Source: Candidatus Borkfalkia stercoripullorum (GTDB lineage Bacteria > Bacillota > Clostridia > Christensenellales > Borkfalkiaceae). From it: DNA of 64,000 nucleotides. The notes beneath the pieces are model-generated. The model worked only from the letters and a program-made list of their open reading frames with translations, was not told where the DNA came from and made no database searches. A program made the position numbers and the translations under genes. The stretch covers positions 16,884-80,883 of the forward strand of contig DWXC01000013.1 in NCBI GenBank assembly GCA_019119395.1, read 5' to 3'. How positions within the stretch are numbered: position 1 is the first letter of the stretch; every line of letters begins with the position of its first letter. Of this stretch, positions 1 through 64,000 are shown one piece after another.

Positions 1-2
1 GC

Positions 3-116
3 GGGTTCTGCTATACGCAGCTTTCCGACGTCCAACAGGAGGTCAACGGGCTTTTGTATGAAGACAGGACGCCCAAAGTCCCCCTCGAAAAAATCGCAAA
101 GCGGAACAGGCGTTAA
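3..116 (+). CDS. 3' end of a glycoside hydrolase (GH2-like), partial at window edge
   Basis: Translates [25 protein letters not shown]...*, matching the C-terminal GxCYTQLtDvEQExNGL motif of GH2-type enzymes. Confidence 0.65.
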
Positions 117-144
117 ACACCGCGAAAGCAAAATAATAGAACGC

Positions 145-180
145 ATGGGGGCGGATATCCGAAAGGATATCCGCCCCCAT
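145..180. terminator. Hairpin terminator between convergent genes
   Basis: ATGGGGGCGGATATCC-GAAA-GGATATCCGCCCCCAT, a perfect 16-bp stem. Confidence 0.75.
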
Positions 181-230
181 GCGTTATGATCGCTTCGTAC
201 ATTCGTTGGTTTGTGACCGGTCAAAGGTCG

Positions 231-1100
231 TCAGGAGGAGAACGGCTGCGTCACGATCGCGCGGTAAGCCGTGTTTTGCGTGCTTACGGTCGCTTCCGCG
301 TCCTTTATGGAAACGGAAAGCGTGCCGCCGTCGGGCAGTTTTACGCCCGTCAGGGAAAGTTCTCCGCTTCGGAGCGCTTTGCACAGGAGCGGGCGCACGG
401 ACACCGTTTTCGGCCGCGCGTCCGCCGCAATGCCGAAAATGTCCTCCACGATCAGCCGGATGTATTGCGACGCCGTCCATGCGTACCGCTTTACGCCCTG
501 ACCGCTGCCGTTGAGGGGCTGTAAAAATTCGTAATACTTTGCGTTGAATTCCATGACCGTCCGATAGGCGAGGTCGGCGGCGAGCTGCTCGTATCCGCTG
601 TCTTTCAGCCCCTGCACGATGGCTTCATTGAGCAGCGTCCATACGCTGCCGCTCCAGCTGGCGTTGAACTGATAGTCGCCTTCCGTGACGGTAAACTGCG
701 GGTCTTTGCGCGACGCCGAAAAGACGGGAAAGGTGTCCCAGCCGAAATCTTTGCCCGTGAGCAGGGAAACGAGCCTTTCCGCGCGTTCTTTCGGGGCGAT
801 CCCTTTGCGCAGGGGCAGAAAGGCGGAAGCCATTAAAAAATTTTCATGCGTTTTCGATTTGAGCAGATAGGGGTAGTACGCGCCCTTCTCCTCGTCCCAA
901 AGCCGGCGGTTGATCGCGTCCGAAAATTCCTGCCGCAGGGCTTCGTAACGTTCGGCCGCGCGTCCGTCGCCCAGCCTTCGCGCAAGCGCGGCAGCCTCGC
1001 CCAGCCCCGCGACGATCTCTACGTTCGTATCCACTATAAAAGAAACGGCGTATTCCGTCAAGCGTCTTCTTTTTTTCTTCCGAATAATCTTAATAAGCAA
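231..1100 (-). pseudogene. 5'-truncated (alpha/alpha)6 glycoside hydrolase (MGH1/GH63/trehalase-like C-terminal half)
   Basis: VDTN..., LWDEEKGAYY, WSGSVW, EFLQPLNGSGQG and YAWTAS motifs; the N-terminus (MLIKIIRKKKRRR) is not GH-like and has no good RBS. Confidence 0.55.
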
Positions 1101-1215
1101 AGCGCCGCGCGGCGCGGTCGCGGGGCGCGATTTTTTCCTTGCTTTCGGGCGGGGGAAAAGGCCGAAAGTTAAACTCTGCTTATACCTTCTATCAATTCTT
1201 TAAGTGGCCGATTCG

Positions 1216-1244
1216 TTGATTTTTGTTTTTCGCGGGTTTATAAT
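1216..1244 (+). promoter_or_regulatory. sigA-type promoter of the glt operon
   Basis: TTGATT-17 nt-TATAAT. Confidence 0.6.
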
Positions 1245-1292
1245 TTTTCCGTTAGAAATCAAAGACCTTTCTGGTCTATGGGAGAGTTCTTT

Positions 1293-2384
1293 ATGTTACG
1301 GGAAGGACAGCAGAGGATCCCCTCCGGGTGCGCCATATCGGGCGTCATCGACAGGAGCGGAAAGGGAATGAGCGGAGACGTCATGATCCGCTCCATTTCC
1401 GTCATGCACGACCGTTCCAACGGTCTGGGCGGCGGCTTTGCGGGGTACGGCATTTATCCCGACTACCGCGATTTTTACGCGTTCCACCTCTTTTACGACG
1501 ATACGTTCGCCAAATCGAACACGGAAGAGTACCTCGGCAGGCATTTCGAGATCGCCTACGCGTCCGAAATTCAGACGCGCAAGATCCCCGAGATCTGCGA
1601 CGAGCCGCTCATTTACCGCTACTTCGTTTCGCCCCTTTCGAGGAAACTTGAAAGTTCGCATCTTGACGAAGCGGAATACGTCGTGCGGTGCGTGAACAAA
1701 ATAAACACCTTCGTCAAGGGGGCGTACGTCTTTTCTTCGGGCAAAAACATGGGCATTTTCAAGGCGGTCGGCTTTCCCGAAGACGTGGGCAGGTTTTACA
1801 GATTGGACGAATATTCGGGTTACAGCTGGACGTGCCACGGGCGTTACCCGACCAACACGCCCGGCTGGTGGGGCGGCGCGCACCCTTTCGGGCTGTTGGA
1901 TTTTTCCATCGTACACAACGGGGAGATCTCCTCTTACGACGCCAACCGTCGCTACATCGAAATGTTCGGCTACAAGTGCAATCTGCAGACGGATACCGAG
2001 GTCATCACTTACATATTCGACTACCTCGTCCGCCGCAAAAAGCTGACGCTCGAGGAGGCGGCGCACGTCGTCGCGCCTTCTTTCTGGTCTACCATATCAC
2101 GCAAAGGGGAAGAAGAACGGGAGCAGGAGACGCTCTTGCGGAAGATGTTCTCTTCTCTCCTCGTCACGGGGCCGTTCTCCGTTATCCTCGGCTACACGGG
2201 CGGGCTGATGGCGCTCGGCGACAGGCTCAAACTCCGTTCCACCGTCGTCGCGGAAAAGGGCGACAAAGCGTATATCGCCAGCGAAGAGAGCGCCATACGC
2301 GTGGTAGAGCCCGAACTCGACAAAGTCTGGGCGCCGGCGGGCGGCGAACCCGTCGTCTTTGAATTGTACGGAGGCAGAAAATGA
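1293..2384 (+). CDS. Class II glutamine amidotransferase (GltB1-type glutamate synthase subunit)
   Basis: MLREGQQRIPSGCAISG start after GGAGAG; DRSNGLGGGF, HGRYPTN, VHNGEI and TDTEV Ntn-GATase motifs. Confidence 0.9.
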   Translation: MLREGQQRIPSGCAISGVIDRSGKGMSGDVMIRSISVMHDRSNGLGGGFAGYGIYPDYRDFYAFHLFYDDTFAKSNTEEYLGRHFEIAYASEIQTRKIPEICDEPLIYRYFVSPLSRKLESSHLDEAEYVVRCVNKINTFVKGAYVFSSGKNMGIFKAVGFPEDVGRFYRLDEYSGYSWTCHGRYPTNTPGWWGGAHPFGLLDFSIVHNGEISSYDANRRYIEMFGYKCNLQTDTEVITYIFDYLVRRKKLTLEEAAHVVAPSFWSTISRKGEEEREQETLLRKMFSSLLVTGPFSVILGYTGGLMALGDRLKLRSTVVAEKGDKAYIASEESAIRVVEPELDKVWAPAGGEPVVFELYGGRK

Positions 2385-3889
2385 ACGACACGCTCTTTAT
2401 GTATCCCGAATACGAAGTCGTTCGGGATGCCGATAAATGTATCGCCTGCCGCGTCTGCGAAAGGCAGTGCGCCAACGAAGTGCATTCTTACGACCCCGAT
2501 CTGAAAAAGATGTTCGCCGACAGCACAAAGTGCGTCAACTGCCACCGCTGCGTGTGCCTGTGCCCGACGCACGCCTTAAAGATCGTAAAGTCGGACGACA
2601 CCTATAAGATCAACGGGAACTGGAACAACCAGACCATCAACGAAGTGTACCGCCAGGCCGGCACGGGCGGCGTTCTGCTCTCTTCCATGGGCACGCCCAA
2701 GCCGTACCCCGTGTATTGGGACAAAATGCTCGTCAACGCGTCGCAGGTAACAAACCCTTCCATCGACCCTCTGCGCGAACCGATGGAAACGGCGGTGTAC
2801 CTCGGCAAAAAGACGGCGAAACTCGAACGCGACGAAAAGGGAAAACTCAAAGACACCCTGCCCCCGCAGCTCAAATTGAGCGTTCCCGTCATGTTCTCCG
2901 CCATGAGTTACGGCTCTATCTCCTACAACGCGCACGAATCGCTCGCGCGGGCGGCGGAAGAACTCGGCATCTATTACAACACGGGCGAAGGCGGCCTGCA
3001 TAAAGATTTCTATAAATACGGAAAGAACACCGTCGTGCAGGTCGCGTCGGGCAGGTTCGGGGTATTCAAAGACTACCTCGAGACCGCGGCTGCGATCGAG
3101 ATCAAGATGGGGCAGGGCGCGAAGCCGGGCATCGGCGGACACCTGCCCGGCAGCAAGATCACCGACGCCGTTTCCACCACCCGCATGATCCCGAAGGGGG
3201 TGGACGCCATTTCGCCCGCGCCGCATCACGACATCTATTCGATCGAAGACCTCCGCCAGCTCGTCTATTCGCTGAAAGAGGCGACGGGTTATAAAAAGCC
3301 CGTCATCGTGAAGATCGCGGCGGTGCACAACTGCGCGGCGATCGCCAGCGGCATCGCGAGGAGCGGGGCGGACATCATCGCCATCGACGGGTTCCGCGGC
3401 GGCACGGGCGCCGCGCCCACCCGCATCCGCGACAACGTGGGCATTCCCATCGAACTTGCGCTCGCGAGCGTGGATACGCGCCTTCGCGAAGAGGGGATAC
3501 GCGACAACGTTTCCGTCGTCGCGGCGGGCTCGGTGCGTTCGGCGGCCGACCTCGTGAAGGCGATCGCGCTCGGCGCGGACGCGTGCTACATCGGCACGGC
3601 GGCGCTTTTGTCCCTCGGCTGTCATCTGTGCCGCACCTGCCACCAGGGCAAGTGCAACTGGGGCATCGCCACGCAGGTGCCGGAACTCGTCAAACGGCTG
3701 AATCCCGAAGTCGGGTATAAGCGGCTCGTCAACCTCGTTACGGCTTGGAAGCACGAATTGCAGGAAATGATGGGCGGCATGGGCATCAACTCGGTCGAGG
3801 CGCTGCGCGGCAACAGGCTGATGCTGCGCGGCATAGGGCTGACCGACAGAGAACTGTCCGTACTGGGCATCCGCCACGCGGGCGAATAA
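2381..3889 (+). CDS. FMN-binding glutamate synthase subunit (GltB2 type) with N-terminal 2x[4Fe-4S]
   Basis: CxxCxxCxxxC twice; AMSYGS, NTGEGG, EIKMGQGAKPGIGGHLPG and CHLCRTCHQGKC motifs. Confidence 0.93.
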   Translation: MNDTLFMYPEYEVVRDADKCIACRVCERQCANEVHSYDPDLKKMFADSTKCVNCHRCVCLCPTHALKIVKSDDTYKINGNWNNQTINEVYRQAGTGGVLLSSMGTPKPYPVYWDKMLVNASQVTNPSIDPLREPMETAVYLGKKTAKLERDEKGKLKDTLPPQLKLSVPVMFSAMSYGSISYNAHESLARAAEELGIYYNTGEGGLHKDFYKYGKNTVVQVASGRFGVFKDYLETAAAIEIKMGQGAKPGIGGHLPGSKITDAVSTTRMIPKGVDAISPAPHHDIYSIEDLRQLVYSLKEATGYKKPVIVKIAAVHNCAAIASGIARSGADIIAIDGFRGGTGAAPTRIRDNVGIPIELALASVDTRLREEGIRDNVSVVAAGSVRSAADLVKAIALGADACYIGTAALLSLGCHLCRTCHQGKCNWGIATQVPELVKRLNPEVGYKRLVNLVTAWKHELQEMMGGMGINSVEALRGNRLMLRGIGLTDRELSVLGIRHAGE

Positions 3890-3902
3890 GAGAGGGCCGA
3901 AC

Positions 3903-4343
3903 ATGAAAAGGATCTATGCGGAAGAAAAGTGGTGCCTCGGCTGCCATCTCTGCGAATACGAATGCGCCTATGCAAATTCGGGGATCGCGGACATGGTCAA
4001 GGCGCTCAAAGGAAAAGACATATTCCCCCGGATCAAAGTGGAGGACGGCGACGGCGTACATTTTGCGGTCAACTGCCGCCATTGCTCCGATCCGATCTGC
4101 GTGAAAAGCTGTATCGCGGGCGCGCTGTCCCGCGACGGCGACGGCATGGTGCTCATCGATAAAGATAAGTGCGTCGGCTGTTATACCTGCGTCATGGTCT
4201 GCCCGTACGGGGCGATCATGCCCGCGGAAGGGGGTAAAGTCGCGCAAAAGTGCATGCTCTGTACCGACAATCAGATGAACGGCGAGCCCAACTGCGTGAA
4301 GCATTGCCCGAACCGCGCGATCGTGTTCGAGGATCGCGGCTGA
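3903..4343 (+). CDS. 4Fe-4S dicluster ferredoxin-like protein
   Basis: Four Cys clusters (CLGCHLCEYEC, CRHCSDPICVKSC, CVGCYTCVMVCP, KCMLC...CVKHCP). Confidence 0.9.
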   Translation: MKRIYAEEKWCLGCHLCEYECAYANSGIADMVKALKGKDIFPRIKVEDGDGVHFAVNCRHCSDPICVKSCIAGALSRDGDGMVLIDKDKCVGCYTCVMVCPYGAIMPAEGGKVAQKCMLCTDNQMNGEPNCVKHCPNRAIVFEDRG

Positions 4344-4357
4344 AAGGAGGAATCGCA

Positions 4358-5587
4358 ATGAAATACGTCATCATAGGGAACTCCACCGCCGCGCTCTACG
4401 CGGTGGAGGGCATCCGTTCCGTCGATAAAAAGGGAAAGATCACGATCGTCTCCGACGAAAAACACCCCGCTTACGGCAGGCCGCTCATCTCGTACTATCT
4501 GTACGGGAAGACCGACTTGGAGCACATCGCTTACCGCCCCGCGGATTTTTACGAAAAGATGGGCGTCGACCTGATTCTGGGGGAACGCGCCGTCAAAATC
4601 GAGCCGAAGGAGAAAAGAGTTCTCCTGCAAAGCGGCAAAAAAGCGGGGTATGACAAACTGCTCGTCGCAACGGGTTCGCGCCCCTTCGTCCCTCCCATGG
4701 AAGGGCTGGAAGAGGTGGAAAACAAATTCAGTTTCATGAAACTGGACGACGCATTTGCGCTGGAAAAGGCGCTCTCGCCCGAAAAGGACGTGCTCATCGT
4801 GGGCGCGGGGCTCATCGGGCTCAAATGTATGGAGGGCATCCTCGGAAGATGCCGCTCCGTCACCGTCATCGACCTTGCCGACAGAATACTGCCGAGCATT
4901 CTCGACGAGGGCGGCGCGGCCTTCGTGCAGAAGCAGCTCGAAAAGAAGGGCGTGCGCTTTCTCCTCGGCGACAGCGCCGCAAAATTCGGCAAAAACGTCG
5001 CCTATACCAAAAACGGGAAGGAAGTGCCTTTCGACGTCCTCGTCGTTGCGGTGGGCGTGCGCCCGAACACGGAACTCGTAAAGGACGCGGGCGGAGAGGT
5101 CGTGCGCGGCATCGTCACCGACGACGGGCAGAGAACGAGCATCCCCGACGTGTTCGCGGCGGGCGACAACTGCGAGAGTTTCGACATCTCTTCGGGCACG
5201 CGGCGCATTTTGGCGCTTCTGCCCAACGCCGCCCTGCAGGGTGAGTGCGCGGGCGTGAACATGGCGGGCGGCGACGCGCATTTCGCCAACGCCGTTCCGA
5301 TGAACGCCATCGGCTTTTTCGGCTCGCACATCGCCACGGCGGGCGTGTACGAAGGGGAATGCTTCGAAGATATCGCGCCCGATCACTATAAAAAGCTCTT
5401 TTACAAAGACAACGAACTCAAAGGCTATATCCTCATCGACTGTATCGAACGGGCGGGCATCTACACTTCCCTTATCAGGAACAAAACGCCCCTGTCGGAG
5501 GTCGATTTCAAACTTTTGGAAAAGTCGCCCGCGCTCATGGCGTTTTCGGCGGCGGCGCGCAGGGAAAAACTTGCGAGGAGGCAATGA
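4358..5587 (+). CDS. NAD(P)/FAD-dependent oxidoreductase
   Basis: AAAGGAGG RBS; IIGNSTAA, LLVATGS, VGAGLIGLK and VFAAGD motifs. Confidence 0.9.
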   Translation: MKYVIIGNSTAALYAVEGIRSVDKKGKITIVSDEKHPAYGRPLISYYLYGKTDLEHIAYRPADFYEKMGVDLILGERAVKIEPKEKRVLLQSGKKAGYDKLLVATGSRPFVPPMEGLEEVENKFSFMKLDDAFALEKALSPEKDVLIVGAGLIGLKCMEGILGRCRSVTVIDLADRILPSILDEGGAAFVQKQLEKKGVRFLLGDSAAKFGKNVAYTKNGKEVPFDVLVVAVGVRPNTELVKDAGGEVVRGIVTDDGQRTSIPDVFAAGDNCESFDISSGTRRILALLPNAALQGECAGVNMAGGDAHFANAVPMNAIGFFGSHIATAGVYEGECFEDIAPDHYKKLFYKDNELKGYILIDCIERAGIYTSLIRNKTPLSEVDFKLLEKSPALMAFSAAARREKLARRQ

Positions 5588-6312
5588 CCATGCGAATAGA
5601 GGCGAACGAAACGCTGCACTTTCAGAACCTGAACGAGTGCATCCGCACCTGCGGCGACAAGGAGATTTATATAGACAACTGCATCGGCCAGCGCTACATC
5701 GGCGCGGGTTCGGGCGGCAAGACCATTCACATCAAGGGCACGCCCGGCAACGCGCTCGGGGCGTATCTCGACGGCACGGACATCGTCGTCGAGGGCAACG
5801 CGCAGGACGCGATCGGCGACACGATGAACGCCGGCTCGATCACCGTGTACGGAAACGCGGGCGACGCCGCGGGCTACGCGATGCGCGGCGGCAGGATATT
5901 CATCAAGGGCGACGCGGGTTACCGCTGCGGAATCCACATGAAGGCGTATAAAGAAAACAAACCCGTCATCGTCATCGGCGGCAGGGCGGGAAGTTTCCTC
6001 GGGGAATATCAGGCGGGCGGCCTGATCGCCGTGCTCGGGCTGAACAAGGAAAACAGGCCGATCGTCGGCAACTTCTGCGGCACGGGGATGCACGGCGGAG
6101 AAATGTACATCCGCGGCGAACTGCCCGCGGGGCTTCCCGAACAGGTCAAGGCGGAAAAACTTACGGGCGTTTCCGACGCTTGGGTGCGCGGTATCCTGCA
6201 GGATTACGCCGCCGCTTTCGGGCTGGATACGAAAAAACTGCTCTCTTCCGTATATTACAGGCTCACGCCCGATACGGAAAATCCCTATCACAGGATGTAT
6301 ACGAACAACTGA
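5584..6312 (+). CDS. GXGXG-domain glutamate synthase subunit (GltB3 type)
   Basis: Repeated GxGxG beta-helix motifs (GQRYIG, GNALGAYLDG, AGSFLGEYQAGG, GTGMHGG). Confidence 0.9.
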   Translation: MTMRIEANETLHFQNLNECIRTCGDKEIYIDNCIGQRYIGAGSGGKTIHIKGTPGNALGAYLDGTDIVVEGNAQDAIGDTMNAGSITVYGNAGDAAGYAMRGGRIFIKGDAGYRCGIHMKAYKENKPVIVIGGRAGSFLGEYQAGGLIAVLGLNKENRPIVGNFCGTGMHGGEMYIRGELPAGLPEQVKAEKLTGVSDAWVRGILQDYAAAFGLDTKKLLSSVYYRLTPDTENPYHRMYTNN

Positions 6313-6323
6313 AAGGAGGAGAT

Positions 6324-6869
6324 ATGGAACGCCTCGCCGTTTATTGCGCTTCGGGCGATATGCTTGCGCGCGTCCGCGAGCGGTTTGAAAAGCGCGGCGT
6401 CGCCGCGCATTATACGACGGACAGCGCCGATGCGGAAAGATATCCCGCGATCGCTTTTATCATGCCGCATTTTTCCGAACCGTGCGTGCGGCAGGCGGCG
6501 GATTTCGCGGAAAAGGGCTGCGGCGTGGTCGTAGCCGTCCGTGCGGAGCATTACGATGACGCGCGCGCTTTTTTTACGGGTACGGGCGTTCTCGTGCTGA
6601 AACTTCCGCTGGACGCGGAATTGTTTGCGCAGGCGCTCGGCATCGCTCAGGACGTCGGCGCGAAACTGCGCCGCGCGAAAGAGGAAACGGAGGGGCTGAA
6701 AAACAAATTCGACGACTTAAAACTCGTAGACCGTGCGAAATGCGCGCTCATACAGTACCTGCGCATGACGGAGCAGGAAGCCCACCGCTTTATCGAAAAG
6801 CAGGCGATGAACAAGCGCGTGCCGAAACGGGAAGTCGCGCTGGAGATCTTAAAGACATACGAAAGCTGA
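6324..6869 (+). CDS. ANTAR-domain RNA-binding regulator with degenerate receiver domain
   Basis: AAAGGAGG RBS; C-terminal LVDRAKCALIQYLRMTEQEAHRFIEKQAMNKRVPKREVALEIL is an ANTAR domain. Confidence 0.85.
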   Translation: MERLAVYCASGDMLARVRERFEKRGVAAHYTTDSADAERYPAIAFIMPHFSEPCVRQAADFAEKGCGVVVAVRAEHYDDARAFFTGTGVLVLKLPLDAELFAQALGIAQDVGAKLRRAKEETEGLKNKFDDLKLVDRAKCALIQYLRMTEQEAHRFIEKQAMNKRVPKREVALEILKTYES

Positions 6870-6878
6870 CACTATGAT

Positions 6879-6924
6879 GAGAGGCAGCCCCCGCCGTTCG
6901 GCGGGGGCTGCCTCTCTTTTTTTT
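6879..6924 (+). terminator. Rho-independent terminator of the glt operon
   Basis: GAGAGGCAGCCCCCGCC-GTTC-GGCGGGGGCTGCCTCTC followed by a T run. Confidence 0.85.
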
Positions 6925-7792
6925 ATGTCGATCCGTCTTTCTTATATGCCGCGGGCGAAACGCCGAAGCGGCTTTTGAACGCTTTGGAAAAGGAGTGTAT
7001 GGTGTCGTACTGCAAAATTTCGGCGGTCTCCGTCACGCTTTTGTTTTCTTCCCCGAGAAGGGAAAGCGAATATTGCAGTTTCTTTTCCAAACAATAAGCG
7101 GTGGGGGAACAGCGCATCGCCGCGTGGAAGAGGTGGGAAAGGTATGACGCGCAGTACCCGAGTTTTTCGGAAAGTTCGGAAAGATTGCGGAAAGAGAGGA
7201 AGTTTTCGTCCAGATAAGAGAGCATGTTGAACAGGACTACTTCCGCGTTGCCCACGCTGGAAAGCCCGATCTTCCGTTCCCCGCGGTAGGCGCGCAGGAA
7301 GTTCGCGAGGATCTGGTCGATCGAAGTTTTGAGCACGAATGCGGACAGCGCGTCGTCCGCCGCATTGTTCGTGATCGCGTTCAGGAAAAATGTGGAAGTG
7401 CGGAAAGGGTCGGAGAGATAGACCTGCCCGTTTTGCTCTTCGATCTTTTTCAGCTCACCGTACAGCGGGTGGCTCTCTTTGAGTTGAAAACCGATGTAAA
7501 AATAGCGCATCGTGGAGTCGGGCGGGGCGCTGATGCAGTGCTTTTGGGGCGGGAAGGTAAAGTTGAGTTCGTTCGCCTTCATCCGCGCGGTCACCCCGTT
7601 GATCGTGTTGAGCGCGACGCCGTCGTACACGTAAGTGATCTCCGTGCAGATCTGTTCGTGTTCGGGGAAGCCCGACCCCGCGTTGCAGAAGCGTTCGCCG
7701 ATCTGCAGAAGGGTGAGATCTCCGAACTCTCTCGGCTGCAAAAAGTACTTGTGGTCGATATGGAATTTTTTTCTGTCGAATCCCTCTTTCAT
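6923..7792 (-). CDS. AraC family transcriptional regulator
   Basis: N-terminal cupin (HEQICTEITYVYDG); C-terminal LSEKLGYCASYLSHLF...VTETAEILQYDTIHSFSKAFKSRFGVSP. Confidence 0.9.
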   Translation of the reverse strand: MKEGFDRKKFHIDHKYFLQPREFGDLTLLQIGERFCNAGSGFPEHEQICTEITYVYDGVALNTINGVTARMKANELNFTFPPQKHCISAPPDSTMRYFYIGFQLKESHPLYGELKKIEEQNGQVYLSDPFRTSTFFLNAITNNAADDALSAFVLKTSIDQILANFLRAYRGERKIGLSSVGNAEVVLFNMLSYLDENFLSFRNLSELSEKLGYCASYLSHLFHAAMRCSPTAYCLEKKLQYSLSLLGEENKSVTETAEILQYDTIHSFSKAFKSRFGVSPAAYKKDGST

Positions 7793-8022
7793 ACCGATAT
7801 TATAACAGCACACGCGCCCAAAAGCAAGAGGTGTGCGCAATTTTGTTTTCGATTATAAAAATAAAAGCAATTCAGGACAAATTATTCAGCAAGGCAGTCC
7901 AAAGACAGCCCCGCCCGTTTGTGCTATAATGGGCGCGGAAAGGGGGCGGAAGATCGGCCGCGCCGTATGCTTCGTGTATCCGTGCGCGCATTTTTCGGTT
8001 TGTTCCGCAATCAGGTGAAAAC

Positions 8023-9288
8023 ATGAAAGAAAAGACAAAAAAGATCATCGCAAAAACCGTATCCCTGTGCCTTTGCGGGGCGCTTGTCGCGGGCGCGGCA
8101 AGTTTTGCCGGCTGTGCCGGCAAGCGCGACCCCGACACGGTGTACATTTCGCGCTGGGCGCTGGAATGGGAAAAGCCGCTGTTCGAGGCGTGGACGGCGG
8201 AGTTCGAGGCGCAAAATCCCGACATCGACGTGGAATGGGAGTTCACGCCCTACACCGCCCACTTCGACAGGCTGCGCACCGACCTTCTGAGCGGAGACGC
8301 GGCGGACATCATTTTCGTGAACAACTGGGGCTGGGAACCGTATTCCGAGATCGACGTGTTCGAAGATCTCGGCGCGGTGGAAAGCCTTTCGGCGACCCGC
8401 TCGGGCCTGCTCGCGGACGCGCAGAACGCTTTCCGTCAGGGGGATAAGGTCGTGGGCATCCCGATCGGCCTCGTTTCCCGCGTGCCCGTCGTCGGTACGG
8501 CGGACTTTGAAAAAGCGGACGTGGAGATCCCTTACGACAGGGATACCGCCTTTACGGGCGATGAACTCGTCGGGCTTCTCGGCGGCGTGGCGGATTCGGT
8601 CGGCAAGGCCATGGGCATCAACATCACGCTGACGGACGCGCTGTTCTCCTTCCTCGCGAGCGTGGGCGCGCCCCTCATCGAGGACGGTAAGATCCTCTGC
8701 AACACCTCCGACGGCATACGCGCCGTGCAGGAGTTCTATGACTTTGCGACGAGCGGCAGGGTCGTTCCTCTTTCGCAAAGTTACGGCGGCATGTACGGCA
8801 CGGCGGACAACGCCGTGATGACGGGCACCTGCGTGGCCGGCTATACCAATCCCGGCGGACTGAAGAGCCTGCTCGATTCGGGATGGGACATCGCCACCAT
8901 TCCCGGCGTGAAAGCGGAAGGGGGAGACGACGTCGTCCTGGCGGACTTCAACACCCTCGTCGTTCCCAAATTCAGTAAAGTCAAAGAAAAGGCTTATAAA
9001 GTCATCGAATGGATGCTCTCCAAGGAAGCGCAGCTCGATTACGCCGTTTTCAGCGACCTTCCGACAAATGCCGAAGCGTTTGAAGAGGTCATGAACGACG
9101 ATGCGAACTGGGATCCGACCCTGTACAGCGCGTACGGTGTCGGCATAGACAATCTGTACGTTCCGCCCGCGCTCTCCACGGATTTCCAGACTTTTCTCGG
9201 CGGATGCCTGAAAAACCTGCTCGACGGCGCGATCGACGCGGAGGAATTCTGCCGCAAGATGCAGGAAGAGGGCGAAGCGTATCTGTAA
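8023..9288 (+). CDS. Carbohydrate ABC transporter substrate-binding lipoprotein
   Basis: Lipobox FAGC; FEAQNPDIDVEWE, LLSGDAADI and WDIATIP family-1 SBP motifs. Confidence 0.88.
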   Translation: MKEKTKKIIAKTVSLCLCGALVAGAASFAGCAGKRDPDTVYISRWALEWEKPLFEAWTAEFEAQNPDIDVEWEFTPYTAHFDRLRTDLLSGDAADIIFVNNWGWEPYSEIDVFEDLGAVESLSATRSGLLADAQNAFRQGDKVVGIPIGLVSRVPVVGTADFEKADVEIPYDRDTAFTGDELVGLLGGVADSVGKAMGINITLTDALFSFLASVGAPLIEDGKILCNTSDGIRAVQEFYDFATSGRVVPLSQSYGGMYGTADNAVMTGTCVAGYTNPGGLKSLLDSGWDIATIPGVKAEGGDDVVLADFNTLVVPKFSKVKEKAYKVIEWMLSKEAQLDYAVFSDLPTNAEAFEEVMNDDANWDPTLYSAYGVGIDNLYVPPALSTDFQTFLGGCLKNLLDGAIDAEEFCRKMQEEGEAYL

Positions 9289-9303
9289 GAAAGGGGGAAC
9301 GAC

Positions 9304-10233
9304 GTGAAAAATTCCGGTTTGGCAAAGAGAGAGCGGATGGGGTGGGTGTTCGTCAGCCCCTGGATCGTCGGCTTTCTGCTTTTGACCCTCGTGCCGCTTC
9401 TGGTTTCGCTGTACATGGCGTTCCACGAGTGGGATATGTTTTCGGATCCCGTCTTTGTGGGGCTGGATAACTTCAAAAAACTGCTGAACACCGCGACGAT
9501 CGAAGGGCAGACATTTTTTGCGGCGCTGTCGAACACGCTCATCTATACGGTATGCACCGCGGTCATCAACATCGTGCTCGGCATCGCGATCGCCTGGGCG
9601 GTCGCCCGTTCGGGCGTTCTGAACACGGTCATGCGCTCGGTCATCTACCTTCCCTGTATGGTCATAGGCGTCGCGTTTTCCATGATGATGGGGCCGATCT
9701 TCGGAAGTTCCGACTATGCCTTCGTCAACCAGATCCTGCATGCGGTAGGGCTTCCTCCGCAGGAATGGCTGTTCACGCACGGGCAGGGCGTGTGGGTCAT
9801 GGTGTTCATGTCCTTTTGGGGCATCGGCGGCGCGATGATCGTGTTTGTTGCGGGTATCAAAACGGTCGACCAGTCCGTTTACGACGCCGCGTCTATCGAC
9901 GGGGCGAGCAACTTCAAGCTGCTTACGAAGATCTGCGTCCCGATGATCTCGCCCGTCATCGTCTATCAGACGATCATGAGCCTCATCTTCGGCATGCAGG
10001 TGTTCGACATCGCGGTCGGGCTGTCCTCGGCGGGCGGCACGGGCGGCAGTTTCGGCATGGGCATAGACAACAGCCTCGCGACCCTCGTCTTTTACCTTTA
10101 TAATAAAGGGTTCAGGGATTTCGAGATGGGAATGGCGAGCGCGATCGGCTGGCTCATCTTCCTCATCACTTCCGTCGTCAGCGTCGGGCTGTTCGCGTTC
10201 GTCCGCAAGACGGGTTATTTTAAAATGGATTGA
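9304..10233 (+). CDS. Carbohydrate ABC transporter permease
   Basis: FVGLDNF and EAA-like loop VYDAASIDGAS; GMASAIGW. Confidence 0.9.
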   Translation: MKNSGLAKRERMGWVFVSPWIVGFLLLTLVPLLVSLYMAFHEWDMFSDPVFVGLDNFKKLLNTATIEGQTFFAALSNTLIYTVCTAVINIVLGIAIAWAVARSGVLNTVMRSVIYLPCMVIGVAFSMMMGPIFGSSDYAFVNQILHAVGLPPQEWLFTHGQGVWVMVFMSFWGIGGAMIVFVAGIKTVDQSVYDAASIDGASNFKLLTKICVPMISPVIVYQTIMSLIFGMQVFDIAVGLSSAGGTGGSFGMGIDNSLATLVFYLYNKGFRDFEMGMASAIGWLIFLITSVVSVGLFAFVRKTGYFKMD

Positions 10234-10241
10234 GGCGGAAT

Positions 10242-11078
10242 ATGCAGAGAAAAAAGATAAAAATGCAGTTTTCGGACGTCATGTTCCGCATCCTCGCGGT
10301 GTTCATGACCCTGCTCATCCTGTTTCCGTTCGCCTGGCTCATTTTGTCGTCCCTGAAAACGAACGCGGAATACTATGTGCAGCCCTCGCCGTTTTTCCCT
10401 TCCGACCCGCAGTGGGACAGGTATGCGTATGTGTTTATCGACCTGTCCTTTTACAGGTATCTCGTCAACAGCATATTTTTGGCGGCCGCGTGCGTCGTCC
10501 TGAACGTGGTGAGCAGTTCGTTCGTGGCTTACGGCATGGCGCGCTTCCGCTTCAAGGGCAAAGGGATCGTGTTCACCGTCATGCTGATGACGATGTTTTT
10601 GCCCGCGCAGGTGTCCTTCATACCGCAGTTTCTCATCTTCGACCGGCTGGAGTGGATCAACACCTATCTGCCGATCATCGTGCCGCAGCTTTTCGGCGCG
10701 GCGGCGAATATCCTTCTCGTCTCCCAGTTCATGAAGGCGATCCCGAAGGAAATGGACGAGGCCGCCATGATGGACGGGTGCAACAGTTTTGCCATATGGT
10801 TCCGCATCATACTGCCGCAGTCGGTCGCGGTGCTCATCGTCGTCGCGATCTCGGCGTTTTTGGGAAGCTGGAAGGACAGCATGAGCCCGCTCATCTACTT
10901 GCGCGACGAAGAGTTATACACCGTGCCCGTGTCGCTGATGTACTTTCAGGCGCCCGATCAGAACAGTTATCTCTTATTGCTTACGGGCGTCGTGATCTCG
11001 ATCGTTCCCACGCTCGTCGTGTATGTCTGCCTGCAAAAATGGATGGATAAGGGCATCTTCATTGCCGATCTCAAATAA
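10242..11078 (+). CDS. Carbohydrate ABC transporter permease
   Basis: IPKEMDEAAMMDGC EAA motif; AYGMARFRFKGK. Confidence 0.9.
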   Translation: MQRKKIKMQFSDVMFRILAVFMTLLILFPFAWLILSSLKTNAEYYVQPSPFFPSDPQWDRYAYVFIDLSFYRYLVNSIFLAAACVVLNVVSSSFVAYGMARFRFKGKGIVFTVMLMTMFLPAQVSFIPQFLIFDRLEWINTYLPIIVPQLFGAAANILLVSQFMKAIPKEMDEAAMMDGCNSFAIWFRIILPQSVAVLIVVAISAFLGSWKDSMSPLIYLRDEELYTVPVSLMYFQAPDQNSYLLLLTGVVISIVPTLVVYVCLQKWMDKGIFIADLK

Positions 11079-11098
11079 AAAGCCATAAGGAGGAAAAA

Positions 11099-13534
11099 AT
11101 GAAAAAGATTGTAAGTGTGCTGTGTTGTTTCGCGCTGCTGTTCGGCTTTGCCGCGTGCGATTCCTCGCCCGCGCAGGGGCATACGGAATACGACGCCGAT
11201 ACCGACGGCAAGATCGCCGAGGAGATCCTCTCGGCGGAAAAGAACAAAGTGATCTTTCCGAACGGTGAGGACGAGTCGTTCCGCATCCGTTCCGTCAAGG
11301 AGAGCGAAGATTCCGTTCGGACGGCGAATAAAAAGTTCGAACTCGACATCGCCGCCGACGTGACCGGCAACGTATACGACCCCGAAGAGGTGGACGTTTA
11401 CGGGCAGTTCGTATCCCCTTCGGGCGAACTGTACACCATGCCGGCGTTCTGGTTCTCCGATTACGAGCGCTCTTTCGACCCGCTCGACGAAAGCGCGGAA
11501 TACCCGATGAACGGGTATGTGGAACAGGGCGACGTGCGCATCGTCGGCGTCATCGACGAGGTAAACGGCGTCAAAAAGCCCGTCGCCAAGGCGAAGTTCG
11601 ACTCCGCGTCCGGCTCGTACAGCAACGCGGGGGCGATCCTCAACGTGGGCGACGTTTCCCGCCTGCACGACGGCGTTTCGGTATGGCTCCGCAAGGACGC
11701 GTCCCTTGAAGCCGAAACCCTTTACCTCGGCTTTTATCAGAGCGCGGGCGAGGCGTACATCGAACTCCCCGAACTGACCGAGGAGTGGAAGGAATACACC
11801 TTCGCGTGGGAAGATTTTACGGCAAACAATACGGACGGGTCTTCGGAACTTCTTTCCCTCGGTACGATGTACAGCGGCTATGTGCAGACGCGCGGCGCGG
11901 CGGTATCGGGCAACGTATATATTTCCGACCTGCGCGCGGTGCGCGTCGGGTTTGAAAACTCCGTCGTGCTTTCCGACTTTGTCAGCAGCGAACTCGCCAA
12001 TTACAAGGCGGGAGAACTGAACGGCACGGAGGTCATGACCCCGCTGAACGAAAGTTGGTTCAAACTGCGCTTCCGATTCGACGAGACGGGCGAATGGACG
12101 TACAGGATCGTCGCGGAAAAGGAAGGGGAGGTCAAGGCGGAATATGTTTCGTCCGTCACGGCGGAAGCCAACCCGAACGAGGAAGAGAACAGGGGACTCA
12201 TCCGCGTCGAACCGACCCAAAAGCGCAACTTTATATTCGAAGACGGCACGCCCTACGTGCCGATCGGGCAAAACGTCGCCTATACCGTAGACCCGCAGAG
12301 GGGTTCGTACGATTACGAGGTGTATTTCCCGAAAATGGCGGCAGCCGGCATGAATTTCTGCCGCGTATGGCTGACTTACATCGGTTACGGCGTGCAGAGC
12401 ACGGAGGGCGGCATCCTCGATTTCGATTACCGTCAGGACAAGGCATACGCCTTCGACTGCATCATAGAGCTGGCGGCGCAGTACGGGCTGTATCTGCAGA
12501 TCCCGCTCATGACCTTCTCGCGTTTCCATGAAGAGAGCGCGACGGACGACGTGGAACACAGGAGCTGGGATTCGAGCCCCTTCAACGTCAACAACGGCGG
12601 CTATCTCGAAAAGCCCGAAGAGTTCTGGTCTGACGCCCGCGCCCGCGAAGACACGAAAAAGCTGTACCGCTATTATGTGGCGCGCTGGGGATATTCGCGC
12701 AACATCCTCAACTGGGAGATCATGAACGAGATCGGGGAATCGAGCAGTTACGACCAGCAGAGGGCAAAGGCCTGGGCGGAAGACATCGGCGGCTACATGC
12801 ACTCCGTCGACCCGTACGACCATCTCGTTTCTTTAAGCTCCAAAGATTTTTACGACGAAGTGTATTCGGCATCTTCTCTCGATTTTGTCAGTATCCACAG
12901 TTATGTATGGGGTTCGGCGTACCCGTCCAGTTCGGCGGACATCACCTCGGGCGTGCGCGACTATTTCGGCAAGCCCGTCATGATCGGCGAGATCGGCGCG
13001 AGCGGCAATTCTGCGGAAGAGGACGCGCTCATCGACCCCGACGGCTATGTGATGCGGCAAACGGCGTTCACCGCGCCCATGAGCGGCGCCGCGGGCGGCG
13101 CGATGCTCTGGTGGTGGCTGCATATCAACGACGACGATCTGTACGGCAATGTAACGCCTGCGGCGAATTACTTCTCGCTCCTTCCCGACGATTTCGTGAC
13201 CATGGACAGCATGGAAGGGCAGGATTACGTGATCACGGCGCAGAACGCGGCGATCGCCAATCAGATCCGCGCGCTCGGATTTGTTTCGGGCGATGCCGTG
13301 TACGCCTATCTCTATGACATCCGTTACAGTTACGCCCAGCCCGATCCCGGCGAACTCGCAGGCGTTTCGGCGGCGTTCAACGGGCTTTCGGACGGCAGTT
13401 ATACGGTGCGCGTGTTCGACACCCGCACGGGCGAAGTGATCTCGACGAATACCGCGTCCGCTTCGGGCGGAACGCTGACCGTCGCGCTCGCGGCATGGCA
13501 CGGCGACGTGGCGCTTCTCATCGAAAAGGCATAA
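11099..13534 (+). CDS. Secreted lipoprotein glycoside hydrolase (DUF5060-like N-terminus plus clan-A/GH5-like TIM barrel)
   Basis: Lipobox FAAC; FEDGTPYVPIGQN, MNFCRVW, WEIMNE (acid/base), IHSY, KPVMIGEIG (nucleophile). Confidence 0.75.
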   Translation: MKKIVSVLCCFALLFGFAACDSSPAQGHTEYDADTDGKIAEEILSAEKNKVIFPNGEDESFRIRSVKESEDSVRTANKKFELDIAADVTGNVYDPEEVDVYGQFVSPSGELYTMPAFWFSDYERSFDPLDESAEYPMNGYVEQGDVRIVGVIDEVNGVKKPVAKAKFDSASGSYSNAGAILNVGDVSRLHDGVSVWLRKDASLEAETLYLGFYQSAGEAYIELPELTEEWKEYTFAWEDFTANNTDGSSELLSLGTMYSGYVQTRGAAVSGNVYISDLRAVRVGFENSVVLSDFVSSELANYKAGELNGTEVMTPLNESWFKLRFRFDETGEWTYRIVAEKEGEVKAEYVSSVTAEANPNEEENRGLIRVEPTQKRNFIFEDGTPYVPIGQNVAYTVDPQRGSYDYEVYFPKMAAAGMNFCRVWLTYIGYGVQSTEGGILDFDYRQDKAYAFDCIIELAAQYGLYLQIPLMTFSRFHEESATDDVEHRSWDSSPFNVNNGGYLEKPEEFWSDARAREDTKKLYRYYVARWGYSRNILNWEIMNEIGESSSYDQQRAKAWAEDIGGYMHSVDPYDHLVSLSSKDFYDEVYSASSLDFVSIHSYVWGSAYPSSSADITSGVRDYFGKPVMIGEIGASGNSAEEDALIDPDGYVMRQTAFTAPMSGAAGGAMLWWWLHINDDDLYGNVTPAANYFSLLPDDFVTMDSMEGQDYVITAQNAAIANQIRALGFVSGDAVYAYLYDIRYSYAQPDPGELAGVSAAFNGLSDGSYTVRVFDTRTGEVISTNTASASGGTLTVALAAWHGDVALLIEKA

Positions 13535-13545
13535 GGAGGGAAAAG

Positions 13546-15888
13546 ATGAAAAAGAGGTTGTTCGGCCTGATATTGGCCTTTATGCTCCTGTTTGCGTTCG
13601 CGGGATGCGAACAGGAAGTGCCCGAGGGAGAGATCCCCGAAGGATCGTTCACGATCGTATCGCCGTCCGACGGCGATACGGATGTACAGATCTATCCGAC
13701 GATCGGCTGGACTGCGGAAGCGAACGCGGACTTGTACCGCGTCGAGATCGCCTCGGACGCGGCGTTCGAAAACACGATCGCGGAGGAGACGGCGGAAGGG
13801 CTGTCTTACACCCTTTCCGACCCGCTCGACCACGCGGCGAAGTATTATCTGCGCGTGATCGCGCTGTCCGAGGAAGAGGGGAAGACGTACGCGCTTTCCT
13901 ATAAGCAGATCTCCTTCACGACGACCGCGGAGCATTCCACGGATGCGCCCGATTATACGCAATCGAGGACGATCTACGATTTCGAAGAGTATACCGACAC
14001 GGCGGCGCTGCGCGAGCGGTTTACCCTGCACACGGCGGGCGACGCGCTCAACATCGAATTGCTTGAGACGGGCGGCAACGCGGGCAGCAAAGGCATGTCG
14101 CTCTCGTACACGCCCGGCGTGAACGGCTGGGCGGGCGCGCTTTCCTCCCTGCCTGCGGACAAAAAAGTCTGGAGCGGCGCAAAGGGAATCCGCTTCTGGA
14201 TCGATACGGACGGGTCGGGCGACACCTTCGAGATCCGTTTCGGCAAGCGCGGCTTCCAGTCCTGGAGCGCGACGTTCGCGATGAACAATCCGGACGGGAT
14301 GTACGTTTCCGTTCCCTTCTCCGCGTTCGAGGATGCGGGCGGCGGCGACGGGATTTTAGACCTTTCGGGCATCACGCGCCTGTGGTTCTTCGTGCAGGGT
14401 TCGCGCCCCGCGCAGATCGTTATCGACGACGTCACCATCGGTTCGGACGAAAATTACACGACGGACACCCGTTCCGCCGCGGAAGAGGCGAACAAGGCGC
14501 AGCTCGGCACGGTGGACGACTTCGAAAGCTATACCGACGTTTCCGCGGTGGACGGCAAATGGACGTTCGAGTCGATCGGCGAAAAGTCGCTCTTGCAGAG
14601 CGGCGCGTTCGGCGGAACGCAGAGCCTTTCGCTCACGCCGTCCGCGGCGTGGTCTACCATGGGCATCTCCATGGCGTATACCGACTTTTCCGACGTAAAT
14701 TCGATCACCTTCAAGGCGAGCGCGGGCGTGTACGTCGTGCAGCTTGCCAGCGGCTGGAACGTCATCGAAAAGGAGATCGCCGCCGCATACGACGGGCAGA
14801 CGATCGGCGTCAATATTTCAGAACTTTTGCCGCAGACCTCGTCCATGACGGTGGACATCGGCCAGATCGACCTGTTCCGCATCGGCATCAAGGATAAGAG
14901 CGGGACGGCGGTCACGATCGACGACGTCGCCTATTCGTCCGAAACTTTCGTGCCCGAAGACAACAAGGCGGGGCTTTTGGAAGATTTCGAAACGGACGGC
15001 CTCAACGCTTTCAACACGAAGTGGGCGGCAACGGGAACGGTCGCGCCGAGCCTTGTCGAAAAGAACGGTTCGAAGGCGATCAGCCTTGCCGCAAACGGCG
15101 CGTTCGGCCTGGAGGCGACGGGCTATAACCTCGCCGCGCTCGATTTTTCGGATACGGTCGGCGTGAAAATGGACATCACCATGAACCAGTCGGGCAAGGT
15201 GCTCATCCAGATCGGTTCGTACGGGAACGTGTATACTTACGAAAAGGAGTTCTACGGGCCTGCGAACAACATCGATTGCCTCGTCTGCGATTTTGACGCG
15301 ATGACGCTGAAACAAGACGGAGTCAGTTCGGGCGATTTAAACAAAGACGCGATCAATTTCTTCCGCATAGACGTCACGACGTACGGCGAATACACGGTCA
15401 CCCTCGACAACATCGGATTCTACGGGGAAGATCACGATTACGCCGCCGTCACGGTGGACGATTTCGAATCGTATACGGGCGACGAAGACGTGCGGGCTGC
15501 CTGGAACAATACCGCGGTCGCGCTGACGGACGTGGACGGAAACAAAGCCATGACCCTGACGACGGTAAACGGCTGGAACGGGCTGCAATTCAATTTTGCG
15601 GGAACGGGAGACATCGGATCGGCAAACGATTATCAGAACTGTTTTGCCGTGCGCGTGAAGATCACGGCAGAGCAGCCCGCGGAACTTACAGTTAAACTTA
15701 CCCGCTGGGAGAACGGCATCGAAAAGAAGTACAACCTCGTTGCAGGCGAAAACGTCATCGTGGCGTATTTTACCGATCTTAAAGGAACGGCGCTGTCCGA
15801 TTATATACTCAACTCGCTGACGCTCGGGGTCACTTATTACGGCACGGCGGACTTCACCTTCGACGACGTGGAATTTTTGAGAGGATAA
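13546..15888 (+). CDS. Lipoprotein with an Fn3/Ig-like domain and about four galactose-binding-like (CBM11-like) modules
   Basis: Lipobox FAGC; repeated (I/V/L)xDFE(S/T/E)...xxDDVxF units; WSGAKGIRFWIDTDGSG is CBM11-like. Confidence 0.65.
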   Translation: MKKRLFGLILAFMLLFAFAGCEQEVPEGEIPEGSFTIVSPSDGDTDVQIYPTIGWTAEANADLYRVEIASDAAFENTIAEETAEGLSYTLSDPLDHAAKYYLRVIALSEEEGKTYALSYKQISFTTTAEHSTDAPDYTQSRTIYDFEEYTDTAALRERFTLHTAGDALNIELLETGGNAGSKGMSLSYTPGVNGWAGALSSLPADKKVWSGAKGIRFWIDTDGSGDTFEIRFGKRGFQSWSATFAMNNPDGMYVSVPFSAFEDAGGGDGILDLSGITRLWFFVQGSRPAQIVIDDVTIGSDENYTTDTRSAAEEANKAQLGTVDDFESYTDVSAVDGKWTFESIGEKSLLQSGAFGGTQSLSLTPSAAWSTMGISMAYTDFSDVNSITFKASAGVYVVQLASGWNVIEKEIAAAYDGQTIGVNISELLPQTSSMTVDIGQIDLFRIGIKDKSGTAVTIDDVAYSSETFVPEDNKAGLLEDFETDGLNAFNTKWAATGTVAPSLVEKNGSKAISLAANGAFGLEATGYNLAALDFSDTVGVKMDITMNQSGKVLIQIGSYGNVYTYEKEFYGPANNIDCLVCDFDAMTLKQDGVSSGDLNKDAINFFRIDVTTYGEYTVTLDNIGFYGEDHDYAAVTVDDFESYTGDEDVRAAWNNTAVALTDVDGNKAMTLTTVNGWNGLQFNFAGTGDIGSANDYQNCFAVRVKITAEQPAELTVKLTRWENGIEKKYNLVAGENVIVAYFTDLKGTALSDYILNSLTLGVTYYGTADFTFDDVEFLRG

Positions 15889-15889
15889 G

Positions 15890-16573
15890 ATGTATAAAAA
15901 ACTTGCGAGCGGGCTGATCGTTTCCTGCCAGGCGGCGGAAGGGGAAGTTTTTCACGGGCTCGGGCTCATGCGTTACATGGCAAAAGCGGCAAAGGCGGGC
16001 GGCGCGGCGGGCATCCGCGCCCTCGCCGACGAGATCCCTTCCATCCGCGAGGAGACAGACCTGCCCGTGATAGGGCTTGTCAAAAAGAAATACGAAGGGA
16101 GCGAAGTCTACATCACGCCCACGCGGCGGGAAGCGGACGTCCTGCTCGAAACGGGGTGCGACGTCATCGCGATCGACGCGACGGCGCGCCCCCGCCCGCA
16201 AGGGGAAACGACGGAATCGCTCTTTTCCTACATAAAAAAGGCCGCGCCCGGCATCGCCGTCATGGCGGACTGCGACACGCTCGAAAGCGCGCTCGTCGCC
16301 GATAAGATCGGGTTCGATTACGCCGGCACGACCATGCGCGGATACACGCGCGAAACGGCGGGCATCGGCATTCCCGATTACGCTTTCCTGAAAGAATTCT
16401 GCGGTGCGCTCCGCCATGCGAAGCCGATCGCTGAAGGGGGCATCTGGGAGGCCGGGCAGCTTAAAAAGGTGCTGGAATGTAAGCCTTATGCGGTCGTGAT
16501 CGGTACGGCGATCACCCGTCCCGCGGACATAACGGCAAGATTTACGAAAATAATGGCGGAAATGAGAGGCTGA
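15890..16573 (+). CDS. nanE: N-acetylmannosamine-6-phosphate 2-epimerase
   Basis: LIVSCQA, GAAGIRA, LPVIGLVKK, VYITPT, IAIDATARPRP and VVIGTAITRP motifs. Confidence 0.92.
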   Translation: MYKKLASGLIVSCQAAEGEVFHGLGLMRYMAKAAKAGGAAGIRALADEIPSIREETDLPVIGLVKKKYEGSEVYITPTRREADVLLETGCDVIAIDATARPRPQGETTESLFSYIKKAAPGIAVMADCDTLESALVADKIGFDYAGTTMRGYTRETAGIGIPDYAFLKEFCGALRHAKPIAEGGIWEAGQLKKVLECKPYAVVIGTAITRPADITARFTKIMAEMRG

Positions 16574-16574
16574 T

Positions 16575-18092
16575 ATGCAAAGACGAAAAAAAATACTCAT
16601 GCTCCCTCTGGACGAGCGGCCGTGCAACTATCTTTACCCCAAAATGCTTTTCGAGGGCAATCCCGATTACGAACTTTTGATGCCCCCGCGCGAAAAGCTG
16701 GGCGTCAAAAAGAGGGCGGCGCGCTTCGAAGATATCCGCGCGTTCCTTTTGGAAAACGCGAAAGGGGCTGACATCGCCGTGCTGAGCATCGATATGCTGC
16801 TGTACGGCGGGCTTCTGCCCGGGCGGATCCATACGCACAAAAAGGAAGAACTGCTCGGGCGGCTGGAGCTGCTCAAAGAGATCAAAAAAGAAAATCCCGC
16901 GCTGAAAATTTACGCGTTTCATCTCATCATGCGCTGCCCGCAGTATTCGTCTTCCGAAGAAGAACCGGATTATTACGGAAGCTGCGGAAGGGAGATCTAT
17001 CTCTACGGTGAGGCGGTCTGCAAACAGCGTCTCGGGCTTCCCGACGGGGGCAATGCGGACAGATACCGCGCCGTCGTCGGCCCGTATCTGTCCGATTACC
17101 TCGTCCGCCGCAAGGTGAATGCGGAAATGAACTGTGCCGTCGTCGACCTCATCGGTGCGTGCATAGATTTCCTCGTCATCCCGCAGGACGACAGTTCCGT
17201 TTACGGCTTCGTCGCGGAAGATCAGCAGGCGGTGCGCGACCACATCGCAAAGCGGGGAAAGCAGGAAAAAGTGCTCATCTATCCCGGAGCGGACGAAGTG
17301 GGTATGACCCTTTTGGCGCGCGCCGTGAACGAAGACCGCGGAGACGTGCCCCGCATTTCGGTATTTTACAGTTCGGTAAAAGCGCCGTTCATCGTTCCGA
17401 AATATGAGGACAGGATGTTGGGCGAATCGGTCAAATTGCAGATCGCGGCGGCGGGGTGCAGGAGCAACCGGGCTTTTTGCGAGGACGATATCCTGCTTGC
17501 CGTCAATGCGCCCGCGGGCAGGATGCGCGAAGCGGACGAGCAGTTCCGCCTGCGCCCCGACGGCGATTATTCGGTAGGGCGGAGCGTGCTTTTGTTCGCG
17601 CAGGAAGTGGCCGATCTCGCCTCCCGCGGCAAAACGGTCGCCGTCGCGGACGTAGCCTACGGCAACGGCAGCGACGCGGAACTCGTCACCCTGCTCGACA
17701 GGGCGGGCGTTTCCATGCGCGTGGCTTCGTACAGCGGCTGGAATACTTCGGGCAACAGTTTGGGAACGGCGATCTCCGCGGGCGTTTTGCGGCGGATCTT
17801 CGGCGATCTGCCCGCGCTGACCGATTTTCTCGCCCTGCGCTATTTTGAAGACGCGGGCTTCTGCGCATGGGCGCGCCGCGCCGTCATGGACCGGCTGTGC
17901 GAGTCGAATACCGACTACCGCGACCTGGGGAGCAGGGAACGGGAAGTTTCCGCAGACGTGGTGCGTGAAGTCGATGCGTTTATGCGGGAAAAGATGAAAC
18001 GGGTGGCCGCCGATTACGAGATCGTATCCTGCCGCATGCCGTGGAACCGTATGTTCGAAACGGAGATGATCGTCCATGCGAAAAGAGGATAA
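16575..18092 (+). CDS. DUF4127 family protein
   Basis: PLDERPCNY, SIDMLLYGGL, IPQDDS, IYPGADEVG and YSGWNTSGNSLGT motifs. Confidence 0.8.
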   Translation: MQRRKKILMLPLDERPCNYLYPKMLFEGNPDYELLMPPREKLGVKKRAARFEDIRAFLLENAKGADIAVLSIDMLLYGGLLPGRIHTHKKEELLGRLELLKEIKKENPALKIYAFHLIMRCPQYSSSEEEPDYYGSCGREIYLYGEAVCKQRLGLPDGGNADRYRAVVGPYLSDYLVRRKVNAEMNCAVVDLIGACIDFLVIPQDDSSVYGFVAEDQQAVRDHIAKRGKQEKVLIYPGADEVGMTLLARAVNEDRGDVPRISVFYSSVKAPFIVPKYEDRMLGESVKLQIAAAGCRSNRAFCEDDILLAVNAPAGRMREADEQFRLRPDGDYSVGRSVLLFAQEVADLASRGKTVAVADVAYGNGSDAELVTLLDRAGVSMRVASYSGWNTSGNSLGTAISAGVLRRIFGDLPALTDFLALRYFEDAGFCAWARRAVMDRLCESNTDYRDLGSREREVSADVVREVDAFMREKMKRVAADYEIVSCRMPWNRMFETEMIVHAKRG

Positions 18093-18945
18093 AATTCTCT
18101 GTCTGGATCTCGGCGGCACGAAACTGCGCGCGGGCATCGTGTCCGGCGGCGTGCTTTCGTGCAAAAAAGTGTTTTCCACCTGCACGTCGCGCGGCAGGGA
18201 AGGGATCGAGCAAACGCTCCTTGCGGGGCTGTCCGCTTATGAGAGTGAAAGTTTTTCGGGCGTCGCCGCGGCGAGCGCGGGAAACATCGACCCGGAAAGC
18301 GGCGCCGTGATCTATGCGACGGATAACCTGCCCGGCTATACCGGGTTTCGGCTTGCGGACTTTTTGAGCGAAAAAACGGAGCTCCCGTGCGCCTGCGTCA
18401 ACGACGGCTGCGCGGCGGCGCTCGGCGAATACGCGCTTTCCGGAAGAAAAGATGAAATCATGCTCTTCCTCACCCTGGGCACGGGCGTGGGCGGTGCTTT
18501 CGTAAAAGACGGAGAAATTTTGCTCGGATTCGACGGCATGCTGGGGCATATGCAGCTCGTGCGCGGAGGGAAAAAGTGCAACTGCGGCAGGGAAGGCTGC
18601 GCCGAACGCTATGCGAGCGGCAGCGCTTTCCGCTCGCTCCTTCGTGAAAAAGGCGTGCCGTACGGCACGCCCGAAGAGATCTGGGCGGCGTACGCGCGCG
18701 GGGAGAGATCTGTTTGCGAATGCGTGAACGCGTGGGCACAAAACGTCCGCGCCGCTTTGGAAATGTATTATGCGGCCGTGCCGTTCGGCAGGGCGGTTCT
18801 GGGCGGCGGCATGTCCGAATCGGGCGCGTATTGGATAGACCTCGTCCGCTCGGATAAATTTGCCGTCGGGCTTGCCCGCGCGGGCGACGACGCGGGGCTG
18901 TTGGGCGCTTACGAATACTTCCGAAAGAGGTATGCGGACAGATAA
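18076..18945 (+). CDS. ROK family sugar kinase (ManNAc/GlcNAc kinase-like)
   Basis: LDLGGTK, NDGCAAALGE, LTLGTGVGG, GHM...CNCGREGCAERYASG. Confidence 0.88.
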   Translation: MRKEDKILCLDLGGTKLRAGIVSGGVLSCKKVFSTCTSRGREGIEQTLLAGLSAYESESFSGVAAASAGNIDPESGAVIYATDNLPGYTGFRLADFLSEKTELPCACVNDGCAAALGEYALSGRKDEIMLFLTLGTGVGGAFVKDGEILLGFDGMLGHMQLVRGGKKCNCGREGCAERYASGSAFRSLLREKGVPYGTPEEIWAAYARGERSVCECVNAWAQNVRAALEMYYAAVPFGRAVLGGGMSESGAYWIDLVRSDKFAVGLARAGDDAGLLGAYEYFRKRYADR

Positions 18946-19035
18946 ACGGTATAGTTTCGGCGCATTCGCCGTGTATCGCAAAAAGAAAAAACGAGAGGGG
19001 AGCGTTTGGTTTTGCTCACCCTCTCGTTTCGCGGT

Positions 19036-19554
19036 TCAGCTGTTTTTGAGTGCGACGTTGACCTGCGAGTAGTCATATCCGACGCTTTTGAGAAGGATAT
19101 GCAGCACGACGTGCAGGAGCGTTGCCGTGTCGTAATGACATTCGACGAATAAATTCCGCGAAATTTCCGCGGGGCTGCGCATGGTGTCGGGCACGGCGTC
19201 GACAAAGACCCTGTTTCTTCCGGAAGCCGTTCCCCGAAGAGCATACAATTTCGCCTTTCGGTCGGGATCGTTGATGCAGTCTTTCAGCAATTCGACGGCG
19301 ACTTGTTTCCACGTTCCCAAATTGACGCGCGGCCGCCCGGGCAGAAAAAGCCCCGTGGGTTTTTTGCCCTTGAAATCGTTGAGCGGCAAATTGATACTCA
19401 CGATGCTTTCAAAGCTGAACGGCTCGGGCGCGGAATGCGTTTCTTCCGCCATGGCTTCGGCAATGCCCCGATCCACGCGCGCCGAAATTTCGTTTACGAG
19501 CGCTTGCATTTTTGCGACATCCTCTTTGAGTTTCTGCATTTCCTGCAAAGTCAT
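19036..19554 (-). CDS. Hypothetical protein (N-terminal coiled coil plus putative DNA-binding C-terminal domain)
   Basis: 172-aa ORF from ATG 19554 after GGAG; natural-looking composition; lies downstream of tRNA-Tyr. Confidence 0.65.
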   Translation of the reverse strand: MTLQEMQKLKEDVAKMQALVNEISARVDRGIAEAMAEETHSAPEPFSFESIVSINLPLNDFKGKKPTGLFLPGRPRVNLGTWKQVAVELLKDCINDPDRKAKLYALRGTASGRNRVFVDAVPDTMRSPAEISRNLFVECHYDTATLLHVVLHILLKSVGYDYSQVNVALKNS

Positions 19555-20046
19555 TTTTTTCTCCTCCCGTATAGAATAAAGATTCGGCAAAACAACAATA
19601 GCACGTGTTACCGAATATTGTATATAACGATTTTGCCGTTTTGTCAAGGGATATTTTGTATTTTTCTTAAAATTTTCGGAAGGGCGGAGGAGCCGACGAA
19701 AAGAGACTGTCCCGGGAAAGGGTTTCCGAACAAAAACGACGGGGTCTTTATATGATTTTGAAAATGCCTGCGTTCGGTTTGCATCCGCATTCTGTATGAC
19801 GCGTCCGTTAAAAGATCCCCGATAAAACACCGAAATTGTGTATTGTTGGGGAGGGGCTGATCGTGTAAACGGGGCTGTTTTTTTCGGCAAAGCGGCGCGC
19901 TGCGGAGCAGGGGATGAGGTTTGGGCGCGAAGAGACCGTATCGAACCCGCGCGAACTGCCGCGCAGATCCGTGCGAACTGTCGGAACGGCATTTGCGAAA
20001 AATATTTAAACCAAAAAGCGACACTCGGAAGAGTGTCGCTTTTGGG

Positions 20047-20131
20047 TGGTGGGAAGAGGTAGATTCGAACTACCGAAGTCGTAGACGTCAGATTTACAGT
20101 CTGATCCATTTGGCCGCTCTGGAATCTTCCC
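20047..20131 (-). tRNA. tRNA-Tyr(GTA)
   Basis: Reverse complement GGGAAGATTCCAGAGCGGCCAAATGGATCAGACTGTAAATCTG...GGTAGTTCGAATCTACCTCTTCCCACCA, with long variable arm. Confidence 0.95.
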
Positions 20132-20177
20132 GTATTCAATTGATGCTCCGCCCGCGTACAGGCAGCGGTAAAACGAA

Positions 20178-20253
20178 TGGAGCTGGTGATTGGAATCGAA
20201 CCCACAACCTGCTGATTACAAATCAGCTGCTCTGCCAGTTGAGCTACACCAGC
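20178..20253 (-). tRNA. tRNA-Thr(TGT)
   Basis: Reverse complement GCTGGTGTAGCTCAACTGGCAGAGCAGCTGATTTGTAATCAG...CCAGCTCCA. Confidence 0.95.
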
Positions 20254-20258
20254 ATGGT

Positions 20259-20334
20259 TGGTGCCTCGGGGCGGAATCGAACCACCGACACAGGGATTTT
20301 CAGTCCCTTGCTCTACCGACTGAGCTACCGAGGC
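20259..20334 (-). tRNA. tRNA-Phe(GAA)
   Basis: Reverse complement GCCTCGGTAGCTCAGTCGGTAGAGCAAGGGACTGAAAATCCC...GAGGCACCA. Confidence 0.95.
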
Positions 20335-20391
20335 ATTTTAAAGCCTGCTTGGCAGCCCACATATGCTATCAAACAGGCTTTCTCGAAAGAG

Positions 20392-20468
20392 TGGCGACCC
20401 GGAACGGTCTCGAACCGTCGACCTCCAGCGTGACAGGCTGGCGTTCTAACCAACTGAACTACCGGGCC
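20392..20468 (-). tRNA. tRNA-Asp(GTC)
   Basis: Reverse complement GGCCCGGTAGTTCAGTTGGTTAGAACGCCAGCCTGTCACGCTGG...GGGTCGCCA. Confidence 0.95.
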
Positions 20469-20481
20469 AAAAAATAAGGTG

Positions 20482-20558
20482 TGGTGGGCCTTCACGGACT
20501 CGAACCGCGGACCAATCGGTTATGAGCCGACCGCTCTAACCAACTGAGCTAAAGGCCC
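20482..20558 (-). tRNA. tRNA-Ile2(CAT), lysidine type
   Basis: Reverse complement GGGCCTTTAGCTCAGTTGGTTAGAGCGGTCGGCTCATAACCG...GGCCCACCA; body resembles Firmicute Ile2 rather than Met. Confidence 0.85.
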
Positions 20559-20690
20559 CTGTTTACGGGTTACATTGTCTCAATCACAACGCTTGACTAT
20601 TTTATAATATATAGCCGAAAATGTCAACTGTTTTTTTGCTTTTTTCCGAGTTTTTTTCCTGGTTTTTTCATCATTTTTCAAAAAGGTCGA

Positions 20691-20697
20691 TTCGACA
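20691..20697 (-). promoter_or_regulatory. Putative Spo0A box upstream of spoIIA
   Basis: TTCGACA, the reverse complement of TGTCGAA; a near-match TGTCGCA lies at 20721. Confidence 0.4.
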
Positions 20698-20811
20698 AAA
20701 CTTTTCAGCGGGTGTCACATTGTCGCAAAATCTTCCGCCGTGGCGATGGTATCCTTTTGATATGAAAAAAGCGCGCCGCGGTTTCAGACGGTGCGGCATG
20801 CGGAGAAAGGT

Positions 20812-21120
20812 ATGAACATAACGGTGAAAGGCACGGCAGATACGCTGTACATATATCTTTCGGGCGAGCTTGACGAATACAGCGCGCCCGAAGCGCGCCG
20901 CAGGGCAGACGAGGAGATCGACCGCCGCGCGGGCGTGGGCAGGGTGGTGATCGATCTTGCCGAAGTTCGGTTTATGGACTCGACTGCGATCGGATTTCTG
21001 ATCGGCAGGTACAAAAAACTCAAACGCTATTCGACGCCCCTTTTCGTGCGGGGCGCTTCCGCCGCGGCGGACAAGGTGCTTTCCGTAAGTGGCATTTACA
21101 CGCTCATTCCCAAAATATAG
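20812..21120 (+). CDS. spoIIAA: Anti-sigma F factor antagonist
   Basis: STAS domain: LSGELDEY, FMDSTAIGFLIGRYKK; first gene of the triad. Confidence 0.92.
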   Translation: MNITVKGTADTLYIYLSGELDEYSAPEARRRADEEIDRRAGVGRVVIDLAEVRFMDSTAIGFLIGRYKKLKRYSTPLFVRGASAAADKVLSVSGIYTLIPKI

Positions 21121-21136
21121 AGGAGAAACCATTGCA

Positions 21137-21583
21137 ATGAATCACATGAAACTGGAATTTGACGCCCTTTCCGAAAACGAGCCGTTCGCGCGCAATGCGG
21201 TCGCGGCGTTCTGTTTAAGCCTCGACCCTTCCCTCGACGAACTTTCCGACGTAAAAACCGCCGTCAGCGAGGCGGTCACCAACTGCATCGTGCACGCGTA
21301 CCGCGGTTCGCGCGGCACGGTGGTGATTGAATGCGAAACGGAGGGGGACGCCGTACATATCCGCATTTCCGATTCGGGCAGGGGCATTAGCGACCTGAAA
21401 AAGGCGCTCGAACCCTTTTATACCGAAACGGAAGACGAGGAGCGTTCGGGTATGGGGTTTACGATCATGCAGACGTTTATGTCCGGTTTTTCCGTCCGTT
21501 CGGAAAAGGGCAAGGGCACGACGGTGAGCATGTCGAAGTACTTCGGGCGCAATAAAAGTTCGGAAGTGGCGAATGTTGAGTGA
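21137..21583 (+). CDS. spoIIAB: Anti-sigma F factor
   Basis: NEPFARNAVAAF, DVKTAVSEAVTNCIVHAY, ERSGMGFTIM. Confidence 0.95.
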   Translation: MNHMKLEFDALSENEPFARNAVAAFCLSLDPSLDELSDVKTAVSEAVTNCIVHAYRGSRGTVVIECETEGDAVHIRISDSGRGISDLKKALEPFYTETEDEERSGMGFTIMQTFMSGFSVRSEKGKGTTVSMSKYFGRNKSSEVANVE

Positions 21584-22295
21584 TGAAGAAACCTTTGCTT
21601 ATATCCGCGCCGCCAAACAGGGAGACGAGCGCGCCAAGGCGATTTTGTTGGAAAACAACACATCGCTTTTAAAGAGCATCGTCAAGCGCTACCTGGGCAA
21701 AGGCGTTGAGTTCGACGATCTGTTCCAACTTGCGGGTATGGGGCTTTTGAAAGCAATACAGGGCTTTGACGAGCGCTTCGGCGTAAAATTTTCTACGTAT
21801 GCCGTACCGATGATCGCGGGGGAGATCAAGCGCTTCATGCGGGACGACGGCTCCGTAAAAGTTTCGCGCGCCATTAAATATACGGCGAAAAAGATGAACG
21901 TTTTTATCGAGGAATATTCCGTCAAATACGGCCGCCCGCCCACCGTCGCTCAGATCGCCGAGCAGTTCGGCGTGGAAGAGAGCGAGGCTGTGTTTATCCT
22001 CGGTTCTTCCCGCATGCCCGTCTCCATATACGAAAAGGGAGAATACAAAGACGAAGATTCCCGCGAACTTTTAGACCGCCTTCCCGCGGCGGACGATCAG
22101 GACGATCTGATCGAAAAGATGCAGCTCAAAAGCGCGATCGCCGCGCTTCCCGAGAGGGAGCGGAAGATTATTTTTTTGCGGTATTTCCGCGATATGACGC
22201 AGAGCGAAGTCGCCGAGGTGATCGGCGTGTCGCAGGTGCAGATCTCGCGTATAGAGAGCCGTATCGTATCCGAAATGAAAGAAAAACTCGGGTAA
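21573..22295 (+). CDS. sigF: RNA polymerase sporulation sigma factor SigF
   Basis: FDDLFQLAGMGLLKAI, KFSTYAVPMIAGEIKRFMRDDG, TQSEVAEVIGVSQVQISRIE; spoIIA context. Confidence 0.92.
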   Translation: MLSDEETFAYIRAAKQGDERAKAILLENNTSLLKSIVKRYLGKGVEFDDLFQLAGMGLLKAIQGFDERFGVKFSTYAVPMIAGEIKRFMRDDGSVKVSRAIKYTAKKMNVFIEEYSVKYGRPPTVAQIAEQFGVEESEAVFILGSSRMPVSIYEKGEYKDEDSRELLDRLPAADDQDDLIEKMQLKSAIAALPERERKIIFLRYFRDMTQSEVAEVIGVSQVQISRIESRIVSEMKEKLG

Positions 22296-22309
22296 TATTT
22301 TTGAGTTTT

Positions 22310-22350
22310 AAAACCCGCGCAGCCGAAGGCTTTTCGGCGGCGCGGGTTTT
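22310..22350 (+). terminator. Terminator after sigF
   Basis: AAAACCCGCGCAGCCGAA...TTCGGCGGCGCGGGTTTT hairpin. Confidence 0.65.
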
Positions 22351-22524
22351 GCTTTTTTCGAGCGAAGCGGCGTTTTGGGGGCGCGGTGCGGCTGCCGAAG
22401 CGGCAAATCGGGCAGGGTTTCGGGAAAATAAAAAAATTTTAAAAAAGTTTCAAAAATTTTTTTCGCATTCTCAAAAACTGATACACCTGTTTGCTATAAT
22501 GGAGAAAACAAATCGGAGGTTTTT

Positions 22525-23412
22525 ATGGCTTTGAACAAAAAGTATTCGGTCGCGGCGGCGACGCTGCCGTATGTTCTGCTGTGTTACGCATTTTTTATAT
22601 TGTCACCGCAGATCATTGGCGGAGAAACGTTTGTCTTGATCCCTACGGCAATGCTTTTTCTCGGGTCGGCGCTCTATGCGGCGGGTTTGTATTTTTATCT
22701 GAAAGCGGATAAAAAAATATTCCTGCACGCAAGCGCGGCATACAGTGCGGCGGGGGCGTTGGTTCCCAGTATACTGTTCATGATGTGGGCCGATATGACC
22801 GAGGGCGTCTGCTTCATGGTATGCGTTTTGCTGGCGGCGGCGTTTTATGTGTTGGGCGCGCTGACGCTCAAAAGCGCGTCTTCGGATGGCCGCCCGTTCG
22901 GGCTGCTGCCGGTATCCGTGTTTTCCTTCCTGCTCGCGGGGACGGATTGGCTGGGTTATTACAATTTCGGGTCTTGGAGCGTTCCCGAAATTCTTGTTGC
23001 CGTTCAGTGGAATATATCATGGTTCACATTCGCTGCGGTCATCGTCGGCATGGGGTATTACTATCTGTGCTGCCGCGGAAAATCGGGTAAAAATTTGGCG
23101 TTGATCGCCCTGGCAGTATGCGGGGTACTGACGGTCTGTTCCGTCTGCCTGACCTATATGCTCGGGGGCTGGTATTTGGCAGATATATATTTTATGATCG
23201 GCGTCTTGCTCGCTTATCTGACGCTTTTCGTCGTATGCTTACTCGCGGTGATACGATTGATCCCGCAGGGGGCGGCGAAAACGGCGATGACCGCAACACC
23301 GACGAAAGCCCCCCTCGAAGCGCTTTCCGATTTAAACAAACTGCGTCAGGCGGGCATTCTGACCGAAGAGGAATATCAGGAACAAAAAAATAAAATTTTG
23401 GGAGATAAATGA
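22525..23412 (+). CDS. Multi-pass membrane protein with C-terminal SHOCT domain
   Basis: About 8 hydrophobic segments; tail EALSDLNKLRQAGILTEEEYQEQKNKIL. Confidence 0.8.
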   Translation: MALNKKYSVAAATLPYVLLCYAFFILSPQIIGGETFVLIPTAMLFLGSALYAAGLYFYLKADKKIFLHASAAYSAAGALVPSILFMMWADMTEGVCFMVCVLLAAAFYVLGALTLKSASSDGRPFGLLPVSVFSFLLAGTDWLGYYNFGSWSVPEILVAVQWNISWFTFAAVIVGMGYYYLCCRGKSGKNLALIALAVCGVLTVCSVCLTYMLGGWYLADIYFMIGVLLAYLTLFVVCLLAVIRLIPQGAAKTAMTATPTKAPLEALSDLNKLRQAGILTEEEYQEQKNKILGDK

Positions 23413-23413
23413 C

Positions 23414-23896
23414 ATGTTTGAAAACAATGACAAAACGCTTTTGACCGCGCGGATCGTTCTGAACGTGGCGATCGGAATTTTCGTCGTCCTGTGCATCGTC
23501 GCGGGCATCGTGCTCTGCGTCATGGAAATGCTCGAATTCGGCATCCCTCTCATGCTCGTCGGGCCGTTTCTCTGCTGGCTCGTATGGGTTTTCGCGCGGC
23601 TGCACCTGTCGCACCTGTGCGACATAAAACTCATCCGCAATAAGCTGTACGGGGCGGGCAACGAAGGGCTTTCCGTGTTTTTGGAGAAAAAGGAACAGGA
23701 TTCCGAAACATACGGCGCATATCCTGCCGCGGGCGGATCGGGTGCGTCGCAGCCCGCTATATCGAAAAGCGAAGACCAAAGCGCGAAGCAAAGCGTTTCC
23801 GACAACACGGCGCGGCTGTTCAAACTCAAAGAACTGCTCGATTCGGGCGCCATTACGGAAGAAGAATTCGAGCGGGAAAAGAAAAAATATCTGTGA
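23414..23896 (+). CDS. Two-TM membrane protein with C-terminal SHOCT domain
   Basis: Two hydrophobic helices, HLCDIKLIRNKLY, tail LFKLKELLDSGAITEEEFEREKKKYL. Confidence 0.8.
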   Translation: MFENNDKTLLTARIVLNVAIGIFVVLCIVAGIVLCVMEMLEFGIPLMLVGPFLCWLVWVFARLHLSHLCDIKLIRNKLYGAGNEGLSVFLEKKEQDSETYGAYPAAGGSGASQPAISKSEDQSAKQSVSDNTARLFKLKELLDSGAITEEEFEREKKKYL

Positions 23897-23950
23897 AACA
23901 ATACGGGCAGTGAGCGGGCGGCTTCCTTTGCGGAAGCCGCCCGTATTTTG

Positions 23951-24095
23951 TTACGTTTCGACAGTTTTTGTCGCAACGTTGCGAACGAACGCGGCGTCGT
24001 GTTCGACGAATAAAAGGGACGGGCGGTACTTTAAGAGAAGATCTTCGATCTGTATGCGCGAAACGAGGTCGATATAATTGAGCGGCTCGTCCCAC
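23951..24095 (-). pseudogene. C-terminal remnant of an ABC-F (Lsa-like) ATPase
   Basis: WDEPLNYIDLVSRIQIEDLLLKYRPSLLFVEHDAAFVRNVATKTVE (Walker B, D-loop, H-switch) with nothing homologous upstream. Confidence 0.7.
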
Positions 24096-24202
24096 ACGTC
24101 CGTTATATCGGTCGTTTTAACACGCGCGGGGTGCGCGGTCAAGCAGAATCGCACAAATTTGCAAATTCGCGCGGTTAAAATGCGCCGCAGCGCCGATATA
24201 GG

Positions 24203-24231
24203 TTGACAAGAGCGTGTTTTTTCTTTATACT
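24203..24231 (+). promoter_or_regulatory. sigA promoter for the riboswitch-controlled symporter
   Basis: TTGACA-17 nt-TATACT. Confidence 0.75.
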
Positions 24232-24244
24232 ATACCCGAAAATA

Positions 24245-24325
24245 CTCTGGAGAGACCAAAAAAACGGCGCCGAAGGTGTAACCCGCGAGATCTTCGCGGC
24301 TATCTCTCAGGCAAAGAGGACAGAG
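24245..24325 (+). ncRNA. Glycine riboswitch (single aptamer)
   Basis: CTCTGGAGAGACC...CGCCGAAGGTGTAA...CTCTCAGGCAAAGAGGACAGAG, upstream of an Ala/Gly symporter. Confidence 0.88.
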
Positions 24326-24381
24326 CGGTTTTTTATCCCTCGGTCGCTTTCGGGCGGCTTTCTTTTTTGGCAAAAGCACGA

Positions 24382-25959
24382 ATGTCATTCGGTGAGATCA
24401 TTTCCAAAATCGACGAGTACGTGTGGGGCATCCCGCTGATCGTACTTATTTTGGGCGCGGGCATTTACCTGTCGGTGCGGCTGTTGTTCGTTCCGATCCG
24501 CAAACTCGGCCGCGCGTTCAAGTATATGTTCCATAAAGAAGAGGGCGCGGGCGAAGTTTCCAGCTTCGGCGCGCTTTGCACCGCGCTTTCGGCAACGATC
24601 GGAACGGGCAACATCGTCGGCGTCGCCACGGCGATCACGCTGGGCGGGCCGGGCGCGCTTTTCTGGATGTGGATCGCCGCCTTTTTCGGCATGGCGACGA
24701 AATATGCGGAAGGGCTTTTGGCTGTCAAATACCGCAAGGTATACGACGACGGCCATACGCTGGGCGGGCCTTTCTATTATATTGAAAACGGGCTCGGTAA
24801 GCGCTGGAAATTTCTCGCCGTCATCTTTGCGGTGCTCGGCATGTGCGTGGGGCTGTTCGGTATAGGCACGTTTTCACAGGTCAACAGTATCACCGATTCG
24901 GTCGGGAACATTTTTTCGGGCGCGCCCGCGCTCTCCCTTTTCGGCAGGGAATACAATATCGCCGTGATCGTTGCGGGCGTCATTCTGACCGCCGTCGTGG
25001 CTTTGGTGCTTCTCGGCGGGGTCAAGCGCATAGCGAAGGTTTCGGAAATGGTCGTGCCGTTCATGGTCATACTGTATGTGGCCGTATGCCTGATCATTCT
25101 GGGCGCGAACGTCACGGCGATCCCGTCGGCATTCCGTCAGATCGTGGTCGGGGCGTTCAGTCCTGCGGCGATCGGGGCGGGGGCGCTCGGCAGCTTTTTC
25201 GTCGCCATGCAAAAGGGCATCGCGCGCGGCATTTTCTCCAACGAAGCGGGGCTCGGTTCCGCGCCGATCGCCGCGGCGGCCGCCAAGACCAAAGAACCCG
25301 TCAGGCAGGGGCTCGTTTCCATGACCGGCACCTTCCTTGATACTCTCATCGTCTGCACCATGACGGGGCTTGCCATCGTCATCACGGGCGCGTGGAACAC
25401 GGGGTTGGAAGGCGTCGCGGTCACCATGCAGGCTTTTTCCGAAGGGCTTCCGGGCGTTCTGGGTACGGCAGGGCCCGTCATTCTGATGGTGTGCCTCATC
25501 TTTTTCGCATTCACGACCATCCTCGGCTGGAATTTTTACGGGGAACGCTGCCTCGAATACGTTGCGGGGCGCAAAAAGGCCGCGATCTATGTCTACCGTG
25601 CCCTTTATATCCTCGCCGTGTTTGTCGGCCCGTACATGACCGTCGCGGCGGTCTGGAACATCGCGGACATTTTCAACGGGCTCATGGCGATCCCGAACCT
25701 GATCGCTTTGCTGTTGCTTTCCGGCGTGGTCGCGCGGGAAACGAGGGCGTATTTCAAAAAATATCCGAAAATGAAGGACGTAAAAGCTGCGGAAGCTGCG
25801 GGTGCGATCCCCGAAAGCGCTCCGCCAGAAATCGTGGAAACGCCGTTCGAGGCGGAAGAGGCGTCCGGCGGCTGCTCTCCCGGAGACGCGAATGCTTCGG
25901 AACCGTCGGACAGCGCCGTGGTTTCGGGATCGCCGCCCGGCGGGAAGGGGAACGAATAA
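24382..25959 (+). CDS. Alanine/glycine:cation symporter (AGCS family)
   Basis: ATIGTGNIVGVATAI, GGPGALFWMW, GIFSNEAGLGSAPIA and MAIPNLIALLLLS motifs. Confidence 0.93.
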   Translation: MSFGEIISKIDEYVWGIPLIVLILGAGIYLSVRLLFVPIRKLGRAFKYMFHKEEGAGEVSSFGALCTALSATIGTGNIVGVATAITLGGPGALFWMWIAAFFGMATKYAEGLLAVKYRKVYDDGHTLGGPFYYIENGLGKRWKFLAVIFAVLGMCVGLFGIGTFSQVNSITDSVGNIFSGAPALSLFGREYNIAVIVAGVILTAVVALVLLGGVKRIAKVSEMVVPFMVILYVAVCLIILGANVTAIPSAFRQIVVGAFSPAAIGAGALGSFFVAMQKGIARGIFSNEAGLGSAPIAAAAAKTKEPVRQGLVSMTGTFLDTLIVCTMTGLAIVITGAWNTGLEGVAVTMQAFSEGLPGVLGTAGPVILMVCLIFFAFTTILGWNFYGERCLEYVAGRKKAAIYVYRALYILAVFVGPYMTVAAVWNIADIFNGLMAIPNLIALLLLSGVVARETRAYFKKYPKMKDVKAAEAAGAIPESAPPEIVETPFEAEEASGGCSPGDANASEPSDSAVVSGSPPGGKGNE

Positions 25960-26032
25960 ATTGCGAACCGCATCGGGGGCGGGAGTGCTCCGCCCGTCCC
26001 GGAAAATGTGAAAAAAAGTTTTTGAGAGGTCT

Positions 26033-27544
26033 ATGATGAAAGAAGAAAACACGCCGCTGATAGGCGATTTCGCGGAGGAAGCGCCCGCCGAAAGCCCTGC
26101 GGAAAACGCTGCCGCCCCCGACGGGGCGCCCGTACGGGAAGCGGCGGAAGAAGTGTCTGCGCAAAACGCGGATGAGGGAAAACAGGGAACGAAAAAGCAC
26201 GGCTTTTCGGGCAAGCTCGGGTTCGTGCTCGCCGCGGCGGGGTCTGCGGTCGGGCTCGGGAATCTGTGGCGATTCCCGTACCTTGCCGCGCAGTACGGCG
26301 GCGGCATGTTTTTGCTGTGTTACGTCATTCTCGCGGTCACGTTCGGGTTCAGCCTGCTGATCCTGGAGATCGCGATCGGACGCAAAACGGGCAAGGGCGT
26401 CATCGGCGCGTTCGCTGCGCTCAACAAAAAATTCAAATGGTTCGGATTTATCTGCCTTGCCGTGCCGATCATCATCGTGCCATATTATTGCGTGATCGGC
26501 GGCTGGGTCTTGAAGTACATTTGGGCGTTTGCCATAGGGGATATGTCCGCATTCGGCAGCCAGGCGGCCGCGGGCGATTATTTCAACGCGTTCATCGGCG
26601 GAACGTGGGAACCGATCGTGTTCTTCCTCCTCTTTGCGGCGGCGACCGTGTTCGTCGTCGTGTTCGGGGTGCAGAAGGGCATCGAACGCGTCAGCAAAGT
26701 GCTCATGCCGCTCCTGGCGATCCTCGCGGTTTTCCTCGCGGTCTACGCGTGCTGTCAGCCGGGGGCGCTCGAAGGGGTCAAAAAACTCTTCGTTCCCGAC
26801 TTTTCCGATTTCCGCGCGGAAACGCTGCTCGCCGCGCTCGGCCAGCTGTTCTATTCGATGTCTCTCGCCATGGGCATTATGATCACGTACGGGTCGTATA
26901 TGAAAAAGAGTGCGAACATTCAAAGCTCGGGGCGGCAGATCTCTCTGTGCGACACCTTGTTCGCGATCTTTGCGGCGCTCATCGTCATTCCTTCCATATT
27001 CTCGGTCACGGGCGGCGGAACGGCCGCCGAGGACGCGATGAACGCTTCCGGCCCTTCGCTCATGTTCGTGGTGCTTCCGCAGATGTTCAACGGGATGTTC
27101 GGCGGCAGGATCATCGGCATGATCTTTTTTATCCTCGTGCTGTTCGCCGCGCTCACGTCGTCCATATCCCTCGTGGAAACGATCGTCGCCGTCCTTCGGG
27201 AAAACTGCAACATCAAGCGCTGGGCGGCCTGCCTGATCGTGTTCGGAGTCATGCTCGTGCTGGGGATCCTCTCTTCGCTCGGATTCGGGCCGCTCTCGTC
27301 GGTGCAGATCGGCGGCAAGACCATTCTCGATATCTTCGATTATGCGGCAAACAGCATCATCATGCCGCTCGTCGCGATCGGCACGTGCGTCATCGCGGGG
27401 TTTTTCGTGGACGTCAATATCCTTATGGATGAGATCGGGCTGAAAAGCAAAGCGGGGCGCATGTATTTCAAGATCATGATACGCTTTGTCGCGCCGATCT
27501 GTATGGCGGCGATTTTTATCAGCGGAATTTTCCCGGTATTGTAA
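26033..27544 (+). CDS. Sodium-dependent transporter (NSS/SNF family)
   Basis: GSAVGLGNLWRFPY, GQLFYSMSLAMG and AALTSSISLVE motifs. Confidence 0.93.
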   Translation: MMKEENTPLIGDFAEEAPAESPAENAAAPDGAPVREAAEEVSAQNADEGKQGTKKHGFSGKLGFVLAAAGSAVGLGNLWRFPYLAAQYGGGMFLLCYVILAVTFGFSLLILEIAIGRKTGKGVIGAFAALNKKFKWFGFICLAVPIIIVPYYCVIGGWVLKYIWAFAIGDMSAFGSQAAAGDYFNAFIGGTWEPIVFFLLFAAATVFVVVFGVQKGIERVSKVLMPLLAILAVFLAVYACCQPGALEGVKKLFVPDFSDFRAETLLAALGQLFYSMSLAMGIMITYGSYMKKSANIQSSGRQISLCDTLFAIFAALIVIPSIFSVTGGGTAAEDAMNASGPSLMFVVLPQMFNGMFGGRIIGMIFFILVLFAALTSSISLVETIVAVLRENCNIKRWAACLIVFGVMLVLGILSSLGFGPLSSVQIGGKTILDIFDYAANSIIMPLVAIGTCVIAGFFVDVNILMDEIGLKSKAGRMYFKIMIRFVAPICMAAIFISGIFPVL

Positions 27545-27749
27545 AAACAGAAAAAAGACGCGCAAGCCTTCGCTTTTTTGAATGCGAAGGCTTGTTTTTC
27601 GGTATAAAAAGGCGCTCCTCGGCGCAAAATACCGGTATGGAAAACAGAGTGCGCGTTTACGACCCCGACGGGGTCAGAACGAGAGAAGAACGGGAAAGCC
27701 TGGTCAAAAAATTTTCCCCCGCCGAGGGGAAACACGGGAGGGAAAACTG

Positions 27750-28259
27750 ATGCCGCAGGATCGTGCCGGAGCCGTAAAGGGTACGCAGTCTTCGAATGCG
27801 GGGCACGGCGAAGGGATGCCGCGCGTCAATCAAAATTATCTCGATTACGTCCGTTCGTTTGCCGCGCCGACAAAGCATTTTCATAACTGTCTGCGCGCTT
27901 TCACGGTCGGGGGAGGGATATGCTGTATCGGACAGTTTATCCGCATCATGCTGGAAAACTGGGCGCACCTTTCGGGGGACGAACTGGCGGGCACGGTTTC
28001 TGTCGTGCTCATCTTTTTCGGCTGCCTGCTCACGGGGCTCGGGGTATACGACCGCATCGGCAAGGCGGCGGGCGCGGGTTCGATCGTGCCGATCACGGGT
28101 TTTGCCAACAGCGTCGCTTCTCCCGCGCTCGAATTCAAGTCGGAAGGCCTCGTCACGGGCCTTGCCGCGAAAATGTTCGTCGTTGCCGGGCCGATCATCG
28201 TGTACGGCGTATTGTCGGGCGCGGCGGTCGGGCTGGTCTATTTTTTATTGAACATTTGA
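27750..28259 (+). CDS. spoVAC: Stage V sporulation protein AC
   Basis: AFTVGGGICCIGQ, LTGLGVYDRIGKAAGAGSIVPITGFANS, KMFVVAGPIIVYG; start codon uncertain. Confidence 0.85.
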   Translation: MPQDRAGAVKGTQSSNAGHGEGMPRVNQNYLDYVRSFAAPTKHFHNCLRAFTVGGGICCIGQFIRIMLENWAHLSGDELAGTVSVVLIFFGCLLTGLGVYDRIGKAAGAGSIVPITGFANSVASPALEFKSEGLVTGLAAKMFVVAGPIIVYGVLSGAAVGLVYFLLNI

Positions 28260-28334
28260 AGGGGAAAAGGGGGCAAATCGGTTTGTCTCTCTTTTTTCTT
28301 TTGACTTTATATTTTTATGTGATATAATAGCTTT

Positions 28335-28748
28335 ATGTCTGTGTGTGCGAAAACGGAAACAAAAAAGATCGATTTGGGCAAAGACGGTATCGGCGGGCTC
28401 GTTGTACGGCTTGCCGTGCCCGCCGTCGTTGCGCAGATCATCAATCTGCTTTACAATATGGTCGACCGCATGTACGTGAGCGGCATCAAGGACGTCGGCA
28501 CGGATGCGCTTGCGGGCCTCGGCGTGGTTTTTCCGATCACGCTTATCGTCAGCGCGTTCGCAAACCTCGTAGGGCTGGGCGGCGCGCCGCTTTCCGGTAT
28601 TTTTCTCGGCGAAAAAAAAGAGAGAGGAGGCGGAAAAAGTATTCAACGCGGGAAGCGCTCCTGGAAAACGAAAGGAATGCGAAAGCCGACGCCCTTTCGG
28701 AAACGGTCGTAAAGTCCGACTCCGCGCAAACGGAAGATGAAACGTAAG
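28335..28748 (+). pseudogene. MATE efflux transporter relic (first about 100 codons, frameshift, internal deletion)
   Basis: LAVPAVVAQIINLLYNMVDRMYV...ALAGLGVVFPITLIVSAF is a MATE N-terminus; similarity stops near 28660. Confidence 0.8.
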
Positions 28749-28841
28749 CGTTAGACGAAATGTGAAAAGAACGCGCCCGCGGCAAATTTGCCGCGGGCGC
28801 GCACCGTTATTTTATAAATTCCGGAAAGAACATTGCAAGGT

Positions 28842-29162
28842 TTACGCGATCAGCGCGATGAGCTGTTCGGCGATGAACACCGCCGCGATGGCGGAAAGGG
28901 ATACGACGAGCAGCCCGCGCCTGAAATAGGAGAGTACGAGCGCAACCGCCGTGCCCGCGATGCCCGACCAAAGGCTCGCCGTCGAAAACAGGATGCCGGG
29001 GAACACCATCACAGCCAGCACGCTGTAGGGGAGATAATATAAAAACGACTGCACATATTTGTTTGTGATCTTTTTTCTTACGAGCAAAAGCCCCGCCGCT
29101 TTGGTGATATAGGTCACGGCAAACATCACGAGGCATCCGATCAGCATATCCGCAAGGGTCAT
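28842..29162 (-). CDS. azlD: AzlD family branched-chain amino acid exporter small subunit
   Basis: MFAVTYITKA, FLYYLPYSVLAVMVFPGI; follows azlC. Confidence 0.8.
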   Translation of the reverse strand: MTLADMLIGCLVMFAVTYITKAAGLLLVRKKITNKYVQSFLYYLPYSVLAVMVFPGILFSTASLWSGIAGTAVALVLSYFRRGLLVVSLSAIAAVFIAEQLIALIA

Positions 29163-30097
29163 TTTGTTGCCTCCCTGTCCGAACCGTTTTCGCCCGCGCC
29201 GCCGTGCGGGGGTGTTCCGTTATGCAAACCGGTGCCGTCGTTTTTGTCCGCGCCGCCTTGCGGGGCGGGCTCGCCGTTCTTTTCGTCCGCGCCGCCGTTT
29301 GTGCCGGGAGCGGTTTTATCCTCTTCGTGAGTTCCGCCCGGATCCGTTGCACCTGAAACGGGAGCTCCGCCCGCTGTCGCGGCGTTTGAAACGGGAGCGT
29401 TTTCCGCATCCTCCTCCTTTTTCGGGAACAGGAAAGCCACCGCCGCCGTGCAGACGACGGAGCAGATGATGATGACCCAGCCGTCGGAAAGGCGGTCGAG
29501 TACGGGCGTAAAGTAAAACAGGCAGCTCGCCGCCGTGGAAAGCGCGACGAGGAGAAGCACTTTTTTGTCGTCGCGCGCGGCGGGGAGTATGATCGCGACG
29601 AACATCGCGAACAGCGCGATGCCGAGCGCGTTCATGAGCGCTTCGGGCAGGATGTCGCCGAGCAGCGCGCCGAGCGCGGTGCCGCCCACCCAGCCGCAGA
29701 AGGAGCAGAGCATCAGCCCCGACAGGTAAGAAAAATTCAGCCGCTTCGGGCTTCGTATCGCCACGGCGTAATTCTCGTCCGTCACGCCCAGGGCAAGCAC
29801 GGAACGCTGCCACAGTTTGACGCCCGCGTCCAGTTTCTGCGACAGGGATACCGACATCAGCGTGTAGCGTATGTTGATGACGAGCATGGTCGCGGCGATC
29901 TCCAAAACGCCCGCTCCCGCCGCGATGAGGTTGGTGCCGGCAAACTGACCCGTGCCCGTAAAGTTCGTAAAGGAAACGAGTACGGGAAACCACGCGGGGA
30001 AGCCCGCGCTCATCGCGGAAATGGCGTACGCGAAGGCGACGGAAACATACCCGAGCGCGATCGGCAGTCCGTCCTTTAATCCGTTTGTGAATCTCAT
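29159..30097 (-). CDS. azlC: AzlC family permease with a low-complexity C-terminal tail
   Basis: GLPIALGYVSVAFAY, FTGTGQFAG, INIRYTLMS and GVTDENYAVA motifs. Confidence 0.85.
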   Translation of the reverse strand: MRFTNGLKDGLPIALGYVSVAFAYAISAMSAGFPAWFPVLVSFTNFTGTGQFAGTNLIAAGAGVLEIAATMLVINIRYTLMSVSLSQKLDAGVKLWQRSVLALGVTDENYAVAIRSPKRLNFSYLSGLMLCSFCGWVGGTALGALLGDILPEALMNALGIALFAMFVAIILPAARDDKKVLLLVALSTAASCLFYFTPVLDRLSDGWVIIICSVVCTAAVAFLFPKKEEDAENAPVSNAATAGGAPVSGATDPGGTHEEDKTAPGTNGGADEKNGEPAPQGGADKNDGTGLHNGTPPHGGAGENGSDREATK

Positions 30098-30283
30098 AGG
30101 CTTACCTTTTGAAAAACAGAGTGAAAACGAAAGCCATTATAACACACGGCGCGGCGTTTGTGAACGGATTTACGCGTAATTTTTTCAAAATCGCGCAAAA
30201 AAGCCCGCAAGACGCGCCCTTCGGTTTGCTTTGCCGCCCGCAATGTGCTATAATAATGGAAATTTCAGCATTCAGAGGTCATT

Positions 30284-32311
30284 ATGTATTGGGCAGACAA
30301 GCTGGCGGACGAGGTCATCCGCCGCAATCCTGACAAAGAAGAATACGTATGCGCGGCGGGCATTTCCCCGTCGGGTTCGGTGCACATCGGCAACTTCCGC
30401 GACATCGCCACGAGCTGGTTCGTATGCCGCGCCCTGCAAAAAAAGGGCAAAAAGGCAAAACTGCTCTTTTCGTGGGACGAGTTCGACCGCCTGCGCAAAG
30501 TGCCCAAAAACGTTTCCGACTACCTCGGCAACGATTCGTACGAACAATACATCGGCTACCCCTATGTGGATATTCCCGACCCGTTCGGCAAGGACGAGTC
30601 TTATGCCGCGCACTTTGAAAAGGAGTTCATGGCGGCCGTCGAAAAGTTCGGTATTCATATGGAATACCGCTATCAGGCGAAGGAATACCGTTCGGGCAGG
30701 TACGCGAAGTATGTGATCTTCGCGCTCGAAAACCGCAAAAAGATCTTCGACATCCTCGATAAGCACCGCACCCAGGACGCGACGGAAGAGGAGCGGGAAA
30801 ATTACTACCCCGTCAGCATCTTCTGCCCGCATTGCCATAAAGACAGTACGAAGATCGTTTCCCTTTCTTCCGACTGCACGAAGGCGCACTACGTTTGCGA
30901 CTGCGGGCACGAAGGGGATTTCGATTTCACCAAAGATTTCAACTGCAAACTGCAATGGAAGGTCGACTGGCCCATGCGCTGGCTCGCCGAAGGGGTAGAC
31001 TTCGAGCCGGGCGGCAAAGACCACGCGTCCAAAAACGGCAGTTACGACACCGCCAAAGACGTCTCCCGCGAGGTGTTCGGCTACGAGCCGCCCCTCTTCC
31101 AGGGGTACGAATTTATCGGCATCAAGGGGAGCGTGGGTAAAATGAGCGGCTCTTCGGGGCTGAACATGACGCCCGACTTCCTTTTGAAGCTGTACCCGCC
31201 CGAGCTTATTTTGTGGCTGTATGCCAAAACCGAGCCGCTCAAAGCGTTCGATTTCTGCCTGTCCGACGAGATATTGCGGCAGTATTTCGAATTCGGCAAA
31301 ATGCTTGCCGCCTACCGCGCGGGCACGGCGGACGAAAACACCAGGCGCATCATCGAAAATTCTCTCGTGGAGGGGCGTGAGTTTGTGCCCGTGCCGATGA
31401 GCCAGCTCGTCGACCTCGGCAGCGTCGTCAACTTCAATGCCGACATGATGGAAAAACTGTTCGAAAAGATCGGCACGCCCTATAAAAAAGAGGAATTCAA
31501 GGAGCTCTTCGAAAAGGCGAAATTCTGGCTGCGCACCTGCTCGCCCGAAAGCGAATACGTCATCCTCGAAAAGCGGAACTGGAAGTACTGGCGCACCATG
31601 AACGACAAGGAAAGGGAGTGCGTCCGCCTTCTCAAAGAATACATCGAAAAGGGCGGCTACACGCTCGATTCGCTGCAAGCCGAGCTGTACGCCATTCCCA
31701 AACAGGTGTTCCCCGAGATCGCCGAGGATAAAAACGCGCTTAAAACGGTGCAGAGCAAGTTCTTTAAGGACGTCTATAATTTAACGCTTGCGCGCGACAA
31801 GGGGCCGAGGCTGTACCTGTACCTGTTTGCGGTAGACCCTTCGCGCTATCTCAAACTTCTGGACTTCTCTCTGCCCGAGGCGGAAGACCCCGACGCAAAG
31901 GAAGAAGTTTCCGTTTCGGCGGAAGAAAAGGCGGAGGAAGCGCCCGCCGAGGACGTGTTCGTAAAACAGCCCGCGCCCGTCAAGGAACAGATCGGGCTCG
32001 ACGATTTCGCCAAACTCGACCTGCGCGTTTGCAAGGTGCTTTCCGCAAAGCCGATGCGCAAGACGAACAAACTGATGAAAATCACCCTGCACGACGGCAT
32101 GGGGGAGCGCGTCATCGTGTCGTCCATCGCGGGCGAATACGAGCCCGAACAGCTCGTCGGCAAAAAAATCATCGTGCTCATCAATCTCGAACCGCACAAA
32201 TTCGGCAACGAATATTCGAACGGCATGCTGCTCGCTCCCGTCAACGAAGACGGCAAGTGCAAAGTGCTGTTCGCGCCCGACGGCGCGGAGATCGGTTCGT
32301 GCGTGCATTAA
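30284..32311 (+). CDS. lysS: Class I lysyl-tRNA synthetase with C-terminal OB-fold tRNA-binding domain
   Basis: MYWAD start, GISPSGSVHIGNFRD (HIGH), KLQWKVDWPMRW, EPGGKDH, KMSGSSG (KMSKS), GPRL; tail DDFAKLDLRV...SNGMLL. Confidence 0.92.
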   Translation: MYWADKLADEVIRRNPDKEEYVCAAGISPSGSVHIGNFRDIATSWFVCRALQKKGKKAKLLFSWDEFDRLRKVPKNVSDYLGNDSYEQYIGYPYVDIPDPFGKDESYAAHFEKEFMAAVEKFGIHMEYRYQAKEYRSGRYAKYVIFALENRKKIFDILDKHRTQDATEEERENYYPVSIFCPHCHKDSTKIVSLSSDCTKAHYVCDCGHEGDFDFTKDFNCKLQWKVDWPMRWLAEGVDFEPGGKDHASKNGSYDTAKDVSREVFGYEPPLFQGYEFIGIKGSVGKMSGSSGLNMTPDFLLKLYPPELILWLYAKTEPLKAFDFCLSDEILRQYFEFGKMLAAYRAGTADENTRRIIENSLVEGREFVPVPMSQLVDLGSVVNFNADMMEKLFEKIGTPYKKEEFKELFEKAKFWLRTCSPESEYVILEKRNWKYWRTMNDKERECVRLLKEYIEKGGYTLDSLQAELYAIPKQVFPEIAEDKNALKTVQSKFFKDVYNLTLARDKGPRLYLYLFAVDPSRYLKLLDFSLPEAEDPDAKEEVSVSAEEKAEEAPAEDVFVKQPAPVKEQIGLDDFAKLDLRVCKVLSAKPMRKTNKLMKITLHDGMGERVIVSSIAGEYEPEQLVGKKIIVLINLEPHKFGNEYSNGMLLAPVNEDGKCKVLFAPDGAEIGSCVH

Positions 32312-32401
32312 AATCATGCGAAAAGGGAGGCTTTGCGGCTTCCCTTTTCGTCATATCGGGGCGAAAAACGTTTTCCTGATTTTACCTGTGAGAAATTACA
32401 T

Positions 32402-32449
32402 ATATTTCACAATTAAATATTTTCAATATTTCACAATTAAATATTTTCA
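32402..32449. repeat. Perfect 24-bp tandem duplication directly upstream of a promoter
   Basis: ATATTTCACAATTAAATATTTTCA twice. Confidence 0.95.
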
Positions 32450-32455
32450 AATGAC

Positions 32456-32484
32456 TTGACATCGCGATGAATTTTGTCTATAAT
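32456..32484 (+). promoter_or_regulatory. Consensus sigA promoter
   Basis: TTGACA-17 nt-TATAAT, exact consensus. Confidence 0.85.
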
Positions 32485-32560
32485 ATTAAAGAATATGAAC
32501 GTAGGGTGAAATTTTTATAAAACTTTACCTTGCAGACGCAGAACAAAGGAGAAAAGCCGG

Positions 32561-33154
32561 ATGAGTACGGAAGCGAAAAACATTACCTGCCCGAACTGCG
32601 GCGCGCCGCAGCCCATGGACGCAACAACTTGCAAATACTGCAAAAGTCCCGTCATCATTTCCACGTATACGAGCGTGGCGGAAATGCCCATGCCGCTCCT
32701 CAACAAGTACGTCAACTCGTACAAAAAGGAGCTCGCGCAGGATAACGGCAACATCGCCGCGCACGAATCCATTGCTTTCTGTTACTTCAAACTCAAACTG
32801 TACGACAAGGCGATCGAAAGTTTTTCCAAGGCGATAGAGGAAGTGTTCGATAACCCCGACCTCTATTTTTACCTCGCGATCTGCCTGTTGAAGGGCAAAA
32901 AGGCGTTCCTTACGCCCCGCCCCGTCATCGATCAGATCGAAGAATACATACAGGCGGCGCTCTCTATCGAAAACAAAGGCATATATTACTATTTCTGGGC
33001 ATATATTCGTTACGACCATCACCACAGAAAGTTTTACAACATGAACCCCAATTACCAGCAGATCTATCAGATGGCGAAGGACGCGGGGCTTTCCGAATAC
33101 GACGTGACCGAACTTTATAAAATACTCGGCGTCGAAAGGCCTTCGTGCCTGTAA
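32561..33154 (+). CDS. Zinc-ribbon plus TPR protein
   Basis: CPNCGAP...CKYCKSP; TPR-like helices IAFCYFKLKLYDKAIESFSKAIEEVFDNPDLYFYLAIC. Confidence 0.82.
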   Translation: MSTEAKNITCPNCGAPQPMDATTCKYCKSPVIISTYTSVAEMPMPLLNKYVNSYKKELAQDNGNIAAHESIAFCYFKLKLYDKAIESFSKAIEEVFDNPDLYFYLAICLLKGKKAFLTPRPVIDQIEEYIQAALSIENKGIYYYFWAYIRYDHHHRKFYNMNPNYQQIYQMAKDAGLSEYDVTELYKILGVERPSCL

Positions 33155-33241
33155 TTTAGCGGCTGTAAGCGCGTGGCGGCGCTGCATGCCGCTATGCGCT
33201 TTCGGATATCCGAATAAAATTTTTTTAAGGAGTGCACTTTT

Positions 33242-33862
33242 ATGGCTTTTATTACATTGCAAAATGCTCAGACGTTTTTGAAAGGTAAGACGGCTGAACA
33301 GAGAAAGGTTCTCATGAAATATTTCCTCGCGAGCGGCTGCATCGGCGCTTTGACCGGAATGAGCGACGCGAAGTATGACGAACTCGTTCAGGAAAAAGTA
33401 AATGCTTTGAATTTGAGGCAGAAGGCTTTGAGCAAAATCGGTCTCGACGAGTCCGAAGTCAACGAGATCGCTCCCGTTACCTTCTCCGGTTGGGACGACA
33501 GCGGCGACTATTGCGCAAAAGTTGGTAAGGACGGCAAATACAGGTCTTCCAAGTACCAGGTTTCCTGGCTGTTCTTCTCTGCCACGCAGGTTTACTTCTA
33601 TTCTTACACGATCGATATGATCGCCAACACGAAGAAAGAGGCCACCGAAGAATACTTCTATAAAGACATCACTAACTTCTCCACTGTCACGACTTCCGCT
33701 GAAGTTATGGTCAAGGGCAAAACGGAAAGCTATGATGTTTCCAAGTTTGCCATCACCGTTCCCGGCGACAAACTGTATTGCGCTATCGGCGGCAGCAACA
33801 TGGAAGAGGTCGAAAGGTCTATCCAGGGCATGAAGCAGAAACTTCGCGAGAAGAAGATGTAA
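33242..33862 (+). CDS. Hypothetical protein of unknown family
   Basis: AAGGAG RBS, 206-aa ORF, AT-richer than its neighbours with many GGT/ACT/GCT/GTT codons. Confidence 0.8.
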   Translation: MAFITLQNAQTFLKGKTAEQRKVLMKYFLASGCIGALTGMSDAKYDELVQEKVNALNLRQKALSKIGLDESEVNEIAPVTFSGWDDSGDYCAKVGKDGKYRSSKYQVSWLFFSATQVYFYSYTIDMIANTKKEATEEYFYKDITNFSTVTTSAEVMVKGKTESYDVSKFAITVPGDKLYCAIGGSNMEEVERSIQGMKQKLREKKM

Positions 33863-33949
33863 CTTTATCACAAAACAGGATCCTGAAAATGACTGCTTGC
33901 CGTATGCAGCACGGCAAGCGGTTCATTGTATTCGGGAGGGTTTTACCGC

Positions 33950-34393
33950 ATGGAAGAAGAGGCGCAAAAGGCAGGCGCGGAGGGTACTCCCGCCGCAAAT
34001 GAGGGCGCGGGGGAACAAAAACCCGTGCGCGTCCGCCCCAAATTCAACCCTTTGGCCATCGCGCTGAACGTGGGCATACCGCCCGCCGTGTGCGCGGGCA
34101 TCGGCATAGGGGTGTATTTCATCTGGCACAGCGCGCTCTGGTCGTGGCTTGCCCCGCTTTTGCTGCTCCTTTTGTATACCGTCATACGCCTGCGCGACAT
34201 CGCGATATTCGCGGTGCACGTGTATCAGCGCGTCGCGCCCGATCATATCCGCGACGCCTGTGTATTTACGCCGACTTGTTCGGAATATATGATACTCGCC
34301 CTCAAAAAATACGGGTTTATCCGTGGCGTGATCAAGGGCATCGGCAGGCTGAAGCGCTGCCATTACCCGAACGAAGGGGAAGATTATCCCTGA
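33950..34393 (+). CDS. YidD-like (haemolytic domain) protein with an N-terminal two-TM extension
   Basis: YQRVAP...CVFTPTCSEYMILALKKYGFIRGVIKGIGRLKRCH is the YidD signature. Confidence 0.8.
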   Translation: MEEEAQKAGAEGTPAANEGAGEQKPVRVRPKFNPLAIALNVGIPPAVCAGIGIGVYFIWHSALWSWLAPLLLLLLYTVIRLRDIAIFAVHVYQRVAPDHIRDACVFTPTCSEYMILALKKYGFIRGVIKGIGRLKRCHYPNEGEDYP

Positions 34394-34465
34394 TTCGATT
34401 TTAAATGAGAAAAATGCGGGACTGCGCTTTTTTGCGCGAACGATAAAGATACGGGAGGTAAACAC

Positions 34466-35587
34466 ATGGAACTTTACAGCGTGATCAAGAACAACGCCCC
34501 GGGCGATCTGCTCGTGTCGAAGTTCGAAGGGGAGGACTTCAACAACGCTTCCCAACTCATCGTCACCGAATCGGAAGAAGCGCTCTTTATGAAAGACGGC
34601 GTGATCGTGCAGTCTTTTTCGGGCGGCCGTTTTACGTTGGATACGAAAAACTATCCGTTCATTTCCGCGCTTCGCAACAAATTCAGCGGCGGCAAAAGCC
34701 CGTTCAACTGTAGGGTCTATTTTGTCAATAAAGTACACAAACTCGAACTCTTTTGGGGTACCGATTCGCCTATTCAGATGCGCGACGCCGAATTCGGCTT
34801 TATGGTGGGCGTGCGCGCGCGCGGCAGCTATTCCATTCAGGTAGCCGACGCGAAAAAATTTCTGCTCAAACTCGTGGGCAACAACGTGAACTCTTTCACG
34901 TCCGACGATATCGAGACGTATTTCCGCAGTGCGTTCGTCATGCACATCAAAACGACGCTCGCCAAACAGATGAAGGAAATGCGCATGACGGTCTTGGATA
35001 TGTCTTCCGAACTTACCGACATAGCCGAGCGCATGAAGCCGATCATGCAGCCGATCTTCGACGAATACGGCATACGTCTCGTCAACTTCTATATCGTGGA
35101 TATCTCTATCCCCGAAAACGACCCCAATTACGAAAAGATCAACACCGCTTACGCGAACAGGGGCGCGCGCAACATCGAAGGCTACACCTGGCAGCAGGAG
35201 CAGTCCGCAGGCATCTTGCGCGACCTTGCGAAAAACCCCGGAGCGGGCGGCATCGGCGCGATGGGCGCGGGGATCGGCATGGGCGCGGCCGCGGGCGGCA
35301 TGTTCGCAGGCCTTGCCAATCAGATGTTCAGCGGCGCGCAGCAGCCCGCACAGCCGCAGGCGGACAAAAATCCCGGCTACGGCGCTGCTCCGCAGGGCGG
35401 GCCGCAACAGGCGGCTCACGGCCGTAAATGCCCGCAATGCGGCGCGGAGAATTCCGATAAGGCGAAATTCTGCTGCGAATGCGGCGCAAAACTCGGGTCG
35501 GAGAAAGTGTTCTGCACAAATTGCGGCGCGGAAATGCCCGCGAACGCGAAATTCTGTAACGAATGCGGGGCGAAGAGAGAATCATGA
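34466..35587 (+). CDS. SPFH/Band-7 (YdjI-like) protein with C-terminal double zinc ribbon
   Basis: SQLIVTESEEALFMKDG, GRFTLDTKNYP, VYFVN, WGT..PI, RARGSY; CPQCG..AKFCCECG..CTNCG..KFCNECG. Confidence 0.88.
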   Translation: MELYSVIKNNAPGDLLVSKFEGEDFNNASQLIVTESEEALFMKDGVIVQSFSGGRFTLDTKNYPFISALRNKFSGGKSPFNCRVYFVNKVHKLELFWGTDSPIQMRDAEFGFMVGVRARGSYSIQVADAKKFLLKLVGNNVNSFTSDDIETYFRSAFVMHIKTTLAKQMKEMRMTVLDMSSELTDIAERMKPIMQPIFDEYGIRLVNFYIVDISIPENDPNYEKINTAYANRGARNIEGYTWQQEQSAGILRDLAKNPGAGGIGAMGAGIGMGAAAGGMFAGLANQMFSGAQQPAQPQADKNPGYGAAPQGGPQQAAHGRKCPQCGAENSDKAKFCCECGAKLGSEKVFCTNCGAEMPANAKFCNECGAKRES

Positions 35588-36270
35588 AAAAATCAAGCCT
35601 GATCACAGGGATCATCATCGTTGTCATTATTGCCGCGTATAACGCGCTCTGCCTGCTGTTGGGCGACCGTTCCCTCACGGCGACTTACGTCAATCTTGCT
35701 CTCGGCGACTTTGCGTTTTTGCTTTTCCTCGTCTTTTCCTATGCGCTCCCGAAGGGCAGGAAATGGAGGTTTTTGGGCGTTTCGGGCGCTTATATTTCGT
35801 CCATATACCTCGCGATACAGCTGATCGTTTCCTTCGTGTTTATTTTGGTGCGCCTCAGGAACATGACCATCATCCTGCTCGTGGAGATCCCCATCACGGC
35901 GGCGTACATCGTCATTTTCCTCGTCAATGCCCTTGCGGACATTGCGACGGTGGAGGACGACAAGCGCATGGCTGCCGATATGGGTGCGCAGCGCGCGCTC
36001 GCGCAAAAAGCCGCGTCCGTTCTGCGCATGGTGCAGAATAACGACGCGTATTATAAGAAGATCGAAACGGTCTGCGACGCGCTCAACAGCATGCAGCTCA
36101 CCCGCGCGGGGGCAGACGTTTCCGCCATCGACGGCGCGATTTCATATCTGCTCGACAAACTTGCCGACCTCGTCAGGAACGGAAAATATGAGGAGTGCGA
36201 CTCCGTCATACAGGAGATCAAAATGAAGATCGCCGACCGCAACGACGCGCTCCGCAATGCGCAGTATTGA
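35584..36270 (+). CDS. Membrane protein (about 4 TM plus helical cytoplasmic C-terminus)
   Basis: Overlaps the end of the SPFH gene; hydrophobic N-terminal half, coiled C-terminal half. Confidence 0.78.
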   Translation: MKKSSLITGIIIVVIIAAYNALCLLLGDRSLTATYVNLALGDFAFLLFLVFSYALPKGRKWRFLGVSGAYISSIYLAIQLIVSFVFILVRLRNMTIILLVEIPITAAYIVIFLVNALADIATVEDDKRMAADMGAQRALAQKAASVLRMVQNNDAYYKKIETVCDALNSMQLTRAGADVSAIDGAISYLLDKLADLVRNGKYEECDSVIQEIKMKIADRNDALRNAQY

Positions 36271-36290
36271 CGCATTTCTTTGTATCGAAC

Positions 36291-36325
36291 GGCCCGCCGC
36301 AATCATGATTGCGGCGGGCCTCTTT
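36291..36325 (+). terminator. Terminator closing the SPFH operon
   Basis: GGCCCGCCGCAATC-AT-GATTGCGGCGGGCC followed by TCTTT. Confidence 0.75.
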
Positions 36326-36435
36326 ATATGCCGTTTTTGCGGGAGATTTTTGCTGCCGTCCGCCCGCGGCGGGCCGTCGCCGTAAGAACGGACTGCACGT
36401 TCGTTTTTAGGCGTCCCGAATGGGATAATGCGGGC

Positions 36436-36521
36436 ATGCGCGGCGGGCAAAGCAGTATATGCGCGGCGGGCAAAGCGGTATATGCGCGGCGGGTAAAGCG
36501 GTATATGCGCGGCGGGCAAAA
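36436..36521. repeat. 23-bp tandem repeat, about 3.7 copies
   Basis: ATGCGCGGCGGG(C/T)AAAGC(A/G)GTAT units starting at 36436, 36459, 36482 and (partial) 36505. Confidence 0.9.
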
Positions 36522-36612
36522 TCGAGGATATTCTTGCAAAACACGCGCTTTTGTGTTACAATAGTCAAAAACAGACGGGATCGTTTTCCGGCATGCGAAA
36601 GGAAGTGGGCGG

Positions 36613-39600
36613 ATGGTCGAATCGTTCGGAGACAGATTAAAAGAACTGAGGAAAAGCGCCGGCGTTACGCAGTCGAAGCTGGCGGAAACGCTCGGCGTGC
36701 ATTTGCAGACGGTATCCAAGTGGGAGCGCGGTGTGTGCGAACCCGATCTTTCCGTGCTGGGGGAGATCGCTTCCGCGCTCGGCGTGACTCTCGAAAAACT
36801 TTTGGGGCAAAAAGAGGGGGAATGCACGTATGCGGGCGCGTTTGACGCGGCGGAACTGGGCAAAGCGCTCGCCGCCGCGCGCAGGGCGAAGGGCGACGGG
36901 CAGGACTCCGTCGCCGCCGCGGCGGGGGCTTCTTCCGACATCGTTTCCAAGTGGGAAAGGGGGATCGTCTGCCCCGATATGCGCCAACTCTGCGCGCTTT
37001 CGGAGTATTTTTCGATGCCCGTTTCCAAACTGTATTACGGCATCACCGACGAGGTGCGCACCGAAACGCCCGTGCAGGCGCGCCGCAGAAAACGCTTTTC
37101 TTTTTGGTTCGCGGGGGCGGGCGCGCTGGTGTGCGCGGCGCTCGTCTGCCTGGCGGTCTTTTTGCCGAAGCCGGGCGCGGAGGCGCGCAGGTATACGGTG
37201 AACGTCGACGGCACGGAGTACGAAGTTTCTTCCTCCGACTGGTTCGCTCCGCAGTCGCCCGAAAAAGAGGGATATGATTTTGTCGGCTTTGTGGACGGTT
37301 CGGGGGATACGGTCAGTTTCCCCGTCAAGATCACGCAGGACGCGCAGTTTACGGCGGTTTTCTCGCCCAAAGAATACAGTATCGACTATTGGCTGAACGG
37401 CGGGGCGTTCGTCTCCGACGCGCCGCATGATTTCACGGTGGAGAGCGGCGTGATCGAGCTTCCCGTGCCGTATAAGAGCGGCGGGGCGTTCGAAGGCTGG
37501 TATCTGTCTCCCGATTTTTCGGGCAGCCCCGTGGAGCGCATCGAATGCGCCGCGTGCGACATCAAACTGTACGCAAAGTGGGATTATACCGTTTACGCCG
37601 TGCGCTACGAACTTTGCGGCGGCACGATCGCGCAAAGCAACCCTTCCGAAGTCACGGCGGAAAAAGAGATACTGCTTTATGAGCCCATCCGAAAGGGGTA
37701 CGATTTCCTCGGCTGGTTCGACGCTCCGTCGGGCGGAACGCTGTACGATGCCGTGGGCGGCGAAAACGCGCGAAACCTCACACTGTATGCAAGGTGGCAG
37801 GAAAACGGCGGGCAATATTCCGTGACCTATCATGCGGGCGGCGGAACGATGCTCGGCGACAATCCCGTATCCGTCGGCGCGGGCGAAGCGCATGCGCTGT
37901 TCGGCGCGCGGAAGGCGGGGTATGATTTCGTCGGCTGGAATACGCGGCGGGACGGCGGCGGCGAATGGGTCGAAACGCTTTACGGAATCCGTGAAGATCT
38001 CGAACTGTACGCCGTTTACGAGCCTCAAACGTATACGGTCGTTTACAGCCTGGACGGCGGCACGTATTACAAAGGGGAAAACCCGAACAAGATCGTCTAC
38101 GGGGAAAGGGTAGATCTTTTGCCCGTGGCGAAAAAGGGGTATACGTTCGTCGGCTGGTTCGACGCAAAGAGCGGCGGAAACGAGATCCGGCAGATCGACG
38201 AAACCAATATTTTTGAGCTTACGACCGTCTATGCCCGTTTTGCGCTGAACGAATATAAAATAACGCTCGACGGCGCGGGCGGCGTGTTCGACGCGGGCGG
38301 CGAGCGGGTGGGAAACTACACGTTCGTGATCTCCGTAAAGAGCGATTTTTCCCTTCCCGAACCCACGCTTGCGGGCTATGAGTTTATCGGGTGGTACGAC
38401 GAGGGCGGCGAGCAGGTGGAAAGCATCGGCATCGTGAACATTGCGGATATGCGCCTTACGGCAAAATATCGCCCCGCGGGGCAGACCTATGCGGTCACAT
38501 ACGTGCTCGGCGGCGGCACGCAGTCGGATAAAAACCCGACCGAAGTCGCCTGGGGGCAGGTCGTATACTTTACGGCTCCGACGAGGGAAGGTTTCAAATT
38601 TCTCGGCTGGTGCGATGCGGCGGACGGCTCCGGCACGTATTACGAAGCGACGCCCGAAGGGCGGGAGAAAGACCTCACTCTCTACGCGATCTGGCAGGAG
38701 ATCCTCATAAGCGGAAGCGCGGAAGATTTTACTTATGCCGCGGGGAATGCGAGCGTCACGATCACGGGATATACGGGGGCTTTCGGCGAGAATATCGATC
38801 TCGTCATCCCGTCGTACATCGACGCAAAACCCGTCGTTGCCGTCGAGGGGCGGTTCAACAGCCCCGCCGCAAGTTCTCCGAGGCAGGAGATGCTTCACAG
38901 TATCACCATACCGGACACGGTCGAAAGGCTCGGGGAGAAGGTTTTCGGGTCTTTACAGGTAGAGGAAGAGATCGTCATCCCCGCAAGCGTAAAGGAGATC
39001 GGAGAAAACTGTTTCTCGGGCTGTACCTGCACCGTATCGTTTGCGGAAAACAGCGCGTTGAAAGAGATCGGCGAACAAGCGTTCCGTTCGGCTCGTTTGA
39101 ACAATATTCTGGTTTTGCCCGAAGGGGTCGAAACGCTCAGGACGGGCGCTTTTTCGGAAGCGGTCATGCCCGGGATCGTGTTGCCGGATACGCTGTCTTA
39201 TATAGCGGGGTACGCTTTGGGGTATTGGGTCGGAGACAGCAATATGTCCGCGGCCGTGTATTTGCCGAAATCGGTAGAATTTATTGAATCGGATGCCTTT
39301 GGGGTTTCGTGCAAAAAGTACATTTATACGCCGCTCACGCCCGAACAGACGCAGGCATTCTCGCAAAAATGGGACGCGAATGCTGAACTGATCCGCCTGG
39401 ATGCGGAAGTCGGCGGGATCACTCTCGATTACGGCGATAAGACGGAATACCTTGCGGGGCAGGCGTTTGTTCTTCCGATCCCGCAGAAAGAAGGCTGCAA
39501 TTTCGAAGGGTGGTACGATCTCTCCGCGGAAACGTATGCGGCGCCCCTCTATATCCCGAAAAGCGAGGGCGTCGTTTTGCGGGCGGCGTATACGGAGAAG

Positions 39601-39936
39601 TCGGATAACGACGGGAGCAGTTTGTCTGCACCGATGCTTTTGGAAGCGGGCAGGCAATACGAGTTTATCCTTGCTCCGAACGAGGCGTTTTATTTCTTTC
39701 CGCAGGAAGAGAGCGGGCATATCCGCATCGTGTGGGAAGGGGAAGTGCAAGGCTGCCCTTGGGGAAAGAGCGGCGAACTGCTCGTGCAGGAGGGGGAAGA
39801 CAGATACGGGAGCGGGAACTTTTGTCAGTCGGGCGTCTCTTTCTTTTACGAAAGGGGAACGCTGCTGAAAGTGGTTGCGGCCAGCCATGAAATATTTTAT
39901 CACCGCGTAACCATCCGTGTTGAAAGGGTTGCCTGA
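36613..39936 (+). CDS. Double XRE-HTH / single TM / about 8 InlB B-repeats / BspA-type LRR protein
   Basis: Two TQ/GQ...VSKWERG HTHs; TM FWFAGAGALVCAALVCLAVFL; repeated Y.V.Y..GG...P..GY.F.GW...LYA.W; IPDTVERLGEKVF / IPASVKEIGENCF / LPEGVETLRTGAF LRR_5 repeats. Confidence 0.88.
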   Translation: MVESFGDRLKELRKSAGVTQSKLAETLGVHLQTVSKWERGVCEPDLSVLGEIASALGVTLEKLLGQKEGECTYAGAFDAAELGKALAAARRAKGDGQDSVAAAAGASSDIVSKWERGIVCPDMRQLCALSEYFSMPVSKLYYGITDEVRTETPVQARRRKRFSFWFAGAGALVCAALVCLAVFLPKPGAEARRYTVNVDGTEYEVSSSDWFAPQSPEKEGYDFVGFVDGSGDTVSFPVKITQDAQFTAVFSPKEYSIDYWLNGGAFVSDAPHDFTVESGVIELPVPYKSGGAFEGWYLSPDFSGSPVERIECAACDIKLYAKWDYTVYAVRYELCGGTIAQSNPSEVTAEKEILLYEPIRKGYDFLGWFDAPSGGTLYDAVGGENARNLTLYARWQENGGQYSVTYHAGGGTMLGDNPVSVGAGEAHALFGARKAGYDFVGWNTRRDGGGEWVETLYGIREDLELYAVYEPQTYTVVYSLDGGTYYKGENPNKIVYGERVDLLPVAKKGYTFVGWFDAKSGGNEIRQIDETNIFELTTVYARFALNEYKITLDGAGGVFDAGGERVGNYTFVISVKSDFSLPEPTLAGYEFIGWYDEGGEQVESIGIVNIADMRLTAKYRPAGQTYAVTYVLGGGTQSDKNPTEVAWGQVVYFTAPTREGFKFLGWCDAADGSGTYYEATPEGREKDLTLYAIWQEILISGSAEDFTYAAGNASVTITGYTGAFGENIDLVIPSYIDAKPVVAVEGRFNSPAASSPRQEMLHSITIPDTVERLGEKVFGSLQVEEEIVIPASVKEIGENCFSGCTCTVSFAENSALKEIGEQAFRSARLNNILVLPEGVETLRTGAFSEAVMPGIVLPDTLSYIAGYALGYWVGDSNMSAAVYLPKSVEFIESDAFGVSCKKYIYTPLTPEQTQAFSQKWDANAELIRLDAEVGGITLDYGDKTEYLAGQAFVLPIPQKEGCNFEGWYDLSAETYAAPLYIPKSEGVVLRAAYTEKSDNDGSSLSAPMLLEAGRQYEFILAPNEAFYFFPQEESGHIRIVWEGEVQGCPWGKSGELLVQEGEDRYGSGNFCQSGVSFFYERGTLLKVVAASHEIFYHRVTIRVERVA

Positions 39937-40168
39937 CGTTTGGTCAAAAGCGGCGCTTCGGCAATAGCCGAAGCGCCGCTTTTGTGCGCGAAATCATAAA
40001 TTCAGCCTGTTTTTCCGATAATTCAGCCGAAATTTCCACCGATTCGGAAAACGCGGCTCAACAAAACCGTCGCAAAATGTGCTATACTGTCATCAGTTGC
40101 AACAGGGGAACAACCGTTCCCGATCAATCAAAGGAGAAAAATAAAGCGCTTTATGAAAACGAAAAACG

Positions 40169-40372
40169 ATGAACAAAAGTTACATATTGCTGCGGATGTA
40201 CGACGCGCTCCGGTCGGGCGCAGGGGTCAAAATCACCGATTGTTGCGGGAGGTATGAAATTTCCGTTGCCACGTTCCGCCGATACATAGCATTTCTGCGC
40301 GGATATGTCGCCGAGGTGTGCGGCCGCGAGATCGTCTACGATCCCGGAAGTGCGGTTTATATCTTAAAGTGA
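40169..40372 (+). CDS. Small stand-alone winged-HTH protein (resembles the N-terminal HTH of WYL regulators)
   Basis: MNKSYILLRMYDAL...RYEISVATFRRYIAFLR...EIVYD...Y. Confidence 0.55.
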   Translation: MNKSYILLRMYDALRSGAGVKITDCCGRYEISVATFRRYIAFLRGYVAEVCGREIVYDPGSAVYILK

Positions 40373-40760
40373 TTGCCGTTCCGATCAAATACAGGCGAGG
40401 ATGCATTGCGGGGGCGTGCCGCGAAAATCGGGCGAGCAAGTCCTGCCGCGTTTTTCGCGCGTCGATGCGATCCGCATTTTTCGGAGCCGCTCTGACGGGA
40501 TGTGTTTTTTATTTGTCTGTCTGCGCGGCAATGTGCGAGTTTATCGGGCTAAAACAAATGTTTCAAGATAGAGAGGGCGCGCTCTGCTGTACGGGGTAGC
40601 CCGTGCGCATACGTGCGCCGTAGGAGACCGTCCGAGCGAATGGCGTCGGCTTCCGAACAAAAGAACCCGCCGAGGTTTTTGCCTCGGCGGGTTCTTTTGT
40701 TGTCGGTGATGCGGTATAAAAGAAATACGCACACCCGAACGTGTGCGTATACCCCTGTTA

Positions 40761-40836
40761 TGGTGGAGATGATCAGACTCGAACTGACTACCTATACGTT
40801 GCGAACGTATCGCTCTACCGGGTGAGCTACATCCCC
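40761..40836 (-). tRNA. tRNA-Ala(CGC)
   Basis: Reverse complement GGGGATGTAGCTCACCCGGTAGAGCGATACGTTCGCAACGTAT...CATCTCCACCA; G3:U70 present. Confidence 0.92.
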
Positions 40837-41024
40837 GATTTACCTTTCCTTTCGGAACGCTATAATAGTATATAGTAAATTCAAAAAAATTTCAATCGTT
40901 TTAAGGCGGTTATTCAAAAAATTTTTAAAATTTTTTTATGCGGAGGAAAAGGCAAATGTTTGACCGCTTCATGCATAAGTATTATAATACTTCTTGACAG
41001 CATATTCAGCAAAGGAGAAAAGCC

Positions 41025-41750
41025 CTGCCGAAAGTATATGGCTGGGAACATCTGACTTATTTGGCCGTTTGCGTCGTGCTTGCGGTCGTTTCGATTTTTT
41101 TGATCAAGAAATATGTCAAGTCCGAAAAGACGTTGACTTTGATCGTCAAAATTCTCGGAGGCATGCTGTTTGCCTGTATCGCGTGGAACAGGATATCTCT
41201 TTCGATCAGTCATAAGAACGCGATGCGCTTGCTCCCGGATACGTTTTGCGGGATCAGCAGCCTGATCCTTTCCCTGACGATGCTGATAGGGAAAAGGAAT
41301 AACAGGGTGCTCCATTTTATTTGCTATCTCGGATTTATCGGCGGGTTGATCACCGTCGCGTACCCCGATTTTATAGGGCAGGCGGATTCGATTTTTTATT
41401 CGGATACGATCAGCGGGTTACTGCATCATACGGTCATGCTGTATTCGGTGATTTTCATGACGATCACGGGTTATTTTGTCCCGACGATCAAAAAGTGGTA
41501 TGTTTTGCCGCTCGGGCTTTGCTGCGTCATGACGTTCGGGATTTTTGAAATATCGGTTTTGGGATTCAGCGACGCCATGCAGATTTTTTCGCCGCTGCTT
41601 CCCGATACCGTGTTTACCTGGTGGTTCTGCGGGATTCTGCTTTTAGTTTTTTCATACACAGTCATGTCGCTGTTCGAATATTTCAGGGTGTGGAAGAAAA
41701 GCCGAAGCAGGACGACGGAAGAAAGCGCGGACGGAGATAATCTTTCTTGA
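41025..41750 (+). CDS. YwaF/TIGR02206-like integral membrane protein
   Basis: VYGWEHLTYL, LPDTFCGISSL, LIG.LITVAYPD, LLHHTVML; CTG start inferred from AAAGGAG 7 nt upstream. Confidence 0.7.
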   Translation: MPKVYGWEHLTYLAVCVVLAVVSIFLIKKYVKSEKTLTLIVKILGGMLFACIAWNRISLSISHKNAMRLLPDTFCGISSLILSLTMLIGKRNNRVLHFICYLGFIGGLITVAYPDFIGQADSIFYSDTISGLLHHTVMLYSVIFMTITGYFVPTIKKWYVLPLGLCCVMTFGIFEISVLGFSDAMQIFSPLLPDTVFTWWFCGILLLVFSYTVMSLFEYFRVWKKSRSRTTEESADGDNLS

Positions 41751-41781
41751 AAGAGCTTCTTTTTTGAATACGATCGTTTTT

Positions 41782-41827
41782 AACGGCGCGGGCGCCCCGC
41801 AATCAATTGCGGGGCGCCCGCGCCGTT
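41782..41827. terminator. Long hairpin terminator
   Basis: AACGGCGCGGGCGCCCCGCAAT-CA-ATTGCGGGGCGCCCGCGCCGTT. Confidence 0.75.
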
Positions 41828-41974
41828 TTTTCGATCCGTAAAAGCGCGCCATCGTGTCGGCAACGGCTCTGCGGAACCGCAATTCGGGAAAAGCCGCATA
41901 TATATTTACCAAAATATGGCAAAAGTTCGGACTTTTGCCGCCGCGAGATTTGTTAATATATAAGGGAGAAAAAG

Positions 41975-42360
41975 ATGATGAGAAAATTGTATTGACAAAA
42001 GAGAAGGTAAAATATATCGTTAAACGGCTTTCATATTTTTCCAAAATGCAGGCAAAGGGAGTAAAAGAAGCGGATTACCGCATAAGCAAAAGGAAAGAAC
42101 ACCTTGTTCTGGACGAGGAAGTTCTGGCGGTGATCGGGGTTATGGAAGAAATTATAGAAAGCGAGGAAACGAAATGGCTGCAAGATTTATTGAAAGAAGT
42201 CAGGTACGGACGTAAAGACGTGACGATTCAGATCGACAGCCCGGTCGCGAGGACGAAATATTACCAGACAAAAGAGCGGTTCGTCAATAAAGTTTATGAA
42301 TGTTGCATATACAAAGGTTATGTATCGTACGAAGACATTTTGAAAAACGATATAGGGTAA
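41975..42360 (+). CDS. Hypothetical helical protein, possibly frameshifted at codon 6-7
   Basis: RBS AAGGGAG then ATG ATG AGA AAA TTG TAT TGA; the long frame continues TTG ACA AAA GAG... to 42360; AT-rich. Confidence 0.5.
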
Positions 42361-42366
42361 GGGACA

Positions 42367-42582
42367 ATGCAAAAGAAAAATGCGGATGAAGTATTGAATT
42401 TACTGATAGAGCATTTGATAATATGTTTGGAAGAGCTTCGGGATTTCACGAATACCGAAAAGGAAGCATTTCAGTACGGAGAAAGGGTGGCGTATACGGA
42501 ATGTCTGGAGTGTATTCAGTTTTGGGCGAAAAATTTTTGCCGCAGATTGAATTTCGATATCGAAAAAACGTTTCCGCTGTAA
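42367..42582 (+). CDS. Small hypothetical protein
   Basis: 71-aa ORF (EAFQYGERVAYTECLECIQFW) 6 nt after the previous gene; AT-rich. Confidence 0.6.
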   Translation: MQKKNADEVLNLLIEHLIICLEELRDFTNTEKEAFQYGERVAYTECLECIQFWAKNFCRRLNFDIEKTFPL

Positions 42583-42753
42583 AAAGCCGCGGTTTCGTCC
42601 GCGTATTTTTGCAGGCCCGTGCGGGCGGATTCCGTGCCGGCGATCGGAAAAGACATGTTTCAAAGATTTTTGTTGTATCGCGTGTTATTTTGTGTTATAA
42701 TAACGGCGGTAGGACGGCGGGCAGACGTCCGAAAAACAAAAGAAGGTATCGAA

Positions 42754-43527
42754 ATGCTTGCTATTGAACGAAAAAACATGATCCTTTCCGAGCTGCGCGA
42801 AAAGAAGCGCGTCGTGGTAGGGGAACTGGCGGCAAAATTCGGGGTTTCGGAGGAGACGATCCGCCACGATCTGATGAAATTGGAACATGAAAGCGGCGTC
42901 GTGAAAACATACGGCGGAGCGATTCTGAATATCGGCGTACAGTCGGAAGTCCCTTTCATGGAACGGCGCGGCGTCAATGCGGCGGCAAATGCGCGGATAG
43001 CTTTGCTCGCCGCGAGAATGGTTCGGGACGGAGATTCTGTCTTTCTTGACGCGAGCTCCGCTTCCGTATTCATCGCGCATGCGCTGAAAAATAAAAAAGC
43101 GCTCACCGTGCTGACCAATTCCGTGGACGTTCTGATCGAGCTTTCCGATGTCTCGGGGTGGCGGATTTTATGTACGGGCGGCATGCTGAAAGGATCGGGC
43201 GTGCTGGTCGGTTCGCGCACCGAGGAGATCCTCGGCGCTTATAGGGGAGACATCGCTTTTGTTTCGTGTCGGGGGATTTGCCGCGACGGTTTTTTCGAAT
43301 CGGACGAATATCAGGCGTCCGTAAAAAGAAAAATGCTCGCCAATTCGATGCGCAAAGTCGTCGCCGCCGAATCGGGACGGTTGGGAAAACGTGCCTTTGC
43401 GGGGATATGCGCACTTTCCGGGGCAGACGCCCTTTTGCTTGAAACGCGTCCGCCCGAACCTTGGGGCGAAGTGTTTTCCGCCGCCGGAACAAAACTTTTC
43501 TATCCCGAAGAAAACCGAACAAATTGA
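42754..43527 (+). CDS. DeoR/GlpR family transcriptional regulator
   Basis: LAAKFGVSEETIRHDL, VFLDASS, VLTNS, ILCTGG motifs. Confidence 0.9.
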   Translation: MLAIERKNMILSELREKKRVVVGELAAKFGVSEETIRHDLMKLEHESGVVKTYGGAILNIGVQSEVPFMERRGVNAAANARIALLAARMVRDGDSVFLDASSASVFIAHALKNKKALTVLTNSVDVLIELSDVSGWRILCTGGMLKGSGVLVGSRTEEILGAYRGDIAFVSCRGICRDGFFESDEYQASVKRKMLANSMRKVVAAESGRLGKRAFAGICALSGADALLLETRPPEPWGEVFSAAGTKLFYPEENRTN

Positions 43528-43571
43528 ATCGTTGGGTCAAAGAGAGTCCGAAAACGAGAAGAGACACATAT

Positions 43572-43617
43572 ACCGCAGGGACGGGGAATTTTTTGATTCC
43601 CGTCCCTGCGGTTTTTT
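43572..43617 (+). terminator. Terminator after deoR
   Basis: ACCGCAGGGACGGG...CCCGTCCCTGCGGT followed by a T run. Confidence 0.7.
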
Positions 43618-43672
43618 GCGTCTGTGCCGGACGGAGGGGAACCGGATTCGCGATTTTATAAAAAATAAAAGT

Positions 43673-43731
43673 TTACCATGGTTTATTTACTTGCCAAACG
43701 CGCGCAAATGCTGTATAATTAACCATGGTTA
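43673..43731 (+). promoter_or_regulatory. sigA promoter flanked by two palindromic operator-like sites
   Basis: TTGCCA-17 nt-TATAAT; perfect palindrome TAACCATGGTTA at 43720-43731 and TTACCATGGTTT at 43673-43684. Confidence 0.6.
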
Positions 43732-43758
43732 TCGATTTTGCCCTGCGGAGGTAAGGAC

Positions 43759-44148
43759 GTGTCGTCTCGAACGAGAGAGTATAAGGCGTGGGAAAGGGAG
43801 AAGAAACTGATCCCCGTCATGATCCGAAAATATTGCCGTGCGCGCCACGGCACGAAAGAGGGGCTTTGCGAAGAGTGCGCGGCGCTGCAGGGATACGCGC
43901 TTTTCCGTTTGGAGAAATGCCCGTTCAAAAGAGATAAAAAATTTTGTTCGTTTTGCGGCATTCATTGTTATAAACCCGAAATGCGCGCAAAGATCAAAGA
44001 AGTCATGCGCGTCGCCGGGCCGCGCATGTTGTTTTCGCATCCGTTTTTTGCGATGTCGCATGCGGCGGCGATGATACGGCATAAAAGACAGGCCCGAAAA
44101 GAAGGGAAAGAACGAGAAAGTTCAGATCGAGAGGCGAAAGATGTTTGA
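43759..44148 (+). CDS. YgbA (nitrous oxide-stimulated promoter) family Cys-rich protein
   Basis: MIRKYC...LCEEC..L.GYA..RLEKCP...KKFCSFCGIHCYKP.MR.KIKEVMR.AGPRM. Confidence 0.82.
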   Translation: MSSRTREYKAWEREKKLIPVMIRKYCRARHGTKEGLCEECAALQGYALFRLEKCPFKRDKKFCSFCGIHCYKPEMRAKIKEVMRVAGPRMLFSHPFFAMSHAAAMIRHKRQARKEGKERESSDREAKDV

Positions 44149-45892
44149 CAAAGAACTCATGCAACTGATAGGCGGCAATAAAAAATATGTCGTCTGTACC
44201 GTTTTGCTGATGATCCTCGGCATGCTTGCCAACATCGGCATTACCGCGAGCGTCTGCCGGGCGGTGTATTTTCTCATCGAAGGATATGCGCCGCTCGCGT
44301 TCGTATACCCTGCGGTGAGCGCCGCCGTCGCGATCGCCGTGCGTTACGTCGCTTCCCGCTGTACGGGCAGCCTGAAAGACGTTCTCGGCAGGAAGGTGAA
44401 AAAAGATCTCCGCGAGCGCACGTATAACAAGATACTCAGGCTCGGCGTGCGTTCGACCGACGGCATGAGCATGGCGGGGCTCACGCAGATATCCATGGAG
44501 GGCATCGAACAGCTCGATCTCTACTACTCCGCGTATCTGCCGCAGTTTTTCTTTTCCATGATCGCGCCGCTCCTGCTTTTTTGCATCTGCGTGGGGATTG
44601 ACTGGCGCACTTCGCTTGTCCTATTAGCGTGCGTGCCGCTCATTCCCGTTTCCATCATCGCGGTGTCGAAGTATGCGAAAAGGATCTTTGCAAAGTATTG
44701 GGGCAAGTATACGTCGATGGGCGACGCTTTCCTCGACAGCGTGCAGGGGCTGAAGGAACTGAAGATTTTCAAGGCCGACGCGGCCCGGCATGTCAAGATG
44801 AATCAAAGCGCCGAGGAGTTCCGAAAAATAACGATGAAAGTGCTCGTCATGCAGTTGATGAGTACGACGATCATGGATCTCGTCGCGTTCGGCGGTGCGG
44901 GCGCGGGCGTCGCGCTGTCCGTCGTCGGGCTGATGAACGGTTGGCTCGCTCCCGCATCCGCGCTGTTTCTGATCCTCGTGGCGGTCGAATTTTTCCTGCC
45001 GCTGCGTTCGCTGGGCAGCGCTTTCCATGTGGCGATGAACGGTGCGAGCGCGGGCAAAAAGATCATATCTCTGCTCAAAGCGGAAGAGCCCGTCTGGGGC
45101 GAAAAACAGGTTTCGGGGACGCGGCTCGGGCTTGAAAACGTGACCTTTTCCTACGACGGAAAGCGCGACGTGCTAAAAAACGTGAACATGGTTTTCCCGG
45201 AAAAGGGGATGACCGCGATCGTCGGGGAAAGCGGCTGCGGCAAATCTACAGTCGTCAATCTTCTCGTCGGCGCGCGCAGGCCCGCTTCGGGCGCGGTGAC
45301 GGCCGGGGGAGAGAATATCGAAAGTTTTTCGCGCGAATCGTATTATGCGCACATCGCGTCCGTTTCCTACAATACGTACATTTTTAACGATACCGTCCGC
45401 GCGAATTTCGAACTTGCAAAAAAAGAAGTATCGGACGGGGAGATCTGGGCCGCGCTCGAAAAGGTCAATCTCGCCGATTTCATCAGGGAAAACGGCGGGC
45501 TGGATAAGGTCGTTGCCGAGGACGCGAACAACGTGTCGGGCGGGCAGAAACAGCGGCTCGCGCTCGCTGTCAACCTCGTTGCGGATAAAGACGTATACGT
45601 TTTCGACGAAGCGACGAGCAACATCGATATCGAAAGCGAGGCGGTCATCATGGAAAATGTCCGCGAAATGAGCAGGGAAAAGAGCGTGATCGTCATCTCT
45701 CACCGCCTCGCGAACGTCGTTCCCGCAGACAATATCTATTATATGGAGGACGGGGAAGTCAAAGAGAGCGGCACGCATGCGGAACTGATGCGCGCGCAGG
45801 GCGGTTATGCAAAACTCTTCAACACGCAGAAAGAATTAGAGGAAGGCTATAAAGACGTGGCGCGCATTATGGCAAAGGAGGCAAGGGCATGA
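44141..45892 (+). CDS. ABC transporter permease/ATPase (CydD/IrtA-like)
   Basis: N-terminal TM domain; GESGCGKST, VSGGQKQR, FDEATSNID. Confidence 0.9.
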   Translation: MFDKELMQLIGGNKKYVVCTVLLMILGMLANIGITASVCRAVYFLIEGYAPLAFVYPAVSAAVAIAVRYVASRCTGSLKDVLGRKVKKDLRERTYNKILRLGVRSTDGMSMAGLTQISMEGIEQLDLYYSAYLPQFFFSMIAPLLLFCICVGIDWRTSLVLLACVPLIPVSIIAVSKYAKRIFAKYWGKYTSMGDAFLDSVQGLKELKIFKADAARHVKMNQSAEEFRKITMKVLVMQLMSTTIMDLVAFGGAGAGVALSVVGLMNGWLAPASALFLILVAVEFFLPLRSLGSAFHVAMNGASAGKKIISLLKAEEPVWGEKQVSGTRLGLENVTFSYDGKRDVLKNVNMVFPEKGMTAIVGESGCGKSTVVNLLVGARRPASGAVTAGGENIESFSRESYYAHIASVSYNTYIFNDTVRANFELAKKEVSDGEIWAALEKVNLADFIRENGGLDKVVAEDANNVSGGQKQRLALAVNLVADKDVYVFDEATSNIDIESEAVIMENVREMSREKSVIVISHRLANVVPADNIYYMEDGEVKESGTHAELMRAQGGYAKLFNTQKELEEGYKDVARIMAKEARA

Positions 45893-47586
45893 AAGCAAAA
45901 CTTCGCAGGAGCGGCGCAAAGATCATGGCGAGCCTCATCGTTCTGCTCGGTTCGCTATCGTATATCATGATCCTTGCCGTCGTCAACGGCTCGGTCGGGT
46001 TCATTGCGGCGACGGGGGTCACGGTCTTCGGCGCGGCAGGCGTCGCAAAGGCGCTCGGCATGCTCGGTCTGTGCACAGAAATCCCGCTCGCGTGGGGCTG
46101 GATCATCGGGCTTGCCGTCGGCTGCGGCGTTATCCGCGGCGGTCTTCGGTATCTGGAACAGTACAGCAACCACTATATCGCATTCAAACTTCTGGCGGTG
46201 CTGCGCGATAAAATTTTCGGCGCATTGAGAATACTCTGTCCCGCAAAACTCGAAAGCAAGCAGAAGGGCAGCATCATCGCCATGATCACGTCCGACATCG
46301 AAACGCTCGAAGTGTTCTACGCGCACACCATTTCCCCGATCTGCATCGCGGTGCTGGTGTCGGCGGCGGTGTTCCTGTTCGTGGGGTTTATATCCTCGTG
46401 GTATCTCGCGCTCGCGGCGCTTGCAGGGTATATCGTCATCGGCATCGTCGTGCCGCTCGTCTCGTCGGGCAAACTCAAAGCGTCGGGAGTGATCTACCGC
46501 AGGGAATTCGCGGGTTTCAACGCCTACTTCCTCGATTCAATAAAGGGCATCAAAGACATCGTCCTCAACAATGCCGGGGAAGAACGCGAAAAAGAGGTCG
46601 GCCGCCGTTCCGACGTCCTCTTGCGCGAGACGAAAAAGATGAAAAACGGCATCACCAAGGCGGGCGCGGCGACGGAACTGCTCGTTACGCTGTTTATCGC
46701 CGTTTCGCTGACCGTCGGCATTTTGCTCGTGCGCTTTGAAATGCTCGACCTCGGAAGGATGCTCATCGGCGCGGTGGCGATCTTCGGCAGTTTCGGCCCT
46801 GTTCTGGCTGTGTCAGCTCTGCCCGGAAACCTGACGCAGACCTTTGCGAGCGGCGACAGGGTTTTGAACCTTTTGGAAGAAAAGCCGGCGGTTACGCCTA
46901 TAAAGAACGGAAAGACTTTCAACTATGAAAACCTCAACGTAAAAGACCTGTCCTTCGCGTATGAAGAGAACGCGCCCGTCCTCAAAGACGTGTGCATGCG
47001 TGCGGAAAAGGGCGAGATCGTCGGCATCGTCGGCGAGAGCGGCTGCGGCAAGTCGACTTTTTTAAAACTTCTGCTCCGTTTTTGGGAGAAAGACGCGGGC
47101 GAGATAAATTATAACGGCATCGACGTGGACGGGATCGATTCGGGCAATTTGCTCGACAACGTGACCATGGTGTCGCAGACGACCTATCTTTTCGACGAGA
47201 GCATTGAAGAAAACCTGCGCATCGCAAAGCCGGACGCCACGCGGGAAGAACTTGAAAGGGCGTGCAAAATGGCTTCCGTACACGATTTTATCATGACTCT
47301 CCCCGACGGGTATCGTACGCGCGTCGGCGCGATGGGCGACAATCTTTCCGCGGGCGAAAAACAGCGCATCGGGCTGGCGAGGGCGTTCCTGAAAGGAAGC
47401 GAACTCATTTTGCTCGACGAGCCCACCAGCAACGTCGATTCCATCAACGAGGGAATGATTTTGAAGTCTCTCGCCGAACAGAAGAGCAAAAAGAGCATTA
47501 TCCTCGTATCGCACAGGGAGTCCACGATGGCGATCGCGGACAGGATCTATGCCGTTCGGGAAGGAAAAATGGAGGTGCAATCATGA
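45889..47586 (+). CDS. ABC transporter permease/ATPase (CydC/IrtB-like)
   Basis: HYIAFKLLAVLR, DIETLEVFYAHT; GESGCGKST, LSAGEKQR, LDEPTSN. Confidence 0.9.
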   Translation: MKAKLRRSGAKIMASLIVLLGSLSYIMILAVVNGSVGFIAATGVTVFGAAGVAKALGMLGLCTEIPLAWGWIIGLAVGCGVIRGGLRYLEQYSNHYIAFKLLAVLRDKIFGALRILCPAKLESKQKGSIIAMITSDIETLEVFYAHTISPICIAVLVSAAVFLFVGFISSWYLALAALAGYIVIGIVVPLVSSGKLKASGVIYRREFAGFNAYFLDSIKGIKDIVLNNAGEEREKEVGRRSDVLLRETKKMKNGITKAGAATELLVTLFIAVSLTVGILLVRFEMLDLGRMLIGAVAIFGSFGPVLAVSALPGNLTQTFASGDRVLNLLEEKPAVTPIKNGKTFNYENLNVKDLSFAYEENAPVLKDVCMRAEKGEIVGIVGESGCGKSTFLKLLLRFWEKDAGEINYNGIDVDGIDSGNLLDNVTMVSQTTYLFDESIEENLRIAKPDATREELERACKMASVHDFIMTLPDGYRTRVGAMGDNLSAGEKQRIGLARAFLKGSELILLDEPTSNVDSINEGMILKSLAEQKSKKSIILVSHRESTMAIADRIYAVREGKMEVQS

Positions 47587-48281
47587 ACGAAGAAAAAAAG
47601 ACGGCCGGAGAACGGGCTGCACAGGCGCTCGTTTCCAATGCGGAGTCGGCCGTGCCCGGCGAAGAAAAGGCGAAGGCTTCCGCGGCCGTGAAAGGGGAAG
47701 CGGACGACGAAAATAAAATTTTCAGAAAATTCAGGATCAAAGATATCGTTTTTTTGGCGATCATGGCGGCGTGCATGCTCGTTACGGGCGCGATCATGCC
47801 GCTCGTGGGGCAGATCCCCGTGTTCGGCATCGTGCAGGTCTGCTTGGGGCTGCAGTTTTCCGTGTTCCCCGTCATCGGCATGATGAAGGTCAGAAAGACG
47901 GGCTCGCTCCTGTTTATGGCGGTATGCTGCGGAGTCGTGCTCGTGTTCATGAGTACGGTCATGTTTATCTGCATCCTCCTTTGCGCGGTCATCGCCGAGG
48001 TGCTTGCCGCGCTCATTTTCAGGGGATACAAAAAGGACGGGGCGAGCTTGTTTGCGGGCATCGTCTTTTTCCCGCTCACGCTGCCGCTTCTGTACATATA
48101 CTATAATTTTCTGTACACCGTCACGGACGAAACGGGGGAAGCCGTGAGCGCGTTCATCGGCGCAGACCCCGTCATAGCCGCGGCGATGAGCTTTGCCGTT
48201 TTGGCAGTATGCGCCGTGGGATCCGTGGTGGGACTCGTGATCTCCCGTGAACTCCGCAAATCGGGGGTCATGAAAAAGTAA
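47583..48281 (+). CDS. Putative ECF S-component (MptD-like)
   Basis: About 6 TM, KVRKTGSL motif; lies between the ABC pair and the ECF T/A genes. Confidence 0.65.
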   Translation: MNEEKKTAGERAAQALVSNAESAVPGEEKAKASAAVKGEADDENKIFRKFRIKDIVFLAIMAACMLVTGAIMPLVGQIPVFGIVQVCLGLQFSVFPVIGMMKVRKTGSLLFMAVCCGVVLVFMSTVMFICILLCAVIAEVLAALIFRGYKKDGASLFAGIVFFPLTLPLLYIYYNFLYTVTDETGEAVSAFIGADPVIAAAMSFAVLAVCAVGSVVGLVISRELRKSGVMKK

Positions 48282-48952
48282 TGGCGCTGTGGAATAAAAA
48301 ACTTTATCCGCTCGTCGCCATTGTGTCGGGGCTGTTTGTCATCGTGTTCGGCCTTGTCATGGCGAAGGAACTGCTCGCGTGCTCGATTTTTCTGGGAGCG
48401 GTGTTCGTGTGGCTCATGCTGTTCGGCTGCGTTCGGCCCTGCCTGCGGGCCCTCCCCGCGTTTATCGCGGCGGCGGGCATATTTTTCGGGATCTTTTACG
48501 CGGCGACGGGGACGTTTGAGGCGGGTTGGTCGATGGCGAACCGTTTCGGCGCGGTATTCCTCGCGATCGTTCCGGGGATGTCCGCTACGCCCGTGCGGAT
48601 GACGAGAAGCCTTTCGCAGGTGCATATGCCGCGCGCGGTCACGCTGGGCATGCTTATCGCCATGTCGTTCGTGCCGATGCTGAAAGAGGAGATCGCGCGG
48701 GTGCGCGAAGCGATGAAAACGCGGGGCGCGGGCAGCATCCTGAACCTGAAAATATTTTACCGCGCGTTCCTCGTGCCGCTCGTCATGCGGCTCGTGAACA
48801 TATCCGACACGCTCGCGCTGTCTGTGGAAACGCGCGGTTTCGCGCTCGGAAAGGCGCGTTATACCATTTATAAAAAGGAGCGCATCGCGCTTTCGGACGC
48901 CGTTTACGTGGCGGGTCTGATCGCGGGCGCGGTGCTTACGGCGGCGTTATGA
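48281..48952 (+). CDS. ECF transporter T component
   Basis: IAMSFVPML.EE..RVREAMKTRG; LVMRLVNISDTLALSVETRGF. Confidence 0.85.
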   Translation: MALWNKKLYPLVAIVSGLFVIVFGLVMAKELLACSIFLGAVFVWLMLFGCVRPCLRALPAFIAAAGIFFGIFYAATGTFEAGWSMANRFGAVFLAIVPGMSATPVRMTRSLSQVHMPRAVTLGMLIAMSFVPMLKEEIARVREAMKTRGAGSILNLKIFYRAFLVPLVMRLVNISDTLALSVETRGFALGKARYTIYKKERIALSDAVYVAGLIAGAVLTAAL

Positions 48953-50364
48953 GCGCGATCGAACTTAAAAACGTAAATTTTTCCTACGACGGAAAGACAA
49001 AGATACTCGAAAATACGGATTTTATCGCCGAATACGGCGAAGTGACGCTTTTGTCCGGCCATTCGGGCGAAGGGAAAAGCACGCTCATGTACATCGTCAG
49101 CGGCATTATCCCGAACGTGAACTACGGGGAGCTTTCGGGCGAAGTGCGCGTCGGCGGCGAAAGCATAATGGGCGGCAAAATGGCCGAGATCTGCCGCAGG
49201 GTGGGCGTCGTCTTGCAGAACGCCGACGAACAGATCGTTCAGAAGATCGTGGAGGACGAAATCGCCTTCGGATGCGAAAACCTCGCCTTTCCGCCCGAAA
49301 AGATACAAAAACAGATCGATATCGTGTGCGATCTCATGAAGCTCGATAAAAAGCGGAAGTGCCGCACCCTGTCGGGCGGGCAGAAACAGCGGCTCATCAC
49401 GGCGAGCACGCTCGCGATGGGGCAGAAGATAATCATTCTCGACGAGCCGCTCGCCAACCTGGACAAAGACGGCGCGGCAATGCTCATGGGAACGCTGCGT
49501 TCGCTCGCCAAAGCGGGCTATTGCGTCATCGTCATCGAACACCGCCTCGACATGGTTCTTCCGTTTGTCGATGCGGTATGGCACATCGGAGGCAGGACGG
49601 TGAAGAGGGTCGAAAACAGGCGGGAATACCTCGCTTCGCAGACGGCGAAAATAAAGGACGGGTGTCCCGCATTTACGGGCAAAGCGCCGCTGTTCAAACT
49701 CGAAAACGTCGCCTTTTCGGTGAAAAAAGAACGCGAGATACTCAAAAACGTGTCGCTCGAGATCCCGAAGGGCGGCAGGACGGTTTTGCTCGGAGAAAAC
49801 GGCTGCGGCAAAACGACGGTCATGCGGCTCATCGCGCGGCTTTATAAGCCTACGGGCGGCAGCATAACGCAGTATGTGGGCGAAAAATTCAGGCAAAAGT
49901 CCAAAGGGAGCAGGGCGTGGTATCAAAAAGTCGGCGTCGTTTATCAGAACCCCGACTATCAGCTTTTTATGCCCACCGTGCGGCAGGAAATTTCGTTCGG
50001 CGCAAAGAGCGGGGAATACGCCGCGGAGATCGCCGAACTGTTCGGCGTAAAACACCTGTGGGAGAGACATCCGCAGTCCCTTTCCGAAGGGCAGAAGCGG
50101 CGCGTTTCCATCGCGGCGGTCGCCGCGTGCGAACCGGAGGTGCTTTTGCTGGACGAACCGACGGTGGGGCAGGATTACGACGGCCTTTGCCGGATGGTGG
50201 AGATACTCAATAAATTGCATATGCAGTCGGGCAATACAATGATTACGATCACCCACGACGTGAGGTGCGCCGAAGCGCTGTGCGACAGGGCATATCTGAT
50301 CGCGGGCGGCGCCGTTGCCGAAAGCGGCGGCAAAGAGCTGGTGCGGAAGTATTTTGCGGACTGA
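48949..50364 (+). CDS. ECF transporter duplicated ATPase
   Basis: GHSGEGKST / LSGGQKQR and GENGCGKTT / LSEGQKRR; VEDEIAFG. Confidence 0.9.
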   Translation: MSAIELKNVNFSYDGKTKILENTDFIAEYGEVTLLSGHSGEGKSTLMYIVSGIIPNVNYGELSGEVRVGGESIMGGKMAEICRRVGVVLQNADEQIVQKIVEDEIAFGCENLAFPPEKIQKQIDIVCDLMKLDKKRKCRTLSGGQKQRLITASTLAMGQKIIILDEPLANLDKDGAAMLMGTLRSLAKAGYCVIVIEHRLDMVLPFVDAVWHIGGRTVKRVENRREYLASQTAKIKDGCPAFTGKAPLFKLENVAFSVKKEREILKNVSLEIPKGGRTVLLGENGCGKTTVMRLIARLYKPTGGSITQYVGEKFRQKSKGSRAWYQKVGVVYQNPDYQLFMPTVRQEISFGAKSGEYAAEIAELFGVKHLWERHPQSLSEGQKRRVSIAAVAACEPEVLLLDEPTVGQDYDGLCRMVEILNKLHMQSGNTMITITHDVRCAEALCDRAYLIAGGAVAESGGKELVRKYFAD

Positions 50365-50558
50365 AGCGCGGTTCCGGCCGCGCCGCCGGGGATGTTTTTG
50401 CTTCGGCGGCGCGCTTTCGGACACGGGATTTTCGTAAAAAAGCCTGACCTGTCGGATTTAGTTGTTGCTTTGATGAGGCAAACGTGCTATAATATATCGG
50501 AACGGATCGGTTCGGATAAAAACTATTTTTACGATCTGCACGAACGGGAGGTTACGAT

Positions 50559-51182
50559 ATGAAAATTAAAGACGGTGACATTATTGTTTTTGCCGGCGAT
50601 TCCACGACGGACGCGGATAAGAACGCGACGGGCGACGGGCTCGGGAACGGGTACGTAAAACTCGTGCGGGACGCGCTTTTCGCTTTCCGCCCGTCCGAAA
50701 ATTTCCGAGTGGTCAACGCGGGCGTCAGCGGAAATACGACCCTGCACCTTTTGAAACGTTGGGAAAAGGATGTTTCGTCGCTCAAACCCGACATCGTTTT
50801 CTGCATGATCGGCATCAACGACGTATGGCGGCATTTCGATTATCTTGATCCGCTGGACAAGAGGATATCCGAAGAGGAATATGCGGAAAACATCGGAAAG
50901 ATCTGCGATCTGGCCGAAGGCGCGCGCGAATTTTGCCTGATGACCCCGTATTATATGGAGCGGAACCGTACCGACGAAATGCGCGTTCTGACCGAAAAAT
51001 ACGCCGCCCGCATGAAAGAAGCGGCGAAAGACCGCGGCATAAAAGTCATTGACCTGCAAAAGGTGTTCGACGAATATATGCAGGGGAGACCGGGGCAGTC
51101 CGTCTCCTGGGACAGGGTGCATCCCGGTTCGGTCGGTTCCATGCTGATCGCGCGCGAGGTCTTGCGCGAATTCGAACGGTAA
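50559..51182 (+). CDS. SGNH/GDSL hydrolase
   Basis: FAGDSTTD, NAGVSGN, MIGIND and DRVHP blocks. Confidence 0.9.
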   Translation: MKIKDGDIIVFAGDSTTDADKNATGDGLGNGYVKLVRDALFAFRPSENFRVVNAGVSGNTTLHLLKRWEKDVSSLKPDIVFCMIGINDVWRHFDYLDPLDKRISEEEYAENIGKICDLAEGAREFCLMTPYYMERNRTDEMRVLTEKYAARMKEAAKDRGIKVIDLQKVFDEYMQGRPGQSVSWDRVHPGSVGSMLIAREVLREFER

Positions 51183-51241
51183 GGCGGGCATATAGCGGGG
51201 CGGCGGACGACGTTCTGCCGCCGTACGCACGGAGGCGCTTT

Positions 51242-51706
51242 TTGGTCAAAGTATTGTTTGTCTGTCTGGGCAATATCTGCCGTTCGCCCATGGCGGAATT
51301 CATCATGAAAGATATTGTGCGCAGAGAGGGGTATTCTTCGCGGTTTTTCATCGCGTCGGCGGGTACGAGCGCGGAAGAAGAGGGGAATCCCGTCTATCCG
51401 CCCGCCCGCGCGGAACTTTCAAAACACGGCATTTCCTGCGAGGGGAAGCGCGCGGAGCAATATACCGCGAAAGATTACGCGCTTTACGACTATATCCTTG
51501 CCATGGAAGATTGGCACGTGAGAAGCATCCTGCGCGTTTCGGGCGACCCTTTGCGCAAGGTCAAACGGCTTTTGGATTATACCGAAGCCCCTGCCGATAT
51601 AGACGATCCCTGGTACACGCGCGATTTTGCGCGCGCCTACCGCGAGATCGAAAAGGGCTGCTCTGCTTTTTTGTCTTATCTGAAAGAGAGCGGAAAGATC
51701 TCATAA
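51242..51706 (+). CDS. Low molecular weight protein-tyrosine phosphatase
   Basis: VCLGNICRSPMAE, SAGT and DIDDPWY motifs. Confidence 0.92.
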   Translation: MVKVLFVCLGNICRSPMAEFIMKDIVRREGYSSRFFIASAGTSAEEEGNPVYPPARAELSKHGISCEGKRAEQYTAKDYALYDYILAMEDWHVRSILRVSGDPLRKVKRLLDYTEAPADIDDPWYTRDFARAYREIEKGCSAFLSYLKESGKIS

Positions 51707-51861
51707 ACGGGCAAGCGGTGCGGAATTTGTGAAAAAATTTTGCGAATTCCCCCTCAAAACGATTTACTTTTTCGTAAAATCATGTATAATAGATTATGCT
51801 GTTTTTCGGGGCGGCAATATGGCGCGGACGCGTCGGAAAGCGGTATGTTGAACGGAAGCGT

Positions 51862-51938
51862 CGAGGTGTAGCGCAGTTTGGTAGCGCGCTTGGTTAGGGA
51901 CCAAGAGGTCGTGGGTTCAAGTCCCGTCACCTCGACCA
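51862..51938 (+). tRNA. tRNA-Pro with anticodon AGG
   Basis: CGAGGTGTAGCGCAGTTTGGTAGCGCG-CTTGG-TTAGGGA-CCAAG-AGGTCGTGGGTTCAAGTCCCGTCACCTCGACCA; C1:G72 and A73 proline identity. Confidence 0.85.
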
Positions 51939-52263
51939 CAAAAGAGCGGAAGGTTTTTGCCTTCCGCTCTTTTGTTTTTATGCGGTTCGTCTTGAACCCG
52001 CGACCTCTTAAAAACACAGGGCTCCCGAAAAAGATTTGCACAGCAAAGATTTTTCGGGAAGAGGAGCGACCGAGCGAAAAAGCCTGCGCAATGCGCTTTC
52101 GCGCATTGCGCGCCGACGAGCAAGGGGAGCGACGAGGGTTCAAGACCCGTCACCTCGACCATAAAAGAGCGGAAGGTTTTTGCCTTCCGCTCTTTTGTTT
52201 TTATGCGGTTCGTCTTGAACCCGCGACCTCTTAAAAACACAGGGCTCCCGAAAAAGATTTGCA
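51913..52263 (+). repeat. 128-bp direct repeat starting in the tRNA-Pro T-arm (copies 51913-52040 and 52136-52263)
   Basis: The copies differ at two positions by eye; period 223 bp. Confidence 0.9.
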
Positions 52264-52387
52264 TGAACTCCTTTTTTCCCTCATCTGTTGCACTTAATAG
52301 TATAATTCACCCCGCAAAGCAAGAGAGCGGACGGCAAAAGCCGTCCGCTCTCCGTTTACGCCCGTTGACGGGAAGGTCGGGGACGCG

Positions 52388-53167
52388 TCACGGGATATAT
52401 ATCTGCACCTGATAATTCCATTGCAAAATTCCCGAAAGCACGATGAATTGCAGAATGAATCCGGGTGCGGCATTATATGCGCTTTTTGCGGTTTCCGTCA
52501 GTTTCTCCGTCGTCTGTTCCAAGGTTTCTTCCGTGCAGTCGGCGCAAAGGTAATTGCCCTGCGGCAGTACTTTCAGCCCGTCCGCCTGCGTGTACCTCGT
52601 ACACGTCGCGAACAGGCGCGACCGTCCGTTTTGCCTGTAAACGCCTGCCAGGTCTTCGAATGAAAATTCGTCTCGCTTATCTTGCGGCAATTGTCCGTAA
52701 AAATGGCTGAGATAATTCCATAAATTGTCCAAAGAGGGCCTTTCCATCGTGTCCGACAGCAAAATGACCCTTTGCGGATACGCTTTTACAAAAGAACTTT
52801 CCTTTTGCGCTTCGCCATTCAGTTTGTTTTCATAAAAAGCGCGCGCGCGCCCTATTCTGGCCTTTGCGTTTTCCAGTTCGCCGATTTTTTCGTCGGCGTT
52901 TTTTTCGGCCTTTTTCAGCGTCTCTATAATTTTATGAAAATCGTCGTAAGACAAAATATCTTTGATTTCCGCGAGGGTCAGATCCATACAGCGCAGCGCC
53001 CGTATCGTGTTCAGCTTTACGATCTCCTGCAGGGAATAGTAGCGGTAACCCGTCCATTCGTCCACCTTGCACGGCTTTACCAGCCCGATGCGGTCGTAAT
53101 GCCGCAAGGCCTCCGCCGTCATGCCGACGATCTTCGCCGTTTGGCTTATGGAAAAAATTTCTTTCAT
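52388..53167 (-). CDS. MerR family regulator with C-terminal effector-binding domain (BmrR-like)
   Basis: FSISQTAKIVGMTAEALRHYDRIGLVKP...TGYRYY, LRCMDLTLAEIK. Confidence 0.9.
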   Translation of the reverse strand: MKEIFSISQTAKIVGMTAEALRHYDRIGLVKPCKVDEWTGYRYYSLQEIVKLNTIRALRCMDLTLAEIKDILSYDDFHKIIETLKKAEKNADEKIGELENAKARIGRARAFYENKLNGEAQKESSFVKAYPQRVILLSDTMERPSLDNLWNYLSHFYGQLPQDKRDEFSFEDLAGVYRQNGRSRLFATCTRYTQADGLKVLPQGNYLCADCTEETLEQTTEKLTETAKSAYNAAPGFILQFIVLSGILQWNYQVQIYIP

Positions 53168-53184
53168 TTTTTTTGAAATTCCTC

Positions 53185-53215
53185 TTGACTTTTGTGTAAC
53201 ACAAAAGTTTATACT
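53185..53215 (+). promoter_or_regulatory. MerR-type promoter with 19-bp spacer and dyad operator
   Basis: TTGACT-19 nt-TATACT containing ACTTTTGTGT-A-ACACAAAAGT. Confidence 0.85.
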
Positions 53216-53269
53216 GATTATAGCATTTGAGGAAAGGCAATGTCAAACAAATCAAAAGGAGATTTTATC

Positions 53270-53926
53270 ATGAAAAAGATCGCGGCATTATTGTGCGTTC
53301 TTGTCGGCGCAATGTTGTTTTCGTTTGCCGGCTGTTCAGGCGGTACTTTTACGGAAAAGTCGTATGCAAGCGGCGGGGCGGCGATAGAAAAGATCGCGGT
53401 ACAGGTGAGCGACAGGGAGTTGGAGATCGGAGTTTCGCAGGACGGGCAGGTTCACATCGATTATTTCGACAGCGAAAAGGAATATCTCGATATTTCGCTT
53501 TCCGGCAAGGAACTGACGGTCAAACTTGTATTCGATAAAGACTGGACGGATTATATCGGCGTCAAACCCTCGAAGGAGTATCGCAAGATCGTGATCGGGT
53601 TGCCCGATAACCTGATCTCTTCGTTTTCGGCCGATACGACAAACGAAAACATCAAAGTGAGTTCGCTTTCTTTTACCGAACAGGTCAGCCTCGATTCGAA
53701 CGGCGGCGACGTCGTATGCGACAGGGTAAACGCGGGGAAGGCGATTTCTCTGAAAGCGAAAGACGGGGATATTCGGGGTACGATCGTCGGCGGCTGGGAC
53801 GACTTTTCGATCGTATGCACCATCAAAAAGGGCGACAGCAACCTGCCCGCTTCCAAGGACGGCGGCGAAAAATCGCTTACGGCCGATTGCAACAACGGCG
53901 ATATCGATATTGAATTTGTGGCATGA
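53270..53926 (+). CDS. DUF4097-like beta-strand-repeat lipoprotein
   Basis: Lipobox FAGC; repeated xxTxNGxI units (ADTTNENI, LDSNGGDV, LKAKDGDI, ADCNNGDI). Confidence 0.75.
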   Translation: MKKIAALLCVLVGAMLFSFAGCSGGTFTEKSYASGGAAIEKIAVQVSDRELEIGVSQDGQVHIDYFDSEKEYLDISLSGKELTVKLVFDKDWTDYIGVKPSKEYRKIVIGLPDNLISSFSADTTNENIKVSSLSFTEQVSLDSNGGDVVCDRVNAGKAISLKAKDGDIRGTIVGGWDDFSIVCTIKKGDSNLPASKDGGEKSLTADCNNGDIDIEFVA

Positions 53927-54084
53927 GCCGCCCGCCCGAGCGGGGTGCGGGAATTATATCAAAACAAAAAGAACTGTTTATCCGCTATCGGGGCAGTTCT
54001 TTTTTTCTGATAGCGGGCAAGAAAATCAACGGGAAATTTTTATTTTCTGTTTACAAAAATTTTGTACGGCGGCATAATGGATGT

Positions 54085-54331
54085 ATGTATCTGGCAGATT
54101 TACATATCCATTCCAAATATTCGCGCGCCACGGGCAAAAACGCCGACATCCCCAACCTCGATTTATGGGCGAGGCGAAAGGGCATAACGCTCGTCGGCAC
54201 GGGCGACTTTACCCATCCCGCCTGGCGCGACGAGCGGCGCACCGTCCCCGTTTCTGGAGGAATTGCCCGAAAGAGCCGCGAGGGAAAAAGCGGCGCCTAA
54301 GCCCGTGTATCGGCAGATGTCTCTTTTTTGA
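54085..54331 (+). pseudogene. Internally deleted relic of a PHP (EndoQ-like)-UvrD helicase fusion
   Basis: N-terminal MYLADLHIHSKYSRAT...GTGDFTHPAW joined out of frame to APSPFLEELP...RQMSLF*. Confidence 0.75.
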
Positions 54332-54580
54332 ATATACGTGCGTAAGATTTTGTGAAGCGCGGGGCAATGAAAACATTGCCCCGTCTTTTTTGTAAGTAAA
54401 AATTTCATGATACTTTCATGCGCATATCATTGACAGGACGGGGCGAAAACGATATAATATGTCAGGTTTAGGCCGCGTATCGCGCAAGGCGCGGCATGGT
54501 TTTTTCGTAACCTTTGCGCATTGTTCCGTAAAGGAAGAATGCGTTCGTATAAGGGAAAAATTTGAAAGGAGTTGTAACTT

Positions 54581-56290
54581 ATGAAGAACAAAAAGTGGCT
54601 TTCGGCTCTCGTCGGGCTCGTGCTTGTTCTGGCGCTCGGGTTCACGGTCGTTGCGTGCGAATCGGATACGACGGGCGGCGACGACGGCGGAGACACGACC
54701 GTCGCCGTGACCGGCGTCGAACTCAGCCAGAATTCCGCAACGCTGGAAGTGGGCGGAACGTTGGAACTGACCGCTACGGTGACCCCCGACAATGCGACGG
54801 ACAAAGAGGTCAGCTGGGCATCGAGCGCCCCCTCCGTGGCAACGGTCGAAGGCGGTACGGTGACGGCCGTTTCCGTGGGGACGGCAAGCATTACCGCGAC
54901 GGCGGGCGGCGTAAACGCGACCTGCCTCGTGACCGTGGAAGAGACGGGCATTTCCGTGGCGACGGTCGAAGAATTGTTTGACGCGGTCGAAACCGCGGAA
55001 GAAGGCGCGATCATCCGCCTCACCGCCGATTCGTACGCCATCGACGAGAATCTGCACGTCACCAAATCCCTGACGCTCGTCGGCAACGGCAAAACGGTCA
55101 TCGAAAAGGGCACGGGCACATGGACTCCCGATTCAAAGGGCAGAACTTCCCTCATCACGATCGATTCCGCGAGCGACGTCACGATCCGCAATTTCACGGT
55201 AGAGGGCGCCGCCAGCATCGGCAGCAATTACGCGCACGGCATCAACGTGTATAACAGCACGAACGTCACGATCGAAAACGTCACCGCGCAGGACAACGAC
55301 GGCGTCGGCGTGCTCGTACAGAATTCCTCCGTTTCTCTCGCGAACGTACAGACGAGCGGCAACGGCTGGGGCGGCGTGAACGTCGATACGGGCGACGCAA
55401 CGAACGAAACGTCTCTGACGGTCGACGAGGAAACTTCCTTTACGGAAACGCTCGCGATCTACAGCGACAGCGAAGCGATGTCGGAAGAGATCGCCGTCGA
55501 TTTGCCCGATACATACCACGGCGCGAAGATCACCGTTTTCGGCGAGGAGCGCTATGTCTGGACGCAGGACGAAACGCTCACGGAGGGCAGTTTTGTCGTC
55601 AATAATTTTGCCGATATGCAGAGCGCGGTCTCTTCCGTGCAGGAAGGCGCTGCGGTGTATGTGGGCGGCGAGTTTGAACTGACCGCTCCGACCGTTTTGG
55701 ACAAGGCGATCACCGTAAAGGGGGTCGAAGGCAACAAACTCACGATCAAAGGCACCGTTTATGCTTTTAATATGCAGAGCGGCGGCGCCACCCTCGACGG
55801 GCTGAACATCGAAAAGACGGATAAGACCCAGGGTGAGGGCGGTCAGAACCTGAACCTCGTCCTGATGGGCACGGATTCGAGCGTCGTCAACTGCACGTTC
55901 AAAGGGTGCTATGAAGACGGCGACGGCGAAGTCGTCCGCGCGATCGCGCAGGTCGCGGGTTCGGAAAACATCCTCATCGAAGGCAACACCTTCGAAGCGC
56001 TCCGCCAGCCGGCATACCTCGAAGGTTCGGGCATCGTGCGCAACAACACGGTCATCGGTACGCGCGGGTTCGTCGTGACGGCGAACGCGACGGCCGAACT
56101 TTCGGGCAATACGTTTGAAAACAACGCGGTCGACATCGCGATCATCCCGAACAATCAGGATACCAACAATTACGAAGGCAAAACGGTCGCGCTCTCCGCG
56201 GCGAACAACAACTGCTATGTCGAGAATCAGCCCGAAGGCGTATACTGCAACGACGGGCAGACGGAAAATAAGATCGTGGCACAGGACTGA
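54581..56290 (+). CDS. Surface lipoprotein: Big_2 Ig-like domain plus two parallel beta-helix modules
   Basis: Lipobox VVAC; VTGVELSQ..ATLEVG.TL.LTATVTP.NAT.K.V.W.SS; repeated NVTIEN / GNTFE beta-helix turns. Confidence 0.78.
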   Translation: MKNKKWLSALVGLVLVLALGFTVVACESDTTGGDDGGDTTVAVTGVELSQNSATLEVGGTLELTATVTPDNATDKEVSWASSAPSVATVEGGTVTAVSVGTASITATAGGVNATCLVTVEETGISVATVEELFDAVETAEEGAIIRLTADSYAIDENLHVTKSLTLVGNGKTVIEKGTGTWTPDSKGRTSLITIDSASDVTIRNFTVEGAASIGSNYAHGINVYNSTNVTIENVTAQDNDGVGVLVQNSSVSLANVQTSGNGWGGVNVDTGDATNETSLTVDEETSFTETLAIYSDSEAMSEEIAVDLPDTYHGAKITVFGEERYVWTQDETLTEGSFVVNNFADMQSAVSSVQEGAAVYVGGEFELTAPTVLDKAITVKGVEGNKLTIKGTVYAFNMQSGGATLDGLNIEKTDKTQGEGGQNLNLVLMGTDSSVVNCTFKGCYEDGDGEVVRAIAQVAGSENILIEGNTFEALRQPAYLEGSGIVRNNTVIGTRGFVVTANATAELSGNTFENNAVDIAIIPNNQDTNNYEGKTVALSAANNNCYVENQPEGVYCNDGQTENKIVAQD

Positions 56291-56462
56291 ATCTTGACGC
56301 GGTAAAGCGAAAGCGCTGAAAAGCGAAGCGCCCCGAAACGGCATCATGCCGCTTCGGGGCGTATTGTTTTAAAAGAAACAGGCGTAAGTCGGCGGGAGGC
56401 GTGCCGTCGGAAATTGAAAACGGGCTTCGCCGTAACGAAGCCCGTTTTGTGTGCGATCATGT

Positions 56463-57431
56463 TTACAGTCTGAATACGGGTTCTCCGTTTTCGAACTGAA
56501 CTTCCAGAACGTGCGCGTGGCGATCGGGATTGTTGAGCGGATCGCCCGAAATGTGTTTGTCGGAATAGTCGCGGTAGTGAAGGATGCAGAGCACCTCGCC
56601 GTCGTCGCCCGTGGTGAAGCAGTTGTGCCCGGGGCCGAATACTTTCTTTTCGGGGTCGGTCTTGAGTACGGGGTATCTCTTTTTCGTCCAGGAATGCGGG
56701 TCGAGCAGGTCTGCGTTTTCGTCGGCGGAGAGCATGCCCATGCAGTACATCTGACCGGTCGCGCTTGCGGAATAGGTCACAAAGATCTTTCCGTCGTGTT
56801 TGAGCACCGCAGGGCCTTCGCAAACCCAAAAATCGATGCGCTCCCAATCGTAGTCGGGCGTGGTCAGAAGCACCTGCACCGTTTTGAGCTTGTTCGGCGA
56901 TTCCATTTCCGCAATGTACAGGTTGGAAATGCCGAATCTCCTGTGTACTTTTTCTGCCCAGATGAAATATCTTTTGCCGCGGTGTTCGAAAGTCGTCGCG
57001 TCGAGGGAAAATTCCGTGAACGAATAGCTGTCGTAACCGTTTTTACGCCTGCCCGTGGGGGAGCGGTGCGCCTGCATCATGCCCAGCTCGATCCAGGGGT
57101 CGTTCATCGGGTCTTGCCCCGAGCATTCGAGCACGTAGGGACGGATCTCCCAGATTTTTTTGCTTTCGCCTGCGGCAAAATAAATGTACCATTTGCCGTC
57201 GATGTAATGGATCTCGGGCGCCCAGATATGAGACGCCATAACGCCTTCTTCATGTTTGCGCCAGATAACTTTTTCTTCCGCGTCGGTGATCCCGTTGATC
57301 GTGGACGATTTGCGGATGCAGATCCTGTCGTATGCGGGGTAGGTCGCAGTGAAATAATAGTATCCGTCCGTATGTTTGTATACATAGGGGTCGGCCCTGC
57401 CGAGCGCAAGGGGATCGTTGTATTTAGCCAT
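56463..57431 (-). CDS. GH43 glycoside hydrolase (arabinofuranosidase-like)
   Basis: RADPYV, HIWAPEIH, FSLDATTF, VCEGPAVL and GPGHNCF motifs. Confidence 0.9.
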   Translation of the reverse strand: MAKYNDPLALGRADPYVYKHTDGYYYFTATYPAYDRICIRKSSTINGITDAEEKVIWRKHEEGVMASHIWAPEIHYIDGKWYIYFAAGESKKIWEIRPYVLECSGQDPMNDPWIELGMMQAHRSPTGRRKNGYDSYSFTEFSLDATTFEHRGKRYFIWAEKVHRRFGISNLYIAEMESPNKLKTVQVLLTTPDYDWERIDFWVCEGPAVLKHDGKIFVTYSASATGQMYCMGMLSADENADLLDPHSWTKKRYPVLKTDPEKKVFGPGHNCFTTGDDGEVLCILHYRDYSDKHISGDPLNNPDRHAHVLEVQFENGEPVFRL

Positions 57432-57744
57432 AAATTACCGCCTTGTAAAATGAATTTCTTTCAGCCTTATTTTAACATCGCGAGCGCGTTATGTCAATCC
57501 GATTTGCCAAAAAAAACACGTTCGGAATAAAAAAAATAACGGAAATCGGCAAAGAAATGTGCCGAATCGTTCACTTATTTTGTGTGTCCGTCCGCATTTT
57601 TATCCGCGTCGGGCGAAGCCTTTCAAAATATATATGGAAGAATTTGTAGTGTTGCATTTGCAACAGCTTTTTTGCGGTTCGGGTGTTACAATAAAGTCAC
57701 GAAGCAGGCGCTTCGCAATATTATTTATCGGAGAGGTTACAGAA

Positions 57745-58275
57745 ATGAAAAGATGTGCTATTTGCGGCGAGATCGTCGCGGATGACGTTACGGTTTGCCC
57801 CGTTTGCAAAGCTACTAAATTTGTCCCGATCGACGAGAACGCGGAGATCAAATTCGCGTGCGTGCATGAAGTAGGCGTCGCGAAGGGGCTCGACGAAGAG
57901 GTCGTGAAAGGACTTCGCGCCAACTTCGAAGGCGAGTGCACGGAAGTCGGCATGTACCTTGCGATGGCAAGGGTCGCCGAAAGAGAAGGCTATCCCGAGA
58001 TCGCGGAAGCGTACAAGAGATATGCTTATGAGGAAGCCGAACACGCATCCAAATTTGCGGAGCTTTTGGGCGAGTGCATCACCGATTCCACGAAAAAGAA
58101 TCTCGAAATGAGAGTCGCGGCGGAAACGGGCGCTTGCGCCGGCAAACTCGAGATCGCAAAACGTGCCAAAGAACTCGGCTACGACGCGATCCACGACACC
58201 GTTCACGAAATGGCGAAGGACGAAGCGCGTCACGGCGCAGGCTTCAACGGGCTGTTGAAGAGATATTTCAAGTAA
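57745..58275 (+). CDS. Reverse rubrerythrin (NADH peroxidase-like)
   Basis: N-terminal CxxCG...CPVC rubredoxin knuckles; [18 protein letters not shown] and KDEARHG diiron motifs. Confidence 0.9.
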
Positions 58276-58287
58276 GAAATTTCGGAT

Positions 58288-58323
58288 AAAAACGGCGGGC
58301 TTTGCATAAAGCCCGCCGTTTTT
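58288..58323 (+). terminator. Terminator after rubrerythrin
   Basis: AAAAACGGCGGGCTTT-GCAT-AAAGCCCGCCGTTTTT. Confidence 0.75.
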
Positions 58324-58442
58324 GCGCGGGCGAAGGCAAGCCGATCGCCGCAGGGGCGCGTTCACGGGCGGGGCATCTTCTCCGAATATCCGTGCGCGGG
58401 AAGGGGTGAAATAACGCAAATAAGAAAAAACGGTTAATTTCG

Positions 58443-58471
58443 GAATAAGCGGAAAAAAGTTACGCATACTT
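58443..58471 (+). promoter_or_regulatory. Putative sigG/sigF promoter of spoVT
   Basis: GAATA-17 nt-CATACTT. Confidence 0.4.
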
Positions 58472-58516
58472 TTTTTCGATGAAAGCCGCAAAAGACGCGG
58501 CGTAAGGGAGGGAAAA

Positions 58517-59062
58517 ATGAAAGCAACGGGAATCGTAAGGAGGATCGACGAACTCGGCAGGGTCGTGATCCCGAAGGAGATCCGCCGCACGCTGCGCATC
58601 AAAGACGGCGACCCGCTGGAAATATTTACGGACAGGGACGAACTTATGCTCAAAAAATATTCGCCGATCGCAACGCTCGAAAAATTTTCGGAGGGAACGA
58701 CCAGATCTTTGAGCGATCTGAGCGGATGCCTTGCCGTGATCTGCGATACGGACGAGATCTTGTTCGCTTCGGGGGAGGGCCGCAAGGAGTTTGCGAAAAA
58801 GCACGTTTCCGAACAGTTGGGAAAAGTCATGCAGGGGCGCAGGAGTTACCTGGCAAATCTTTCGGAAGGGGGAGACATCATACCTCTCGCGGAAGATTCC
58901 GATTTTAAGGCGACGGCGCAGATCATCGTTCCGATCGTGTCGGGCGGAGACTGTTTGGGCGCGGTGTCCCTTTTGAGCGGGGAAGACGGCGCGAAAATGG
59001 AGATCGGTTCGGTCAACCTGTGCAGGCTGACTGCGGATATACTCGCCAATCAGTTCGAGTAA
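58517..59062 (+). CDS. spoVT: Stage V sporulation protein T (AbrB-type plus GAF)
   Basis: MKATGIVRRIDELGRVVIPKEIRRTLRI...LKKYSPI...PIVSGGDCLGAV. Confidence 0.93.
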   Translation: MKATGIVRRIDELGRVVIPKEIRRTLRIKDGDPLEIFTDRDELMLKKYSPIATLEKFSEGTTRSLSDLSGCLAVICDTDEILFASGEGRKEFAKKHVSEQLGKVMQGRRSYLANLSEGGDIIPLAEDSDFKATAQIIVPIVSGGDCLGAVSLLSGEDGAKMEIGSVNLCRLTADILANQFE

Positions 59063-59110
59063 GCCGCATGCGGCGGAGGACGTACTTGCGTCCGCCGCCT
59101 TGCGGTACAT

Positions 59111-60694
59111 ATGAAAGAGCAGAGTTTTATCAAAGGCGCGCTCATTATCTCGGTCGGCGGGATCGCCGCCAAGATATTGGGCGCTTTTTACAGGATCCCG
59201 CTCGCCAACGCGCTGGGAGGGGAAGGCATGGGCATTTATCAGATGGTCTATCCGCTCTACTGCCTGCTTCTGACGCTTGCGGCGACGGGCATCCCTTCGG
59301 GGCTGTGCCGCATCGTGGCGCATGCGGAAGCGGTGGGGAAAGATTCCTCGGGCATCCTTCGGCGCGCGCTTCTCGTCTTTTCTCTGATCGGCGCGGCGGG
59401 CAGCGTGCTGATGTTCGCGCTCGCGCCCGTCATGAGCGCCGTTCAGCGCGAGCCGGGCGCGGAAACCGCATACAGAATGCTGGCGCCCGGCGTGTTTGCC
59501 GTGGCTGCCATTTCCTGTTTCCGAGGATATTTTCAGGGGAAGGGGAACTTTTTCCCCACGGCCCTTTCCGAAGTGCTTGAACAACTCGTAAAGGTCGGGC
59601 TCGGGCTGTTTTTCGCCTACGCGTATCGAGGGAATACGGTCAGGGCGGTCGCGTACGCTCTGCTTGCGGTAACGGTGAGCGAAGCCGTCGCTGCGGCATT
59701 TATGTTCGTCTTTTACCGCGTTTCCAAACGCCGCGCGCCGCATAAAGGCGAGCCCGTCGAAAAACCGGGCGCGTGGAAGCTCGTACGCTTCATCCTTCCC
59801 GTCGCCGTGGCGGCGGGCGTGCTCCCTTTGTCAAACATCGTCGACAGCATCGTCATCGTGCATATGATCGGCAGGCATTCGGGCAACGCGACGGCGCTGT
59901 ACGGCGTGTTTTCGGGCGGGGCGAACACGCTCGTGAACCTGCCCGTTTCCGTCTGTTACGGGCTGGCGGCGGCGATCATTCCGCTCATATCTTCGCTCTA
60001 CGCGAAGGGCGAAATATCCGAAGCGGAGAAAAAGATCTGCTTCGCGCTGAAATGCACCTTTTTCGTCTCCCTGCCTGCGGCGGCATTCCTGTTTGCCTTT
60101 CCGTCGCAGACGGCGGCGTTCCTTTTCGGTGCGGTCACGGGGGAGGAAGGCGCCTGGCTCGTGCGGCTCATCCGCATCATGTCGTTCGGCGCGGTTTTGC
60201 TCTCCGCCGTGCAGACCTTGTCCGCATGCCTCACGGGCAGGGGGAAGCCGAAAATCGCCGCGATCTCCATGACCGCGGGCGTGACCGTCAAGATCTCGCT
60301 CGAACTTTTGCTCGTCCGCATACCCGGAATTTCCGTTTCGGGCGCGGCGATTGCGGCAATTTGCTGTTATTTTGTTGCTTTGCTCGTCAATTTGTTATAT
60401 AGTATTAGGGATAAGAAAAATCTCGCGCGCACGATGTTCGAACTTGCGCGGTTCGCATGCCTTGCCGCCGTTGCGGCGGCGGTCGCGTACCCGCTGCGCA
60501 CGATGAACGTGCTCGTGCCCCTCGCGGTCATGGCGGCGGTGTATATCCCGCTGTGCGTGCTGCTTCGGTGCTTTTCGCGCGAGGAACTCGGAATTTTCGG
60601 AAGGAGAAAAGGACATGATAACCATAGTCGGGCTGGGGTGCGGCCCGGAAGATCTGACGGCGGGCGGAAGAGAGGCGATCCTCTCGGCGGATAA
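59111..60694 (+). CDS. Polysaccharide flippase (YabM/SpoVB family)
   Basis: KQSFIKGALI..., YRIPL...GEGMGIYQMVYP, RGYFQG, ALSEVLEQLVKV; spoVT-yabM-yabN synteny. Confidence 0.85.
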   Translation: MKEQSFIKGALIISVGGIAAKILGAFYRIPLANALGGEGMGIYQMVYPLYCLLLTLAATGIPSGLCRIVAHAEAVGKDSSGILRRALLVFSLIGAAGSVLMFALAPVMSAVQREPGAETAYRMLAPGVFAVAAISCFRGYFQGKGNFFPTALSEVLEQLVKVGLGLFFAYAYRGNTVRAVAYALLAVTVSEAVAAAFMFVFYRVSKRRAPHKGEPVEKPGAWKLVRFILPVAVAAGVLPLSNIVDSIVIVHMIGRHSGNATALYGVFSGGANTLVNLPVSVCYGLAAAIIPLISSLYAKGEISEAEKKICFALKCTFFVSLPAAAFLFAFPSQTAAFLFGAVTGEEGAWLVRLIRIMSFGAVLLSAVQTLSACLTGRGKPKIAAISMTAGVTVKISLELLLVRIPGISVSGAAIAAICCYFVALLVNLLYSIRDKKNLARTMFELARFACLAAVAAAVAYPLRTMNVLVPLAVMAAVYIPLCVLLRCFSREELGIFGRRKGHDNHSRAGVRPGRSDGGRKRGDPLGG

Positions 60695-62036
60695 AGTCAT
60701 TTTGCGCACGGGCGAAACGGCGCCCGCCGCCGCCGTGCGCGCATTGGGCGTTCCGTTCGAAACGCTCGATTACATATACGGCAAAAGCCGCAATTTCGAT
60801 ACCCTCGCCAAGAATCTGGCGGCGGCGGTGTCGGACGCCGCGAAGGGCGCAAACGTCGCCTACTGCGTGGACGGCTGTGCGGCGGAAGACGTGTCCGCGC
60901 GGCTCGTCGTAAAAAAGCATAAAGGCGCGCGCGTTCTGGGCGGCGTTTCAAAATCTTCCCGCGCGTTCGCGGCGGCAAACTTGGCGGCGGGGGCTGCCGT
61001 TTCGGCATACGACATGCAAAGTTACAGCCGCGCCGTTCTGCCGCTTTGCGTGTACGACGTGGACTGCGACCTGATCGCGGGCGACGTAAAACTTAAACTC
61101 TGCGATATGTTCGGCGATGAGGCGGACGCCTTTTTCGTCTCGGAAAAGGGCGCGAAGAAAATAAAACTTTTCGAGGCCGACCGGCAGAACGATTACGGCG
61201 CTTTTTCCGCGATCGTGCTCGGCGATATCCCTCTTTTGGAAAAGAAGCGGTTCGATTATCAGGACTTGCTCGACCTGATGCGCCTTTTGCGCGCGCCGGG
61301 CGGCTGTCCGTGGGACAGGGCGCAGACGCACGAGAGCATCCGCGCCAACATGATCGAAGAGGCGTACGAACTCGTGGACGCGATCGACCTAAAAGACGAC
61401 GAAAAGATCTCCGAAGAGACGGGCGACGTACTCATGCAGGGCGCGTTTCATTCCGTGCTCGGCGAAGAGCGCGGGGCTTTTACCGCTGCCGACGTGTTGA
61501 GCGGCGTGTGCGGCAAACTCATTTTCCGCCATTCGCACATTTTCGGCACGGACAAAGCGGAAGGCGAAAGCGGCGCGCTCTCCGTCTGGGAAAAGAACAA
61601 GCAAAAGGAAAAGGGACAGAAAACGGCGGGGGATTCGGTCAGAGACGTGCCCAAAGCCTTCCCCGCCGTCATGCGCGCGCAGAAAGCCGGAAAACGCGCG
61701 GCGAAATACGGCTACGACTTCAAAGACGCGGACGAAGCCGCCGCAAAAGTCGGGGAGGAACTTTCCGAACTTATGGAAGCGCTCGCCTCGGGCGAACAGT
61801 CCCGCATCCGTGAAGAGGCGGGCGATCTGCTCTTTTCCGCGGTCAACGTGGGGCGTCTCGCGGGGGCGGACTGCGAAACGGCGCTGCGTGAAAGCACGGA
61901 CAAGTTTATCGCAAGGTTTTTAAAGACCGAAGAACTCATCCTTGCGGACGGGAAAAAGATGGAGGAGCTGCCCCCGGACGAGCTTTGGGAATATTATGCG
62001 CGGGCAAAAAAGTGCGATGACGATCAGGCCCGTTGA
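60615..62036 (+). CDS. mazG: YabN-type tetrapyrrole methylase-like/MazG nucleoside triphosphate pyrophosphohydrolase
   Basis: ITIVGLG.G; LRAPGGCPWDRAQTHES, EEAYEL, EETGDVL, EEAGDLLFSAVN. Confidence 0.9.
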   Translation: MITIVGLGCGPEDLTAGGREAILSADKVILRTGETAPAAAVRALGVPFETLDYIYGKSRNFDTLAKNLAAAVSDAAKGANVAYCVDGCAAEDVSARLVVKKHKGARVLGGVSKSSRAFAAANLAAGAAVSAYDMQSYSRAVLPLCVYDVDCDLIAGDVKLKLCDMFGDEADAFFVSEKGAKKIKLFEADRQNDYGAFSAIVLGDIPLLEKKRFDYQDLLDLMRLLRAPGGCPWDRAQTHESIRANMIEEAYELVDAIDLKDDEKISEETGDVLMQGAFHSVLGEERGAFTAADVLSGVCGKLIFRHSHIFGTDKAEGESGALSVWEKNKQKEKGQKTAGDSVRDVPKAFPAVMRAQKAGKRAAKYGYDFKDADEAAAKVGEELSELMEALASGEQSRIREEAGDLLFSAVNVGRLAGADCETALRESTDKFIARFLKTEELILADGKKMEELPPDELWEYYARAKKCDDDQAR

Positions 62037-63009
62037 CGTCGGCGGCGTGACCGTTCCGAACAACATTTTCTGCGCGCCGCTGGCGGGGTATACGGACTTT
62101 GCTTTCCGCAAACTCTGCTATTTTTACGGCGCGGGGCTGTGTTTCACCGAAATGGTCAGCGCAAAAGGTTTGAAGTATAACAGCGAAGCGACGCGCGCCC
62201 TTCTCAAAAAGGACGCGTCCGAAAAGATCACCGCCGTGCAGATATTCGGAAGCGACCCCGCCGTCATGCGCGCCGCCTGCGAGAGCGAAGACCTGGCGGA
62301 TTTCCCGATCGTGGACATCAACATGGGCTGCCCGGTGCCCAAGGTGTTCAAAAACGGGGAGGGCAGCGCCCTTTTGGGCAATATCCCCCTTGCGGAAAAG
62401 ATCGTGTCCGAATGCAAAAAGAGCGGAAAGGCAGTAACGGTCAAGTTCCGTACGGGCATTTCGCAGGATAAAAAAATTACGGCGGAGTTCGCGAAGATGT
62501 GTGAGGGCGCGGGGGCGGATCTCATCATCGTGCACGGGAGAACGCGCGACAGGTATTATGCGGGCGAGCCCGATTATGAAGAGATCGCCGCGGCAAAGCG
62601 CGCCGTGGGTATCCCCGTCATCGCGAACGGCGGCATTTTTTCAAAAGCGGACGCAGATAAAATGATCGCCGAAACGGGCGCCGACGGCGTGATGCTCGCC
62701 CGCGCGGCGCTGTACGGCCCGCACGTGTTTGCGGAGATCGCGGGAAAAAACGTTCCGAAAGATATCGGGCGTGACGTTTTGGGGCAGATCGCGGACATGC
62801 TCCCGTATTACGGGGAAAAATTCACTCTCGTGCAGATGCGCAAAATGACTTCATTTTACATCAAGGGGATGCGCGGGGCGGCCGAGTACAGGGGCCGTCT
62901 GTTTGCGGCGGACTCCCTTTCGCGGTTATATGAACTTGTGGAAGAGATCTTCCGTTCGCATGGAAAAGATTCGGGAACGGTGCCGGAATCGGGGGCTGCG
63001 CAGGATTGA
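62017..63009 (+). CDS. dusB: tRNA-dihydrouridine synthase
   Basis: APLAGYTD, FTEMVSA, VQIFGSDP, DINMGCPVPK, IVHGRTR, VIANGGI. Confidence 0.9.
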   Translation: MTIRPVDVGGVTVPNNIFCAPLAGYTDFAFRKLCYFYGAGLCFTEMVSAKGLKYNSEATRALLKKDASEKITAVQIFGSDPAVMRAACESEDLADFPIVDINMGCPVPKVFKNGEGSALLGNIPLAEKIVSECKKSGKAVTVKFRTGISQDKKITAEFAKMCEGAGADLIIVHGRTRDRYYAGEPDYEEIAAAKRAVGIPVIANGGIFSKADADKMIAETGADGVMLARAALYGPHVFAEIAGKNVPKDIGRDVLGQIADMLPYYGEKFTLVQMRKMTSFYIKGMRGAAEYRGRLFAADSLSRLYELVEEIFRSHGKDSGTVPESGAAQD

Positions 63010-63074
63010 GCGACAAAGAATTTTCACCGTCCTGTTATTGACAAACGGCGGGTAAAAATGGTAAACTGATAAGG

Positions 63075-64000
63075 ATGAGTACGAGAGCATATGCCTCCGC
63101 TTTGCGCGCCGAGGCGGGGAAAAAACTGCGGACTGCCCGCCGCGAAAGATATTGGGAGATCGATTTTCTGAGGGGCGTGTGCGTCCTTTTGATGGTTTTC
63201 GATCACTTTATGTATTGTTTGTGGGACGTCATGCCCGCGATCAATAGTTTTTTGGGAACGTCCCTGTTTGCAGACCTCCGCGAAACCGCGATGCAATATT
63301 GGAACTGGAACGTGCGCGAAAACGTGCGCGGGGTCGTCATCTGCATGTTTTTCGTGCTGTGCGGCATCAGCTGTACGCTCACGCGCGGAAATCTGAGACG
63401 CTTCGTTCCGCTGGCGGCGGTGGCGGTCGGCATTTCCTGCGTTACGTATATCATCGACGAGCTTTTTCTCGAAGGCATTTTCATCATGTTCGGCGTTATC
63501 CACATGATCGCCTGCGGCGTTCTTATGTTCGCCGTGCTGGACAACGCCGTGTCCGCCGTCTGCGCGCTGTTCCCGAAAGGGGAGAGTGCGAAAAAGGCGG
63601 AAACCATTCTGCGCTACCTGCCCGGCATGTTCGGGGTCGTCCTGCTCATCGTCGAATTTTCCTGCTTTGCGGATCTTCGCGTCACGGACGGCGCGGTGGA
63701 ACTCGTCTCTTCCGTGCAGAGCAGCGGCGATTATTTTACAGACGTGGTGCGGTCGATCTTTATAGAACTGCGCGGCTTCAACTTCCTGCGCGAAACGAAC
63801 ACCTCCGACTACTTCCCGCTCCTGCCGTATACGGCGGTCATCCTGGCGGGCAGCCTCCTCGGCAGGGCGATCTACCATACCCGCGCGAAAAACGCGCTCA
63901 GGCCTTTGGACGGCAGCTGGAACGGGGGGATCTGCCTGCTCGGCAGGCATTCCGCGTTCATCTTCGTCGCCGAAATGGTGGTGATACCGCTGTTTTTGGC
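63075..64000 (+). CDS. DUF1624 / heparan-alpha-glucosaminide N-acetyltransferase-like membrane protein, partial
   Basis: RYWEIDFLRGVCVLLMVFDH, FFVLCGIS, FGVIHMI, DYFPLLP, LGRHS; runs off the window end. Confidence 0.82.
   Translation, partial: MSTRAYASALRAEAGKKLRTARRERYWEIDFLRGVCVLLMVFDHFMYCLWDVMPAINSFLGTSLFADLRETAMQYWNWNVRENVRGVVICMFFVLCGISCTLTRGNLRRFVPLAAVAVGISCVTYIIDELFLEGIFIMFGVIHMIACGVLMFAVLDNAVSAVCALFPKGESAKKAETILRYLPGMFGVVLLIVEFSCFADLRVTDGAVELVSSVQSSGDYFTDVVRSIFIELRGFNFLRETNTSDYFPLLPYTAVILAGSLLGRAIYHTRAKNALRPLDGSWNGGICLLGRHSAFIFVAEMVVIPLFL

Follow-up and report, generated by a model that had tools for sequence, protein, structure and literature searches.

How an operon that encodes N-acetylmannosamine (ManNAc)-6-phosphate 2-epimerase (NanE) and a ROK-family kinase obtains its substrate when the sialic acid lyase NanA is missing from it is the question raised by positions 6923–18945 of the window, the 64,000-nt stretch of the Candidatus Borkfalkia stercoripullorum genome that we analyzed. 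A sequence-only reading had proposed that the locus uses ManNAc-containing glycans rather than sialic acid. The core of that interpretation, a NanE route without sialic-acid enzymes, held up, while the substrate of the surface glycoside hydrolase (GH) and the role of the DUF4127 protein are putative. With slightly more confidence than doubt, we lean towards an AraC-controlled polysaccharide-utilization operon of the Gram-positive type, in a Christensenellales-related bacterium of the chicken gut, that scavenges a foreign, β-manno-configured ManNAc glycan without sialic acid.

All nine genes of the AraC-NanE-DUF4127-ROK locus were found, with neighbors lying close together or overlapping (spacing −17 to +20 bp); the genes and tight spacing noted previously, from the divergent AraC gene to the ROK kinase, were confirmed, with one correction to the multi-CBM lipoprotein. 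A strong hairpin terminator (6879–6916; 17-bp stem and T-run) parts the locus from upstream glutamate-synthase-like genes. The AraC-family regulator (6923–7840, minus strand) combines a cupin-type AraC_binding domain with an HTH_18 domain. The orthologue in the related locus L097 aligns from residue 17, which makes M17 at 7792 the probable true start. Of two divergent promoter-like sites (7852–7930), one serves araC on the minus strand (7880–7852) and the other the operon on the plus strand (7902–7930), the latter with the sequence AAGACA-17-TATAAT and an extended TG. The plus-strand operon begins with a CUT1 solute-binding lipoprotein (SBP; 8023–9288; SBP_bac_1/8, lipobox FAGC) and two CUT1 ABC permeases (9304–10233 and 10230–11078; both BPD_transp_1), and no ATPase gene for the importer is present inside the operon. 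No close solved relative of the SBP was found, and the best PDB match (E = 1e-10), an unrelated binder, gave no guide to its specificity.

The operon seems to be expressed in the chicken gut, where contigs from four metatranscriptomes of one study, which may include DNA carry-over, span AraC to ROK and cross the gene junctions. Their identity to the window is mostly 98–99% and at least 95%; contigs begin at 7969–7999, in agreement with the plus-strand promoter-like site, and depth is 0 beyond 18996.

What had been described as a multi-CBM lipoprotein is indeed a surface lipoprotein with a lipobox, an Ig-like module, and four modules of ~160 aa, but only one of the four has a significant CBM_11 match. 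Its ORF (13495–15888, 797 aa) has its real start at M17, placing the gene at 13543–15888 (plus strand). PF03425 scores 33.7 bits on the whole protein and 39 bits on the module at residues 151–325 (ORF numbering), against a cut-off of 27; the other three modules do not match PF03425 and have in common only a DDFExY motif at the start and a DDV motif at the end. BLAST detected neither internal repeats within this protein nor any likeness between it and the domain inserted in the hydrolase encoded upstream.

NanE (15890–16573, plus strand) is assigned by its profile scores (PF04131, 172.7 bits, cut-off 27; NF002231, 246.5 bits, cut-off 189). The active site of the Staphylococcus aureus enzyme (SaNanE) comprises Gln11, Arg40, Lys63, Asp124, Glu180, and Arg208, and Tyr149 contacts the acetamide methyl group (PMC8482478). 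In an alignment to 6VVA, every SaNanE catalytic residue was present: the window protein retains Q14, R43, K65 (LPVIGLVKK), D127 (MAD), and Y152 (GYT), which corresponds to the acetamide-contacting Tyr, as well as the Glu of IAEG and the Arg of AITRP. Judged by these residues, NanE is catalytically intact. The NanK-like ROK kinase (18076–18945, plus strand; 17-nt overlap with the DUF4127 gene) carries the CxCGxxGC zinc motif (CNCGREGC) and no HTH. It scores below the NanK cut-offs (129 bits vs 283 for NF003461; 124.7 bits vs 450 for NF047821), and among its PDB matches Thermus glucokinase and NanK are equally close. It is a ROK sugar kinase that sequence does not separate from glucokinase, a point that counts against the ManNAc pathway.

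The genome-wide search for nanA and a sialidase that the sequence-only reading had suggested as a check returned neither in this 1.87-Mb, 92% complete genome. The best match to the NanA model TIGR00683 reached 134 bits (cut-off, 382; second match, 71 bits) and is a true DapA (330 bits to TIGR00674) within a dapA-dapB-asd cluster; for sialidases, no PF13088 (BNR_2) match at E ≤ 0.01 was obtained genome-wide. NagA was found neither by HMM nor by tblastn with two NagA queries, and the reported lack of sialidase, nanA, and nagA in the locus thus extends, by profile searches, to the whole genome. Across 80 species, moreover, the 10 kb around DUF4127 never include a NanA-like gene (0/80 loci), and the single DHDPS-family match near these loci is 48% identical to the DapA of this genome. 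Together with the intact NanE, these absences bear out the view that NanE is fed without a sialic-acid entry enzyme.

Since the genome contains neither PF02350 (UDP-GlcNAc 2-epimerase) nor PF03808 (TagA/WecG), ManNAc would not be self-made by the usual route. The lack of these synthesis genes fits the foreign ManNAc polymer that had been proposed as the source. The missing nagA in turn needs a qualifier, as a PIG-L deacetylase occupies the nagA position: it is paired with NagB on contig C38 (PIG-L gene at 7626–8468), and the closest relative has nagA in its place beside nagB. With NagA not found at 92% completeness, the GlcNAc-6-P outlet is putative, which also weighs against the ManNAc pathway.

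The surface lipoprotein hydrolase (11099–13534, plus strand; 811 aa) is a GH5-like member of clan GH-A. Its lipobox Cys (C20) is invariant across 29 homologues. The N-terminus consists of a DUF5060 β-sandwich split by an inserted β-domain of ~180 aa (residues 126–307), followed by a TIM-barrel core (acid/base, E544; nucleophile, E631) and by a C-terminal β-sandwich. N543-E544 (NWEIMNE) and E631 (IGEIG) are invariant in the 29 homologues, and the barrel follows clan GH-A (Foldseek E = 1e-39), strand 4 bearing the Asn-Glu acid/base and strand 7 the Glu nucleophile. The protein has no PF00150 match (homologue P0135 scores 26.7 bits on this profile), and its DUF5060 match is weak (22 bits, under 27.2). 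The family is small (44 clusters among 5.8 billion proteins). Closest to the hydrolase among solved structures is ManDH5, a GH5 β-D-mannanase of Dictyoglomus thermophilum (PDB 9GMJ, 9GPA, 9GPC-G), on which a literature search found nothing; weaker matches are GH5 mannanases. What is new here is the assignment of the surface hydrolase as a clan GH-A lipoprotein with ManDH5 as nearest relative and both catalytic Glu residues retained.

The sequence-only reading had named a plain mannanase as an outcome that would speak against it, and this is half the case: the closest characterized relative is a genuine β-mannanase, but the genomic context is one of amino sugars. We read kinship to mannanases as expected for a β-manno-configured substrate such as β-ManNAc. 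Acceptance of a 2-acetamido group in the −1 subsite, and with it the specificity at C2, is putative, and this, like the true mannanase relationship, counts against the ManNAc pathway. The gene neighborhood favors an amino-sugar substrate over plain mannan, because the importer/GH/CBM cassette adjoins amino-sugar genes in 13/13 relatives examined.

These orthologous SBP/permease/GH/CBM cassettes (GH 39–82% identical, SBP 44–70%) are combined with three types of back end. The first is NanE-DUF4127-ROK, with or without a GH1; the second, in locus L091, is DUF4127-GH1 plus a GlcNAc 2-epimerase; the third consists of GFO/AP_endonuc_2/NagB and GH1, and NagA accompanies them except in one locus. An AP_endonuc_2-GFO pair on contig C8 of the present genome was considered as a back end of the third type and rejected, being part of a uxaC-uxuA hexuronate cluster. 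The GH1, a BglA-type β-glucosidase, is 60–76% identical across variants and, by this conservation, is an ancestral member of the cassette system. The replacement of NanE and ROK in L091 by an N-acylglucosamine 2-epimerase shows that the shared requirement is to turn ManNAc into GlcNAc.

Could the locus instead serve plant β-mannan or glucomannan, with an ordinary endo-mannanase, a manno-oligosaccharide importer, a ROK manno- or glucokinase, and NanE and DUF4127 as hitch-hikers? Beyond the ManDH5 relationship and the weaker GH5 mannanase matches, weak matches of some hydrolase family members to PF26410, a new Pfam entry named 'GH5_mannosidase', would agree with this, as would the occurrence of CBM_11 in known β-glucan binders and the GH1 β-glucosidase of the sister operons. 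The genome also encodes a mannose-6-P isomerase (PMI), given which mannose could be used, a further point against the ManNAc pathway. Hitch-hiking, however, sits poorly with a NanE-DUF4127-ROK unit joined to the cassette at −17 to +1 bp. GH130, GH36, cellobiose 2-epimerase-type, and mannose-6-P isomerase genes are all absent in or beside the 13 cassettes, each of which has amino-sugar genes, and the genome lacks both GH130 and GH1. The L091 epimerase, moreover, is a true N-acylglucosamine 2-epimerase (344 bits, vs ~100 to cellobiose 2-epimerases). A plain mannan locus is, in our estimate, quite improbable.

In the scavenging of a ManNAc glycan, which we prefer, the weakest step falls to the DUF4127 protein (16575–18092, plus strand; 505 aa, cytoplasmic). 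It scores 473 bits to PF13552 over 488/489 profile positions, and its predicted model is confident (pLDDT 95). Neither phmmer nor a 44-sequence profile returned anything from the PDB at E ≤ 10; Foldseek gave no match to the model at E < 1e-3, with TM below 0.3 and no resemblance to glycosidase folds; against Pfam at E ≤ 10, DUF4127 was the sole match, with no P-loop or known kinase motif; and literature searches on DUF4127/PF13552 turned up no mention. The family has >2,000 homologues, with carriers in Paenibacillus, Lachnoclostridium phytofermentans, and the control genomes of Thermus thermophilus and Deinococcus radiodurans. In a class-wide survey it occurred in 9/301 genomes, a number too small to support a contingency test at the genome level. 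The linkage of DUF4127 to nanE, which the sequence-only reading had singled out for checking, was corroborated among 80 species, with NanE no more than 300 bp away in 41, no more than 2.5 kb away in 55, and no more than 10 kb away in 58. HexNAc enzymes and regulators are further frequent neighbors (RpiR, GH20C, GH84, NAGPA, NagA, NagB), and GH38 is carried by further DUF4127 loci. Three Cys residues invariant in 44 sequences had raised the idea of an Fe-S cluster, but 7 of the 80 species have another residue in place of C121 and 6 in place of C430, which leaves C17 as the only invariant Cys and makes a three-Cys cluster unlikely. The idea of DUF4127 as a NagA substitute, which had come from the absence of NagA in this genome and a Thermus control, was rejected, as NagA and NagB adjoin DUF4127 in other loci.

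The 'tailoring step' previously assigned to DUF4127 is no better supported than glycoside cleavage, the chemistry being inferred in either case. ManNAc could be processed by the operon with DUF4127 acting not as a glycosidase but as a kinase or phosphotransferase, or in stripping a pyruvate ketal, phosphate, glycerol-phosphate, or acyl group, and with cleavage left to GH1 in relatives and, here, to GH20C or unknown enzymes. GH1 and DUF4127 coexist in two variants (L091 and L097), so DUF4127 need not be a glycosidase. Many loci lack an obvious kinase (ROK within 2.5 kb in 17/80, vs NanE in 55/80), and the alignment contains nine invariant Arg and many Asp/Glu, without likeness to glycosidase folds. 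Like the co-occurrence with GH1, the invariant Arg count against the preferred pathway: they fit an anionic substrate, and would also suit a kinase, a phospho-glycosidase, or an enzyme that strips off an acidic substituent. Yet DUF4127 is the sole cytoplasmic hydrolase candidate in the window operon and in the relatives L004–L007, this genome has no GH1, and a simple kinase role is at odds with the presence of both ROK and DUF4127 in the window and with the lack of kinase motifs. We regard a non-glycosidase role as unlikely, though deserving serious attention. Far less credible still is a cryptic sialic-acid-type pathway in which DUF4127 replaces NanA non-orthologously or has some other nonulosonic or acidic sugar as its substrate. 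DUF4127 does hold the place of NanA in many loci (importer, DUF4127, NanE, ROK, RpiR), and its invariant Arg would suit a carboxylate; against this stand the lack of a sialidase, a surface enzyme of mannanase-type GH5 rather than GH33, the lack of any detected aldolase-like fold or Schiff-base lysine context, and sister cassettes without DUF4127 that still have NagB, plus NagA in all but one.

In the ManNAc-scavenging pathway that we favor, the GH5 mannanase-type retaining hydrolase and the CBM11-type binder would capture and fragment the foreign glycan, and the importer, by its CUT1 family membership, would bring the fragments in. Cytoplasmic DUF4127 might then free or unmask ManNAc, the weakest step; the ROK kinase would form ManNAc-6-P, which NanE, given its family assignment and active site, would convert to GlcNAc-6-P. 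Deacetylation and deamination would take place elsewhere, probably through the PIG-L/NagB pair, a route suggested by the failure to find NagA. Sialic acid would play no part.

Wall teichoic acid linkage units, secondary cell-wall polymers, and many capsules contain ManNAc as a building block. We tentatively raise the bolder possibility that the GH5-like lipoprotein is an endo-β-N-acetylmannosaminidase, with a mannanase scaffold adapted to an axial 2-acetamido sugar, and DUF4127 a cytoplasmic ManNAc-freeing enzyme of new fold, both without a described family, with which gut Clostridia feed on the ManNAc wall polymers of other bacteria; no naming of an N-acetylmannosaminidase was found in the literature searched. 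As crystal structures of ManDH5 with mannan oligosaccharides exist, the C2 specificity is directly testable. The interchangeable back ends (NanE/ROK; AGE; GFO/AP_endonuc_2/NagB with NagA) constitute a natural experiment on the sugar that the cassette delivers, and the DUF4127 reaction, once assigned, would close a gap that is widespread in amino-sugar catabolism.

Compared with ManDH5, the window hydrolase has the same DUF5060 β-sandwich, TIM barrel, and C-terminal sandwich (TM 0.88 on target, phmmer E = 3e-55); E544 aligns with ManDH5 E303, the residue changed in the E303Q entries, and the GEIG motif of the nucleophile is retained. It differs in being a lipoprotein of ~30% identity with an extra ~180-aa β-domain inserted in the N-terminal sandwich, and its family adjoins amino-sugar genes in 13/13 members examined. 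Firmicute nan clusters comprise a SAT-type ABC importer, the lyase NanA, NanK (ROK), NanE, and an RpiR-type NanR. Like them, the window locus unites a CUT1 importer, ROK, and NanE, the latter with the same defined active-site residues as S. aureus NanE, in one operon that ends in GlcNAc-6-P; unlike them, it lacks NanA, sialidase, and RpiR and has an AraC regulator, DUF4127 in the place of the lyase, and a surface GH5-type hydrolase with a CBM11-type binder. In joining a surface enzyme and an SBP-dependent importer to finishing enzymes in the cytoplasm, the window locus resembles Gram-positive polysaccharide utilization loci, of which the Streptococcus pneumoniae N-glycan locus (GH20C, ROK, GH38, GH125) is an example. 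N-glycan catabolism does not need NanE, whereas the window locus ends in NanE and is without the exo-glycosidases GH20C, GH38, and GH125. The Bacteroides-type ManNAc route uses an AGE-family GlcNAc 2-epimerase; this epimerase is absent from the window itself, but the L091 variant resembles that route in having a true N-acylglucosamine 2-epimerase with DUF4127 in place of NanE and ROK.

The locus at 6923–18945 consists of an AraC gene and, diverging from it, a plus-strand operon of eight genes encoding a solute-binding protein (SBP; 8023–9288), two CUT1 permeases, an 811-aa hydrolase (11099–13534), a 797-aa CBM protein (13495–15888), NanE (15890–16573), a DUF4127 protein (PF13552; 16575–18092), and a ROK sugar kinase (18076–18945). 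All genes could be identified and intergenic gaps range from −17 to +20 bp, confirming the AraC-linked, tightly spaced glycan operon recognized in the sequence-only reading. Lipoprotein signal peptides are present on the SBP (lipobox FAGC), the hydrolase (FAAC; C20 invariant across 29 homologues), and the CBM protein (FAGC, after an internal Met at 13543), and none was found in NanE, DUF4127, or ROK. The 183-bp AraC-SBP spacer contains divergent promoter-like sites. Upstream, a strong terminator with a 17-bp stem (6879–6916) parts the locus from a split glutamate-synthase-like gene set (1278–6312), which comprises an amidotransferase-like domain, an FMN/4Fe-4S domain protein, a pyridine-nucleotide-disulfide oxidoreductase, and a GXGXG (FwdC-like) domain protein.

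Most of the DNA runs in which the locus occurs are chicken-gut metagenomes. In four chicken-gut metatranscriptomes from a single study, contigs covered AraC through ROK at mostly 98–99% (at least 95%) identity to the window and bridged the junctions between SBP and permease, permease and GH, GH and CBM, and DUF4127 and ROK. Beyond 18996, ~50 bp past the ROK stop, the summed contig depth was zero in all four runs. This pattern fits a single transcript from ~7970 to ~18990, with contig depth being a crude measure and DNA carry-over possible. Downstream of ROK lies a 389-aa ORF without family match (19036–20205, minus strand; metatranscriptome depth 0); its N-terminal two thirds look non-coding, and the genuine part may be just a shorter C-terminal ORF that begins near MTLQEMQK.

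The absence of nanA and sialidase genes, first noticed within the locus, extended to the whole genome assembly (1.87 Mb, 39 contigs, 92% complete). The best match to NanA models was DapA (330 bits to TIGR00674, flanked by dapB and asd), a second DHDPS-family protein stayed under every cut-off, and no BNR_2 sialidase was found. NanE is genuine, since it exceeds the NCBIfam cut-off and keeps all residues defined for the active site of S. aureus NanE (Gln11, Arg40, Lys63, Asp124, Glu180, and Arg208, as well as Tyr149, which contacts the acetamide; PMC8482478). Neither UDP-GlcNAc 2-epimerase (PF02350) nor TagA/WecG (PF03808) was found in the genome. Judging from this gene content, and subject to the missing 8% of the genome, the organism would not make ManNAc via the usual route, so the ManNAc entering NanE should be foreign; the organism itself apparently makes no ManNAc-containing wall polymer.

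The surface hydrolase is scarcely detected by Pfam. Its closest structural relatives are 9GMJ and 9GPC (phmmer against PDB, E 3e-55; Foldseek with a model of pLDDT 88, E 1e-39, TM 0.88 on target), which represent ManDH5, a GH5 β-D-mannanase from Dictyoglomus thermophilum whose structure was determined with mannobiose and mannotetraose. In the alignment, E544 (NE motif) corresponds to E303, which is altered in the E303Q entries, and E631 (GEIG) is the predicted nucleophile; both are invariant in this small family (44 clusters in a 5.8-billion-protein collection). Unlike ManDH5, the window hydrolase carries a lipobox and a ~180-aa β-domain inserted in the N-terminal sandwich.

Gene neighborhoods were read for 13 members of the hydrolase family, the window among them. 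Variant 1 (the window and relatives L004–L007) has the order SBP-P-P-GH-CBM-NanE-DUF4127-ROK (P, permease), and variant 1' (L097; GH 65% identical) adds a GH1 gene in front. Variant 2 (L091; GH 61% identical) reads SBP-P-P-GH-CBM-DUF4127-GH1-AGE, its AGE protein scoring 344 bits to N-acylglucosamine 2-epimerase versus ~100 to cellobiose 2-epimerases. Variant 3 (L086, L087, L089, L090, L098, and L099; L088 is a second contig with the same protein as L087) has GHs 43–50% identical to that of the window. Upstream from the diverging AraC gene, its fully read loci encode NagA, NagB, AP_endonuc_2, and GFO, except that L098 has no NagA; L090 and L099 end at a contig edge. GFO-(GH1)-SBP-P-P-GH-CBM lies on the other side. 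The variant-3 GHs are only 39–69% identical among themselves, implying that the synteny is old. On the variant-3 metagenome contigs (L086–L090, L098, and L099), two or three GFO/IDH/MocA oxidoreductases and a xylose-isomerase-like TIM protein adjoin NagB; this oxidoreductase set may replace NanE/AGE, or glycoside hydrolysis, by an oxidation-dependent route. What the variants have in common is that a manno-configured N-acetylhexosamine is converted to GlcNAc(-6-P), which is then catabolized.

These contexts bear on whether the locus serves plain mannan, which the sequence-only reading had named as counting against ManNAc-glycan use if the GH were an ordinary mannanase. The likeness to a mannanase did emerge, as ManDH5 is the closest characterized relative of the GH; moreover, a mannose-6-P isomerase (PMI) is present in the genome and the ROK is indistinguishable from glucokinase, so that points in favor of mannan remain. 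However, no GH130, GH36, cellobiose 2-epimerase-type, or PMI gene lies beside any of the 13 cassettes. By general glycosidase chemistry, an axial 2-acetamido group would be unable to assist catalysis, and a classical Glu/Glu retaining mechanism would therefore be needed; on this ground, we would expect a mannanase scaffold for a β-ManNAc linkage as well.

DUF4127 is single-copy in the genome. Of 301 genomes sampled from the class, just 9 carry it. It has more than 2,000 homologues overall, the closest being those of an uncultured Firmicute (80% identity) and of Christensenellaceae (53%). Its AlphaFold2 model (44 sequences; pLDDT 94.8, pTM 0.94) alternates β-strands with α-helices and has long helical inserts. 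Foldseek against PDB gave no match at E<1e-3 (TM <0.3), nor did sequence and profile searches against PDB. Across 80 species, 67 positions are ≥97% conserved, including D13, E14, R15, C17, N18, H86, D205, D206, D240, E278, D359, W389, N390, T391, E425, D426, and nine Arg; a three-Cys metal cluster was dropped after this wider sampling. Co-occurrence with nanE, which the sequence-only reading had suggested checking, was seen: among the loci of the 80 species, NanE is at most 300 bp away in 41, at most 2.5 kb away in 55, and at most 10 kb away in 58. A ROK gene falls in the 10-kb range in 36 loci, and a DHDPS-family gene is nearby in only one (48% identical to this genome's DapA). Further recurrent neighbors are RpiR, a PF12831 flavoprotein, GHL10, GH20C, GH84, GH38, NAGPA, NagA, and NagB. 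Two homologues of the NAGPA-like (phosphodiester glycosidase) family, which neighbors DUF4127 in other genomes, are encoded elsewhere in this genome (C2:70255–70677 and C13:106374–106778).

On a glycoside-cleaving role for DUF4127, the evidence points both ways. An endo-enzyme combined with a CUT1 importer should deliver oligosaccharides to the cytoplasm, and the window operon and L004–L007 encode no other cytoplasmic hydrolase, which favors such a role; GH1, AGE, and GH130 were not found in this genome. Against it, GH1 is an ancestral member of the system (BglA-type, 60–76% identity across variants) and occurs together with DUF4127 in two variants, a nearby kinase is absent from most DUF4127-NanE loci, and the abundance of invariant arginines points to an anionic substrate. 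A single candidate for a cytoplasmic HexNAc-ase was found in the genome, a GH20C-type β-N-acetylhexosaminidase a few kb from a hexuronate cluster with AP_endonuc_2, GFO/IDH/MocA, UxaC, and UxuA (C8:62050–66441 and 71146–73053).

Downstream of GlcNAc-6-P, NagB was located at C38:6884–7615 (minus strand), and neither an HMM search nor tblastn from two NagA queries found NagA in the genome. The surrounding region (C38:5647–10281) encodes, in minus-strand order, an APH-family kinase, a CBM9-like 174-aa ORF, a PIG-L (LmbE-type) deacetylase, NagB, and LacI. NagA is present in two of three other variant-1 genomes checked, and in the closest relative nagA adjoins nagB at the place held by PIG-L here. 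NagA would either sit in the 8% of the genome that is missing or be replaced by PIG-L; we favor replacement because of this shared position. The deacetylase may be a non-orthologous substitute for NagA, or it may belong to a GlcNAc → GlcN → GlcN-6-P route.

Taken together, use of a ManNAc glycan rather than sialic acid, as originally proposed, is the best-supported reading, given the lack of NanA and sialidase, the intact NanE, and the amino-sugar genes accompanying the cassette variants, with the caveats that the GH is related to a mannanase and that a role for DUF4127 is inferred. Compared with the literature, the locus is a novel form of the nan-like and Gram-positive PUL systems that is centered on two uncharacterized activities; its distinctive element is a GH5-like cassette with exchangeable amino-sugar back ends.
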